Positions 1 to 64,000 of a stretch of DNA of 64,000 nt are shown one piece after another. The notes under the pieces were generated by a model. It had not been told where the DNA came from and made no database searches. It worked only from the letters and a program-made list of their open reading frames with translations. A program made the position numbers and the translations under genes. The stretch comes from Pseudovirgaria hyperparasitica (taxonomy: Eukaryota): assembly GCA_010093815.1 (NCBI GenBank), contig ML996581.1; one strand, written 5' to 3'. How positions within the stretch are numbered: position 1 is the stretch's first letter; every line of letters begins with the position of its first letter.

Positions 1-996
1 GACCTGAAGTACGCCAGACCTATAGTGTTTAAAGCAATCTCGGTGACAGTAAGTGAAATCATATTCATTAGTCGAGGTTTATCACTTTAGCCTTATTCAC
101 TAGTGGGATTGTCTTGTGTAAAACAGAATGTCGTTCAGAATACGATTCGTAGTTGCCAGGGTTGATTGTAGGAGATCACCGGAGCTCATTGGTAGGACAG
201 CTTGGTCTCGCCCGTCTCTTGGGTTTGACAAGGCCAAGAAGCATAACAAACACGGACTGATCACGCGACGGTGGTTATAGGAGCTCTGGACCCCATACCA
301 AGGCTCGCGGCGCCACCTGTCCTCGGATTGCTAGATTGTGCATCTAATCAATCACCAAAGACTTGCTCGGATTTCACCACGTGAGGATACACATTCTTAG
401 CCAAAAAAGGAATGTATCAGAAAACATGCGTAGCGTCGTATATGTCAGCCTTGCAAAACACGTGGAAAGCAGGTGTTGGATGAAACATGATCCCCGCAAT
501 CAAAGTCCCCAATCGGCGGGAAACATTCCGACAGACCGAAACGCATGGATTCGCCTGTAATTTCCGTAGTTGCTCCACCAAACGGTCATCGCGGTAGTAC
601 AGCAGAGCGTAATGTTGGCGGATTTATAGTGTCGAGGGTAGCTTTTGTCGAAAGTGAATTACGCAGACCGCTTGTTAGGCGAGATCAGCTTACATCACCT
701 GATGCACTGACCTAGGCAAATCTGTTACCAGCGACCAGTAGCTGTTGCCGCCGTGTTGGTGGCCTGCAATTTAGTGCTCATGTCAGTGCTGCACAGCAAA
801 TAGGGCAAAGGACCTGTGACGATGCACCAAAGTTGTCCAGGGATGGGGCGAGGTGAAGTATCGTGAGTCGCCCAGCTACACAAACCCTGTTCGCTGTTCT
901 GCATAAGAAATGTATATAGTTGGGATGCTGGAAGTAGAAAATATCCGCTAGTTGGTTGACAGAACCTTCCGCAAATCATCACCGACGTCACTCAAG

Positions 997-2146
997 ATGC
1001 ATACTCCACACCAGACCCAGGACATATCGCAGGAGTTCCTGGAGTTTCGGGGATTCAAAGGCGTTACCAAAGTTCCCCTCAGCTACGATCACGACGGCTC
1101 TAAAGACATTCCGACAGTTCCAATTGTGGACTGTGCTGGAATCTTTTCTTCTGACTCTGACGAACGGAAATCGGTGGCAACGTCAGTCAGATCTGCGCTT
1201 CGCAGATACCAGACGTTGTATGCAAGCAACCATGGCATATCGGGAGACCTCCAGGAGTTGGTGAAGAACCATGGCAATACCTTCTTCAGTCAACCCATCG
1301 AAGAGAAAATGAAATACCACCAAGCCAAATCTCCAAGCGGAAAAAGAGGCTACCAATACATATCAGAAGGCAGAGAAGACGAGCCTGGAAGACACGGTTC
1401 GTGATAGCCCTTCTTCTATTCCAAATAAAATCGAGGATTGGGAGATGGTGATTGTGGCTGACCTAGGACCAATAGATTTCCGTGAGGCATTCAAGGCCAT
1501 GTTGGCTCCCGATACGAACGACAGTCGACTACAGCCTTCGAATCCATGGCCCGCGGACGTCCCTGGATTCCGTCAAAGCCTGGAGGAGTACAGTGTTCAG
1601 GTGAGGAGGTTTGTCGAGGCCTTTCTCCGGACTGTTGCTCTCGCCATGAATGCACCAGAAGACTTCTTTGCAGACAAGCACGGGAAAGAGCAAGGCTTAT
1701 GCCTCATCCGATATCCAAAGGCTGAAGGCTCCCAGAACGATGGACGTGCTGCGCACACAGATTACTCCAGTGAGTCATTGCCCTGCATTGCATGTATAAG
1801 GCTAATATCGATAGTAATCACTATCATTGACCAGCTCTCACCGGTCCAAGCTCTTGAGGCATTCGATGTGAAAAATGGTCGCTGGTTCAAGGTCCCACCT
1901 GTCCCTGGTACGCTGGTCATCAACGTTGGCGACTTCTTGGAACGCATGAGCAACAAGTTCTTCAGCAGCACCATCCACTGTGTACGCAACAACCCTGGAT
2001 CTGAACGTTATTCTTTGGTGTACTTCTTCGATGCAGATCCTGAAGCTGAGATAGAAGTCGCTGAAGCATGTGTCAGCCAAAAGAGGCCCTTACTGTTTGA
2101 TAAAGTGAAGGCGGGAGAATGGCAAAAAGGCTTGTACGAGCGCTGA
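997..2146 (+). CDS. 2-oxoglutarate/Fe(II)-dependent dioxygenase (isopenicillin N synthase/thymine dioxygenase-like; DIOX_N + 2OG-FeII_Oxy)
   Basis: ATG 997; introns 1397-1475 (GTTCGT..GCTGAC..TAG) and 1770-1814 (GTGAGT..GCTAAT..TAG). Motifs IPTVPIVD, NHGI, NPWP, HTD...H iron triad (AHTDY, STIH), VINVGDFLERMSN, RYS 2OG-binding motif. Confidence 0.9.
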
Positions 2147-2674
2147 GCGCTTAGTGATGAGTCCTGATGTCGATCGTCGGCCGGTTTCTTCTATTCTTTA
2201 CTTTGTTTTTCTACTATTGTTTGTAGGCTTCTTCACGGAAAGAGCCATGTGCTCCTTCGGCTCCTCTGTGAGGGCTGTAACGTGAGCCATTCTGCAATTA
2301 GCGATACCTGTAGGCTGGTTCCTGTTGGACCAGGCGTTGGAATATTGAATGAGGCTGCATGAGCGCGCGGAGTCTGCTCGTCTTGGGTGGTCATCTCTAC
2401 TATATTTTACGGATGGAATATAGTCTTTTATGACATTGACTGGTTACGATCATGTGAAGCTCGCGATTAGAATGCTCAGAATCAGATGAGCAGTCGCACG
2501 TGACGACGCTTGCTCGACGTGATAGACCGTCAATTAATTAGTCTCGACGCGGTCTTTGCTTCCCCACTTGGCATGGCGCATTTTCATGTTGAACCAAAAT
2601 CATTCTTTAGTTCTCTTCTCTACAATCACTTCTGATGCTCAAAGTCCACATAGTCGTGCAGTCTGTCTACGTTA

Positions 2675-5422
2675 ATGTTTCGCAATCCTCGTGAGAACGT
2701 CGCACGATTATTCGACGAGCGACTTGAGCCGTCCGTCGGAAGAGCACCCTCGCCACCACACACCACCCAACCTGCCTCCAAATCCTTCGCAGCTCGTACA
2801 CCAAAAGCGATGCCATATGTAGCAGTAGGGACTCTAACACAATCAAAGGCTACCCCGGGCTTTTCGACTTCCAAACTCAACCAGGCAACTTTAGTGCCAT
2901 TAAGTGCAAGCAAGAAGTCGTCAATCCCGGGTGGCAATTTCGGGAAGCTGAAGGCGAAGCCAAACGGAAACATCCTGACATTCTTCAAGAAGGCAGAGGA
3001 AGAGAACAACGCCTTGTTTGTGAAAGACAAGCGCTTAGTTGGGAGTGTCACGTCCCAGCAGGAGACTACACCGGAGTACGAGGAGGATGACTCGGCAGCA
3101 GATCATGACGTTTTGACGGAGGGCCGTTATAATGAAGAGGGTGGAAGCATAAAAAAGAGGAGGATAAGCGCAGACAAAGACGACTTCGTTCACGTCTCTC
3201 CACTAGTATCAGGAATTCGAAGTGATTCTGGACAAATTGAAGACACTGAACAATCATCTTTGCCTAGCGTACGGAATGGACCTTTTCTTGAAGACTCGGA
3301 CAGTGATAGTGAAGTTACCAATATGTTATATACGAGGAGACGACCAATCGTAACCGAACAGCAAGATTTCTCGACGAACGAGGTAGATGATCGACCGAAG
3401 ATCAAGTCTGAGGGAGCCGATGAGAAGAGTATTTCGGACACCATCTCTTCTGCTCCGTTCAACTTGAAACGGGAGGCGACGAGTGCACCTGCAGATGTGA
3501 CCTTGGATGCTTTCAACGAGTTTGACAACGCCAACGACGATTTCGAAGACGATGATTTCCTCGAAGGAGAGGAGAACGTTGAACGTAGGTGGATGGAGGA
3601 GCAACGACTTCTGGAATTGGCAGAAGATAATTATGAGAGAGATGAGAATCAGGAAGAACCACGCCCAGAGGTGCTGCCAGAGGTCCTATCCTCGGATTAT
3701 GATGCGGACGCTCCGACATGTCCTGTGTGTAGCGTTGGTATGGCCGGTGTCGCTGAAGAAGACATAACCATACATGTAAACAATTGTCTCGACGGAAACT
3801 CTACCTCCTTACCACAGAATACCATTTCCACGCGTCCTTCAGCTTCGACTGTAAAAGCAGAAAGCGGTCGCCAATTCCAACGTCCCGTACGACCAGCCAA
3901 ACCTGGCCAGGCAAATCCATTTACGCTAGCAGCTCCAGCACCGAAAGGGTCTACATCAGCATTTTCAAAATTGATGACAAGTCATACAGAAGATGCAGCG
4001 TGGGCAACCGCCGCTGCTGCAGAGAAGCAATCACGTGGGAAGCCTGCCTATCAAAGGACGTGCCCTTTCTACAAGATCATGCCGGGCTTCTTCATCTGTG
4101 TCGATGCATTTCGATATGGAGCAGTGAGCGAATGCCGAGCATATTTTCTGAGCCACTTCCACAGCGATCATTATATCGGACTGACCGCATCATGGTCGCA
4201 TGGCCCGATCTATTGCAGTAAAGTCACTGCAAATCTTGTCAAGCAACAACTCCGCGTTGACTCCAAATGGGTGGTACCCATTGAATTTGAGGAGAAGATC
4301 GAAGTGCCTGGGACGCAAGGTGCATTCGTGACTATGATACCTGCAAATCACTGTCCCGGAAGTTCACTCTTTCTTTTCGAAAAGGTGACCGGTAAAGGCA
4401 AGAATCCTAAGACTCAACGTGTGCTACACTGTGGGGACTTCCGAGCATGTCGGGCACATATTGAACATCCTTTACTACGGCCAGATATCATCGACATTCT
4501 TGGCAATAAGACCGGGCAGCAGAAGATCGATGCCTGTTACCTTGACACGACATATCTCAACCCAAAGTATGCATTTCCGCCACAAGAAGAGGTGATCAAA
4601 GCCTGTGCAGACATGTGTGTGAGTCTGAACAAAATGAAGCGCGACGATGAAGACGGATGGGAGCAAATGAAGCGAAAGCGTGCGGGACAGGGTATGGTCA
4701 AATTCGTACAAAAGAATGAAGATACCATCAAGACGGAACCTCTCGATAGCGAGAACGTGGATGCCATGGCTATCGGAACAAACAATGAAGGAAAGCCGAG
4801 GGGCCGTCTTCTAGTTGTGGTTGGCACGTACAGTATCGGCAAGGAGCGTATATGTTTGGGCATTGCAAGAGCACTCAAGAGCAAGATTTACGCACCACCT
4901 GGCAAACAGCGCATTTGTGCTGCCCTGGAAGATCCCGAACTCAACTCGCTTCTGACCAAAAATCCTCGCGAAGCCCAAGTTCACATGACGCCCCTGTTCG
5001 AAATCCGCGCCGAAACACTCGACGACTATCTTAAGGAGTACAGAGCAGAATTTAGTCGTGCGGTTGGCTTTCGTCCGTCAGGGTGGAACTACCGACCGCC
5101 AAACAACCGCTTCATTGCTAGTCCTTCAGTACAGTCAGTTCTGCATTCGTCGAACTGGAAGAGTAGCTATTCAATGAGCGAACTTGTCCCGCAGCGAGGC
5201 AGCACCAGTCGCGCAAGCTGCTTTGGAGTGCCGTACAGTGAACACAGTAGCTTCCGAGAGCTGACCATGTTTTGCTGCGCGCTGCGTATCGACAAAATCA
5301 TTCCTACGGTCAACATCGGTAGCCCAAAGAGCAGAGAAACCATGAAGACGTGGTGCGAACGATGGGCGACAGAGAAGAAGAAAAATGGTCTATTCAAGCC
5401 CGACGGCGAGAGTGGCTGGTGA
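2675..5422 (+). CDS. PSO2: DNA interstrand cross-link repair nuclease Pso2/Snm1 (metallo-beta-lactamase/beta-CASP) with UBZ-type zinc finger
   Basis: Intronless 915-aa ORF; CPFYK, VDAFRYG, FLSHFHSDHY, ANHCPGS, LHCGDFR, YLDTTY, VPYSEHSSF, IIPTVN motifs; CPVC...HVNNC finger. The true start could be the later ATG near 2810. Confidence 0.95.
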   Translation: MFRNPRENVARLFDERLEPSVGRAPSPPHTTQPASKSFAARTPKAMPYVAVGTLTQSKATPGFSTSKLNQATLVPLSASKKSSIPGGNFGKLKAKPNGNILTFFKKAEEENNALFVKDKRLVGSVTSQQETTPEYEEDDSAADHDVLTEGRYNEEGGSIKKRRISADKDDFVHVSPLVSGIRSDSGQIEDTEQSSLPSVRNGPFLEDSDSDSEVTNMLYTRRRPIVTEQQDFSTNEVDDRPKIKSEGADEKSISDTISSAPFNLKREATSAPADVTLDAFNEFDNANDDFEDDDFLEGEENVERRWMEEQRLLELAEDNYERDENQEEPRPEVLPEVLSSDYDADAPTCPVCSVGMAGVAEEDITIHVNNCLDGNSTSLPQNTISTRPSASTVKAESGRQFQRPVRPAKPGQANPFTLAAPAPKGSTSAFSKLMTSHTEDAAWATAAAAEKQSRGKPAYQRTCPFYKIMPGFFICVDAFRYGAVSECRAYFLSHFHSDHYIGLTASWSHGPIYCSKVTANLVKQQLRVDSKWVVPIEFEEKIEVPGTQGAFVTMIPANHCPGSSLFLFEKVTGKGKNPKTQRVLHCGDFRACRAHIEHPLLRPDIIDILGNKTGQQKIDACYLDTTYLNPKYAFPPQEEVIKACADMCVSLNKMKRDDEDGWEQMKRKRAGQGMVKFVQKNEDTIKTEPLDSENVDAMAIGTNNEGKPRGRLLVVVGTYSIGKERICLGIARALKSKIYAPPGKQRICAALEDPELNSLLTKNPREAQVHMTPLFEIRAETLDDYLKEYRAEFSRAVGFRPSGWNYRPPNNRFIASPSVQSVLHSSNWKSSYSMSELVPQRGSTSRASCFGVPYSEHSSFRELTMFCCALRIDKIIPTVNIGSPKSRETMKTWCERWATEKKKNGLFKPDGESGW

Positions 5423-7040
5423 TGTTCGGCTCTTCTTCACTGGTCGGATAACTATAGACTCCCATCCACCATACACTCTTGTACATATGTCCATGTGTAT
5501 ATATTTGGCGACCGAATGGTCAGAATCTCGATGAAGAGCATCCTCATGATCAGGAACCTTTCTCAAAATCCTCCGGTCGACTAACCGTCATTCGTCTGTC
5601 ACCCCTGCGTGCGCGGCCCATTCCGCTACATCCTGGACAAAGAAGTGTACCAGAACTACGCAAGAGGAGATCCCGCAAAAGCTCCCCGCAGAATTTGCTG
5701 TTATCTTGGGTCCGAAAAGGTAGCCTTCTATTTAGGACTCGGCTCGCGTGGCGAGACTCCCTCTGGGGCTGATGATCTGTTGATCACTAGTCAACCTCAC
5801 CTCATCATGATCTTGTTCAAATCCGATTGTACATGCATGCATGGGCTATGCATGTAGTCCGCTTGATGTACGGTGTCCGGTCAGCTACAGCAGCGAGTAG
5901 TGTTCTAGACGCGCCACTTTCTGCACCGCTCGATTCGGATGCCTTGTTCGTATATGGCACCAATCGCAAACCCGGTCTTTCGCAGTTGCCACTTGCTGTG
6001 TGTTGTCTGGACTGTAAGTATGTAAGTGTAAGTGATTGATTGATTGCCTGCCTGCCTACTGCTGCTGCGCCTCTATTGTAGGACGTAATCGCGGCCACGC
6101 CTCTGATGAGTTGACCGACCCCTACCCCCCCTCCTTTGCATTATATGTATTATATGCGCGACAGCGTCAGGTGAACAGATGACGTGACTGCGGTGCGTTG
6201 TCCCATGTATGTGATGGCGCGCATGCTATTTGGTTGTTAGATTGGATGCCATATCGTGGAATCATCATTCTGGAACTTGGGCTGTTGGAGGTATGTATGT
6301 ATGTATAGCGTAGATGGTTTTATCTCCATACAAATATATGCACATATAAAGATATGAGAACATATGTGTATCGGATCTGTGATACTGTCTGTACACGCAG
6401 ACCCAAGGATATGGGACGACAGCAAATGGTGAAACGCGGGGGAGCTCATGCGTTGCTGCACGACCGACCGTGCCCGGAGCGATGCGGCTCGTGACGCAAC
6501 AATGTTGCGGATATGATGCAGTGCGAGCAACGAGCAAATGTATGAGTGGTACTGTGCGACTGTGGATTTAGATCGTAGTGCGACGACTGCAAGAGATTGA
6601 GAGATGGAAAAGAAGCCCTGGTCAAAGAACATACGATGGTGGCATTGGGTAATCAGCGCAACCCAGGCAAGCATCGCTGTCTGAGCACAAACGGAGTTCG
6701 ACTGTGTTCATATTCACAGTCGCACGCATGATGATAGCTTTGATGGAGATTCTTATTAGCAATCTTAAAGCAGCACTCCTATGCAATGCCTTTCGGTGTC
6801 GAATAACGACAAGATATTTGAATACACACACGAATGTTTGTCGCCAATCGCGCCCCGCTCCTTTCGTAGCGTCCGTTTCGGCCATGAAAGACTGACATTG
6901 AAAATCACCAAAGCGAGCCGTATTCCGGCTGACTTGATGATTATGTCAAACAATTAAACGTTGAAACAACCCCACACCATTAATACCCATAAAAGTACCT
7001 ATAAACTCAAATCGCTGTGCTGCTCCCCCTTAACAGTAAA

Positions 7041-7769
7041 TTACTGGAGGTAAGCAAGAGCGACGATAGCACCCAAGACAAGAGCGGCGGGGCTCTTGAG
7101 GTTGACTGCGGCGCCGGTGTCAGTAGGAGCTGACGGACCAGTACCGGTAGTTTGGCCAGGGTTCGTGGGTGATCCGGCGCTGGAGGGAGATGGAGTTGCC
7201 GATGTGATCATGGTAGAGTTGTTATGGGTGGGTGATGGGGTGGTGATGGGAGTAGTGACAACAGCGCTGCTGTGAACAGTCGATGATGCGATGGACGAAG
7301 GAGTTGGAGTTGGAGTCGAAGAAGGCGCATCGGATGAGCTCGACTCTGGTTGTTCGCCGGAGCCACCAGACAGAGCGATCTTGCCAGTGTAGTTGATCTG
7401 ATCACCTTGAGTGATTTGGAGGGCGTAATCGGCAGAGTTGAAAAGGTCACCAGCGACGGTCCACTGGTAGGTACCACCGGTTGCGGATGCTGTATATGAA
7501 GTCAGCGAAACGTGTACGATATGTCTTGTGTGGTGTAGTCATAGGGACTTACAAGTCAGAGTAGCAATGGTGTTAAGGTTGCCCGAGTCACCCTCGCGAA
7601 GAGTGATGGTCACTGGCTCATCGATCTCAGGCGCAACGTAGGTGAGAGTGTAGGTCTGCCCGGCCTCGACCTCATTGGGGACACCAGTGAGAATCAGAGT
7701 GTTGGACTGAGCGGCAACGAAGGAGACGAGAGCCGTGGCGCCGACAAGCAGACTGCTGAGGAAGTGCAT
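7041..7769 (-). CDS. Secreted Ser/Thr-rich GPI-anchored cell wall protein (Kre9/Knh1-like N-terminal domain)
   Basis: Signal peptide MHFLSSLLVGATALVSFVAAQ; intron 7490-7552 (GTAAGT..CTGAC..CAG); exon 2 reads SSATGGTYQWTV..DYALQITQGDQINYTG, then a S/T-rich stalk and hydrophobic GPI signal ending ..VLGAIVALAYLQ*. Confidence 0.88.
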
Positions 7770-9227
7770 TTTGGGATATATGGCTTGAAGAAGCTGTAAT
7801 GTGGAGGTAGATGATTGTTGATTAAAGAGTTAATTGGAAGTAGCGATCCAAGTGGTGTACTTGTGGATTAAAGAGAGTGGACTGAGCGAAGAAGTCTACA
7901 AGTGATTCAAGGCCGCAGGTTAAAAAGAACGACAGTGGAGTTGGTAGGGAGGGCGATCGGCGGCGATTTTGTTACCGTGGGAAATGAATCCGCAACGGAG
8001 TTGGGATAGTGGATAGTGCCCAGGCAGGGGTCGCTTGGGCCATCAAGCCACTAACTGGGGGCGTCGTGAGCGTGCGAGGGTTAGTTCAGGCACCCTGCCA
8101 ATCAGCGCGAGGCTCCTCCAGCTTCTAATCCCCGTCTGGAGTAGGATAGCGAAATTCAATTGATTACAACGCCAATCACTCACAGCCTCTTAAGCCAGAT
8201 CCAGTCTCATGCGTGATTTGAGGAGTTTTTGGTGCGAGCAATCCCGGCCTTATCATTTTCGCTCGTTCGTGTGTTGGTGCAGCCCTTTGAGAAGGGGTGG
8301 CCTGGGTGGGATTCGGTGCTTGCCAAAGTCCAAGAATTTGCACTGTCAGTCTCGAGGCAAATTGTCACTTCCAAGACCACTAAGACGCGGAAAGTCGCTC
8401 AATATTCACGGCTTAAGAGCAAGGCTATTACCATCCACTGTCAGTGTAGAATCATGGTAATTTCTGCAGCAGGGCCAATTTATCGGTGCCGCGCGACGTA
8501 AGCACTGGGCTGCTTCCAGGACGTTCTTGACGAGCTTTTGCCGCCCCATTGCACGCAAGGCAGCCTCGACGCAGCGGCCTATATCCCCCAGATTTTCGTG
8601 GATTAGACCCGTCAACATCCGGCTGAAAAGGGGACATACAGCCGTTGCATGTGGATATGCGCCTTGGACGGTCTCTGGACTGTGCAGTGTGTGGCGTCTG
8701 CTATAATTGGACGGGGGAAATTGCTGCACCATGTACAAGCCTTACAGTAATAAGTAAGGCCTCATGGAAACTATGGGTAGCTACAACTCAACATGGCGTT
8801 TCCGTATATTGTGTCATTCAGTTACAGCGGGGCGAGCGAGGCGCATTGGGGCGCAACAAACTGTGTCTCTCCGTTTTGCTGCTTCTCTGCTTGTGACTAC
8901 GCGACTTAGCTGCAGAGTACAGAGAACGAGACAGCCAAAGTTCTATTAGAAGCCATAATTACGCGCCCTTCTGTAGTATCTGTACAGAGTACCCGCCCAA
9001 GACATCGAGCCTCGCAGCGTAGTGCACATCGCAATATCTTGTCCATCTGAAGATCGCAGTTTGACAACAAACAGACATGACTTACAGATTGCGTGATGCT
9101 GGTCGTTGAGAACACAACAAATCAGGAGTTCATATCATGTTTAGGATGAAGCGCCTTCAAGATCACCAGGCCATGCAATATTTAAGGCTAAAAAGGGTAT
9201 CAGAATAACTCGCTCCACCAGTGTTCA

Positions 9228-11389
9228 TCACGTCTTCCCATCTGTGCCATTGACCGTCCCAGAACTGTCCATTCGACTGACAAGCTTCTTCACACCTGTC
9301 CATTCTTCCTTTCTTACATTGTCAAGACCTCCAAGATCTGCACCTACTTCAAACACCGTCACCACTCCATCCAAGCCGCCTACGGCAATTCTCTTGCCTT
9401 CGTTGCGCTCCCATGCGAGCTTGTTGAGACTCCGTTGGCCGAAGCTGAGGCCACGCTTATCGCTCGGACTTGCTTTTGCTAGTGGGACTTCAATGTCTAC
9501 ATTTATGTCCCAGACCTCGAGGTTACCGCCTCCGTCCACAAGACCGAAAACTCCAGGCTTGACAGGCGACCACTTAGCATCGTAGACCAAATCCTCACGC
9601 ACAAAGTCCAGTAAGGGGCTAACGACCTGACCCGTACCGATCACACTCGTGGTGCTGGCCGCTGCTGGTGGACGCACTTTCCAGATCTTCACGCTCCAGT
9701 CCAAACTTGAACTGAGCACCAGGTCACCCAGATCAATTATTCCACGAGATGGGTGGAAATCGAGGGACATGACGGGCGCTGCGTGCCCACGATACGCTAC
9801 CCTTGTGTCGACTCCAGCCTTTGCACCTGCGCGGTCGTACCTGTGACAAGGGTATATGGTACCTTCTTCTGAGCCCGCCAGAAAGTAAGTCGGATCGGAC
9901 TGCGGGAATGCCATGCATGTCGGTGCCATGTCTTCTGTCTTCGCTGGCGGTGGCGTGGTGAGCTCGAGCGACTCTTGTGGTTTGGTCAACATATCTACGC
10001 CCCAGCCACAGACAACGCCGTCTGTAGAGCAAGAGATGATATTGTTCGCATTTTGTGTTCCGACGATATCAACAGAGTAGATTGGATGCGTATGCCCTGA
10101 TCCCGTCAGAGGTGTCTTCTGAGCAGGCGCCCCTTTTTGCCGCGTGTCCCACAGGAGTACTTGGCCACTATAAGCTCCTCCAATGATCAAATTCGGATGG
10201 AAGGGAGAGAACTTCGCACACAGAATATCCGACTGGGCATGGAAGACATATTCCGGTCGGTCATGCATATGAAGGTTCCACACCTGGATCAGACCGTCTG
10301 GATCATGAGGAGCCGACGGATTCTTTGTATAAGATGCCAGCACAAGTTCCGGGAATTTGGGTGAGAAGCTTAAATCACTAATCACACGCTTCTTACTCCA
10401 TCTCTCGTCCCAAAATTGAGCTATCTCGCGTACTCTCCGTCCCTTCTTGCCTCTGGTTGCGCCAGGCTCATCATCGTCCTCGTCAGCAGCCTGCGGTCCA
10501 CCCAAAGAATAGTCTGCAAGCAAATCATATTGCTCATCCAGAGCCCTTTCAATGACCTTCGTAGACTTTTCCACAAAATCTTGGAATTCATCGGAGGCGT
10601 TGACGGCAACAAGTTCGTCATCGGTCAACGCACGTGCCGGAAATTTAGACGTGCTGCTTTCGTTCTGAAGCCCGCTCTCAGCCTCTGAGAGTTGCAAAGC
10701 TTTCAACTCTTCCTCAATCTCTTTCTTTAGATTTTGCCTGATCTCCTCTTCGTAACTCTCACGTTCTCTTCGGCTTAGCCTTTTGCTTGAGCGCGGTGAT
10801 TTCATCCGACTGGGTGACTGCTCGCCATCCGATCCAGTCTGCGATTCTCGGCGTCTGGCTGGCGACCAACTATCCGAGGTTTGAACACCCTTGCTATAGG
10901 TTATACGCTCTGGCTGTGGGTCCGTTGTGATTTCGTAGACTGTCGTCAACGGCGCAAATGTAAGGTTGGGTGGAGGCTTGGTAGGGCTTATTTGTGACTG
11001 TGCTGCAGCATTATGCGTAGAGGGAGGACTTGAAGGTTCGTGCTGATCGGAACTGAACTGCCCTGCACTGACAACAGAGGTCGGGCGGCTTCCTCTACCT
11101 GCTGGTGAGCCGGGTCCTGTGGAACCTGGTCTACTCTCTCCGACTAGACTTGATATGAGAGTATCTAGCTCTTTTCGACTTCCTGCTCGGCTTGGTGTGG
11201 GCTGTATCAACTGTGATAAAAGTCAGTGCCGAGATCTGAGTTCAGGGTAACATGTGGACTTCCTACGTCTTCAGTACCCCCGATACTTTGCCTGGAAGCT
11301 GAGAGCTCCTTCTGCCGATTCTCACGTTGCCGTTTCAGCTCCGCAAGCCTCGCTCTTTTAGCTTCTATCTCGGCTTTGCGTTGCTCCAT
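9228..11389 (-). CDS. PAC11: Cytoplasmic dynein intermediate chain (WD40; Pac11/NudI orthologue)
   Basis: N-terminal coiled coil MEQRKAEIEAKRARLAELKRQRE; intron 11211-11266; light-chain-binding TYSKGVQT; WD40 region SPKFPELVLASY, FSPFHPNLI, GHTHPIYS, SSSLDWSVKIW. Confidence 0.95.
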
Positions 11390-11826
11390 GTTATATTGCT
11401 TAACACGGTTGGCAGGCTTCAAGAAGATGCACGTTCAACCAGGCCTTGCCCGTGGATATCGGTGATAGGTGGGCAATCCGAATGACCTTCAAGGTAGGAG
11501 CGTACTCAGTGAAGTATGCATACAGGGACGATACAAATGCAAACGCATCGAGTTCATTCTGAGAATGATGTTGAACTCCGCCAAAAGTTCCTGGCTCCTG
11601 GCACTAGAGCTTAGTAAGGTACTTTTGACAAGCTCGGTCCGTGCAACATTGGCCTCTCGACTTCTTCAAAGCCTTGGACACCACCTCCATACCGCCGAAT
11701 ACTCCATCACTGCCATCTGCGCTGTAGTACTCGACTTTCGCAGCGCAAGTCTATCTCCTAGTCGCCCATTGATTGATTGTTGGCGCTATCACATCCACTC
11801 CTGTCATTAGTTACCGGCCAGCGAAG

Positions 11827-12260
11827 ATGGTTTCTGCTGGTGTCAATGTAAGCTCTTTTATGGCCAATTGAGACTCGTCGTCTATGATTTGCCTTTCAGC
11901 GTGCTATTCGAATATTCATCCTTAAATGTTTTCTAATATACAATTGTTTAGGTGCTTCGGTGGTCTGCCCTAGGAGTCGGTATCTTCTACGGTTTCTCTC
12001 ATCAACGATCAATCACTGCTTCTGACAAAGCGCACGAGGCCAAAGCAGAATGGGATCGAAAACAAAGCTTAATTACGAGGGCGAAGCAAGAATATCAGAA
12101 ACAAACACAACCGCAGAGCTTTCAATCGCAGACTGCAGGTAGGAAGATCCAAAAAAGGAGTTGAAGTGAGAGCACTAACAATGCAGCAGGCAAAGCAGAT
12201 CTTAATGACCCAAACGTCGACCTAGACACTCTCATTACCTATGGTGAAGGCAGCAAATAA
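11827..12260 (+). CDS. ATP21: Mitochondrial F1Fo ATP synthase subunit e
   Basis: Exon 1 MVSAGVN (11827-11847), intron 11848-11951, exon 2 VLRWSALGVGIFYGFSHQ (GxxxG TM) plus coiled coil, intron from 12139 to about 12189, exon 3 ..DLNDPNVDLDTLITYGEGSK*. Confidence 0.9.
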
Positions 12261-13971
12261 GACGGCATGAGTGACAGATGAAGCCGAAGAGAATCGGTGC
12301 TGGGAAAGAGCCATATATATAATGAGCGACCGTCAGCGTCATTTAGCAGGTACACCGCTTGAAACCTGCCATTAGTACCATCTGTACATTGTACAATATA
12401 GACTTTGTCGCTGGGTTTTACAAAAGCTCGATACATTCTACATATTCTTCACACTGTGCGCTTTGTGGCAAGCGCATTTGGCATCTACTTTGTCACCAAC
12501 ACGGGAACTGTTTCAGTCAATCTAAGGAGCAATACGAAAGGCCTTATACGAAGTAGGAATACTATCTGGATTTCACAAGCTAACAACATAACACGACTCG
12601 CGATCTCAAAATATCTCATATTCCAGACGGCTACAACTTTTCACTGCCTTCCGGTGCAGGCCGTTACACTGAAATCACTTGTTGTGGAAAGCGTTAAGCA
12701 GAATGCTCTTTGAACAGCCTTCCAAATTCCTCCCAGGACCATGCTTAGTTTGATTTACATTACTGCGAGTTTGGCGACTTGTACCATAATCATAATCATG
12801 AACCTTCGTCACCTGTCAGCCACTATGTCCGACATTGGTGTCTAGCTTGTTCAATAGACTGTCTTCAAGGACTTGGTGGGCTTCTCGCTGCACAATATTT
12901 TTGACTTTCGATCTGCCCACGGCATGGGTAATTTCTTTTTTCATTGCTATTATATCGTGATGAATGGGAGAACTGGTTCTGAAGAGAAGAATGCGAGGAT
13001 AAGTGCTGACGATATTATCACCAGTAGAACAGGCCACTGCTTTTATCGCCGGTACTGTTGTTGTGCAACATGCGCCACGGCTACATTGGCGGCTTTTGAC
13101 CTGCTACGGAACGCCTCTACTATGCAACGCACGATGTTCTGCCTGCTACAAACAACGGTTGGCGTACCGTAGTAGGGCTCACCCGTTCCTAGTATTCACT
13201 ACGGCCCTCAAATGGGAACCGAACTTGGGTCCGAACAAGTTCACCATTCGATACGACACTGTTCATGGACATTTTAGGGATATAAATTCAGTACTACATA
13301 ATTCAATGGATGGACGCAATGAGACTGAATCACTTCAGGCTACGTAAGTATCTCCAAGCATAAGGTGAACTAATATCGTAATCTCTGGTATCACTAGGTA
13401 GATAATTCTCTATGAACCGTGGTGATAGAGTGAATCTCTAAGAAGCGTCAGAGAACGCATTGCAATGCTACCTATAACAACAACCACCTCCATCTAAGTC
13501 ATGAGATGGACTAGAGGAGATTGCGATTATAGAACTCAACCTTCATAAAACTTAGATCTTCAATTAAGAATTAGTTCTCTTTTCATTATACATGAATGTG
13601 GTAACAGGAGAGGCTCGATATCCCCGACTGAGAAAAAGGGGTGCGGAGAATTTACGTCATATTCCTGTACGGTCGCCAAAGCATGAGCTATTCATTAGTC
13701 ATATATCATCTGGTATAGTTCACATAGATTGTTCAAACCTTATATATAGAGTCTGTGATCACAGATGTTTGTATTAAAAGGAGATCATTTGTTTACGAGC
13801 CCTCGGAGTTGTTGGCTAAATAAAGTTGGCGTAGTAAATGGACGTTTATGATTTGTTAGCGCGGTTAAACCTCGGTTTCCTTGTACCGCGACAGCATCAC
13901 CTCCACTTTGGAGCTACGTACTGGTCGAACAACGACGAGGACTACCAGCCGCGACACATACCTTTGCTGCA

Positions 13972-14665
13972 ATGCAGGCTCTACGACGAACTTCCTTTGC
14001 GACAGCGCGTGCTGCGAGGTTGCAATTGTCTCGCCAATGCCGTCGTTATGCCCACGATAGTCACCATCACGAAGAAGTCAGCGAGTCGTTCGGGGTACGT
14101 TTGATGAAATCCACTCCAATCTCGAATTGATAGCCTGATACCTTCATAGCTCAAGTTCTACATAGGCCTGGCCACTGTCCCCGGTCTTTATTTTCTGTAC
14201 ACATTCTCACAATCCGGGGCCGACGGCAGTGATCCTGCGCTGACCAGAATGATCGATTCCTGGACTACGAAAAGAGAAGAATGGGCAAGAATAAATACAC
14301 TGCACACAAACCTTGTTGAGCAGGCTGCAGCAGACCGTCATTTGTTTCTCGGGCAGAAACCAAACACAAATATCGACCTGAAGACACCAGAGTACGTGTG
14401 CCCATTTACACCTTGAACATTCGGACCTGAACACGGCAACCATAATTGAACTTCCAAACTTATTAATCAATACAGGATGATTCACGCTCACTCCGAATGC
14501 AACATACCGGCTGGCGGAATTCTCGACATAAGTAAGACCGTCGCTAAATACACCAAGGAAAACTATGAGGCCCAGGAAAAGAAGCTGCAACAATTGAGGG
14601 ACGGAACTTTGGCAGCAGAGCAACCAATCAGCACAAAGCCACGGTCGACCTCCAATAATCCCTAA
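13972..14665 (+). CDS. NADH:ubiquinone oxidoreductase 17.8-kDa accessory subunit (complex I, NUO-17.8-like)
   Basis: Three exons 13972-14094, 14150-14391, 14476-14665 with canonical GTACGT..AG introns. Arg-rich presequence MQALRRTSFATARAARLQLSRQCRRYA, then HHHEEVSESFG, single TM (FYIGLATVPGLYFLY), NTLHTNLVEQAAADRHLF, NIPAG. Recognised from recalled fungal homologues. Confidence 0.8.
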
Positions 14666-14836
14666 CAGTCGAGTTCAACACGGCATTCACTTTGTGAAGA
14701 GGGTAGAACATCTCTAGCCTAAGTCGCCAAGGGTTTGTATATAATCAACATAGCATCGAATTCAAAACATCAACATAAAGCTCATCATAATATCCGGTGT
14801 AGTGTGGTCTTACACAACCATGTTTCTCACCTTCTA

Positions 14837-15202
14837 TTACATACCACCCATCTGCATCCCGCCTCTTCCCATTCCGAACTTGGTCCGATTCCCCAATTCG
14901 AGTCTATCATACTCATGTTTCCTCTCTTCTTTCTTTTGTTCCTTCTCACGCAGTTTCTCAAATTCAGCTTCGTCACTGGGTAGAGCTTGGTGCTTTTTAC
15001 CCTTCCCGCCGAGCTTCGCTTTTACTTCTCCGAACAATGGAGACATTTCAGAAGGAGACTTGAGTGGCCTTGGTCTGTCAGCGGACTGGGTCTACTGCTA
15101 GATAAAAGCCGGGATATACCTTTCTTGCTGGTTCTGCTGTCGAGCCTGAGGTGTGTCTTGGGAGGATTGAGGCTGTTGGTGTTTTGAACTGATCTGTGCC
15201 AT
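14837..15202 (-). CDS. Small hypothetical protein (about 104 aa), Gln-rich N-terminus and Lys/Glu coiled coil
   Basis: ATG 15202 (MAQISSKHQQPQSSQ..); intron 15069-15119 (GTATAT..GCTGAC..AAG) joins in frame to the 14837..15046 ORF (..EFEKLREKEQKKEERKHEYDRLELG..GGM*). Confidence 0.6.
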
Positions 15203-16864
15203 ATACCCCTAGGTGCTAAAGCTTCTTCTGATAGGCTTGTGGCTGCGCGTAGTACTCCCGTTGAAACTGCTGCTGGATCACCGGAGACGACTGTTCGGTA
15301 CAATTTCTCCCAGTCCTGTATTCGTCGCTATATGTCTTCTCCGAATTTCAGCATACGGGTGGGCAGCGACATTATTTATACATAATTTTGTTGTCCCAGA
15401 GTCTATATAAACCCCAGCAGTCTGCTCAGTCTAGCCTGGGATTGTCCCTGCGGTGACGATATTATGTCCCGTGCAGAGACACCGTCGTCCGTTTGATGTT
15501 TCGTGCTTGATAGGAACGCGTGGTGCGCATCTACCTAGCGATGCGGTCACTGGGAACGCATGCGGGTGACGTGTTAGTCAGTCCGTTCGTGGTGCGTAAT
15601 ACGGCCTGGGGGCCTTGCGGATCAAGAGACGGAGCGATGTGTCGGTCGCATGGGTTCAGAAGTACGGATAGTTGATTTGAACGCGGCAACGATAAGAGAG
15701 CGCGTTGAAAGTGGTTGTGATGAGACAATAAGATTATTAGGTTCTAGCATACGTGTAAAAATGACACTGCCTATTGCATTGCGCAGTAGTGAAAGGCTAC
15801 AGGAGGGGGCAGAGTCGTCTATAATCCATCGCAGTAGAATTATCTGAATCTATAGGCCTATCTAAACTCGGAGTTGTAAGCGTATTTAGAATTAGTTCTC
15901 TCCTACTAGGACTGAGATTGAGGATTTTGAGGATCCAAGGCATCAGGATGATTAATGCTTCTATCGAGAATATACAGCTACAATCAGAACATGAACGTGA
16001 TGCAGACGAAGTGTTACGTAGACACGGTAAGCTGACTGACGGACGTAGACGGAACACGGACCTGACAGTTCTGCTTGTTGGTGCCTCAACCGTCAATCCG
16101 CCTTATGTACATGCGGCACGAGTCGTTGATGGACCACGGTGTTACATCAATACCTACATGTCTGATAATTGGTGTGTTCATCGAATACCTCGACATGATA
16201 AGTTTGCTCCTTTGACGGGCCTTACAGTGAGAGAGACGCGTAATCGCATGGTAACCTGTTGCCCGCGCACCATGGTCGGTTTGGTGTGTGGTACGGACGC
16301 TATTTTGTGCGATCACCCTTTTCGGACAGCGAACATGCACAGGTACGGTACAGCGGTGCCAATATCCTCAAGCTATCAAGCTGGAGCATACATACCTAGC
16401 GGTGCTCGAAAGTGATAGTGACCAGTTTGTACTCGTTGCGTGGCATTAACGCGAATACCCGGACACCGGTCCGTTCTAGAGCGGCAGAACAATGCGGCAA
16501 ACTGTCAGCATACTGGACAATGGAAATTCCAGTCAATACCGCAGACCACCACTGTACAGTAAACGAACTCGCATCAAATGGCTCGGGGTACAGGTATGGT
16601 TGTAAAGGTTTGTCATTTGCCCTCTGAAACTTGTGCCTGGAGCTGAATCCCTGGTATATCTCAACTTAATGGTATCGCTTGGACGGATTTCATCAATGAA
16701 AGTAGATTCGACTGGAAGACAACAATGGTTGACAATAATGTTCGATGCGTCCTCCCAAAGAAGCTTCCAACTCCTTTCACTATGCGCTCTATATGATTGC
16801 GATTGGTCGTGACGGTCATATCCCAGCGCCTGTGTTCCTCTTGAACAAAATTCGTATATATGAA

Positions 16865-17899
16865 TCACCTTTTTGACTTTCCCTTGCTCTTGCTCGAGCT
16901 CTTGGTAATCCCATGGCTAGTCGGGTTATTGCTTTCTTTCTGAAGTCTGTCGAGATTCATAGTCCAGTTCATCTTGTCCTTCGTTTCCTGCATCTCCCGG
17001 ACAAGGCGTTCTCCATTCTGGACTCGTTCATGGGTAGCGTTGCGGAAGTCTTCCGCTTCCTTTGACAGTCTCTCCACCATGGTTTCATGCTCAGCCTTGT
17101 ATGTATTCAAGAGGGAGCCCATCTTGTGGACAATCTCGTCGCTATTATTGATTTCGCGTCTCCCTTGATCAGTCGACACCTCGAGCGCCATAATACGCTT
17201 CCTGTTCTCTTGCTCACGCTTCGTTATCGCACCAAGGTCCTTGGTCATGTTATGGACCTGGCGCTCGTAGCGTGTCTGCATTCTATGCAAGCCATCTTTT
17301 AAAGCATCCGCGTTCGCCTTCTCCCGTATCTCCCTTGTATGCGCTTCAGACACCGCTTGGTTCTTTTCTGCATGAGTGTTGTCTAGTTCAGTAGCCATTT
17401 GCTGTTCCCTCACTTCTGCTGCTTGCCGTCTTGTAACTTCTGCGTCTAATGCAGCTTTTAGTTCATCGATCTTGCGATTCTTTCGCTCTATCGCACGAGT
17501 ATTGGTGGTATGTAACATCTCTAGCCGCTCGTTCTCCGCCCGAAACTTCGCCTCTATGCCTTTTGTGGTACTCAAGCTCTTTTGTGCCTCCTCTTTAGCT
17601 GATCGCTCGACATTGTAATCCCGCCGCAGTGATGCATTCTCGTTTTGTAGCCGCTCAATGAATTTCCCTGATTTTCCACTGGCTCCGATGGTCACAGGCG
17701 GACCCCATGGCGCGTTTGGTGAAGAAAGGCCATTGGATAGAGGCGACAGAGTAGCAGAGGGTGAGTTGGCATTCGGGGTGGCCTGCGGCGAAGGCTGTGT
17801 AGGTCCAGAGACTTTTCGCAACGCTGTAGTCATATTATAGTGGTTTCCAGGCGGCGAGGGAGACGCTGGAGGACTATCTTCAGGCCAGTTGCCCGTCAT
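16865..17899 (-). CDS. Long coiled-coil protein (resembles fungal proteins annotated She3/'mother-specific HO expression'-like)
   Basis: Intronless ORF from ATG 17899; Pro/Ser-rich N-terminus, SGKSGKFIERLQ motif followed by more than 200 aa of heptad repeats. The family label is from memory and uncertain. Confidence 0.75.
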   Translation of the reverse strand: MTGNWPEDSPPASPSPPGNHYNMTTALRKVSGPTQPSPQATPNANSPSATLSPLSNGLSSPNAPWGPPVTIGASGKSGKFIERLQNENASLRRDYNVERSAKEEAQKSLSTTKGIEAKFRAENERLEMLHTTNTRAIERKNRKIDELKAALDAEVTRRQAAEVREQQMATELDNTHAEKNQAVSEAHTREIREKANADALKDGLHRMQTRYERQVHNMTKDLGAITKREQENRKRIMALEVSTDQGRREINNSDEIVHKMGSLLNTYKAEHETMVERLSKEAEDFRNATHERVQNGERLVREMQETKDKMNWTMNLDRLQKESNNPTSHGITKSSSKSKGKSKR

Positions 17900-19646
17900 A
17901 GTATTACTTTGGAGGTCATCCAGGAAGCACGATAGCCCCTGCTTACGGCGGATCGAGGTTTCAGGAAAGAGCGGTCGGGAAACCAAGGTTGACTGGAACA
18001 GAATAGGAGTATTAAGTGATCGGAGCTGAGGTTATGTCGGTGATTTTCGAGAAAAATAATAGACCAGGATTAGGTCATGTAGTCATTCTGCAAGTCCTGA
18101 CCGCCAGCATGGATAGCCTGTTAAGTTGGGTCGCTGCTGGAGACGGTCGGTGGTACGTGTTTTGGCGGGCACCCATTTCCGTTTTCCCCGACAACGTGTT
18201 ATTTTGCAACACAGGCGGCTAGCGTGCCCCTGTAATTGCATTCCTGGGCCGTCTGTTACTAACATCGCGTTCTTAAGCTTTATCCGGCATGCTAATTCCA
18301 TTCTCGAAGACTGCCTCATGCTGCTCGCAGCATTTGCAATGTCCCATATCCATGAAGCATACTCATGTATTTGTCTTCCCAAGGTCAGGTGTGATGTCGT
18401 TCAATATAACACGTCTCGTACAGGCTCAACCGCTTGCATGAGGATTACTGTATGTCGTGCGACGATCCATATACGCAGTAGACAGATAGCTAATCAAAGA
18501 AGCTGTATATCTCCTGAAAACGAGACAGAGTTTGCCGCAGAGCCCCTAGATGTCGAAACTTATGTATAATGGATGGAACAAAGCTGAATGATGTTGGCTT
18601 CATGATTATGGTATAAATCTAAATTAGTAGTAGGAGTACGATTCAGCCTATAGTTACTGGGTTTTGAGTGACAGAACCTGTAATCTCGTTGACACTACTC
18701 AACTAAAGCCGCATTAGACCATAAGTAGCCACCTAAAAATTATGTAGCCGTCACCGAGATAGCTCTTCGTTGTTCTATATAGGCTAAAAGCATTAAATGA
18801 TCAGTCTACGCACGGATACCCCACGATACATAGATGGGTACAATTGATATTTTTAGTAGAGCATCCCCTCAACCTCAACATAGAGCCAATGGCATACATG
18901 ATATGTGTACGCGTAGCTCACAAGACAATAACATCTACCACCATCGTAAGCTTTCATAGTCTCTCAATCTCCGCAGAATTACAGGCTGCATTAGCCGACG
19001 ACCCCCTTTCGTGCTCATGCGCCAAGTCGGAAACGACGGTTCTCATCGGCATCTTTTCCGACGAAATTCGATGGGTACGGCCTAAATGAATTTCCTTCTC
19101 TGATAGCACCGGGCGAATGACGTGCCGGCTTCATCTGAGAGGCAGCTTGAATTTTCCCTACCATGCAGACTTGGTACAATCTTGTCTCAACCAAAACTGT
19201 ACATATTGCACTTCGTCATGATTGGCCTATCACTTCAGAATGATGCGTCTGTTCTGTTGACTTGACGCGAGAAGAAGCTTGCTGGCCAGGTACTAGCGCC
19301 GGACAGCAATGGCGGGGCAGCAATGAGCTACAAGTACTCAAACGTCACGCCCATATATGCTGGCTTCAAGCCTGTAACCCAACTGGAATTTCAGTCCTGA
19401 ATTATCTCACAGTCAAACCGTAAGTAAGAAAATTCTACAGCTTTATAACGATTCATATTGTCAAGCTATCGCGAAGGCTTCCAATATACCTTGTACTCCT
19501 TACTGGTCTCCTTAAGATATTACCAAGCCTAAGGTGCCTGTGAACCATCTTTCAGTTTACCTTAACAAACATTCATACATTCCCCTTCCAAATACAGACT
19601 GACACGTCTTAGGCGTGACCTTTCAACTTGCAAAACATTCTACAAC

Positions 19647-20667
19647 ATGTCTTACAACGACAATGACAACAACAACTATGGAGGCCGCCAAGGAGGTGGC
19701 CACAGCGAAGGTCGCCAAAACGAGTACGGCGACCGTCGTAACGAAGACAGCTATGGTGGAGGTCGTCAAGAAGAGGGATTTGGTGGTGGCAGAGATGACC
19801 GCCAGGACTATGGAGGTGGTAATTTCCGTGGCGCCGGTGCAGGAGGTCGTGGCCAGGCTGATGACTTCGAACCTCCACGTCAAGGCGGGCGCCAGGGCCA
19901 GAATGATCTCTATGGCGGTAAGCATATTAAATATTCCCTACTGCTACTAATATAGCGGGCACTGACTCGAAGATGAACAGGTGGGGGTCAATCTGGAGAT
20001 AACTACTACGACTCGTCCAAGCGCTTCGACGACAACAGCTCTGGGCGTCACAATGAAGGACCCATGGGTTCTAACTCTGGCACATCATACAGCGGAGGTG
20101 GATATGGAGGTGACAACAATGAGGAGTACTCCGGTGCTGCACACCAAGCCTCTCAGCACGCTGGAGATTCTGGTGACAGCAGTCTCTTCAGCTCTGCACT
20201 AGGCATGCTATCTGGAAAGAAGCAGCAGCTTCAGAATGAGGACGTGGATGAAGACGATGCTGTGAGGCAGCACCAGAACTTTTACGGACAGGGTAATGGC
20301 AATCAACAAGCTAGTGCTGGTAACTTGGGTGCTGCAGCTGCAATGCAGGCATTGAAGATGTACAATGGTGGACAAGGACAAAGTGGCCATGGCTCGAGCT
20401 CGCAGAGCAACTTCATCGGTATGGCTATGGGACAAGCGGCGAAGCTGTTCGATCAACAGAGTGCTCAGGGCAATACGGTACGTATACCTTATGGTTCGTC
20501 AGGGATGGTACTAATCATACACATAGCACCCGCAAGCCACCAAACAGGATGCTGTCGCTCAAGCTGCTCAAATGGCGTTGAAGTTCTACATGAAGTCTGA
20601 GATGGGTGGCTCCGGAGGTAGCTCTGGCAGCGGTCTGTTGGGCCTCGCAAGCAAATTCCTCAAATAG
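19647..20667 (+). CDS. Gly/Asn/Tyr-rich low-complexity protein with conserved C-terminal domain ('beta-flanking protein'-like)
   Basis: Introns 19918-19980 and 20478-20526; C-terminal motifs LGAAAAMQALKMY, FIGMAMGQAAKLFDQQ, KQDAVAQAAQMALKFYMK, GLLGLASKFLK*. Confidence 0.85.
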
Positions 20668-21200
20668 CCTGGTGTATAGATCAGTACTACCTGCGAGTAG
20701 ACACCACTAACGTGCACAGCAATCAGGATTATGGTACTCATAATAATGAGGACCCGACTACCATCGTTTTCTGTGCATACTGGCGGGTTCCACTTGTGTA
20801 ACATACAACTCCGTAGAACCACACAAGTACACCGTCTGGTGTTGAGGTGCCTACGTAGATCTTTCATCGACATAGAGGGAAGCATATCAAGTCAACCGAT
20901 ACCCATCATGCACATGTAGGCGAACCATACCTACGAATTGAACAAGCGCACAAAAGGCTGTTGCATGACGAGGTATGGATAGTCCGATAGTAAGAAGTTT
21001 GGCCTCGGCTTCACTTAAGTCACGGGCCGGAATCCAAAAGCCGAAGCATCAACTCAAAGCCCGAAGATTCCCACTAAGCTAAAAACGGCGATTCCTGCGA
21101 TACGAGAATCCTCACCTAAACATCTAAAACCGGACTCTGGTTTAAGTATATAATCAAGCACGTCGGAGAGCTTCGTTAATACACCTTCCAATCCTCAAAT

Positions 21201-21263
21201 CCATCAATTCCTACTCACCATATCAGCCCATCAATTCCTACTCACAATATCAGCCCATCAATA
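21201..21263. repeat. 27-bp tandem repeat (about 2.3 copies) upstream of the DUF1772 gene
   Basis: CCATCAATTCCTACTCACCATATCAGC / CCATCAATTCCTACTCACAATATCAGC / CCATCAATA; one mismatch between the full copies. Confidence 0.9.
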
Positions 21264-21399
21264 CCTGGCCGATATCGCATCCGAGTATCCAACAATCCAA
21301 CAACAACCATCCACAATCCAACATCAAACAACACGTGATATTAGTTTGCATAAAGCCATCTCAGCACCTCTCAGCATCACACGCCAGACTCAGCAAACC

Positions 21400-22006
21400 A
21401 TGTCTTCCCTCGCTCTCCAACAAGACATAGGCCTCGCCACATTGCGCCTCGCAACTCTCACTGGCTCTGCCTTCCTCTCTGGTCAGTTCGACTTGCAGCT
21501 CCATGATCCCCCTTTCCCACACTCCACTCACCCCTATCACAGGTTTCATATTTTCGTTCAGTTGGTACGGTATTCAGTCCGTCTCTTACCTCGCCCCGCC
21601 TGAGCTGCTCACCCAGCAATGGCGCCGCATGTACTCAATCGGTGCCTCCACTGCCCCTGTGCTCGCACTCGCTTGCGCTGGCGGCTTCGGCGCCCTTAGC
21701 TATGCCTCGCGCCAGCTGGGAAATACTACTAGACTTGTCACGCCTAGCATGCTTTATGGCGCGGCGGCGGTCTTGGTCCCTACGATTGCGCCCTATACGA
21801 TTCTAGTGATGCGACCTGGGGCCAATGACGAATTGATTGGCATGGCGGAGAAGGCGGAGCGCGGCGCGAAGGGAGACGGTGTAGGAAGTGAGGAGAGGAT
21901 AGGAGAGTTGTTGGCGAATTGGAAGAGGATGAATTTTGTGCGAGCGGTAACGGTAGCTGCGGGTACAGTTTTGGGAGGGCTTGCAACAGTTATGTTGGGG
22001 CTTTAG
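21400..22006 (+). CDS. DUF1772 / anthrone oxygenase-like membrane protein
   Basis: ATG 21400; intron 21482-21542; four hydrophobic helices; QQWRRMYSIG, IAPYTILVMRPGANDEL, ELLANWKRMNFVRA motifs. Confidence 0.85.
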
Positions 22007-22744
22007 GGGAGCAGGGTCTGGGTTCTGCGTATTGATTGGTTTCTATTCTTGACGGAGTTCTGCACACGAAGGATATACATCTGCAACACGAAATAGTCAT
22101 TGAGCAAGGTATACTAGGCATTGTTATTTCAAAAATTCATAATATTGACGTAATAGCGGCTATGTTATGCAGGTCCCCCGATGTGAGATGCATTGTCAGG
22201 TAAACGAGGAACGGAAAACCCCTTAAACCTCCTACATGAGTTTATACGTACTACCCTTTTCAGAGAAGATGCAGTGGCCATCTTGCTCTTGTCGTAATAT
22301 GTCTTGCTATGATTATAGAATTAAGCCACAAACATGAACATACTATAGATAAAAGGATGTCACAGACGCGTTTTCTTGCATAGCTATGCTCAATACTACG
22401 CTTCGACAATATCGACTAACATTTCGACTAGCAATTCATGCTTGGAGGAATAAGTATAGTAAACGAAGAGAGAAACATTACGAGATGTCTACGGAGACGA
22501 CACGCTGTCCTTTGGAACGACTTTCAGCAACGTCAGGGTACATTACTGCATATAATCGTTATCGGGTCATATGAAAATAGCCTATAAGATATGATGGTCC
22601 TGTGGTATCTGGAACGGGCCAGTTCAATCGCCAAACTCCGCGCTTACCAAAATTGATGTACAAGACTTGTGATCAAACACGGTGATCTCATCCAATTGTA
22701 ACAGTCCACTTAAGAACGTGCGAAAGAAAGCAATGACGCAGATA

Positions 22745-25700
22745 CTAAGGATGCTCTACAAAAGAGGCCGGTGTGGCCGCAGGTTCCGGTTTTACTTGTA
22801 ATTCTGGTTCGTAGGACATTCCGTCCCTCTCTGGTGGAACAAAAGGCCGTCTCTCTGGAGGGTAACCATATCCAGGTACAGGAACAGGTGCGGGTTCGTA
22901 ATATATGTGCTCCTGTCTATGACCTCGCTCATAAGGGAGGTATTCGTAGCGAGAGTCACTGACATATCGGTGATTACGGGGTGCGTAGTGAGGTTCATGA
23001 ACAGGAATCATCTGCACTCGACGACCATACTCATCGAGATACGTGGTGGGTGCTGGCTCGGCGTAACGATATCGCCGCAGAGGTGGTGCAGGAGAATAGT
23101 TGTCCTCAAACATAGGCGTTGGCTCATGAGGTGAGACTTGTGTTGATCTATCCGGATTGATACTGTGCTCTCGAAAACTCTCTGGCATTTCTGACACTCT
23201 GCGTGAAGGTGATTGTGATCGCTCGATTTGTCGTCTTGTAGCTTCGTACCGCTCATATCTGCTCTGTGGTCGTGGGGGACGAGCCGGAGGACCAGGCTCT
23301 TCGCGCTCTCGATAAACACGCATATAACGAGCATACCGAGATGCGGGGACAGGTTCCACGTAGCGTTCCCGACGACGGTATGCCGGTGGTCTTGGTCGGT
23401 ATTCTCCGCGCAGGTCTGGTGACCTTCCACGTCCACCTGTATGAAAGTCTTCCGATCTCCGGCCACGTACGTGTGATGAAGCTGTTGATGCGCCAGTATG
23501 CGTCGCAGGCAGGCCGTCACGATAGATGCGAGCCTCCCTGGGACTGAAGCTGTTCTCCGGTTCTTCTGGTCTACGCTCAGTTTCCCATTGGGCGCGGAGC
23601 GCTTCCTCCCGGGCCTGATCTCGTTCTTCCGCCTGACTTTTATATAGCTCCAGGTCGTCACGGGAATTGAGAAGATCGTTTAAAAATCTGTCCGCTTCGC
23701 CTTCGGGTCCTTCAGCTCCTTCGGGTGAAGTTGGTCCTTTGTTTGCAGCAGTTTCCTTGGCTAACTCTGCGGCAGCGGTCTCGTCCATATCCAGAACATT
23801 CGGGCGTATGTACGATTGTCCGGACGGAAGCCGACGGTCTGGGACTGGTTCAGCAATTGGTTTCGGAGAATGAGACCGCTCATGGTCCCTCGGTGCGTAT
23901 TGACGGTCTTGACGAACGCGACGCCCCGCACTTCCAGTCCGCACGGGGATCCAAGGATCCTCTTCCGTATAGTATCCACGACGAGAGGTATATTCGTCCT
24001 CGTATGACCCCCTTGGAACCTTTGCATATAAGATCAGTCTTCATGCAGTATCTGAGGCGCGGGAGAATCAAACTTACGTAGTAAACAGGCTCTCGAAAGT
24101 CCTCTTCTCCAGGGACCATATATGGACGTCTTCGGGCATGGGAACGCACATAGGAACGAGCATTTTGGTCCATGGCAGGCCGACGAGGATCATATTCGTC
24201 GGGACCAAACTGTGGAGATCCAGATTGCGGAGAGTAATCCTCACCAGAACCCCCGGAAGCGGGTGCTATAAGTCTTACCGGACGACGCTGTGCCATGTTA
24301 TCATCCTCAACGGTAGAAACTGTCATTGTTTGACGAGCAGAAGGCTCGCCGGGTGCACTCGTCGACACCTTTGGCTGATCCATAGTGAAGAGTTTAGGAA
24401 AGACCTCTCGGATGAGCTTAATCTTTGTGTCGTCCATTCCTTCCGCTTGCGCCAGGTCTACAATGAAATTTTCGCGTGGCAAGAAGACAAAATTCATTAT
24501 CCAGTCTGGCTGACTGGAAGCTCCCTCGGAGCCATGGTCCGACGATCTGCTCCGGTAATGCTCATGCTTATAATGATATGCCAGCGATAAAACATTGAAC
24601 CCGATGCTGTCATCAAAGATAGGGAAACCTCGCGGATTGGTACGTGCGACATTCACATCTGGGCAGGACTTGCACTGTAGGCCTCCAGAGTGCTTGTGCG
24701 GGGTAAGTAGAGGATTCCGCTCCAATGCCTCAACGAATAGATCAATACTAGGCCAGTGACCGTTACGTTTTTGAAAGGATAAAGAAGCAACATTGATGGT
24801 AACGTACAGCCTCACGGAGTTTGGTAGATCTCCAACACCGGATAGTGTGGACCAGACATCAATGAAGGTCCGAGCAAAGACGCTTACCTGTTCATCAGAG
24901 ATATTTTCCACCACGGCATGTACCTGAGGAGAGCCTGGTGTTTTAGCTGGGACGTTCTGCACACTCTGGGGAGGTTGAGCCTGGGGCGAGCTAGACCTGT
25001 TCGATGCATTGCTAGTGAGAATCCCGTTATCATTAACTTGAGAAGGGCTATAAGTTAATTGGTCCGGAGGCCTGGTGGATCCGTGGAATGGAGATGGCCC
25101 CTGTTGCATAGGAGGAGATCCAGGGTAGTACTGTCCTGACGGTCCAACGCCAAGGGACATCTGTTGCATAGTGTGAGTATCATATCTGTAGCCTGGAATT
25201 ATAGGTTGTCCTGGAGGTGGCTGGAATGGTCCATACATTCCATTTTGGCCATAGCCCGACATAGGACTGGCCTGGGATAGGGGTCTTGGCATATGCGCGA
25301 ACATCTGGGGTGTAATACTTGCTCCTCTGGACGCCGCAGGAAAGTTCGAAACGAATTGCTGAGAGACCTTCGCGGCGGAGGGATCCGGTATGAAAGGAGA
25401 TTCCTCTGGCCACTCAGCTTCCTTCCAGGCGACAACAACATTGCCAACACTCAATGTGCTAGTGTGTTTTGCGGCGTAATGTTGTATTACACCCTCAAAG
25501 CCATAGTGTTTATAATTTCCTTCACATCCGTTACATAAAAAAAGTTCTTTTCGAAACTTGTCGGTAATGTGTTTAACCTTATGATCGAAGACCCATTTCA
25601 TATTCTCGAGAATGAGCTTACGCCGTGATAAGTTAGTATCATTTGACTCTGTCTCAGATGCTGTGTGAGGCTCTTCGCTCTCCTCAACAAAACGATTGCG

Positions 25701-27523
25701 TACGTGCAGGATGACATTCGCAGCAAACTGCGGAGCAGTCTCCCGCGTGACTTTGCTTCCAAAATCCCACTGCTTTAAAATCTCGTCAGCAAAGCGCCCC
25801 AGTTGTGTTCTTAGAGGCTTTTGAGCTTCCTCCCATTCTCTATCCGTAATTTCTTTCAGTTCCCTCTGGCTGATCTCTTGCTGACGTCGATCAGAGACTT
25901 TGTGCTGGACCAAAGATTTGTGAGCAGCGTCTTGACGCTCTTTCTCCTCAGCTATTTCGCGTTGCGCAATTAGCTTGGGCTTCAGCATCTCCCAGCCACG
26001 ATCTGTCATCGGGGTAGTAATCTGCATGGCGGCTTTGAAAGAATCCATATGTCGAAGGATGTTCGGAGCGATAGGAGGGTGAAGCGCCTCACATCGTCTT
26101 TCAATATCTGCGCGGCGTAGAGCTTTCATCTCTGTCACATCCCGAAATGACCTATCGTGCCTTTGGGCAGGATGCGTAGGAAGGGGAGGTGGAGCGTAGG
26201 GAGTTTGCTGATATGTGGGTGTGTAGGAGTTTGGGATGTATGGCGGCTGTGATTGCGGCATCGGATGTTGCACTAGATGATCGTTAGTCTTCGCTTTGGT
26301 CTTCTCCTAATGATTCTAGTGGTAGGACGAACTTGAGTGAGTCCCGTACGCGTAAGGATTTGGACCGTTGTATATAGGTATGGGCGCGTTGAAGGGACCT
26401 GCGAATCCAGTCGGCGCAGGCGAATATATTGGATGCTGGGAGTTGGGGGCAGAGGTATGCCACAAACGAGGGTCAGGATTCGTCGACACAGGTAAAGTTG
26501 CGATATTTGCAGGCGCATCGGCTTTCGCTGCTGCTCCAACTTTATTGTTCGTATTGGGCGCTTGCACATGATTGATCTCCCAACGTTCACAGCGTTCTGC
26601 ATCGGACAGCCGTGTCTTGCCTCGAGAATCAAGGCCTTTGTGCCACTCTTCCGCAGCTGCTTGCCCGAGCGCTTTCGCAGCGATGAATTCCTCCTGTATT
26701 TGTTCCACTTGCGTTGTATAATAGCACTTGCGTAATTGTATTGTTGGTGGCGGTGACGCGTGGTGCAGTGTAGATGCAGGTACGACGTGCAGGTCTTGCG
26801 TCAAGAAGATGAAGGGAAGGCCAGGGAGAAGCGGCGAAGCAGTTGACATGAGTAGAGACGTATCCTATGAAGGTAAGTAAGCTGGCGATGCGACTAGATA
26901 GAATCGATTACCTTCTGACACTTTGATTCCAAGCACATTCCACACGATCGAATCCCAAAAGCCCATACAATCCGAACCCCAGTGCGGCCTGGACCTCTGT
27001 CCCAGGTACTATTACCTTGAGGCTGGCCTATTTTATGACAGAATTGGCAGCGACGACCTTTGACAAGTTTCCACATATCCAGCTCTGTTGTTCCAATCAA
27101 AGGCTTCGGAAAATGAGACTCGTAAGATTTGCGAGAATTAGACCAAACGGCCTCAGAAGTCTGCAACTTTGGAAAAGTCAAATAGGCTTTCCCGGACAGA
27201 TCGCGAATTCTTGTCAAGTACAAATTGAAAACACGGTTGACCTGGAGAAGTCGACCGAGGTCTTGAGGATGAAGATAAGAAAATACATTCTGCCAGATAT
27301 CTGGCGGAAGATTGACACAGAAAGGAACAGGAGTACTCTCAGGGCGAGAAGTGCCCTGAGATAGCCTTCGCTTTTTCTGTGGAGGACTAGAAGAATCCTC
27401 TGCTTTGCGCTTCACATTTTCGGTAATGTGTATCTCTTCGCCAGGCTCTTTTTCGATTTCTGACGTTGAATCGTATAGGTCAGAGGAGCCGGCGCTTCTG
27501 GCACTCTCGTCACTAGCTGCCAT
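22745..27523 (-). CDS. Large F-box protein with C2H2-like zinc fingers and a disordered Arg/Pro/Tyr-rich tail
   Basis: Four exons joined by introns 26865-26911, 26273-26332 and 24020-24077 (phases checked). F-box LPPDIWQNVFSYL..DLGRLLQVNRVF; CQFC..CGMC; CNGC..FEGVIQHYAAKH; CKSC..HYKHEH. Confidence 0.85.
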
Positions 27524-28279
27524 AGCAAACGACAGAGTCGTAGCAATTATGCACGCATACTCTGTTGAAATAGTGAAGTAGAGGGCTTCACGAATCGCGA
27601 CTGTGAGGCAAGTCTGTGAGGCAAATGTTTGCTCGTGGTGAGAACAGCAGTGTCAGATGAACGTGGTAGATGTAATAGAGGGTGATAATACAGCGCAACT
27701 TGATGAGTCCGTCAACACAAGAATAAGACTAGACAGAGGCGCACAAATGATTATAGGCAGTTGAAGTGACGATGAGGTTGAAGCATCAGCGCAGTGCTAA
27801 GTGAGTGGCCAAGAGGTTGGGCTCCAAGTGCAATCCATGGGCAAAGCGGAGATGCTTGATGTGCTCCAGCGAATGAGGTATCAGTAAAAAGTGAGGCGTG
27901 GTGGCTGCCATGTTGGCTGATGGTGGGCGGAACAATGGATCCCTGCTTATGTTTGGCCAGGGGCTAGTCTGCCTAAGCCCAACACGTACAAGAGAGCGCT
28001 CGCGGTTATGATGACGTTCACGTTCACCTTTGCTCTGATACTGAGTGTTTAGTCCTTCTCTTCCATCTTCTGTCAGCATCCTGCTGCGCAATCTTTCAAC
28101 AATGTTGAACCGTCATCCATAAGAAATTAAGTACTACTTTTCCTGACCTTGGCGACTGACTAGTACACGTCGTGCAGACAGTCGGAATCCTAGCTATACG
28201 ATTTGTACGTTTACCACTCCGCCTTGTAGCATTTTTGTTAGATATAATGACAGTTACGTCTTGATCATGCGTGTAATAG

Positions 28280-29104
28280 ATGAGTCCTTCTCATAATAAA
28301 ATACGGTCTCTGGACCCTTTTGTTTGGTCCTCGCAGTGCATGCGACATGCACTGCCCGGGTATCATGAACCATTGGGACCCGCTCTTGATCAACAGTATC
28401 GCTTAATAACGGCGCGTTGTTTTTTTCAACGACGCGAAAGCTGGGGAAAGCACAGGAGCCATCGACAATGCAGTCAATGGCATGATCGAACATGCTTTCG
28501 ACCTTCTCACGAACATTGGAATGAAGGAATGAAGCAAGTTGACACTCGCGGTTTCAGCATGGGTTGCTTCCCACTCGATGTGCGCCTTAAGAGACTTGTT
28601 AGAATATTCCTGTGGCAGGATTTTCGCCAGAATTTGGCCAATGCATAATCTCAGATACTGGTGACCGTGTTGAAGGCCATGTGAGAGCTTGCTGATGGCT
28701 CAAAATTCAGGTTATGAGATCGGCTTCCGTATGCTTTTCTCCCTCCCGGCGGAATCCCCTCAATCGACATGGGAGCGTATCCATACAGAGATATAGTCGT
28801 TAGTGGTAAAGATCGCTCTAATCTTATCTCGTATGGGTTTGCCAATGTTGCAAACTGCTGTCGTGGTTTGGAGTAGTCCCGATTCAATATCAAATAGCTC
28901 ATTTGATCGCCTCAGGAAGTCTCTCGTACCAGCTTTGACCCCACAGGCTCTGATTACTTCATAATTCCAGTCGTAGATAGTTTCGATATGCAGTAGAAGA
29001 ATCAGAAAGCTAAGTTGGTGATATACCCGGAGTCAGACTACAGCTTCTTGTACCCGTGGGCTGAAGTAGCGCGAGAGGTCAGCCATTCTTTGAAGGTTGC
29101 CTAA
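28280..29104 (+). pseudogene. Degenerate alpha/beta-hydrolase pseudogene
   Basis: Collinear fragments in shifting frames: GIMNHWDPLLINSIA** RRVVFFNDAKAGESTG; VDTRGFSMG (nucleophile elbow, 28550-28564); SGKDRSNLISY; SSFDRL; GSDYFIIPVVDSFDMQ*KNQKAKLVIYPESDYSFLY. In-frame stops at 28404-28409 and 28994, several frameshifts, catalytic His position replaced. Confidence 0.8.
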
Positions 29105-29296
29105 GAGACAGCCGAAGATCGCACTCTGTACGAATACTACTGTCATTGACGTTGAAAGATATGTGCATGGTTCACATGGTATAATGTATCCATTTCAGGT
29201 AGCGGAGACATCTTGCGCCACTTATGCTTTCAGGTTCGTGAAGGTGGTGACGATACAACGATGGAGCGCATACCTGTGTAGCATAGCATTGGGGGA

Positions 29297-29839
29297 TCAG
29301 GATGGATTCATGGTAGCCGGCATTGCAGCTGCTGTATATACGACGAATCTGTTTGCAATACTAAGACTCGGGACGGGAGAGACCGCGGCCTGTTTTTCCT
29401 GATTGACGGCAGCTGTATCTGGAGGGGCGGTGCCTGTACTTTCTCTTTCGGTTGTACTCATCATCTTCTCTGGCAATTTCGTTCCTTTAGCTAACCGCCG
29501 ACTACGAGGCCGAGACTCGTTCAGTAACTCTCTTTTCTTCCACCAGTCTCCTATCGTCGTCGGTGAATACCTGCCGTGGAAAGCTTGAGAGACCTCGAGA
29601 TTGTTCGGGGGACGCCAAGCGCCCACACGTTCTTGACCTTCTCTTATTCGTACATGTGGCCTGAAATCATGCACCCAATTGCGGTTGTCTAGAATATACA
29701 GAATGACATTGAGCTTTTCCTCGCGCGGGACACTTGCGTGAGTCTTGCTGGTTTTAGGTAGGCGGGATTTGCACTCAGACAGAGGTTTCGAGGGCCGCCC
29801 CACGCGCCTCTTTTTCGGGATACTGGCTGTTGAGTTCAT
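29297..29839 (-). CDS. Putative DNA-binding protein: AT-hook-like KKRRVGRPSK plus helix-turn-helix resembling the N-terminus of pogo/CENP-B-type fungal transposases; no DDE domain
   Basis: Open 180-aa ORF; SVPREEKLNVILY ... RPPNNLEVSQAF..YSPTTIGDWWKKRELL pattern. Assignment by recalled pattern only. Confidence 0.5.
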   Translation of the reverse strand: MNSTASIPKKRRVGRPSKPLSECKSRLPKTSKTHASVPREEKLNVILYILDNRNWVHDFRPHVRIREGQERVGAWRPPNNLEVSQAFHGRYSPTTIGDWWKKRELLNESRPRSRRLAKGTKLPEKMMSTTERESTGTAPPDTAAVNQEKQAAVSPVPSLSIANRFVVYTAAAMPATMNPS

Positions 29840-30709
29840 TTGGGTTCAGATGGAGGAGCGATGCCACTCCGTTGTGGAAGGACTGTTGCAAATAGTAGAC
29901 TTGATTATTCTGTAGTGACGTGAATTCTGAATCAAAAACGTCCGCTAGGCTGAACTCGGGGAAGTGTGCGGGTTAGCCCCAGCCCTCCAGCTTTGTTGTG
30001 GTCCAAGCCTCAGGGTTCGGACTGTGCTTTATCTGAACATCATCGAACATCGTTTCCAATTATCATCGAAAGCATGGCATCGACGCGATGAATTTCATTC
30101 GAACTCAACAATACAATCATCATATGATCAACCCGCGCTCGACGCCTGGCACATCGTTCGAGACGATTCAGACTCATCCATAGCCTTCCAATTTGAAATA
30201 TGCTCCTCAGGTAGCTTATCGGAGGTCCACCTTGGATCGTCGACTTGTTTGTATGTCGTGTATCTACCCGGCTTCCAGCCATAATACGCCTAGGAATTCA
30301 AGTTATCTCCTCCGATGAGGCTCAAAATACACCAGCATTCCGCCACGGGTGGCGATCCGTCTACACGCTGTCTTCCACAGAGGCCTTGGCTGCCTATGTA
30401 TTGCTCTACTGGTGAAATGGAACCTGCCTCATTCCCTACCCAAAAGCCGGGCATTTCTTGTCTGGGCTGGACAAGCCATCATCTGGGGAAATAATTATAC
30501 CTTTGATGTGTACGGCCCTCTGCGGAGACTTCACCAGCATGCTCTTTGGCGTCTCTGTGCTTTGCAAGTCATGCTGGGAGTACTTGTCTTACAAGACTAT
30601 AAAACTCAACAGCATGTGCCCAGAACCATAGAAATTCTAGTCCCTTGACAATCATAGTTCGTATCTATCGCCATCACTCATTGGTTGTGTCACTTCTAAA
30701 GTCTTTAAC

Positions 30710-31757
30710 ATGCTCGTTCTTAACCACCATATCGTCAGCTTTACCGCACTACTCTCTCTCGTTGTCGCAAATCCGACCCTCATATCGTCGCGTGATTCAC
30801 GTAGCAGATGTTCTTCGGCTGCTTCTGAGAAGTTCGTTGCCGCTGCTGGAAGCATGCGCTCGGCTGAGCTGGCGGGTAACTTCACGTCAGCTGCGGATCG
30901 AGCAGATATAAACATCCCTGTCTACGTTCATATTGTCTCTTCTGGGGAATCTGTTAAGGATGGTAATATCGCGGTATGTACCTCTGTGGATTTGCAGCGC
31001 GACGACAGTGGTTTGGAGCCGCTTTAGCGCAAAGTTGTCACTAGACTGACAATAGGACTTGTGACGAGTGCTTGAAGACTGACCAGTTCTCTATCTCAGG
31101 ACGATGTCGTTACCAAGCAGATCGAAGTCATCAACGAGAATTATGGTGTCCACAATATTACTTTTACCCTTAAGAATGTATCTCGCACTGTCAATGAGGA
31201 ATGGGCGACTCAGGACACCAACGGGCCAATGCAAGAAGCACTCCACCAAGGTGATTATGCTACTCTAAACCTCTACATCGTATCAGACCGACGATATCTA
31301 GGAGTAGGTATTCTTCACAGCTGCAACGGTCGAGATGCTGACTGCCAACTAGATCTGCCAGTTCCCGGAAGAACCTACTGAAGATGTCATCGCCCATGAT
31401 GGCTGTGTCATTGTCGCGAGTTCTGTTCCTGGCGGTGTGGCGCCCTTTGATCAAGGGAAGACAGCGACCCACGAGATCGGACACTGGTTCGGGCTCTTCC
31501 ATACCTTCCAAGATCAGAGCTGCTCATCTGGTGGCGATGGGATCTCTGACACTCCTCAGCAGCTGGGACCGACATCCGGGTGTCCAACAAATGCCGATTC
31601 ATGTCCAGACCAGCCAGGCCTAGACGCTGTAAATAACTATATGGACTATTCCGATGATTCATGCTATGAGGAGTTCACACCTGAGCAAGAGCAGAGAATG
31701 TATAACATGTATCAGCAGTATCGAGCACCGGCTGCCGCAGAACAAATCAGTAGTTAA
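30710..31757 (+). CDS. Secreted M43 (pappalysin/ulilysin-like, Mep1-type) metalloprotease
   Basis: Signal peptide; propeptide Cys; introns 30974-31099 and 31304-31352; IPVYVHIV, LHQGDYATLNLY, HEIGHWFGLFH zinc motif, DGISDTP, NNYMDYSDDSC Met-turn, FTPEQEQRM. Confidence 0.93.
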
Positions 31758-32915
31758 TAATGATGAGGTCAGCGCTATGTCTTGTTATGCTGTGGCCTGT
31801 TGGCGCGTTCACATTTTTAGATTATAGTAGGCTACGGTGTTAAGGTGTCAATGATTAGGTCGGAACTTTGATGTTTTAAAAGTGTCTATACCACTATCTA
31901 GATGAGACCATATATAGTTTATTCGCTAGATTCATGGAGTTATTCTTGTAACATTTCCTTGTTCTCAAAATACGGCTAGTACTGGTTTGGGTAGATGGCA
32001 ATTTGATGCACGGCAGGAACACGAAAGTCTTCGTCATTAAGTATCTCAGGCCTCTAGTAATTAGAATGAAGATAGGGCCATCATCTTTCGCGCATCTAAT
32101 CATGCCGTCAATGTATTAAACTGTGAAGTAGTAATGATGTTAAGGCTGATATGAATGCAATTTGCCTCTTACAATCCATTTCTTATAATGTGTTCGGACT
32201 AAACGTCGCTGCAGCCTCGTTCATATATCCTATATAACACTTCATTGCTCCATCTCTAGCTAGCTCGTCGCCGGATGCACCTATAGCGTAAATATTATCC
32301 TCCCGGTCCTCGTCTCCCATCCTTTCCAACTCGCTCGACTTTTTATCTTTAGATAAATGTATTAGCCTTGACAGCCCCTGATCCCCTACGTGTCTTCGTC
32401 ACGTATGGGCAATGGAGTGATTATGTCATCCGAACGGCAATTTTAGGAGAGCTGACGCAGCGTCGACACCTAGAGGCACGGGTGATGGGGAGGGCGCAAA
32501 CTATTTTCAGAGAGGCGTTGGTGACATCGAATAACAGAGGCAGAGAACCATGGAGATACTGCTTTATTTATCTTTTTTAGAGTTACCCCTTAGCCACATG
32601 CATTTCATACTTGGCTTGTCTGATTGGTTCCACTGCGCACGGAGTAATGCTGCCTTGTCTCTTGGCGCGATAAGCAGGGAGAACTAGAGGTCTTCTAGCG
32701 CCAAGACATTGAGGACGCAGCATATAGCAACCTCTCCAATCAATAAGCGATACGTCGGCTAACAACCTCAGCGTCACATAGTCATTTACCTGAGAGCAGA
32801 AGGCGTTCATGGGATTCCTGAGTTTTGGGCCGAATAAGGATGAGAAATCGAGATCTGTCCCCTTCTGTTGATGTCAAGTAGCATGGCCAAAAGCATGGGA
32901 GATCGGGCTCCTACC

Positions 32916-33599
32916 CAGAGTTCCTATCAATCAGTCCAACTTCAATTCTACCTCTCCAGAATTGACTCAGTCCAGTTCAACTGAGGCCTCTTGCCAAGGG
33001 TTGGATCTTCAGTCCAATTCAATTCTAGGGTAGGATTGAGTTGCTAATAGTTGAGTTGAACTGAAGTTATATATAGATAGGTAGATATCCTCTTGAGGTT
33101 AGGTAATTCGACGAGGTTTATCAGAAGAAAGTCATGTGATGCAACGTCACGTGACGCACCACGTGATATATCGTGTGATATCTCATGTGACTCCCGCTGG
33201 ATACATTAAAATAAACTATCATGTGATATGTCACGTGAAAGTCACGTGACGACACGTGACTTATTCTTTACTCTCTCATGTAAAAACCCACGTAAAGTCT
33301 CTATACTAATAGCTATATATTAATAATATAAATATATCCTCTTTTTAGCTTATTACTTACTTATATTAAGAATTACTATATAGGTAATATAGATATATAG
33401 CCTCAAAATACTAAATTTCATCTATCTTTAAGACTTTTAGCTAATCTTACTAATATCCTTCAGTCCAGTCCAGTTCAACTTCAATTCTACTACTAGGATT
33501 GACAGTCCAATTCAATTCTATGATGGTAAGAGTTGAAGTACTTCAGTTCAATTCAACTAGAGGCCTAAAGTTGAACTGAACTGATTGATAGGAAGTCTG
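32916..33599. mobile_element. Non-autonomous hAT-type DNA transposon / MITE (684 bp)
   Basis: TIRs: left CAGAGTTCCTATCAATCAGT, right (reverse complement) CAGACTTCCTATCAATCAGT. Perfect 8-bp target-site duplication CTCCTACC at 32908-32915 and 33600-33607. Subterminal CAGTCCA/TTCAATTCTA repeats at both ends. No ORF. Confidence 0.92.
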
Positions 33600-34081
33600 C
33601 TCCTACCAGAGGAGGCATTTATTCGCTGGGATGGCTCGTGGTCGCGCATCAGAATAGAGGCATCTGGACTATGGCATCATGCTAGAGGCTGGACAATCAG
33701 GACAACGACATTGAGAGCATCATCCATGCTGTTCCAGTGAAGGAGCGGTGGCTACAGAGCCAATAACGACACGACAGTACGGTTATCAACGGTTATCAGA
33801 CGACGGAAAGCCTGTCTCTGGTTGACAATAAAAATACTTCTGGTCAGGTGGAGATTCGTTGGCCAGGGCGTTACGTACTAGGATTCGGAGGGCCCGGGTG
33901 AGGGTGAGAGTCTTGAGATAAGGACAACGGAAGATATTCCGGCCATTCCGGCCTCGAAAACTTTCATCCATAAAAGCGACCGCCGGTAAGGGCGGAGCGG
34001 CTCAGAACGCTCTTCTCTCCTTCCCACTCAAACTTCCATTCTATCAGACTTCCATCTCTTTGATATTCTCTTCAACTCATC

Positions 34082-35669
34082 ATGCCATCATCGGCACTCT
34101 CCCAGCTCAATGTCCTCGTCGATACTCGGAAGGATGATACCGGACTTCCGGCTTTCATGGTATCGACGGAACGAGGCTTTCTCCCTCGTCAGGAACCTGT
34201 TGTCGAGCTTCCTACGGACTTCCATGCTCTCGAGTCTATTCTCACTCGCATGCCAATCGTTACTGCCTCTGGTACTCCGGGTCTCCTCGCTGAATACAAA
34301 TTGGGCGATACTGTCATGAAGGAGCTCCCCGATCTATCCAATGCCATTGAGAAATACCGCGACAACCTCCCTCTGATGAACGCACTGTACAGGGACTATT
34401 CATTCTTGGCTTCTGCGTACCTACTTGAACCGTGTCATGAGAGATTTATGCAAGGGCTCGAATACGGGCTTGGAAGGCAGACCTTGCCTTCCGTAATCGC
34501 GCTACCAATCGTCAAAGTTGCTGAAATGTATGTTTCTCTTCTGATTATTGGGGCACCATCACTGACTTCCATCAGCGCCGGCTTCAAGCCGTTCATGGAG
34601 TATGCTGGCTCTTATGCACTCTTCAACTATAAACTAGCGGATGCTTCGCAAGGTCTTGCGTACGACAACCTGCGTCTAATCCGCGCATTCGAACGTGGGC
34701 TTGACCCTAGTTCGTCGGAAGCTGGCTTCGTTCTAGTACATGTTGCCATGGTGAAGAACTCAGGTGGTCTCGTCGATGGGTCAATCGGCGTCCTTGATGG
34801 CGTTGCACAGTCAGATCGAGAGATGTTCAACCATGGCATGCGTAAAGTGGTAGAGGCACTGGACAAAATTAACGCCGTCATGAACAGTATGTTTATTCAG
34901 TGTCAAGGAAATAAAATTTCTAACCGTAGATAGCTATGTGGGCAAAGAGCAAGCCTGCCGGTTACACCACTTTCCGAACATTCATCTTTGGCATTACCAG
35001 CCAATCTATGTTCCCCAATGGTGTGATCTACGAGGGTGTGAGCGAGGATCCTGTAAGCTTCCGTGGCGAGTCTGGTGCAAACGATAGCATGGTACAATCC
35101 CCAAACAATACTCGTATAATCACACTGACAAATATAGATCCCACTGTGCGATAATCTGCTCCAGATAAGTATGCCATCGACGCCATTGACGGAGATCCTA
35201 AAGGACTTCCGTGCCTACCGACCAGGTAATCATCGAGACTTTCTCGAAGGGGTTAAAACCATGGCGGACAGCGTGGGTGTCAAGGACTTCGCCCTGAACG
35301 ACTCCGAGTCAGCTGCCCTTTACCTGCGAGCTCTGGACCAGGTGCGCGATTTTCGCTGGCGTCACTGGTGTTTCACCAGAGAGTACATCCTCAAGAGGAC
35401 ATCACACCCCACAGCCACAGGGGGAAGTCCTATCGTTACGGTAAGCATTGATGATCGACACTGCAAACCCCCAGAGAATACTCAGCTTACATATGTAGTG
35501 GCTTCCTAACCAGCTTCAGGCTGTGATGAACCAGATGATCGAGTCAGCTAAATTTTGCGCCAGTGTGGCAGGAACTCAGGAAATTCTGTCGAATGTGATG
35601 ACACAGCATGAGACTCTGCAAAAGGAAGTGCAAAAATACTGTGCGGAAAGGGGTGTGGCAGCTTCGTAA
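34082..35669 (+). CDS. Indoleamine 2,3-dioxygenase family protein (fungal IDO-gamma/IdoC-type)
   Basis: Introns 34528-34575, 34887-34933, 35092-35137, 35441-35498; RGFLP, MEYAGSYALFN, SEAGFVLVH, FRGESGANDS, DFRAYRPGNH, FRWRHWCFTREYI, ATGGSPIVTWLPNQL motifs. Confidence 0.93.
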
Positions 35670-37207
35670 GCGTGGTGCAGAATGATTTGAAGTTGCAAAA
35701 TAGGCAGGCAGTCAAATTACGGTAGCTTAGCAATCTCCCTAACATAGATATCGCAAAACAACCCTTCCGATCCAAAGGTGCATGAGCCGCGCCTAATTCC
35801 AACCCTGAAGAGAGTCGAATTTGTTAACATCGCTGAGCACGTCAGTTATCTGCACTATAGCGCCTATACAACTTTATCTATCGCAACGAAACGACGTTTT
35901 AAGCTCTTTATCTTTCTCCTCTACTTTTATCCTGACGATGACACTGTCAACATCCTCTATTCCGCATTCACATACCGCAGATCTTGACTATCCAGCACTA
36001 GACAGTCACCATATTGTGCTCGGTCCGCATAGCTTCACGGCTGCTCCTCAGTCGTGTGGCTGATCTTCGAAAAACTTCCTCTGCATATATCCCAGACTCG
36101 GTATACTAGCATTCGTCGGTACAAAGCCCACTATAACAATGGAAGGCTATCGTTCCTCACGCTCATTGTGATACTACTAAATAAAGAAGTCTAAGAACAA
36201 GGCCGATTCTGTACCTCAGTCTCAGCAAGAAAATGTCGTATATCTGTTTCATGCGCAAGCTGATTACTTCTCTTAACTATACGTACTCTATTCACGCAGG
36301 CCCGTTGTCTGGCCGCGGCTCTTCCTGGGAGACGAACATCAACACAGATAACGAAGCCTAGTAGTTCCGATGCTTCCCATGGCATACTGGTCATCTTCTG
36401 TGAGATTCGTCCCAAGTCTATGATAATATATCAACAATTTCTGTGCAATGACATCTTGATTGCTAGGTCATTTTCGGATAAGGCGGGTGCGAACGCTGCG
36501 TAGTTTATTCCAGCCATGGCATAAATCCTTGGTACTTATTTAATGATAGCAACGTCTAGAATGCATTGATTGGTATGCGTGGGATCTTTCGTGCGCATGG
36601 CCGATCTCTAGATGATGTTTGTACAATAATCTACACATCATGTTGCTGTTCATCTCGCGAACTCATGTGCTCCTGGAGTATCTCAAATCCTGCGAGCGGT
36701 AGGAAGGCATGTCTAATTGAGATTCGTCGTCGCCATCAAGACAGATTTCGGAATCTGGGATAGATGAGGATCGGGCTATACCTCCATCGAGTAGTACAAC
36801 GGCCGGAAAGATGAACGCAGTATGAAGATTATAATCAAACCATAGTACCCTGGCAACGATACTTGGGACTGGTAGATATCTCTCACTAGCAACAATGTAG
36901 AGCTTTCTGTCCGAGTTGAGAGCTTCCCAAGTTCTCTATGAAGAAAACCAATATACCAAGGTGTCATTGTCCAGCCAACTGTCGGTCACCCCCGAGCCAT
37001 CCATGGATACCGTATCTGCTTACAAAGCCACCCTAGGCGGGTCACGGTAAGTCAAAAGCGGAGACGGAGTCCGGCTCCGTCCAGTCCGAACTCGTATGCA
37101 TTGCGGCGAAATCTGCGACAACGAAAGGAAAGAAAGAGCTGGACGACTCCGTCTCCTGATGCGTATCCTTTACTACTGTGTATCTCTACACCTAATACGT
37201 TTTATTC

Positions 37208-39326
37208 ATGCAGAAGGCTCACAAAACGCCCAACCCGCGTCGTTCCGCTTGTGTTCGCTGCACGATCGCCAAAGCCAAATGTGTACTGCTTCTTGATCAA
37301 CAAGTATGCGAGCGGTGCAATAGGCTAAAGCGCCCTTGTAACTTTGATGACTTTACGCAACCACGAAAAACGAAAAGTACAAACTCTACGTACGTGCCAG
37401 TTGCACCGAAGCAACATTGCGGAGATAACTGATAAGAGCCAGACGAGTTGAGCAACTGGAAGCCAAAGTGGAGGCGCTTGTCAGTGCACTTGCCGCACAA
37501 AAACATTCTCCACACTCAGGTAGTGAACCGTTCGAGCAGCCGACACCAACGACATCTTACTCTGCGCGAGACTCATTACCTCCGCAAAGTGTGTATACAG
37601 AACATGGTTCACCTCGCCGACGACATAGCCCACCTCTACGCCGACCCCTGACTTCTGGTTTCGATGCATTCGCTGATCCCGTGGAACGAGGCCTCATCTC
37701 CCTCGATGAAGCTGAGAGACTGCTCCACAAGTATCGAGTGCACAAGCAGCCTCACTTTCCCTTTGTCATAATTCCGCCAGGAATGAGTGCAGAAGATCTA
37801 CGTCACAAATGCCCCTTTTTGTTTCTTGCTATTATGAATGTGTGTCTCGAGGACAGACTTCCGTTGCAAAGACTACTGCTGCGTGACTCGAAGCGAGTGA
37901 TCAGTAAGCGGGTTCTTGAGGACGAGGAAAAGAGTCTCGAGCTTCTACAAGGCCTTCTCGTTCATATCTGCTGGTACCATTACCATGTCCCTCAAAGTAA
38001 GAATAGCTTCATGTTGTTACAGATGGCATCTAGTATGGTGTCTGATATGGGTTTGGACCGGCAATCTGCGCAAGATACAGGGTTGAGCGAAGACGAGATT
38101 CCTGGGCAGTTCGACACAGTAAAAAAGAGTAGGACTTCTGCTGAACACAGAGCCTTCCTAGGCTTGTATTTCTTGTACCCGGGGTATGTATTTTCACTTG
38201 CAATGAGGTAGCGTAGCTAATCATGCCTCAGCGCCTCAATATTCCGGAGACACTGCATTTTGAAGCAGACACCGTGGGTAATGCAGTGTTGCAATCTTCT
38301 TGAAGCACGGAAGGAGTACCCGACCGACGCAAAGCTTAGAACATACTTCCAAACGCAAGCCCTAGCCGCCAGGGTGGAAGAGATGTGCAACCGTGAAGAG
38401 GAGAATCAACGTAGTAGCGATAAAATGCTTGATATGATGATCAAAATGTTTCATAGAGAGCTGTCTGACATCAAGAACAGTCTTCCAGAGTTTGACCCTG
38501 CCGAAAACTGTAAGTATGCAATATACAGTCCATGCAGCAAGACAGGTCTGACAGAACTCTAGACCGCTTCACTTTACAGCTCAAATCCCTCTCCATGTCC
38601 ATATACGAGTTATCCCTGCGCAAATATCAAGTCGAGGCAACCACACAATCAAGTCTCGACCCGACACAGCTCTGGGCACTGATGACTTCAGCCCGTGAGC
38701 TGTTAGAATACTTCCTCAAGCTTCCCTACCCTATATGTCAACATCTACCTCTACCTTCATGGACCACAATCTGGTATGCGTTTCTACTTTTGACGAAACT
38801 GACTGGACTCCCTGCTGGGCCCAATTGGGACAGCGCTATGGTGCGCAAAGAGGTTGACCTCGACGGTATTGCCCTAGGCGCGCGTAAGATTCTCGAAGAA
38901 GTGACGAATGGGCGTAAAGCCGCCGTGCCCGACGACAGCGAAGATATTTGGCAGTATTTCTACAACGGTGTCGAGAACGTCATTAATATGGAGTGTCAGA
39001 AGCAGAATTCGAACGAAGACGAGGATGACGACGAAATGTCCGGCACCGAGACCGAATTGAAGACCGCGCCCGGTATCGTGCCAACAGGGACAGACACAAC
39101 CTGTCCGACATCGGCGACGACAGTACCTAGTACTCAAGTTTCGACGATGGGGTACTATGAGCCTGTTGGCCCAACGCAGAATTTGGACCCACAGACAGTA
39201 GATGCTGCGATTTATGCGCCGACTTGTATCTGGGACGATGCTGCGTGGCAGCGCGCACTCAACGAGATGCCCTTCGATAATTCGATGTTGGGTATGGAGA
39301 ATGCGTTTGGATTTCAGATGTTCTAA
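37208..39326 (+). CDS. Zn(II)2Cys6 fungal transcription factor
   Basis: CVRCTIAKAKC..CERCNRLKRPC binuclear cluster, coiled coil RVEQLEAKVEALV, fungal TF middle region (HFPFV, PFLFLAI, KSLELLQGLLV); introns 37390-37442, 38184-38231, 38510-38562. Confidence 0.9.
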
Positions 39327-40373
39327 TTCCGGTGCATTAGGCGAGGTGGTTTATGAGGGTCATAAGAGGATTGAGTTCGATTGCTATAGATATTAGGCAT
39401 AGATGGCGTTTGGTCATTAGGGGTGTAAGCATATCACAGAGACTATATGGGCAGAGCTAGGACGAGGCATTGCACGTGATAGAGGCATACGGACACTTCA
39501 GGGGAACTGAGGTGAATACATTCATGGTTACGCAAGATGTCATTCTTACTGCCACGAACAAGGCATGCATACGCTGCGTGATATGACCGCATATATTCCA
39601 AAGCAGCGAGCCGAACGGCTGGAATTTCATCTTTGCAATCAAAACCTCATTGGCTTACAACAAACCAACAATGGGCTGCGTCTAAAATTGATTCAAACAA
39701 TCTGAAAGGGTGGTCGCCAGATCAAAGGCATATATGTCTCGTTGCAGTTGAGATCTTAGGGTGGCCGATCGAGGCCGGACAACGTTCAGCCTCATATGTG
39801 CAGGGGTCGTCCATAGTCAAAAATGGATGGATGGACGGGAAATTAGCGAGTTCGACAGCCCCTCCCTGTTGTCCAAGCACGCTATTCTCAGGGAAAAGGC
39901 CGCTAAATATGAAGTCTCCATCTGATCCACCTCAAGCTGTCATTTGCGATTCCCCAGTCGGCCCTTCTCTTAGGAGTTCTTTAATTCTTCTTCCTTCATT
40001 CTTTCTCTTCTATGGTGTCGCGACTACTATGCGCTGATGCGATTCTCTGAGCGCCGTTCACTGCGTGAACATAACACACCAGTCTGACTGCTGTAGCGGT
40101 TCGCATGCGGTCCGCACTGGCCATTTGTTCATTTGACGACCTACGGTTCGGAGCTTTGTCTTTCACAAGCTGTCGGCAGTGACAGCGTTTTCCGGTAATT
40201 AACTGGTGGTGTCTGGCGTCCCAGACTAAGCGGAAACGAGCTTCACGATTGATATCACTGCTATTTGCTATTCGCGAAATAAAAGATCCAGCACGCCTCA
40301 AACTGCGTGTCCTGACCCTCTAACCGACACCTGGTCCCTCTACCGTCTCGAGCAGCTCGACGATTCCAGTCGC

Positions 40374-41830
40374 ATGTCACTTTCGCGATCGCCTTCGCCT
40401 ACGCGAGGCGGAGGTTGGTCAAGTCCAGGACTCACAGCTCCTTATGACGAATCCAGTGGAAGATCAAGTCCCGCGGTCCGGACTTTCCCAAACAACGGGA
40501 ATGTAACATGGGCTTCGGCTCAAGCCCGAAGTGCAGAAGTCCAGGGATATGCATCTTTCTCGACGCGAAAGCAAGGATTCTTCTCGAAACACTTTCGCAA
40601 GTTGTCGCGTGGTCTACCTATAACATCGTACGCAGAGAAAGAGAAGCTCGAACGGAGATGGAAACGAATTAATGCAAAGAATGGGAGTTGGAGACTAATA
40701 GCAATTGCTGGAAGAATAGTATGGCGTCTGAGGCTACGACTGGCTGGACTCTTGATATTTCTGCTCGGGATTTTCATATTCTATGTTACACGTGAGTACG
40801 GCGTCTGATATGGCAGTGTGTATTGCTGATGATGTCTAGCGCTACACATGGTTGTGCGGCGATCCTTTGGCGGTGGAAATAAATTCGTTATAATATTAGC
40901 AGCGAACTTGGGAGGAGGAGTGATGGAATGGAAAGGTCCTCGAGAATGGGCAATTGAAAGAGATAGCGTAAAGAACAAGATGCACTATGCAAGAAAATGG
41001 GGATATGAGTTGGACATTGTGGACATGAGCACTAAGAAGAGATATGCTCACGAATGGAGAGAAAGCTGGGAGAAGGTTGATACGATAAGGAGCGCTATGC
41101 GTAAATATCCAGATGCTGAATGGTAGGGTTATACCGCCTGGTTATCAAACATGCAGATACTAATAGATATAGGTTCTGGTGGCTCGACCTCAACACTTTC
41201 ATCATGGAGCCTTCATATTCCCTACAATCTCACCTGTTCAAAGACCTCCAGAAGAATACCTACCGGGACATCAACTACTACAACCCCTTGAACATTTCTC
41301 ATCCCTTTACTTCAGAGTGGCTCGACTCTGAGTCGCGATCTGCAATAGGAGACGGCAAGTCAGAATCTATTAATTTCATCCTCTCACAAGATTGCGGGGG
41401 TTTCAATCTTGGGTCCTTCTTCGTTCGTCGCAGCGTTTGGACCGATCGCCTACTAGACATCTGGTGGGATCCCGTTGGCTACGAGCAGAAACATATGGAA
41501 TGGGAACATAAAGAGCAAGATGCACTTGAGCACATGTATACGAACTTCCCATGGGTGCGTCCACACATTGCATTCACCTCTCAGCGAAAAGTGAATAGCT
41601 TTCCTCCCGGAGCATGTGGCGGAGAGACTAAAGAGACGGAGAATGCAAAAATTCATTATCAAGAGAAGGACAGAGATTTCCTGGTCAATATGGCTGGTTG
41701 TGAATGGGGCCGTGACTGCTGGGGTGAAATGTACAATTTTCGTCAGCTCAGCCACAGACTCAATAGGGGTATGTGGGAGCAGTTTCGAGACAGGATCGCG
41801 GAGTCGTTCACAGGGACGAAGAACAGCTGA
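40374..41830 (+). CDS. MNN10: GT34 (Mnn10/Gma12-family) Golgi alpha-mannosyl/galactosyltransferase, type II membrane protein
   Basis: MSLSRSPSP..GGGWSSPGL N-terminus, TM, KRYAHEWRESWEKVD, EWFWWLD, QDCGGFNLGSFF, EQDALEH, NMAGCEWGRDCW; introns 40792-40839 and 41123-41172. Confidence 0.88.
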
Positions 41831-42874
41831 GTCAGCTTCAACAAAGATACCACCGGGCCGGCGTTCATGGATGTTGCCTTGTCACACTATTTCAACTTTC
41901 GGATACCATATTAACATTCTACTTTTACACTTAGCGGCATTGGCGGTTTGTATTCAGATGTTGTAACATATATATAGGGATATGTTGATTAGCAACACTT
42001 AGACGTAGGCATTGACGGGGACAACAGCAGCAATGATCTCGGCGGAGGGGGATCCGAGATAGTCTCGACCATGCACCTCCATCTCCAAAGCATGTCTGGA
42101 TCTCGGAGGTCTCGTACTGTGCACGGTCAAGAAGAGACAATGTTGGCGACAGGTTGATTTACCGCATAAACCTCTTGCATGCGGCGCCCAGGTTTTGTCT
42201 GGAACACGTTGCACTATAAACCACAACTCCTGCACTGGCCGACGGATCCGGATGTGGGGTGCAGCATCAGTATCAGAATATTATAACCACCAGTTCCAAG
42301 ACTAGAGATAGCTGGTGGAAGCGCAATGAAGAAATGGCTATTCACTGCTGCCCACTGTCCACTGTCCAAGCATAGAGCATAGGTATGCCATGGGGATCAC
42401 CGCCTTCCGGGGCGTGATCAGTGACTTGCCTATCCCATCCTGTCCTGCTGCCCTATCACTATCACGTTGCCAACATGCCCGCCAGCTGACTACGACGCCC
42501 TGCATCTTCCATCTCACACGCCAGCCACTCTCAGACATGTTTGCGCCTTGTCTTCCTCTTCATATCATTGTCGTTTCCCACGCTCAATAGCAAGATTTCC
42601 TTTTCTCTCCTAAAGATCAATAGCCGCTCGACTTCAGGGTTCGACGCGGCGCCAACCCCTCGCTCCACTCGCCTGCAGGGTCCAGCACGCATTCAGCGGG
42701 GAACAAAGATACCGAGATCGGCCAGCTTCTCACCGACTCCTTGAGATAGGACTGATATAGTCAAGAGGTGCTCTTGATCTCTCTGTCATCTTCAACCTTT
42801 TTCTTTCTATACGGGACTGAAACAATCTCACTTACTGAGCACTCCTCACCGAGCCACACGAGCACCTGCCCGTC

Positions 42875-44299
42875 ATGTCTCCAAACAACGCCCCACCACC
42901 TCGTCACAACGATCAGACTCAACAAGAACCCGTGCGGCCTACTGTCCAGGCTGTGAGATCTCTGCGAGCGTCATTACCACCTGGTGCTCGTCACAGGTCA
43001 GAAGGTACGTACTCTACATGTAATGTCTTTCGAGGTGTATCCGAGTCGCCATTCCACTGGCAAATACCATACAACATCTTCTGCATCATGTACACCATGG
43101 ATGACGTTGATATCTACATACCAGACTACATTGCTTACAATATACTCTCTACAGACTCGTGGATTGAAGTCTCGTCGCAACCATCCTCCTCCTCACTGTC
43201 GTCGGTCGCGCCCGACGATATCATTACGGAAGGCCTGCGTGTGCAACATGATAACAATATTCGTCGACGAAGGCGCCTTCGTACCACCGGGTCGCTACAG
43301 CTAGGAGATCGAATGTACAACAACAGTACAGGGGCGAGTAGTCAGGAGGAGTATGAGGAGAGTGAGAGCGAGTCGGACCGTATTATGATGTCGTCGAATG
43401 AGGGTATTCGCGCATCCTTATTGCGAAACGAGTTGCACCATATCGAGCAGCACGATGCCTCGACAGCCTCATCGGAAGATTTGTCCGCGGCTGAATACGA
43501 TGATGACGAAAACTCGACCGCTGTCAACTATCCTCGAGGAAGCACGTTGTCTTTCAGACCTCAACCAAACGCCTTCACCCACCCTCCAACAGTGCAACGA
43601 CCTAGAGCCATGCGGTCCGGTAGCTACACTTCAGGAAGACCACATATAAGATCTACAACCCAGAGACACTCCTACGCCGGGCAACGGCATTCACCTTATA
43701 ACGTCATCTCCCCTTCGCATCAAGCAGACCACGATGCAGTACTACGCGCCAGTCTTTCCACCCTCCTCTCCTTGGGCGCCGCCGCACGAGGCCTCCCAAA
43801 ATCTACTCCACAGACCAACAACACTGCTTCTGCAGCGCCATCATCACGTATAGAACCGACATCTATACGTATGGTCCCTGAGTCTGTTGCCCTAGGTGGT
43901 AACATGACTCCGAGCGAAAGGAACTCCACCGACTCCTCACAGCCTGGGAATCCCTCCTCTGGGAACTCTCCGATCGTGTTTGATGGCAAACGCAAATCAT
44001 CCCCAGCTCCTCGGAGCAGCAGTAAAGAGCGTCGGACGGCCAAGAAAGTTAAGCGGACGTCTAGTATGGAGGATATTAGTCCGACGCTGCTCACTTGGGT
44101 CATGAGTGCCGGTGTTATGGTGCTTTTCAGTGCCATAAGCTTCTCGGCAGGCTACATGGTCGGCAAAGAAGCTGGCAGGACAGAAGCCTTTGGTACCGCT
44201 GCGGGTGATCTCCGGCCCTGTGGCAGAGAGGCGTCCTCTGGGTTCAGGAGGCTGAAGTGGAGTGGTGTTGCGAATGCAGCTACCGGCGTTCGGGTCTGA
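42875..44299 (+). CDS. Hypothetical protein with long disordered N-terminus (DSWIEV motif) and one C-proximal transmembrane helix
   Basis: 474-aa ORF containing a probable stop-free 150-nt intron 43005-43154 (GTACGT..GCTTAC..CAG), spliced length 424 aa; TM LLTWVMSAGVMVLFSAISFSAGYMVG at about 44087-44164. Confidence 0.8.
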   Translation: MSPNNAPPPRHNDQTQQEPVRPTVQAVRSLRASLPPGARHRSEGTYSTCNVFRGVSESPFHWQIPYNIFCIMYTMDDVDIYIPDYIAYNILSTDSWIEVSSQPSSSSLSSVAPDDIITEGLRVQHDNNIRRRRRLRTTGSLQLGDRMYNNSTGASSQEEYEESESESDRIMMSSNEGIRASLLRNELHHIEQHDASTASSEDLSAAEYDDDENSTAVNYPRGSTLSFRPQPNAFTHPPTVQRPRAMRSGSYTSGRPHIRSTTQRHSYAGQRHSPYNVISPSHQADHDAVLRASLSTLLSLGAAARGLPKSTPQTNNTASAAPSSRIEPTSIRMVPESVALGGNMTPSERNSTDSSQPGNPSSGNSPIVFDGKRKSSPAPRSSSKERRTAKKVKRTSSMEDISPTLLTWVMSAGVMVLFSAISFSAGYMVGKEAGRTEAFGTAAGDLRPCGREASSGFRRLKWSGVANAATGVRV

Positions 44300-45573
44300 A
44301 GATCATCCTGTACACCGACAGTCCCCTTCATTGCCAGTGTTTGGACTTTGCCGCCGGGTTCCGGAGAGTATAGCATGTCCTCAATCACACGAGCAGTTAT
44401 AGCTGTTCTAATACCCAGAGCCCACGCGTGTATCCCCCTGGGCACGCTCGAACTGCCATGAATCATGATGATATGACTCATGACACGGATGACACCAAGG
44501 ACGAGAAATGACACAAGGAAGAGACGAATTTTCCACGCACACACACACAAGGTTCATAATTTGCATGCATATTTTGGTGGCGTCGCTCTTTGGATCTATA
44601 CCGGTATTATGATACCACATGGGCTTCTGCATAATTCTGTAGAGCTGCATTGCTTCTCCCTTTTGTCGGCCTTTTTTTTATGTGGCGTCGAGCAGGCGTT
44701 TGTGGGTTTATTCTGGAAAGGAACGAACAAAACTTATATATTAATACCAACCTAGCGAAACCTGAGAACTTGAATGATATCTTATATTGTTTGCCGGTCA
44801 TTTGAACTTGGATGCCTCCACTCCATCTGCTTTGCCTGCTTATTTAAAGGATGAAGGTATGTAGTGAAGCTGATATGCTAATAACTAGAGTGGCCTCGGT
44901 GGGCAAGAGCAATCATGGATTCAACCAGGCATGCGTAGCTTCCGTATCACTCAGTTCACCATGTGGGCACTCTCTCGTCTGGTTCGATTATCCCGAGTCT
45001 CACCGACCAGACATCAAAAGTGCCTTCCAACGCTTTAACCATTCACGACGCTGCAGGGCAAGATCAACAAGGACGAAGATCCATCAGTAAACAAATAGAT
45101 TAGGTGCATGTGAACAAATTAGAATTATGACGCGAAGCCTTTGCTCGCGGGTGCGTGTGCGTGCTACCTAACTAACTAACCCCCTTGAAATGCGCTTGCT
45201 TGTCTGCCGATGCTCGTACTCGTTCGTTACCTGTTTCTACAACAATTCGTCTACCTCATTAGGAGAGCACCACATCATACCATAAGTGCTACGCTCGTCC
45301 TTTGCGTGCTTAATAAGACTCGCCAGGCGTCCAGCCCTGTCAATGCTTGAACTCCGATGGACCCCGATGATGCACCCCTAGAAGGTATGGTGGTCAAAAA
45401 TGAAGGCGACCATTTTTAAAATGCAACAAAGACAGAAAATTTTCCAAAGAACACACCAAATACGGCTAATGAACTCATATGTTAACTTTTGTTGTCCCAT
45501 CACCACCACGCATTATGGGTCATAATGGTCGAGATGTATATGAGAAATGGTGTAGTAGGGTGAAGCTTTGTCA

Positions 45574-47549
45574 TTACATGACAATGCAGTCCTTCTTGTC
45601 CTTTGGCGACTTGGGCGCTTTGGCTTGTTTATCAGGAATCCCGGACCCTCCAGCCGCGGCATCGCGGATGATAGCAAGGCGTTGCTTCGCTCGTTCGTCA
45701 CCTTGGTCGGCCGCTTTGACATACCAGACATTAGCCTCTAGAGGATCTCGGCGACATCCTATTCCCATTTCCGTGAAGTAACCGCAAGCATACTCAGCTT
45801 TAGCAAGACCTATGGAGTGTTTAGTGTTCATCAACGATATTGACCCGCGAACTCACCTAGGTCCGCTGCGCGCTTGGCCCATTCATAGGCCTCGGCTTCA
45901 TCTTTTTCCAGTACAGGCTCTGCGCCGACCATATACCATGCACATAGATTCATCATAGCTTCCTCGTGGTCGGCCTGGGCGGCGATATTGTAGAAGTGTA
46001 TGCTCAGTGCTGGATCCTTCGGACAGTGTAGAAGGCCGTGTTCATAAGCTTCGCCCATGCGTCGAGCCGCTTCCGGGTGGCCCAGTTCAGCTGATCTCGT
46101 AAAAAGCTGTGCAGCGTAGGCTTCATCCTTGAAACAATCCGCGCCATAGCCGGTCTCATGAAGTAACCCCAGCTCATATGGCGCAGCATTGTACTGTGAG
46201 TCTGCACTATCAACGCCGCGCTTGAGCCATTTCAGACCTTCTCGGTAGTTGTCAGTCAACCCAAGCTCCTTTCTTATACATGCCACGCCAAGACGACTAG
46301 CGGAACCAGGATGTGCCTTTGCTGCAGATGCTCGATAAAACTGGACAGATTTTTGAAAATCACGACGACATCCCCAGCCATATTCGTAGCACAAAGCAGC
46401 CCGATAACCTGCTTCGGCGTGACCATGTTTACTTGCAGCGACGAAAAGCGGAAACGCACGACCATAATCCTCTTTCCCTTTGTTGAACAGGCCGGAGAAG
46501 AAGCCGTCCCCCAGGTAATACTGTGCAAACGGAAAACTCTTGTCCGCTAAACGCTGAAGGGCGGCTTGTGCTTCTTTCAACAATTCGGCTGGATTGATCC
46601 CAGCAGTCTCGGCACTCTCCCCACTAGCCATGATGTCTTTAGCAATACCCACCATGTAAATGGCAAATTCGTAGGCGACAGACGACTCCGTTGTCTTCTT
46701 CAAATTGGCACGATATAGATCGAGGGTCTTTTTGGAGTCTAATAATGACGCATTGCTGCCTACAACGTTTCGGAGGCCCGAGTTTCCCAGTCCGCTTGCC
46801 GGGGCAATCTGTTGAGAGTACGGAGCATTGAGAAGATCTACATACGACATAGGGCGATTGTCTGGTGACCTTCTGTTTGAGGATACGCCACGCCCATAGT
46901 GTATAGGAGAGCCGCTAGGCGAATCATATACAGAGAGATGCGGGGAATTCGTTCGTCCCCTGAGATCCTGTCCTAGGGTCGCACGAGTACCATTGCCCGG
47001 CATCGGAAGCTCACCACGGCCTGTTGTTTGTTCGCTTGAGTGTGAGGAAGCACTGGGTGACTGTACGTGGGCTCGAGTCGTTGGTGATTGTCTGGAAGTC
47101 TCAAAGGGTCTGTGAAAGTACTGTAGTTGGGGTGCAGGTTCTTCGTTGCCTTGTGGACTATCCTCATCTTGAACGTGTTCAATTTCTGCAGAAAGAGCTA
47201 TGTGCGCGGTCTGCGATTGTCGATGTGTGCCACCACTAGTCTCAACCTGTCCTTGACGATATGGGATCTCCCTTGTTATTGGTAGTGTTCCCGAATCTCT
47301 ATCTCTTGCTGGCTCCGGGGTCTCCACATCTCTGGAATTTCGTTGGGAGTGGTCACGACTGTCTAACATGAACGACGAGCCTTCTGATTGTCTAGAGAAG
47401 TTGTGGCTAGATTCGGTAAGAGAATTGTGTTCCTCGAGAGTGACGGATGGAAGCGGATGGGCGAAGTTGGAAGTTGTCCTTAGAGGGAATGAGTTGCGAC
47501 TACGAGTCTCCGCAGATGGCGAAGTGCCATTCTTTTGTGATGTGCTCAT
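45574..47549 (-). CDS. SKT5: Sel1-repeat chitin synthase activator (Chs4/Skt5 homologue) with C-terminal CaaX
   Basis: Multiple Sel1 repeats (AQYYLGD, AAKAHP, APYELGLLHETG, LCAWYMVG, AEYACGYFTEMGIG); intron 45810-45856; ends KKDCIVM* (prenylation motif). Confidence 0.92.
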
Positions 47550-50435
47550 AGAGATACGGGGTCAAGGGGCAACGCGAGGGCCCCACCGCGCACTATGCGA
47601 AATCTTGGGTTGTATACTCGCGAGACCTCGCGGGCATGTAAATAGAAAAGGCCTAGACCACCAAGTACGTTGACGTATCGCCTGTACCTCGCGACAGCCT
47701 CTTGTCTGTCGTATACGGTTGACTTGTCAGGATGCTGAGTTGTGGGTGATTCGAAGTGAGGTTCAGAGATAATTGAGCGAGAGCGATACTGATGTCTTTG
47801 GCTTAGGCTACCTAGTCTACATGCAGGGTCAGCGATCAAACGGACAAGGTACAAGGCATCACGGCGAATGGAGGTCAACCTTACAGGACAAGGATCGGGG
47901 TCAACGAGTCTGAACCGGTCTTGAATAATGACTGGTGATTAAGAAGATCAAGTGGCCGTATAGATGGCCGAAGTCTGTAGCAAGTTGGGAAAGACAAGCA
48001 GTACAACAGGAGTTTTGGCTGGCACCGGGCTGAATCGTCACTTTCGGAGTTGAGTAAGGCAGCCAAATCGCGGCTGCTGATTCACGGCCAAGCGTTGCGC
48101 CGCTCCCGGTCGTAAAATTTATTGATCTCCAGCTTCCAGCTTTCGGAAGTGAACGCCAGCACCAGCGGAGCCTAATTAGAAAAAGTACAGAACATCTGAG
48201 CACTAATTATCCAAGGCTCGCTATGACGCTTGCGCGTAGTCCGGTGGACCTTCAGACTCTATGCCTACACAGTGCCAATAAGCTGAAATAAAATCATGCC
48301 ATGGCGCCGCAACTTGAACACGTTTAGGTGACGTCCAAAGGGATGCCGCCGAAGCTATGCCAGACGCGGGCCTGCATCTTCTCGTACTGGTTACGCTTGG
48401 GATCGGAGGCGCAGGCGTGTCACACGGTATGTCTCCGTGGTGTCGGCTGTCAGCCTTGTTACTTAAGGCATTTTGTCGCTTGACAGTATAGATGGCGGGC
48501 ATGCATGTTGGCAAGGGATGACGATGATGATGTTGGGAGGTTGCATCTGGATTGGCGCCCGGAACGTTCTGCTTACTACAACTATTCGAGTAGAGGTATG
48601 CCCACTGTCGATGACACCTGCCTACCCAGCTCTCCGAACGAAAGGGCTGATGTATTTATTGCACGCCATGTCTCATAGACCAGGAAGATAGCACAGCAGG
48701 ACTTACCGTAGTCAAAATGCATCTTCTTTTGATCTCTGCGGATAAAAGTACTTTGTCCATTCACGCGATAAGCACAAGGTAAGCTAGGATGACGAACGTT
48801 CTGTCCAAGACCTTTGCCCATTAATTATGGATGCGGGAGGGGATTATCTGGAAGAAGAAGCTGCCAATTCGGCCGAAGCTCAAATGAGACCAAGAGAGAG
48901 AGAGAGAGAGCAGGGATCACATTCGCATGGCAGATCGGCAAAACGTAGAGATCTGCTAAAGGGGCTCGGAGCGCCGCATGGCTGAAACCATTCATTCTCC
49001 ATGTTACGCAAATGAGGCAACTGATTCAAAGAGGACCGTCCATCATGGCGCAGGACAGAACATCCATCCAGCTTGAAGCTCGACTTCCAGCAAGTAATGA
49101 CCGGTGCGCTCTCGAATTGGTACAGATACTAATTACTGTAGCAAAGCAATAGCCTTGTTGGACTTGGAGTGAGCCGCTCGTGCACTTGCAGAACCTTCCT
49201 CGAACAGCCTTGCCGAGAAGCGGACATATGGTGGGTCCGCAATCTGGTCCACTTTCGTACTTTACGACACTTCCATGTCTATTAATTATGTCGGAAGACA
49301 TTGACACAGCGCAAAGGAAAGAAGCTGTGGCGAAGTTTGGCTGTCAAGAACACGCCATGGCTAGCAGCGAACGATGAATTCTACTATTTACCGCCGCGCG
49401 AGAAACTCACCTCATCAAGACAGGTCTACAGGTTGAGGCAAGTCGTTCCCACTGCACCGCTGCAAAAATGCGCAGTTAGCTCGAGCCTTGCGAGGCAACT
49501 TACGCGCGCTGTAGTCCATGATGTCTATCCATCTATCCACGAGAGTGCACGCAATCGATAAAAGGATAAGAAGGGAGGCTCTAGCTAATACCACGCGCCC
49601 AAAAATAAGATGGCGATAGTCCAGCCCGCATCCCAAAACATGCCCCGGTAATACTGGCTCCCCACTGTTCCCTTGCGTTCAGTTGGTTGGGCAACCTACG
49701 CTGTGCCATATATGGTAAACTAGAGCCCAGTTAAGACAAACTTCTTTATTTTTGCCCGCCATCCGGTCGCGCAAAGGGTCTCTCTTGTTTGAAAGCTGCC
49801 AGTTCCTCTAGCCTTCCACCACCACCTCCACCGCCCAGCCAGCCGCGCCCACGCTTTTTGCCCCAGCTCCGGCCCAGCGACACAGCCAGGGGTTTGGCAG
49901 GCAGCATCCACCCATCAAGGGTTTCCCCCTTCTTCTCCCTTGTCCACCTCTCCTCCCCGATCTTATTCTAATCCTACTCAGAACCTCGCTCGCTCTTTTG
50001 ACGAGGGTCTGGTTGCTCGTCGTTACCGTCCTGTACCGTTTATAGCAGCAGTCTTTCGTTTACGCTGCTATACTATACCTAGGTACCTTATCAACTTCTT
50101 CACGATCGTTCTTGCTTCGCGTTTGGGCCTAGTACCTAAACACGTCCATTCGCTGGTACACAGTTCCACCAATACCACCACCAGCCCACCTCAACCTCTT
50201 TCATTCCTCATTCAGCCTCGCCCACGGCCACACCCAACGTAATCTTATAATACCATTGTTCATACCTCCGGCGTTCGTTCAGTCGTTCGCACCGTCATAC
50301 ATCAACACGTCTTGTCCTCTCAGAGCCTGGAAGACCCCAGCAAACAGACGGCATTGCCGTCACTGATAGGTGCGTAGAAATCGCGTGTTTGTGCTTCATC
50401 GCATAGGAAAACTGACAGATGATTACCACAGTACC

Positions 50436-53400
50436 ATGTCGTTACCTCAGCGGCCTGGTATGGCCTCTCGCGACGAGCAGAGTTCATACCGCAACACACC
50501 TTCTAATCGGCGCCGACGAGCACCATCTGACGCCGAATACTTGAACCCGTCTCCTACAGAACAGAAATCACCTTTTCAGTCACACTCCAATGCCTTCCCT
50601 TCTCCTCAATCACCGCCAATAGATTCCTCGGATTACATGATGGGGCAACAGCGCGGTGGTGGTGGTGACCTGGGCCGGAAGCGAAGTCTGGTCAGACCTG
50701 AACGCCAGAGATTCGACAAAGATCATCCCAATTACCACTACAGGAAACACGCCCAGAACATGGCTGTCCATCCATCCACGACGGGAAACGATCCGATACT
50801 AGAAGACGGCGAAACCGTTGTCTCTGATAGCACTCGTGATGGTGTCCCAACTCCATATGAGGAAAAGGCATCAAATCTGCCTGGAAGGAATGGAAATGGC
50901 CCTATACCGATGGAACGAGTGGAGTCTCGCAGGGCATCCCGGAAACTTACGCGGAAAGAAACGAAACAAATTAGGGAGGACGAGAAGAAGCGACAGAAGC
51001 AAAGGGACAACGCCAACCCGCCTAGTCTTTGGAGGATATACTGCAATGTCGTCACATTTTGGGCGCCAGGTGCCATTCTCAAGTGTTTCGGCATGCCTCA
51101 GAAGGCACAGCAAGGTGCTTGGCGAGAGAAAATGGGTCTCGTCAGTATCATTATCCTCATCGCAACTTTCGTCGGTTACCTCACATTCGGCTTCACTGAG
51201 ACTGTTTGCCCAAACGGCGGTGGAGATCGGTTACAGATCAACAAGGTTGATTCGGGTTTCATGATATTCCACGGAAAGGCCTACGACTTGTCACGCTCTC
51301 GACATCCCTGGGTTCGCGGTATTCCAGAAAACGCCAATGTCCTGTTCGATCTTCCAGAGAAGCATGGTGGTAAGGATGGCAGCTTCATGTTTCAGAACGT
51401 CAACGGCAATTGCAAGGGCCTCATCACTCCAGCAGAGAATTCTGATGTTCCCGTTGACAGTAACGGTAACATGGCCTGGTACTTTCCATGTACCGATTTC
51501 AACCAGGACGGCTCGAGCCATTACAACAACACTCCCAACCCGTACTATCTTGGGTACTCTTGCCATACCTCACGAGACGCGCGCAATACTTTTTACAATT
51601 TGCGTAGCACTGGAGATGTTTATTTCACGTGGGATGACATTCGAAACTCAAGCCGCAATTTGATGGTCTATGGAAGCGATGTCTTGGACTTGAATCTCCT
51701 CAGCTTCTTCAACAAGTCACAAGTTTCGTATCCTTCCGACTGGGACATTCTCCGTGAAAACCCCAACGTTCGAGGGGTTGACGTTACCCAGTCCTTCTCA
51801 TCTAGTGCAGACAGAAAGATGGGACGATGCTTCACCGAAATTATCAAAGTCGGTGTGATCGATACTGCGACCATTGGTTGCATTGCCTCTCAAGTGGTGC
51901 TCTATGTCTCGCTCATCTTTATCCTGTCCATTGTCGTCATAAAGTTCATGCTCGCTTTAATCTTCCAATGGTTCTTATGCAAGAAATTTGGCGCTGCCAA
52001 AACATCAATGAGTGGAATGAACGAGAAGGCCCGCAATCAGCAAATTGAAGAGTGGAGCGACGACATTTACCGACCACCGCCAAAGTTGGCTGACCCCATT
52101 ACTCCAGGTAACCGCAACAGTGCGCGTGGTAGCGCTTTCTTCCCATCGACGTCCAGATTCACGAGTCCATACGCTATGGACAAAGGTGTCTCCGCGAAGG
52201 GACGACCTGGCCCGACAACTATGGCAAGCCAGGCTTCGACCGCCCTTCTGAAGTCAAAGTCTGGAATGTATAGCCAAGTCAACCAAAGCCAAGGAACTCT
52301 CGTCGGAGCGCACGAACCGCGCTCTAGTCTGATGCTCTCAAGTAACAACGATGGACGATATTCTAGTGTAGTGGATAGTGACGGTCCAGGGCCAGCTGGT
52401 TTCGTTCACGAAGCAGTGGTTCCCCAACCTCCAGCTGACTACCAACCATTCGGATATCCACTTGCTCACAATATCTGCCTAGTCACTTGCTACTCGGAAG
52501 GTGAAGACGGGCTGAGAACCACACTGGACTCGATCGCCACCACTGATTACCCCAACAGTCACAAGCTTATCTTGGTCATTTGCGACGGTATGGTCAAGGG
52601 TGCAGGTGAAGAGCTCACCACGCCTGAGATCGCACTTGGTATGATGAAAGATCACGCCATACTTCCTCACGAAGTCCAGCCATTCTCCTATGTGGCCGTC
52701 GCCAGTGGATCAAAGCGTCATAACATGGCCAAAATTTATTCTGGGTTTTATGATTATGGCGACAAGTCCGTCATCCCATTCGAGAAGCAGCAGCGTGTTC
52801 CAATGATGGTTGTTGTCAAGACTGGAACTCCCGATGAAGCCCAAAATGCCAAACCTGGTAATCGTGGAAAGCGCGACAGCCAGATCATCCTGATGTCCTT
52901 CCTCCAGAAAGTCATGTTCGATGAGCGTATGACTGAACTTGAATACGAAATGTTCAACGGAATATGGAAAATCACCGGTATTTCCCCCGATTATTACGAA
53001 ATTGTTCTCATGGTAGATGCCGATACGAAGGTGTTCCCTGACAGTCTTACACACATGATCTCGGCTATGGTGAAGGATCCTGAGGTCATGGGTCTGTGTG
53101 GCGAGACTAAGATTGCGAACAAACGTCAAAGCTGGGTCTCCATGATCCAGGTTTTCGAATACTTCATATCCCATCATCTGTCGAAGTCCTTCGAATCGGT
53201 CTTTGGTGGTGTCACCTGTCTTCCAGGATGCTTCTGCATGTACCGCATCAAGGCTCCTAAGGGTGGGCAGAATTACTGGGTACCCATTCTTGCCAATCCC
53301 GATGTCGTCGAACATTACTCGGAAAATGTTGTGGAGACTCTACATGAGAAGAACCTACTTTTGCTTGGTGAAGATCGATACTTGTCAACTCTCATGCTGC

Positions 53401-54186
53401 GCACGTTCCCTAAACGAAAGCAAATCTTTGTTCCTCAAGCTGTTTGCAAAACTATTGTGCCAGACGAGTTCAAGGTCCTCCTCTCGCAGCGTCGCCGATG
53501 GATCAACAGTACCGTGCATAACCTGATGGAACTGGTACTCGTCCGTGACTTGTGCGGTACTTTTTGCTTTAGTATGCAATTCGTCGTCTTTATTGAACTA
53601 GTCGGAACCCTGGTTCTGCCTGCAGCCATTTCTTTTACCATATATCTTAGTAAGTTTAGTAGAAGTTCTCGGCTGGAGAGTAGCTAACAGAGCCATAGTT
53701 GTCATTTCCATCAAAGCTGGTATTGAACATACAGCAGTACCTGTTATCCCTCTCGTGCTTCTAGCGCTCATTTTGGGTCTCCCAGCCGTCCTCATTGTCT
53801 TGACTGCTCATCGCTGGTCCTACGTGGCGTGGATGATCATCTATCTATTCTCGCTTCCCATCTGGAACTTTGTGCTACCAACATATGCCTACTGGAAGTT
53901 TGACGACTTCTCATGGGGTGATACTCGGAAAACATCGGGCGAAAAGACCAAGAAAGCCGGACTCGAATATGAAGGCGAGTTCGACAGCAGCAAGATTACA
54001 ATGAAGCGATGGCATGATTTTGAAGCTGGTACGTCACATTGAGATGCGTTGTTTGTGTTCAAGCTTTATTAACGAGTTGAAACAGAGCGCCGATTGAAAG
54101 CACCCAGTGGCGGGTGGTCACAACAGCAAACGTCGGCTGGCGGCTGGCCCATGCAGCACGGACACGACTCATATTACGAACCCTAG
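50436..54186 (+). CDS. CHS3: Class IV chitin synthase (yeast Chs3 / Aspergillus ChsD type)
   Basis: AWREKMGL, cytochrome-b5-like domain, [50 protein letters not shown] motifs; no myosin domain; introns 53650-53698 and 54029-54085; 5'-UTR intron 50370-50431. Confidence 0.95.
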
Positions 54187-56575
54187 ACTATTTTGCACAG
54201 CGCAGTCATGGCAGGCGGAACAGCCAATTATTATTTTTTTCTTAATTTCGAGTATCATGTCAGCTCACCTGAGAGCGTGTACTTTTGCGACCATCGTTAG
54301 CACACGGTAGTGGATGTCAAACCAGAGGATGAAGTATAGGGCTCGGAGGGTTGGCTAATCTGGGCGTTACAAGTCGTGTACACTGCATGCTCATACTCTT
54401 TCCATGTTCTAGGCCCAACATTAAGGAGGGTAATACTACTATCCATTTAGTTGACGATGTTTTATCATTCTTGTCAATGTTTGGCAACAGAGGAACATGT
54501 TCGTGGACTCGTTTGCCTTATGAATAAAGTGACTAGGAGGTAAGTCTGACGTGCCGCAGTGAACACTACTACCTTGTCACCACGTAGATGCTGTAGCACG
54601 TCACCCTCAAATAGCTACAACCTGCATGGACGGAGCAACGCAACAAGCCGTTTCCAGGCCATTTTCCCGCATGGATCCGTCGGAGAGGAGTCGGTTCTGA
54701 CAAGACTTGCATGCAAGGTTGCTCACAAGCACGAGTATGTTTCCGCGAGATTTGGCATCAAACGTACGAGTCGAGGGAGCCCGGCCGAGCGAGGGCAGCG
54801 AACAGTGAGCAGTGCGTGCAGAGCATTACCACGTTAAGCTGGCTTCGCAGTACCTGCAGAGTCGCTGCGCATGATAAAGATGCAAGTCATTCGCAAGTGG
54901 CCTAATGCAGACTGCTCGAGCTGCGCCGGCCCAACATTCATTATGGGGGGAAATTCCGCGCAAGGGGGCGAGTCGGAGACAGCCATGTGCCCTTGACCCC
55001 CTTGTATTGATGGTTACGTACCGAAGCAGGTAGGTATTAACATGGTGATACTGCAGTCAGATGCTCGGCCGGAGCGGCCGTGATGATGATGGTAAGGTGA
55101 AGTGGTGAAAGGTGTCAAAACCGTGAAGTCACTCCCTTTCCAGCCTGGTGGACATTATTGTGCGAGAGCGTGAGGCATGGGACGGGGTAAGAGACACAAG
55201 ATATCTTGGAGGGGGAGAGTGGACTGCAATGGATGTTTGGGAGGTGGGGAGAGAGAGGATGAACGAACGTTATGCGGGTGTGGATGCATTGTGTCTGGCC
55301 GATCCAAACGTGTGCGTCTTACACCAATCGTGGAGTGTGGCCAGGTTGTCCTTGCTCCTTCATCCTGTCATTCCTTTGCGAGTCGCCCAGTAGAAGACGG
55401 GCGTTGGGTGGTGGTGATGGTGGTTGTAGCAGGATGATACCTAGATTGTCAAAAGTGCGTCTGCGAGTGATGAGAGAGTCCCATGTGAGTGAGCATGATG
55501 TGCCATGATGTGCCGCCATCCACATCGTCCCGCTGCCTGCCACTGCCACTGCTACTGCCACTGCCCACTGAGCCCCGCCTCTTCGCCAACCGCGCCCACC
55601 CCCTCCTACAACCAAAGCACTTTGTGTGTGTATGTCTCTCTACCTCTCAATCTCTCTTGTGGAGCGCTTCTTCAGGTTTCGTCAAAAAAGCCATGAAAAC
55701 GTGGTCGTTTGTTACTTGACCATCCGCTCGGACTATTTCTGACCCCAGCTTTCAAGCTTTGCGGCTTTCCAGTGACCTCCGCTCTCTTCCATTCCGGCCG
55801 TCCGAGTAACACGACGTGCAGTCAGGGAAATTGAAACTGCGCTGTTCCCTGTCTTTGTCGGTGCCCTGTCTGTCAGCAAGCTGCACGCTGCAAGCTGCTA
55901 CAGCCCAGCACTGTTCTCTGCTGCTCGATTCCCCCATCCCACGCTTCCCGTGGAGGTGGAGAGCTGCAATCTATATTGCAATCCGGATCCATAGGCGCTA
56001 GCCTTCTTCTTGGTCTTCCTGCGCAGCAGTACTGCCCGACCCCACCCAACCTCTCTCACCTACAATCAGCGCTGCGCTCTCGATCCGATGACAGTGTCTA
56101 GAACCTGTTGTTATCTTTGATCAGACTGAGTGAATCGCGGGAGAAAGAGCTTGGGGACGGTATTCTCGGTTGCTCACTACCGAAGAATATCAAGCAGTGT
56201 CCGCCCGTGAACCACCCAAACTTATATACGCTCTCCCGGCTTTGCCACCTACTCTGCGGTACAGCCTCTTACCGTAATCAAACTACGGTTCTACTCTACT
56301 GTCTATTTCAGATATTCCTCAGTCAGTAAACGTCAACGTTGACGCCCACGAACTCTCCACACGATCATATATACGGACTGTGTGGCGCAGAAGAGTTGGT
56401 TCATCTGGTCTGATTCTCTTGATTGGATAAGAAGATACCTCGAAGGACGTGTGGCAAGTCATATCTCGATTTAGTTCACTGAGCGGCAGTCGCGTTGCCC
56501 TCTTACGGCCGAGGGTATTCGTTCCATCTCACCAGCATCTCGACAGGCGTTGCCCGGACATTAGCAGGACACTAT

Positions 56576-58568
56576 ATGGGTGATCTTAGCCGTGAGCTTG
56601 TCTCTGTCCTAAGTCAATCTTCAATCCCTGACCTAGATTCGGTCGACCATCTCCTCGCCGCACATCTCGGAGAATTAGAGAAAGAATCTGTTGATGATGG
56701 TCTTGAGAGCTCTGTGGCTCAGGTAGACGAAGCGATGGAAAGCCAACCGTGGCTGGAAGCCCTTGAGATAGATGCATTTGACCTGGAGTATTTCGCGTCG
56801 GGACATGATACCGATGAGATTCACACTCCTCCGTTGTGGCACACTCATCCCATCGCGCACTCCCAATTCTGGCAAAGCTTAGAAGCAGCGATAGGAACCA
56901 CTCCGTCTCACTATGGAATACAAGCTGAATACGTGACACTGACACCATCACTTATCGACAATTCTTTCGGTTCGGGTATCCAGTTTAGTCCATCGCCGTC
57001 GAATTTCATAGCCTTCACCACTCCCGCTGCCCATGGAGACATACCGGTCGTACCTGAGAACAGTCACAAGCGGACCTTCCGAGAGTTTCTGCATGACTGG
57101 AGAATCTACCGACTACCTAACCCACCAACGCCAGTCGCCTGTCATTGTAGCGAAGGCCAATGTGTTGGTGGATGCATCTCTCCTGGAATTGCTCTTTCCG
57201 AGATACGTGCTGACAGGGACGACTCCTATGACAATCAAGGCATCGACTGGGTAAAATTGAACACAACGCGGAGGAATGCACGCCAGGTCCGACCGCGTAT
57301 AATGTCTGCCCATCTTCATGACGCTGATCGTGGGGAGTTCAATGAGAGGCAGAGAAGGGCCTCGCAGGTGAGCCTCCCCCAATTATCTTGTTGCGTTCTA
57401 TATACTAAAGGGAGAGTTGTAGGAACGCCCAGACGACACTGAGAGGTTTTTCAAATTCCGCAAACTATCGAGGAAGCATAAACCATTTGTCAACCACTAC
57501 CAGCTCCTCAACATGATTGCTTCTACATCCGCCAACGATGTGTATTATGCTACACAATCCGATAGGCGAGCCAAGATAATGCGTACTGACACTTCGGAAA
57601 AAGCCACATGTGTCATGGAACTTTCGAATGGCCCCCTAGGCCGCTTTTCCACCACATGTCTGTCCGCTTCAAAGGATGTTCTAGTGGCGGGGAGTTTTGA
57701 GGGAAGCTACGCCTACACATACCTCGACACTCATATCGGGTCAAAGCACGTTATGGGTCAAGTCACCGCCACACACAACGGGATCACAAATCACGCCCAT
57801 ACCTTTCCTGACCGCCGCAACACAAGCACCCAGGCCGCATTCTGCTCCAACGATTCCACTCTTCGCACTCTAGACTGCGCCACAAATCGCTTCACAAATG
57901 TTTTTACTTATGACTTCTTGATCAATTGTGCCGCAACTTCGCCCGACGGCCAGATGCGGCTCATTGTCGGGGACGCCACCGGTGGCCCAGCCGAATGCGT
58001 CGCCAAGTCGTACATCACACGCACCGACAACGGTCGCCCTATCAAGGCGCTCTTGCACCACAAGGACGCCGATGCTTTCGCCTGCGCCTGGGCAGACGAC
58101 GGCATTACCTTCGCTACAGCTGCTCAGGATCACTACGTCCTCGTCTACGACGCCCGTCGCTGGGACATGCCCATGGCGCGTATACAGTCCAAAATGAGCG
58201 TCCCACGCGTCCTTTGCTTCTCACCCATAGGTAGCGGACGCCGCACTTTGTTCATCGCCGAAGCGGACGACTTTGTGAGTATCGTGGATGCAAGGACTTG
58301 GAAGAATGCGCAAGTTCTGGACAGTTTCGGCGCACTTGGAGGTATGAGTCTTACACCGGACGGGCAAAGCCTATTCGTCGCGAATGTAGACTCGACGGTG
58401 GGTGGACTGATGGAGTATCAGAGGTGCGATGTGGGAGACCAGTGGGGCGTCAGGGGAGACGAGATGTGGGACTGGATGGGAGAGGATGATGTAGGGAGCC
58501 ACCGCTCCACGGTGAGGAACTGGAGACAGAGAAGAAACGTGGGCATGGATTGTGATATTGTCGTATAG
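56576..58568 (+). CDS. WD40-repeat protein, DUF2415-type
   Basis: ATG 56576; intron 57368-57422; DNQGIDW, FFKFR..HYQLLN, HNGITNH, FCSNDSTLR, INCAATSPDG, FACAWADDG..FATAAQD, FSPIGSGRRTLFIAE motifs. Confidence 0.85.
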
Positions 58569-59176
58569 TCATGAAGCTACGAAAGGCGTGGGCTGATGAT
58601 GGTACGTACGAATGGCATGGCCAGCCAGGATGGAACGATCGAGACGCCCGACTACGCATGACGCGGACATGATTACACGGCTGCTGATACCCCCTCATCC
58701 TACCTCTATTTCTTTTTGTGTGTGCTTGTTGACCCTGCATGGTTGGGAACGGCGGTTGATCTTGTATGGCGTTGATGGTTTGAGGCCTTGACGGATACGT
58801 GATACCTTTTTTTTTCTCTTCTTTTCTTTCTTTTTCTTCTTCTTCTTCTTCTTCTTCATCATCATCTTCTTTGTTTACTAGGGTGCATTGATTGAGAAGG
58901 CTAGAATGAGACGACTGGACCTTCTGGGGGGTTTATACATATACATATGAATATAATCGTGATTACATACTCGTTCAATGTCAAAAGGTCCACTTGGGTT
59001 AGAAGTTCGTAGGTTGTGGTGTCGTTGCTGGTCTCTTTGGGGCGATGGTCTTTTGTACGTTGTTCATGGTCGTGCTATGTGGCGGACTTACATCCCGGAG
59101 TGAGCAAGAAATAGGGAGATATGGCATGGGATGTGGCTGATTGTGTTCTCCGGGGGCTTGTGCACGTTATGTACTT

Positions 59177-59240
59177 GTATGTATGTATGTATGTATGTAT
59201 GTATGTATGTATGTATGTATGTATGTATGTATGTATGTAT
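59177..59240. repeat. Microsatellite (GTAT)16
   Basis: Perfect tetranucleotide run read directly. Confidence 0.97.
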
Positions 59241-59363
59241 GTGTATGTTTGGTCGGTTCGACTGCTATTACACGTCGCACGCGTCTATAGGATGTATGCC
59301 CTTTTTCTTCTTCTCGTGTAATGGAATGATAGTGACAGCGAAGATATCCATTGGCGGGTTTAT

Positions 59364-59367
<4 letters not shown>

Positions 59368-59430
<63 letters not shown>

Positions 59431-59443
59431 TGTGTGTGTGTGT
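59368..59443. repeat. Compound microsatellite (GA)30(GT)8
   Basis: Read directly. Confidence 0.97.
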
Positions 59444-59607
59444 ATATGGCTGTCTGTCTATCCATCATATGCAACGCCTTCATTCATCCAAGATATTGCA
59501 GTGCGTCGTGCTGTAGCATGTAGATCTTGTTTATGTTTATGTGAGTGTCATGTCTGTCCTCTGGGTTTTTGTTTCGGGTGTTGTCTGTGTGTGTATATCT
59601 ATTTCTC

Positions 59608-59652
59608 CTAGGGATGTATGGCTAGGGATGTATGGCTAGGGATGTATGGCTA
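59608..59652. repeat. 14-bp minisatellite (CTAGGGATGTATGG)x3.2
   Basis: Three perfect copies plus CTA. Confidence 0.95.
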
Positions 59653-60049
59653 CGAATATGTAGCTAGAGATATACATGTTTCTCTATAGTCATATGGAAG
59701 AGAGAGGAGGAGGAGAGAAAGGGGGCTACGGGGAGGGAAAGGAGGAGTGAGAGAGAAGAGAGAAGAGAGGAGAGAGATGAGAGAACGAGGGGAAGGCTAA
59801 GTAAGAAGAGAGAGAAAGAGGGGAGGGCTAAGAAGAGAGGGTCAAGAGAGAGAAGAAGAGGAAAGAAGAGAAGAGAGGTATATGGAGGTATGGGATATGT
59901 ACGACGGAGTTTCGCTCCTGGCGGATTGTATTGTTGGTTTATGGTTCGTGTGTGGTGGTGACGATGTGATAATGATGTAGTTAATTCAAGACCAGTAGTA
60001 AGAATATGCTGCATGTTAGGCGGGGTGAGAGGGAGAGCGGGTGCGGATT

Positions 60050-61925
60050 TGGGAAATATAGATAGCTATGGATAGTCTAGGTAATAGGTAGATAACCGGG
60101 GATCTTTCATATATACATACATTTGTATATGTGTATATGTACAAGTATCTATACACTCTACATCTCTGGTAGTACTTTCTATTCGTCGCCTTGTATCGCC
60201 TTGTATGTTTCCACGTTTCTAGGCCAAACGAAACCCCTTTCGTGTTTATATCTTCAATCTCTTTGATAAATTTAAGTATTTAGTAAGATAACGGCCTAGG
60301 CAAGAGTATGAAAGTAAGCCATGCCTTACGTTAGTAATCTCCCAGATAGATAGAGAGAGAGTAAGAGCATGTACTTTAGTACTTATTATTATCTGCATTT
60401 AATAAGCTTAACATACGCTACTTATAGATCTTCCGTCTCCGGTCTCGCATCTCTTATACGTCTTATCTACGTACTATAAATAAAGATAAGATATATAAAA
60501 CTCTTCTTATCGCGAGTCTAGACACATTTATATAGACGAACTAATATATATCTAAAAGAAATAAATTTTTAGATAGAGAAAGAAGAGAAGAAAGAAAAAA
60601 GAGAAAAGTAATACTAGATAGTAATAGTATTTAGACATAGAATTAACGAAGACTTTAGAGACACGGAATATAGCGTGATTATATCTAGTATATATCTTAA
60701 ATATATCTTAGGGATATGTATATCTATTAACCCCTACTCTATATAAAGCTATAGATGGTATTTAATTTAAGTCGTAGTAAGTATAGATAGAAAGATAGAT
60801 AGATAGATTCGGGCTAAGCGGTAAAAATAAGATAGGCATAAGGTAGAACACGCATATATACGAGATATCTACATTCCCCTATCTACCCTCTCTTATTTAT
60901 TCCCCGTACATGTATTTATTTATTTCCTTCTATTACTATATTAGTACCGATATATAGTATCCGGTTCTACATCCTCTTTTCTATCCCCTTGCTACTAAGA
61001 TTCTTAATAGACTAACACCGAAAATAATACGCTAAAGAAACAAATTCATTCCGTAGTATCTACACTAGTAGTATGTAATATGTTTATATTCTTGCACTTT
61101 CGAGGGCGAGGAGCGTATATTACGAGTGGTGGAGGCGTGTATCTACAAAAAGGCGAGAGTATGAGACCTCGGTAATGATACTAATAGGTATTGTTACGTG
61201 GTAGTCGTAATGCCTATGAGTGTATGTAGAACTAGACACTAAGGCTACTAGGCGGCGTCTCGGTAATACATATAATCTAGATAATTATAATACCAAGGGA
61301 TTAGTTAAGGGATCTATGTGTCCTCGATCGTTATAGTAGATATACTTCTAGGACTAAGCTAGCTTGTGTTTATATAATCTTTTTATCCTTATGGGAGAAC
61401 TTCTACTTATTCTACTATAACCAAGGTGTATATATATATAGGCAGGTAGGCAGGCTAAATGGACAAGTTACCTAGCTTCTACGGTGTTAAACAAGGCGAT
61501 AAGGTAACAGGGTTGGACACCGAAGGTTAAAGGGTTCAAATGCTAAGCACGAGAGAGGCTTTGTTAACTTTGGCTTATTCGCATTTTGGCTTCTAGGCTT
61601 GATAACGTGAAGAGAAGAGATGGTCTATCTATCTATCCGTTAGTTAGTTAGTCTATCAGTCAGTCTGTCTGTCTGCCGGCCTATCTACCCATCCAGCAAG
61701 ACGCAGCGAGGCTATGCGATCGGGATGATCAATCGTTCATCTTCGAATAACATTGTACTAAGACTGCGCAGGTATGCCCCTAATTGTACAGACTATCTAA
61801 TGGAAGTTGAACCCACCAAAGTAGAATAGAATATGGTAGCGCTCTACCTATATACCTCCTACTAAGCTAGATAGATAGATAGAGATAGACATGGGGATAG
61901 ACATGGGGATAGACATGGAGATAGG

Positions 61926-61985
<60 letters not shown>

Positions 61986-62250
61986 GATAGACATAGAGAT
62001 AGACATAGAGCCAGATAGAACTAGCTGACAACTCCTTATCCACCTTATGTTAACTAACATACTTACTTCCCTACTTACTTACTACTACTCCCACTACTAT
62101 CGTGTGTGTTTGTATGTGCGAGGATGCATATATATAGATACAGACATAACTACTAAGTCACTAATCTTATGTATTAGCGAAGCAACAGAAAGGGGAGATA
62201 CGATGATACTACTACTACTTGTTATTGCCTTGAAGTTGCCTTAGACTCAG
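60050..62250. other. AT-rich, TpA-enriched non-coding tract (RIP-like decay)
   Basis: No ORF of 60 aa or more between 60014 and 61848 in the track; abundant TA/TAG/TAA and visibly few CA/TG (judged by eye, not computed). Confidence 0.6.
61884..62009. repeat. 12-bp minisatellite GATAGACAT(G/A)G(G/A) interrupted by (GATA)14
   Basis: Units at 61884, 61896, 61908, 61986, 61998; (GATA)14 at 61928-61983. Confidence 0.92.
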
Positions 62251-63472
62251 ACTCAGCATTGGATTTAGAGTCCCGCACACATCTCAGTATCGCAGTGTCT
62301 TAACATCCACCCCGTCCCATCCCATCCAATCGCCCAAAAAACCAGCACCAGCTCGCCAAGCAGGCACGCAGACAGATCAACAAGTCGATCAACAGGCACA
62401 GTAGCGTCAAAAATAGCGGGAGATGGACAAGCCAAGGGGGGCTTTTTTGTTCGGGGGCGGATCATATCATGTCTACATTATTCCTTGACATCCCATGGAT
62501 GGCATGACACTGATCGTCCCGCGATGGATCGTCGGACGGGGTGCGGCAGGGTAGGTACATGGTAGGGCAGGGCAGGTACAGGGCAGGGCAATACATACAT
62601 ACTAACATGATTACTCTGACCTTGGGGTATCAACCGGGCACGCAGTGTACTGAATCCTTGATACTGGACATATTCATGCAAAAGCAGTTTTATGCAAAAC
62701 ACAAACAAACAAACACAAACAGACAAAGACAGACCTCAATCCATCGAAATGAACACCCCATCTCCGCATCATCCATCCCGCACAGGACGGCAAGTTGCAA
62801 CCCGCTCCTTCAACAAAACCCCCTTTACTTTTTTTCTTCTTCGGGTCACGGTAATCTGCCAGACTAAATTAGCAAACGTTCAAAATGTCCGTGATTAAAT
62901 TTATAACTGTAGTCTCCACAGGGACGATGCCTCTAGCGGAGAATTCTGGACTGCTGTACTGTGTGTGATATTGAAGCGCTGGTGTGGGGTTTTGTGTGCT
63001 TACTTGATAGTGCATCGCGTCGCATGGCATCCCAGATCAGATCAGGTCAGATCTAGATAGAGACTACTCAACCGTACCTTCTGATAGCCTGCCTGCCTGC
63101 CTGGCTAGCTAGCCGATATTCCTACGTAGCTTATACTCTGTCACACTTATACGCAGCCTAAGAGCGCTGTCTCGATACGCGAGAGAGATTGCGACCAGGA
63201 TCAGATATCCCAGATATCGCATGTCTACTCTCTAGCAGGTGCGTGATACATATCCAACTGCCCGGGCGTGCATCCGTGTTGAAGTATACCCGCCCAAAGC
63301 AACAAACCTTCAATCCTTCTATTCAATCCATGCATGGCATCGGACAAATATGGACTCAATCGCGAATGCCAGAACTCGCATTATTAAACAAAAACAAAAA
63401 TCAAATCAAATAAAATAGATACATAAAAACATTCAAGTCCGCTGTGACGATAGACAGCTGACTATTAATCGA

Positions 63473-63501
63473 TCATTCATTCATTCATTCATTCATTCAT
63501 T
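63473..63501. repeat. Microsatellite (TCAT)7
   Basis: Read directly. Confidence 0.9.
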
Positions 63502-64000
63502 GCTTCACAGTGTGCAATGTAGTCTCATCCCCTCATCCCTATCAATTAACTAGCAGCGTGACCAACCAATCCAATACAATAGAATGAAAAAAGAAGAACC
63601 CCCAAAACCAAAAAACTAATTAATTAGATTAAATAACTAACTATCTTAGCTTTCCCCTCTACTAATTACTTCTCCGGCTTACTTACTTACTCGCTTGCTC
63701 GCTTACTCGCTTGCTCGAGAAGAAGACGAAGAAGACAGAGGCGTTGCGGGCAGCGGTTCACTAATGGACGGATGTATAAAGAGAGCATTTCTTACGGCCC
63801 TAAGCAAGTCACACTAATTACTATCGTAGCGGAATAGAGCCATTGGGAAGAAGTGGCACTGGTAGCGGATGGGTAGCTAACCAGCTAGCTAATTAGCTAG
63901 CGGATACATCGCTGGGCTTCCGGGTGTGCGGTATTGCGCAGAACAGTACGGTATAGGACAGAACAATAGGGTCTAGTGGAGTACAGTGCGGTATAGTTCA

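Follow-up and report, generated by a model that had tools for sequence, protein, structure and literature searches.

At positions 42875-44299 on the plus strand of the window, by which we mean the whole 64-kb stretch of Pseudovirgaria hyperparasitica DNA that was analysed, lies a two-exon gene whose product, read from the letters and the splice, has 424 amino acids. The gene and the contigs that cover it are laid out as follows.

42875-42877, plus strand: ATG start codon, read from the sequence.
42875-43004, plus strand: coding part of exon 1, Met1 to Glu43 plus base 1 of Asp44; the encoded leader is poorly conserved in the alignments.
43005-43154, plus strand: intron of 150 nt, GTACGT..CAG (GT..AG), in frame and stop-free; the contigs of both runs skip exactly 150 nt.
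43155-44299, plus strand: coding part of exon 2 (380 amino acids), an open reading frame up to the stop codon TGA at 44297-44299.
42579-44728, plus strand: extent of the transcript-like spliced contigs of two public runs, with a 5' UTR of at least 296 nt and a 3' UTR of at least 429 nt.

Exon 1 ends at 43004 with ..RHRSE and the G of a codon that is split by the intron; together with the AC at 43155-43156 this G encodes Asp44, and Ser45 follows at 43157-43159. The spliced 424-residue product agrees in every residue with the public P. hyperparasitica protein model (P0003), with 100% identity over the 380 residues of exon 2. The splice is supported by contigs from two public runs of one sample, the kind of run not being on record; no RNA run is listed among the public sequencing runs that carry this stretch. 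These contigs extend from 42632 or 42579 to 43002 and from 43153 to 44722 or 44728, the joint having GT..AG ends, and the 296 nt that they cover ahead of the start codon (42579-42874) hold no ATG. Since the intron is in frame, the open reading frame taken by itself could mislead. The preliminary description of this DNA had given the two-exon model, the 150-nt intron and a W-I-E-V core at 43160-43171, and each of these elements was found at its place in the sequence, the public model and the contigs.

About ten conserved islands lie along the encoded protein, whose N-terminal part is a chain of short linear motifs; the Trp island [DE]-S-W-[VI]-E-[VI] is one of them. Its features are listed below.

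43157-43171, plus strand: S45-W46-I47-E48-V49, a core of LIR/AIM type with Ser at -1 and Asp44 at -2, in agreement with the consensus of the LIR, of the GIM (W/F-V/I-x-V) and of the FIR.
43181-43207, plus strand: P53-SSSSLSS-V61, an invariant Ser run in the alignments; S56-V61 (SSLSSV) agrees with the FIR consensus and is similar to D/SILSSS, the consensus for Atg11 binding in yeast.
43214-43237, plus strand: D64-D-I-I-T-E-G-L71, a conserved DEI[IV]TTGL island (pattern counts) and second candidate motif of Atg11-binding type.
43262-43282, plus strand: basic cluster R80-RRRRLR86, with R83 at 97% in the profile.
43337-43378, plus strand: acidic Ser tract SSQEEYEESESESD (residues 105-118) with several CK2-type S-x-x-[DE] patterns, the CK2-like sites being at 105, 106, 113 and 115.
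43499-43588, plus strand: two linear islands in the alignments, DDDENSTAVNYPR (159-171) and FRPQPNAFTHPP (177-188).
43721-43801, plus strand: predicted helix 233-253 (AlphaFold2 pLDDT 65-69, hydrophobic moment about 0.3) in the most invariant island, DHDAxLRASLxTLLSxxAAARGLPK (235-259).
43856-43897, plus strand: island P278-TSIRMVPESVALG291 in the alignments, with E286 at 97%.
43988-44056, plus strand: basic NLS-like juxtamembrane clusters K322-RK ... KKVKR344, on the presumed cytosolic side (protein features, profile).
44081-44164, plus strand: transmembrane helix P353 to G380 (within AlphaFold2 helix 353-390, pLDDT 78-83), with the small or otherwise invariant residues A362, G363, S369, F373, A375 and G376-x-x-x-G380 in the alignments.
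44165-44296, plus strand: C-terminal tail of about 43 residues, predicted to be non-cytosolic; conserved in it are E382, G384, E387 and Cys399 (44219-44221), along with a basic patch similar to G-L-R-R-L-R-W (protein features, family profile).

AlphaFold2, run on a 30-sequence alignment, gave a mean pLDDT of 51 and helices solely at 233-253, 286-289 and 353-390. Residues 26-68, which include the Trp motif, had a pLDDT below 50 and no secondary structure, and the ESM Atlas model of the protein had a pLDDT of 0.47; the disorder claimed beforehand is in keeping with the mean value of 51. There is one hydrophobic segment, with a Kyte-Doolittle 19-window maximum of 1.95 at residue 355 and no other window above 1.6. 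The SAGYMVG stretch sits inside this transmembrane segment, and G376 and G380 are invariant across the family alignments. As had been described, the acidic Ser tract, RRRRRLR, KRK..KKVKR, the single transmembrane segment with SAGYMVG and the short tail could all be read off the public protein P0003. The gene is genuine and spliced, and its product, which occurs across filamentous ascomycetes, is largely disordered and anchored in a membrane.

Net charge ahead of the transmembrane segment is +4 in 20 residues here, and the family median is +5 in 30 residues. By the positive-inside rule, positive charge flanking a transmembrane segment marks the cytosolic side and, because it precedes the segment here, the N-terminus is probably cytosolic. 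The charge distribution therefore suggests a single-pass protein anchored near its C-terminus, with a disordered N-terminal part of about 350 residues facing the cytosol. Over the family the tail has a median of 50 residues (range 22-74) and a median net charge of +4, with a Cys in 392 of 416 members. A two-copy complex prediction for residues 340-424 (transmembrane segment and tail), run without folded controls, scored 0.05 and was uninformative for or against a dimer.

Three homologue searches, started from this protein, a Sordariomycete-like representative and a divergent one, returned 1811, 1676 and 1550 significant relatives, and among the best 120 of each the family was present in Dothideomycetes, Sordariomycetes and Leotiomycetes. 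No member from Eurotiomycetes or from outside Pezizomycotina was among these best 120, which is no evidence of absence. A profile search gave 278 representatives at 50% identity, the best 150 of which were all family members. The family is also kept in powdery mildews, which have reduced genomes. The protein looks single-copy. Members are named 'hypothetical' in the databases, and many bear the automatic name 'REJ domain-containing protein'. When the protein and 30 members were searched against Pfam, only sub-threshold noise was obtained (Herpes_pp38 at E 0.1, bZIP_Maf and others), and the REJ domain had no match in 30/30 members, so that the name probably reflects Ser-rich composition. A PDB profile search returned only RAD21 at E of about 8, a compositional match, and the ESM Atlas returned only the family's own unnamed Ascomycota clusters; no named cluster came up, and the structure TM-scores did not exceed 0.23.

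Trp46 was invariant in 24/24 Dothideomycetes sequences and in 30/30 diverse representatives at 31-50% identity. An aromatic-x-x-[LIV] core no more than 12 residues upstream of the Ser island was present in 310 of the 315 members that cover that island; the five misses comprised two N-truncated models, one model without the upstream exon, one mis-anchored pattern (the sequence has ESWIDI) and one DSWIQL cut off at the edge of the counted span. The motif was missing from 45 of 376 members, nearly all of them N-truncated models, and no full-length member examined was without the Trp. The pattern [DEST][DEST][FWY]xx[ILV] occurred in 414 of 416 full-length members, a profile pre-selected for the Trp motif and the helix, so that 100% values in those columns are circular. 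The Trp island stands out because the roughly 40 residues N-terminal of it are unalignable. A check run on the expectation that the Trp motif and the transmembrane segment would be the conserved islands bore this out across three Pezizomycotina classes (DSW[VI]E[VI], with W46 30/30; G376 and G380 invariant), although they are two of about ten. Neither loss of the motif among orthologues nor a profile match to a family of another function, both of which had been named as counting against the receptor reading, was observed.

DSWIEV is the sole match in the protein to the xLIR pattern, and residues 1-352 contain no Trp other than W46. The caveat given at the outset, that short motifs arise by chance, is well founded, since in 20,000 shuffles of residues 1-352 an xLIR-type match arose in 10.6% (1.5% for [DEST][DEST]Wxx[ILV]). 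Taken for a single sequence, this estimate is weak evidence for the motif; conservation is decisive against chance. It could be argued from the shuffles, the in-frame intron and the automatic name of many orthologues that the motif arose by coincidence in a reading frame of low complexity or wrong annotation, or that this is a 'REJ domain' protein. Against this notion stand the spliced form in the run contigs, the large number of relatives with an invariant Trp and the empty Pfam searches; we regard it as extremely improbable and, because of the conservation and the splice data, already refuted.

Conservation shows that the Trp island is functional, without by itself identifying Atg8 as its partner. 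In the LIR consensus the core [W/F/Y]-x-x-[I/L/V] is preceded, at -1 to -3, by residues that are acidic or can be phosphorylated (PMC7615515, in the part available). The same source quotes the optineurin motif 'DS-FVEI' as a dual LIR/FIR that, once phosphorylated, binds both Atg8-family proteins and FIP200; DS-WIEV and ES-WVEI of the family follow the same two consensus patterns. This likeness is confined to the motif, optineurin being a soluble animal ubiquitin-binding coiled-coil protein. In S-S-W-V-E-L of NIX/BNIP3, phosphorylation of the flanking Ser raises the affinity for LC3B about 100-fold (PMC5430633, in part). Ser45-x-x-Glu48 itself matches the CK2-type pattern. DSWIEV is put forward as a candidate phospho-regulated Atg8-interacting motif, possibly also of Atg11/FIP200 type. 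Among the other motif classes compared, kinesin light chain W-acidic, Pex14 WxxxF/Y, SUMO-interaction motif and beta-TrCP degron were rejected for the Trp island since none fits. For the other islands, calcineurin PxIxIT/LxVP sites were likewise set aside, and so was a PP1 RVxF match in the tail because the tail would not face the cytosol. The window holds no Atg8 gene.

The Ser run, DEI[IV]TTG and the acidic CK2-type Ser cluster all lie within 25-70 residues C-terminal of the Trp motif. SSLSS[ILV], which fits the FIR consensus, was found in 259 of the 416 pre-selected members. A DEIITTG-like pattern was present in 284 of 315 members and degenerate in P0240, P0242, P0217 and Blumeria P0423; the acidic Ser tract pattern was present in 326 of 375. 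The Atg11-binding consensus of yeast is D/SILSSS with a regulatory Ser (PMC4195827, in part, quoting Farré 2013), and both SSLSS[IVA] (56-61) and DEI[IV]TTG (64-70) resemble it without a literal match. Further downstream, the PQPNAFSHP pattern occurred in 348 of 375 members, and residues L240, R241, S243, L244, T246, L247 and L248 of the helix island were invariant in 30/30 diverse representatives.

With about ten islands, of which the Trp motif and the transmembrane segment are two, the protein is more than an AIM on an anchor, and since the most invariant island is the helix at 235-259 and not the AIM, its main role may lie elsewhere. It could be a membrane-anchored scaffold of short linear motifs outside autophagy, for instance an adaptor for tethering or for organelle contact sites, a protein of the nuclear envelope or a kinase/phosphatase docking platform, with the Trp island binding a partner other than Atg8. 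Such a role would suit the islands DDDENxTALG, FxPQPNAFSHPP and LRLVPES, for which we know of no autophagy counterpart, and the NLS-like clusters R80-R86 and KRK..KKVKR, together with a 'nucl 14' localisation score for the probable Sordaria orthologue. Retention in the reduced genomes of powdery mildews fits a housekeeping role. The acidic E-Y-E-E-S-E-S, which may bear a loose likeness to an FFAT-like VAP-binding motif, was counted on the same side. However, the Trp island fits three published consensus patterns of Atg8/FIP200 type with a regulatory Ser at -1, the Ser motifs resembling Atg11-binding sites come next after it, and no other Trp-motif class that we considered fits. The extra islands are also compatible with a receptor, as receptors need contacts to cargo, regulators and kinases. 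We consider a scaffold outside autophagy somewhat unlikely.

The alternative that we favour, to which we give about even weight, is a phospho-regulated, membrane-anchored selective-autophagy receptor that would work like Atg32, BNIP3/NIX or Atg43 without detectable homology to them. All functional evidence for this role is at the level of motifs, from which we infer Atg8 and Atg11 binding, phospho-regulation and the receptor role itself. In such a receptor the transmembrane segment and tail would hold the protein in the membrane of an organelle. A signal would lead CK2/CK1-type kinases to act on Ser45 and on the Ser run, after which the N-terminal module would engage both the Atg11 scaffold and the Atg8 of the phagophore. 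Enclosure and degradation of the organelle would follow, as with Atg32, Atg43 and BNIP3/NIX. The moderately hydrophobic transmembrane segment and the basic tail lean towards the mitochondrial outer membrane and/or peroxisomes, and the NLS-like basic clusters may also point to the ER or the nuclear envelope. The receptor reading of the preliminary description stands in so far as the motif and the transmembrane segment are conserved and no other family claims the protein, whereas the likeness in layout to Atg32, Atg39 and BNIP3 is loose, and there are more islands than an AIM and an anchor.

In Atg39 the transmembrane segment lies in mid-protein, which is not the C-proximal arrangement here. Atg32 has a folded cytosolic (pseudo-receiver) domain between its motifs and its transmembrane segment, whereas the AlphaFold2 model here shows helix 233-253 but no folded domain. 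The part order is otherwise the same: a W-type AIM, then a Ser-rich stretch, in the family one that resembles Atg11-binding sites, and an acidic cluster, with a putative CK2-type logic of regulation, a long linker, a single C-proximal transmembrane segment and a tail. For Atg32, the cytosolic N-terminal AIM, the Atg11-binding stretch, the acidic cluster and the C-proximal transmembrane segment are described in the available parts of PMC9980689 and PMC8226480. The intermembrane-space domain of Atg32 comprises residues 412-529, about 118 residues (PMC9980689, in part), compared with a tail of 43 residues here. The family also differs in that its Atg11-type motif has no literal D/SILSSS and in its extra islands, including the 235-259 helix, for which we know of no Atg32 counterpart. 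The shared order would be expected if the family were genuinely orthologous to yeast Atg32 and had strongly diverged from it. This reading has against it the missing folded domain, the shorter tail, the profile matches, whose best 150 of 278 were all family members, and reviews that in their available parts report no detectable homologue in filamentous ascomycetes (PMC9980689, PMC8226480, PMC7711908). Homology to Atg32 is, in our view, improbable.

The likeness to BNIP3/NIX lies in the motif and the anchor, both proteins having a disordered N-terminus and a C-terminal transmembrane segment that contains GxxxG (G376 and G380 here) and many small residues. BNIP3 has a tail of about 10 residues after this segment, as against about 43-50 in the family. 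The family protein is about twice as long, has no BH3-like segment and gave no match to BNIP3 (PF06553) at E up to 1 for the protein or any of the 30 members. The transmembrane segment of BNIP3 forms a homodimer through small-xxx-small; the invariant G376-x-x-x-G380 is a candidate counterpart here. S-W-V-E-L corresponds to [DE]-S-W-[VI]-E-[VI], with the Ser directly before the Trp (PMC5430633, in part). Atg43 of Schizosaccharomyces pombe is a 27-kDa protein with a transmembrane segment at 187-211 whose insertion needs the MIM complex (PMC9980689, in part). Compared by its description in the available part of that source, it shares with the family an AIM, a disordered cytosolic part, a single transmembrane segment and a short tail, and it is likewise a lineage-restricted receptor without Atg32 homology.

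No homologue of Atg32, Atg30 or Atg36 is known from filamentous ascomycetes according to the available parts of PMC7711908, PMC8226480 and PMC9980689, and reviews from 2020 to 2026, as far as their text was available, describe the group as without recognisable Atg32, Atg30, Atg36 or Atg39. Because these receptors are unrecognised there, organelle-selective autophagy has been explained by soluble or indirect factors (Atg24/Snx4, NBR1, SUN-domain proteins). With no such homologue in these reviews, the receptor niche appears vacant. The family might be the long-missing Atg32-equivalent of filamentous ascomycetes: an independently evolved receptor of the mitochondrial outer membrane (possibly also of peroxisomes), whose single dual LIR/FIR [DE]-S-W-[VI]-E-[VI] would become active once CK2-type kinases had phosphorylated Ser45 and the Ser run next to it and would recruit Atg8 and Atg11, with helix 235-259 coupling to an organelle-side partner or to a regulator such as the STRIPAK/Far phosphatase complex. 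In this full form the proposal is tentative and, to our mind, unlikely.

With its invariant NIX-like LIR the family offers a concrete gene for the question of organelle autophagy in a group rich in plant pathogens and industrial species. Should the receptor role be true, it would be the third independent invention of a disordered phospho-LIR arm on a one-pass anchor; should it be false, this is still an unnamed protein of three Pezizomycotina classes with about ten invariant linear motifs.

Literature searches for a transmembrane Atg8 autophagy receptor of Pezizomycotina and for six orthologue locus tags found nothing, and among the matches listed for ER-phagy and nucleophagy receptors in fungal genera nothing was relevant. 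Binding, localisation or phenotype data for a family member were not found in the literature. The preliminary description had called the protein uncharacterised, which holds in that no functional study was found; a probable orthologue had, however, already been placed in a candidate list in 2021 (PMC8226480 Table S1). In that motif screen Kück and Stein (2021) listed SMAC_02823 among 27 Atg32-like candidates without highlighting it, and described it by an LIR 'SWVEI', EED and DDD as its acidic clusters, a C-terminal transmembrane segment, euascomycete-only occurrence and a WoLF PSORT value of 'nucl 14' (PMC8226480 Table S1). The main texts searched contained no follow-up of SMAC_02823. The same authors highlighted SMAC_04227 instead (Kück and Stein 2021). 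Since the phosphosites of SMAC_04227 reach S732, it is a longer, different protein, and it was rejected as an orthologue in view of the 439-443 residues of the Sordaria/Neurospora orthologues. The descriptors of SMAC_02823 agree with the Sordaria brevicollis orthologue P0329 and, judged by these rather than by its sequence, SMAC_02823 is probably the Sordaria member of the family. MoAti1 was rejected as a family member, being a SUN-domain protein without a transmembrane segment (PMC10938464). In the same study a two-hybrid screen with MoAtg8 gave 32 candidates, 14 of which are 'hypothetical' MGG loci (PMC10938464).

The gene under study, whose product is the 424-aa public protein P0003, reads as set out in the preliminary description. 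Its parts are:

42875 (ATG)-43004, + strand, coding part of exon 1, read from the sequence
43005-43154, + strand, intron of 150 nt (GTACGT...CAG), from the sequence and the contig joint
to TGA at 44297-44299, + strand, coding part of exon 2, read from the sequence
43160-43171, + strand, W-I-E-V core, the spliced junction reading RHRSE-D-SWIEV

In the homologue search, exon 2 (380 residues) matched at 100% identity a public protein of Pseudovirgaria hyperparasitica that is annotated as hypothetical, and whose 424 aa equal exon 1 plus exon 2 of the gene model. Contigs from two public runs of one sample, the kind of which is not on record, span 42579/42632 to 44722/44728 and omit exactly 150 nt with GT..AG ends; on the simplest reading, the contigs across 42579-44728 would be transcript-derived. 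No ATG was found upstream of 42875 in the 296 nt that they cover. Because the intron contains no stop and keeps the reading frame, 42839-44299 forms a single open frame. If retained, it would add 50 aa right before Asp44-Ser45-Trp46, which would still read ..STDSWIEV. P0004, the closest relative at 75% identity, comes from a model on a 1756-nt contig and starts within the equivalent stretch, where its peptide is very similar; this start is probably an artefact of ORF calling on genomic DNA, although the 3' half of the intron, when translated, shows roughly the same conservation as exon sequence.

Three sequence searches with different queries returned 1811, 1676 and 1550 significant relatives (the best 120 of each listed), and a profile search of 1.84 billion 50%-identity representatives gave 278 matches (best 150 listed), 253 of them at E <=1e-10 and 196 at E <=1e-30. 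Named members belong to the Dothideomycetes, the Sordariomycetes (Neurospora, Sordaria, Podospora, Chaetomium, Colletotrichum and Trichoderma) and the Leotiomycetes (Botrytis-type fungi, Sclerotinia and the powdery mildews Blumeria, Erysiphe and Golovinomyces); none from Eurotiomycetes or from outside Pezizomycotina was among the best 120 matches listed per search. All are named 'hypothetical', 'uncharacterized' or, automatically in UniProt, 'REJ domain-containing protein' (P0010, P0011, P0014 and others). A Pfam scan of 30 members gave no match to REJ or to another domain for any of them, so the latter name is apparently an artefact of low-complexity, Ser-rich sequence. A PDB profile search with the family yielded compositional noise only. 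In the representative P0264 (1101 aa), sequence corresponding to the family's N-terminal half, with ESWVEI, occupies residues 857-1082 of a far longer protein, which is probably a fused gene model.

About ten islands, strung along a chain that otherwise does not align, recurred in three alignments: one of 24 Dothideomycetes sequences, one of 30 diverse representatives (31-50% identity) and one of 416 full-length members.

Conserved islands of the family in the alignments
[DE]-S-W-[VI]-E-[VI]-x-S-x-P-S-S-S-S-L-S-S
D-E-I-[IV]-T-T-G-L-R-V
Arg cluster
S-S-Q-E-E-Y-E-E-S-E-S-E-x-D-R
D-D-D-E-N-x-T-A-L-G
F-x-P-Q-P-N-A-F-S-H-P-P
D-H-D-A-A-L-R-A-S-L-x-T-L-L-S-C-A-A-A-A-R-G-L-P-K (predicted helix)
L-R-L-V-P-E-S
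K-R-K ... K-K-x-R
S-P-T-L-L-T-W-V-V-S-A-G-V-V-V-L-V-S-x-x-G-F-x-A-G-Y-x-x-G (TM)
C-G-R-E and G-L-R-R-L-R-W (tail)

Because a sequence had to show the helix pattern and the Trp motif to enter the set of 416, 100% values in those columns are circular. By a less biased count, the helix pattern occurs in 376 of 388 proteins and the Trp pattern in 331 of those 376; nearly all of the other 45 are models cut short at the N-terminus, many beginning just past the intron position. An aromatic-x-x-[LIV] core lies at most 12 residues upstream in 310 of the 315 members covering the Ser island, the five exceptions being artefacts, and no full-length member without the Trp was found among the family sequences examined. 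Powdery mildews, which are obligate biotrophs (Blumeria graminis P0423; P0251 and P0267), have retained the gene and, within it, the helix, the TM and the Trp motif (as ESWIDI). Their Ser run and DEI[IV]TTG island are degenerate, which hints that the Trp motif is more essential than these two.

The first island, DSWIEV, is the sole match in P0003 to the xLIR pattern for Atg8-interacting motifs (AIM/LIR). Since such a match arises in 10.6% of shuffled sequences (1.5% for the stricter [DEST][DEST]Wxx[ILV]), the motif in a single sequence is weak alone, and conservation carries the argument. A 2023 review (PMC7615515) gives the LIR core as [W/F/Y]-x-x-[I/L/V] preceded by residues that are acidic or can be phosphorylated, the GABARAP-type motif (GIM) as (W/F)-(V/I)-x-V, the FIP200-interacting consensus (FIR) as [DEST]-[DEST]-[FWYILV]-x-x-[ILV], and the dual motif of OPTN as 'DS-FVEI'. 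The family motif [DE]-S-W-[VI]-E-[VI] is compatible with all of these, the GIM occurring in 153 of the 416 pre-selected full-length members, namely those with a terminal Val. It also parallels the NIX/BNIP3 LIR S-S-W-V-E-L; according to PMC5430633, phosphorylating both serines ahead of the Trp of NIX raises LC3B affinity about 100-fold. Ser45 is 99.5% conserved in the 416-member alignment, and its context S-x-x-E is a minimal CK2 site.

Residues 56-61 correspond to SSLSS[I/A/V]; in 259 of 416 members the stretch ends in I, L or V and so fits the FIR consensus. D-E-I-[IV]-T-T-G was found in 284 of 315. Both resemble, with no literal match, the yeast Atg11-binding consensus D/SILSSS, which according to PMC4195827 is common to Atg32, Atg36, PpAtg30 and Atg19 and has its Ser phosphorylated by CK2 or Hrr25. 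The acidic tract at 105-118 contains four S-x-x-[DE] sites. From the N-terminus, a putative AIM is thus followed by a candidate Atg11-type motif, an acidic cluster, a long linker predicted to be disordered, a single TM and the tail, a layout that PMC9980689 and PMC8226480 describe for Atg32 and, on a smaller scale, for Atg43.

For P0003, AlphaFold2 with the 30-sequence alignment gave a mean pLDDT of 51, a pTM of 0.24 and only three predicted helices (233-253, 286-289 and 353-390), and the ESM Atlas model was equally poor (pLDDT 0.47). Hydropathy indicates a single membrane segment, with a 19-residue Kyte-Doolittle maximum of 1.95 at residue 355, the rest never exceeding 1.6. The net charge is +4 in the 20 residues preceding the TM and +3 in the 43-residue tail. 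As a basic flank marks the cytosolic side of a TM (positive-inside rule), the long N-terminal part would be cytosolic; it contains 17.6% Ser, 10.2% Arg and one Trp only (W46). The invariant G376-x-x-x-G380 and other small residues of the TM suggest helix packing.

Orthologues of Atg32, Atg30 and Atg36 were not found in filamentous ascomycetes according to reviews from 2020, 2021 and 2022 (PMC7711908, PMC8226480, PMC9980689), and passages of two 2026 reviews (PMC13757524, PMC13208281) still name only Atg24-type and SUN-domain factors as receptors there. MoAti1 was rejected as a match, being a SUN-domain protein without TM and hence unrelated. A screen of Sordaria macrospora by Kück and Stein (2021) yielded 27 proteins carrying Atg32-like motifs (PMC8226480). 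Their highlighted candidate, SMAC_04227, was rejected as an orthologue because its phosphosites reach S732, indicating a longer protein, different from the 439-443-aa Sordaria/Neurospora orthologues. Another entry in Table S1 of that paper is SMAC_02823, for which the LIR is given as 'SWVEI' and the acidic clusters as 'EED' and 'DDD', together with 'SSSS' and the remark 'exclusively found in euascomycetes: yes'. The Sordaria brevicollis orthologue has DSWVEI, SEEDR, SDDDEN and PSSSSLSS, and by these matching descriptors, rather than by sequence, SMAC_02823 is very probably a family member, so that the family would have been flagged once before, among 27 candidates. No follow-up on SMAC_02823, six other locus tags or the topic was found in the main texts of open-access papers and bioRxiv.

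The preliminary description had proposed a selective-autophagy receptor. This is partly supported, as far as the conserved motif, the disordered, presumably cytosolic arm and the one-pass anchor, beyond which we infer every step of the mechanism. We give about an even chance to the protein being a membrane-anchored, phospho-switched selective-autophagy receptor that binds Atg8 and Atg11. In such a receptor, the TM would tether the protein to its organelle, Atg8 and Atg11 would bind once Ser45 and the Ser run are phosphorylated, and the remaining islands would provide cargo-side, regulatory or oligomerisation contacts. In tail-anchored proteins, a moderately hydrophobic TM and a basic tail favour the mitochondrial outer membrane or peroxisomes. 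The TM value of 1.95 and the basic tail, which in the family is 22-74 aa long with a median charge of +4 (416 members), would lean towards these two. The basic clusters resemble nuclear localisation signals, and WoLF PSORT gave 'nucl 14' for the probable orthologue SMAC_02823 (supplementary Table S1), which makes the nuclear envelope and ER further possible sites.

In this proposal the protein works like Atg32, Atg43 or BNIP3/NIX but is filed under none of them, because the BNIP3 Pfam profile gave no match, AlphaFold2 predicted no folded Atg32-type domain in P0003 and the Atg11 consensus is not literal. Judged by its sequences, it would represent a new, unnamed family belonging to a known kind of system. 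On wholly computational evidence, the family opens a recognised gap in fungal cell biology to direct tests, a probable orthologue having already been listed by the earlier motif screen.

Other genes in the window are:

2654-5419, + strand, DRMBL and metallo-beta-lactamase protein (Pso2/Snm1-type DNA repair; Pfam)
23883-26306, - strand, DUF7892 protein (Pfam)
34064-34930, + strand, indoleamine 2,3-dioxygenase-like ORF (Pfam, E 1e-14)
41120-41827, + strand, GMA12/MNN10-family galactosyl/mannosyl-transferase domain (E 1e-43)
45834-47561, - strand, Sel1-repeat protein (Pfam Sel1, E 2e-25)
50370-53684, + strand, chitin synthase (Chitin_synth_2 and CHS4-like domains, E 4e-235)

The transferase, the upstream neighbour, has no apparent functional link to the receptor candidate. 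The Sel1-repeat gene is divergent to the chitin synthase gene, and the pair may be a Chs4/Skt5-type activator beside a class IV-type synthase.
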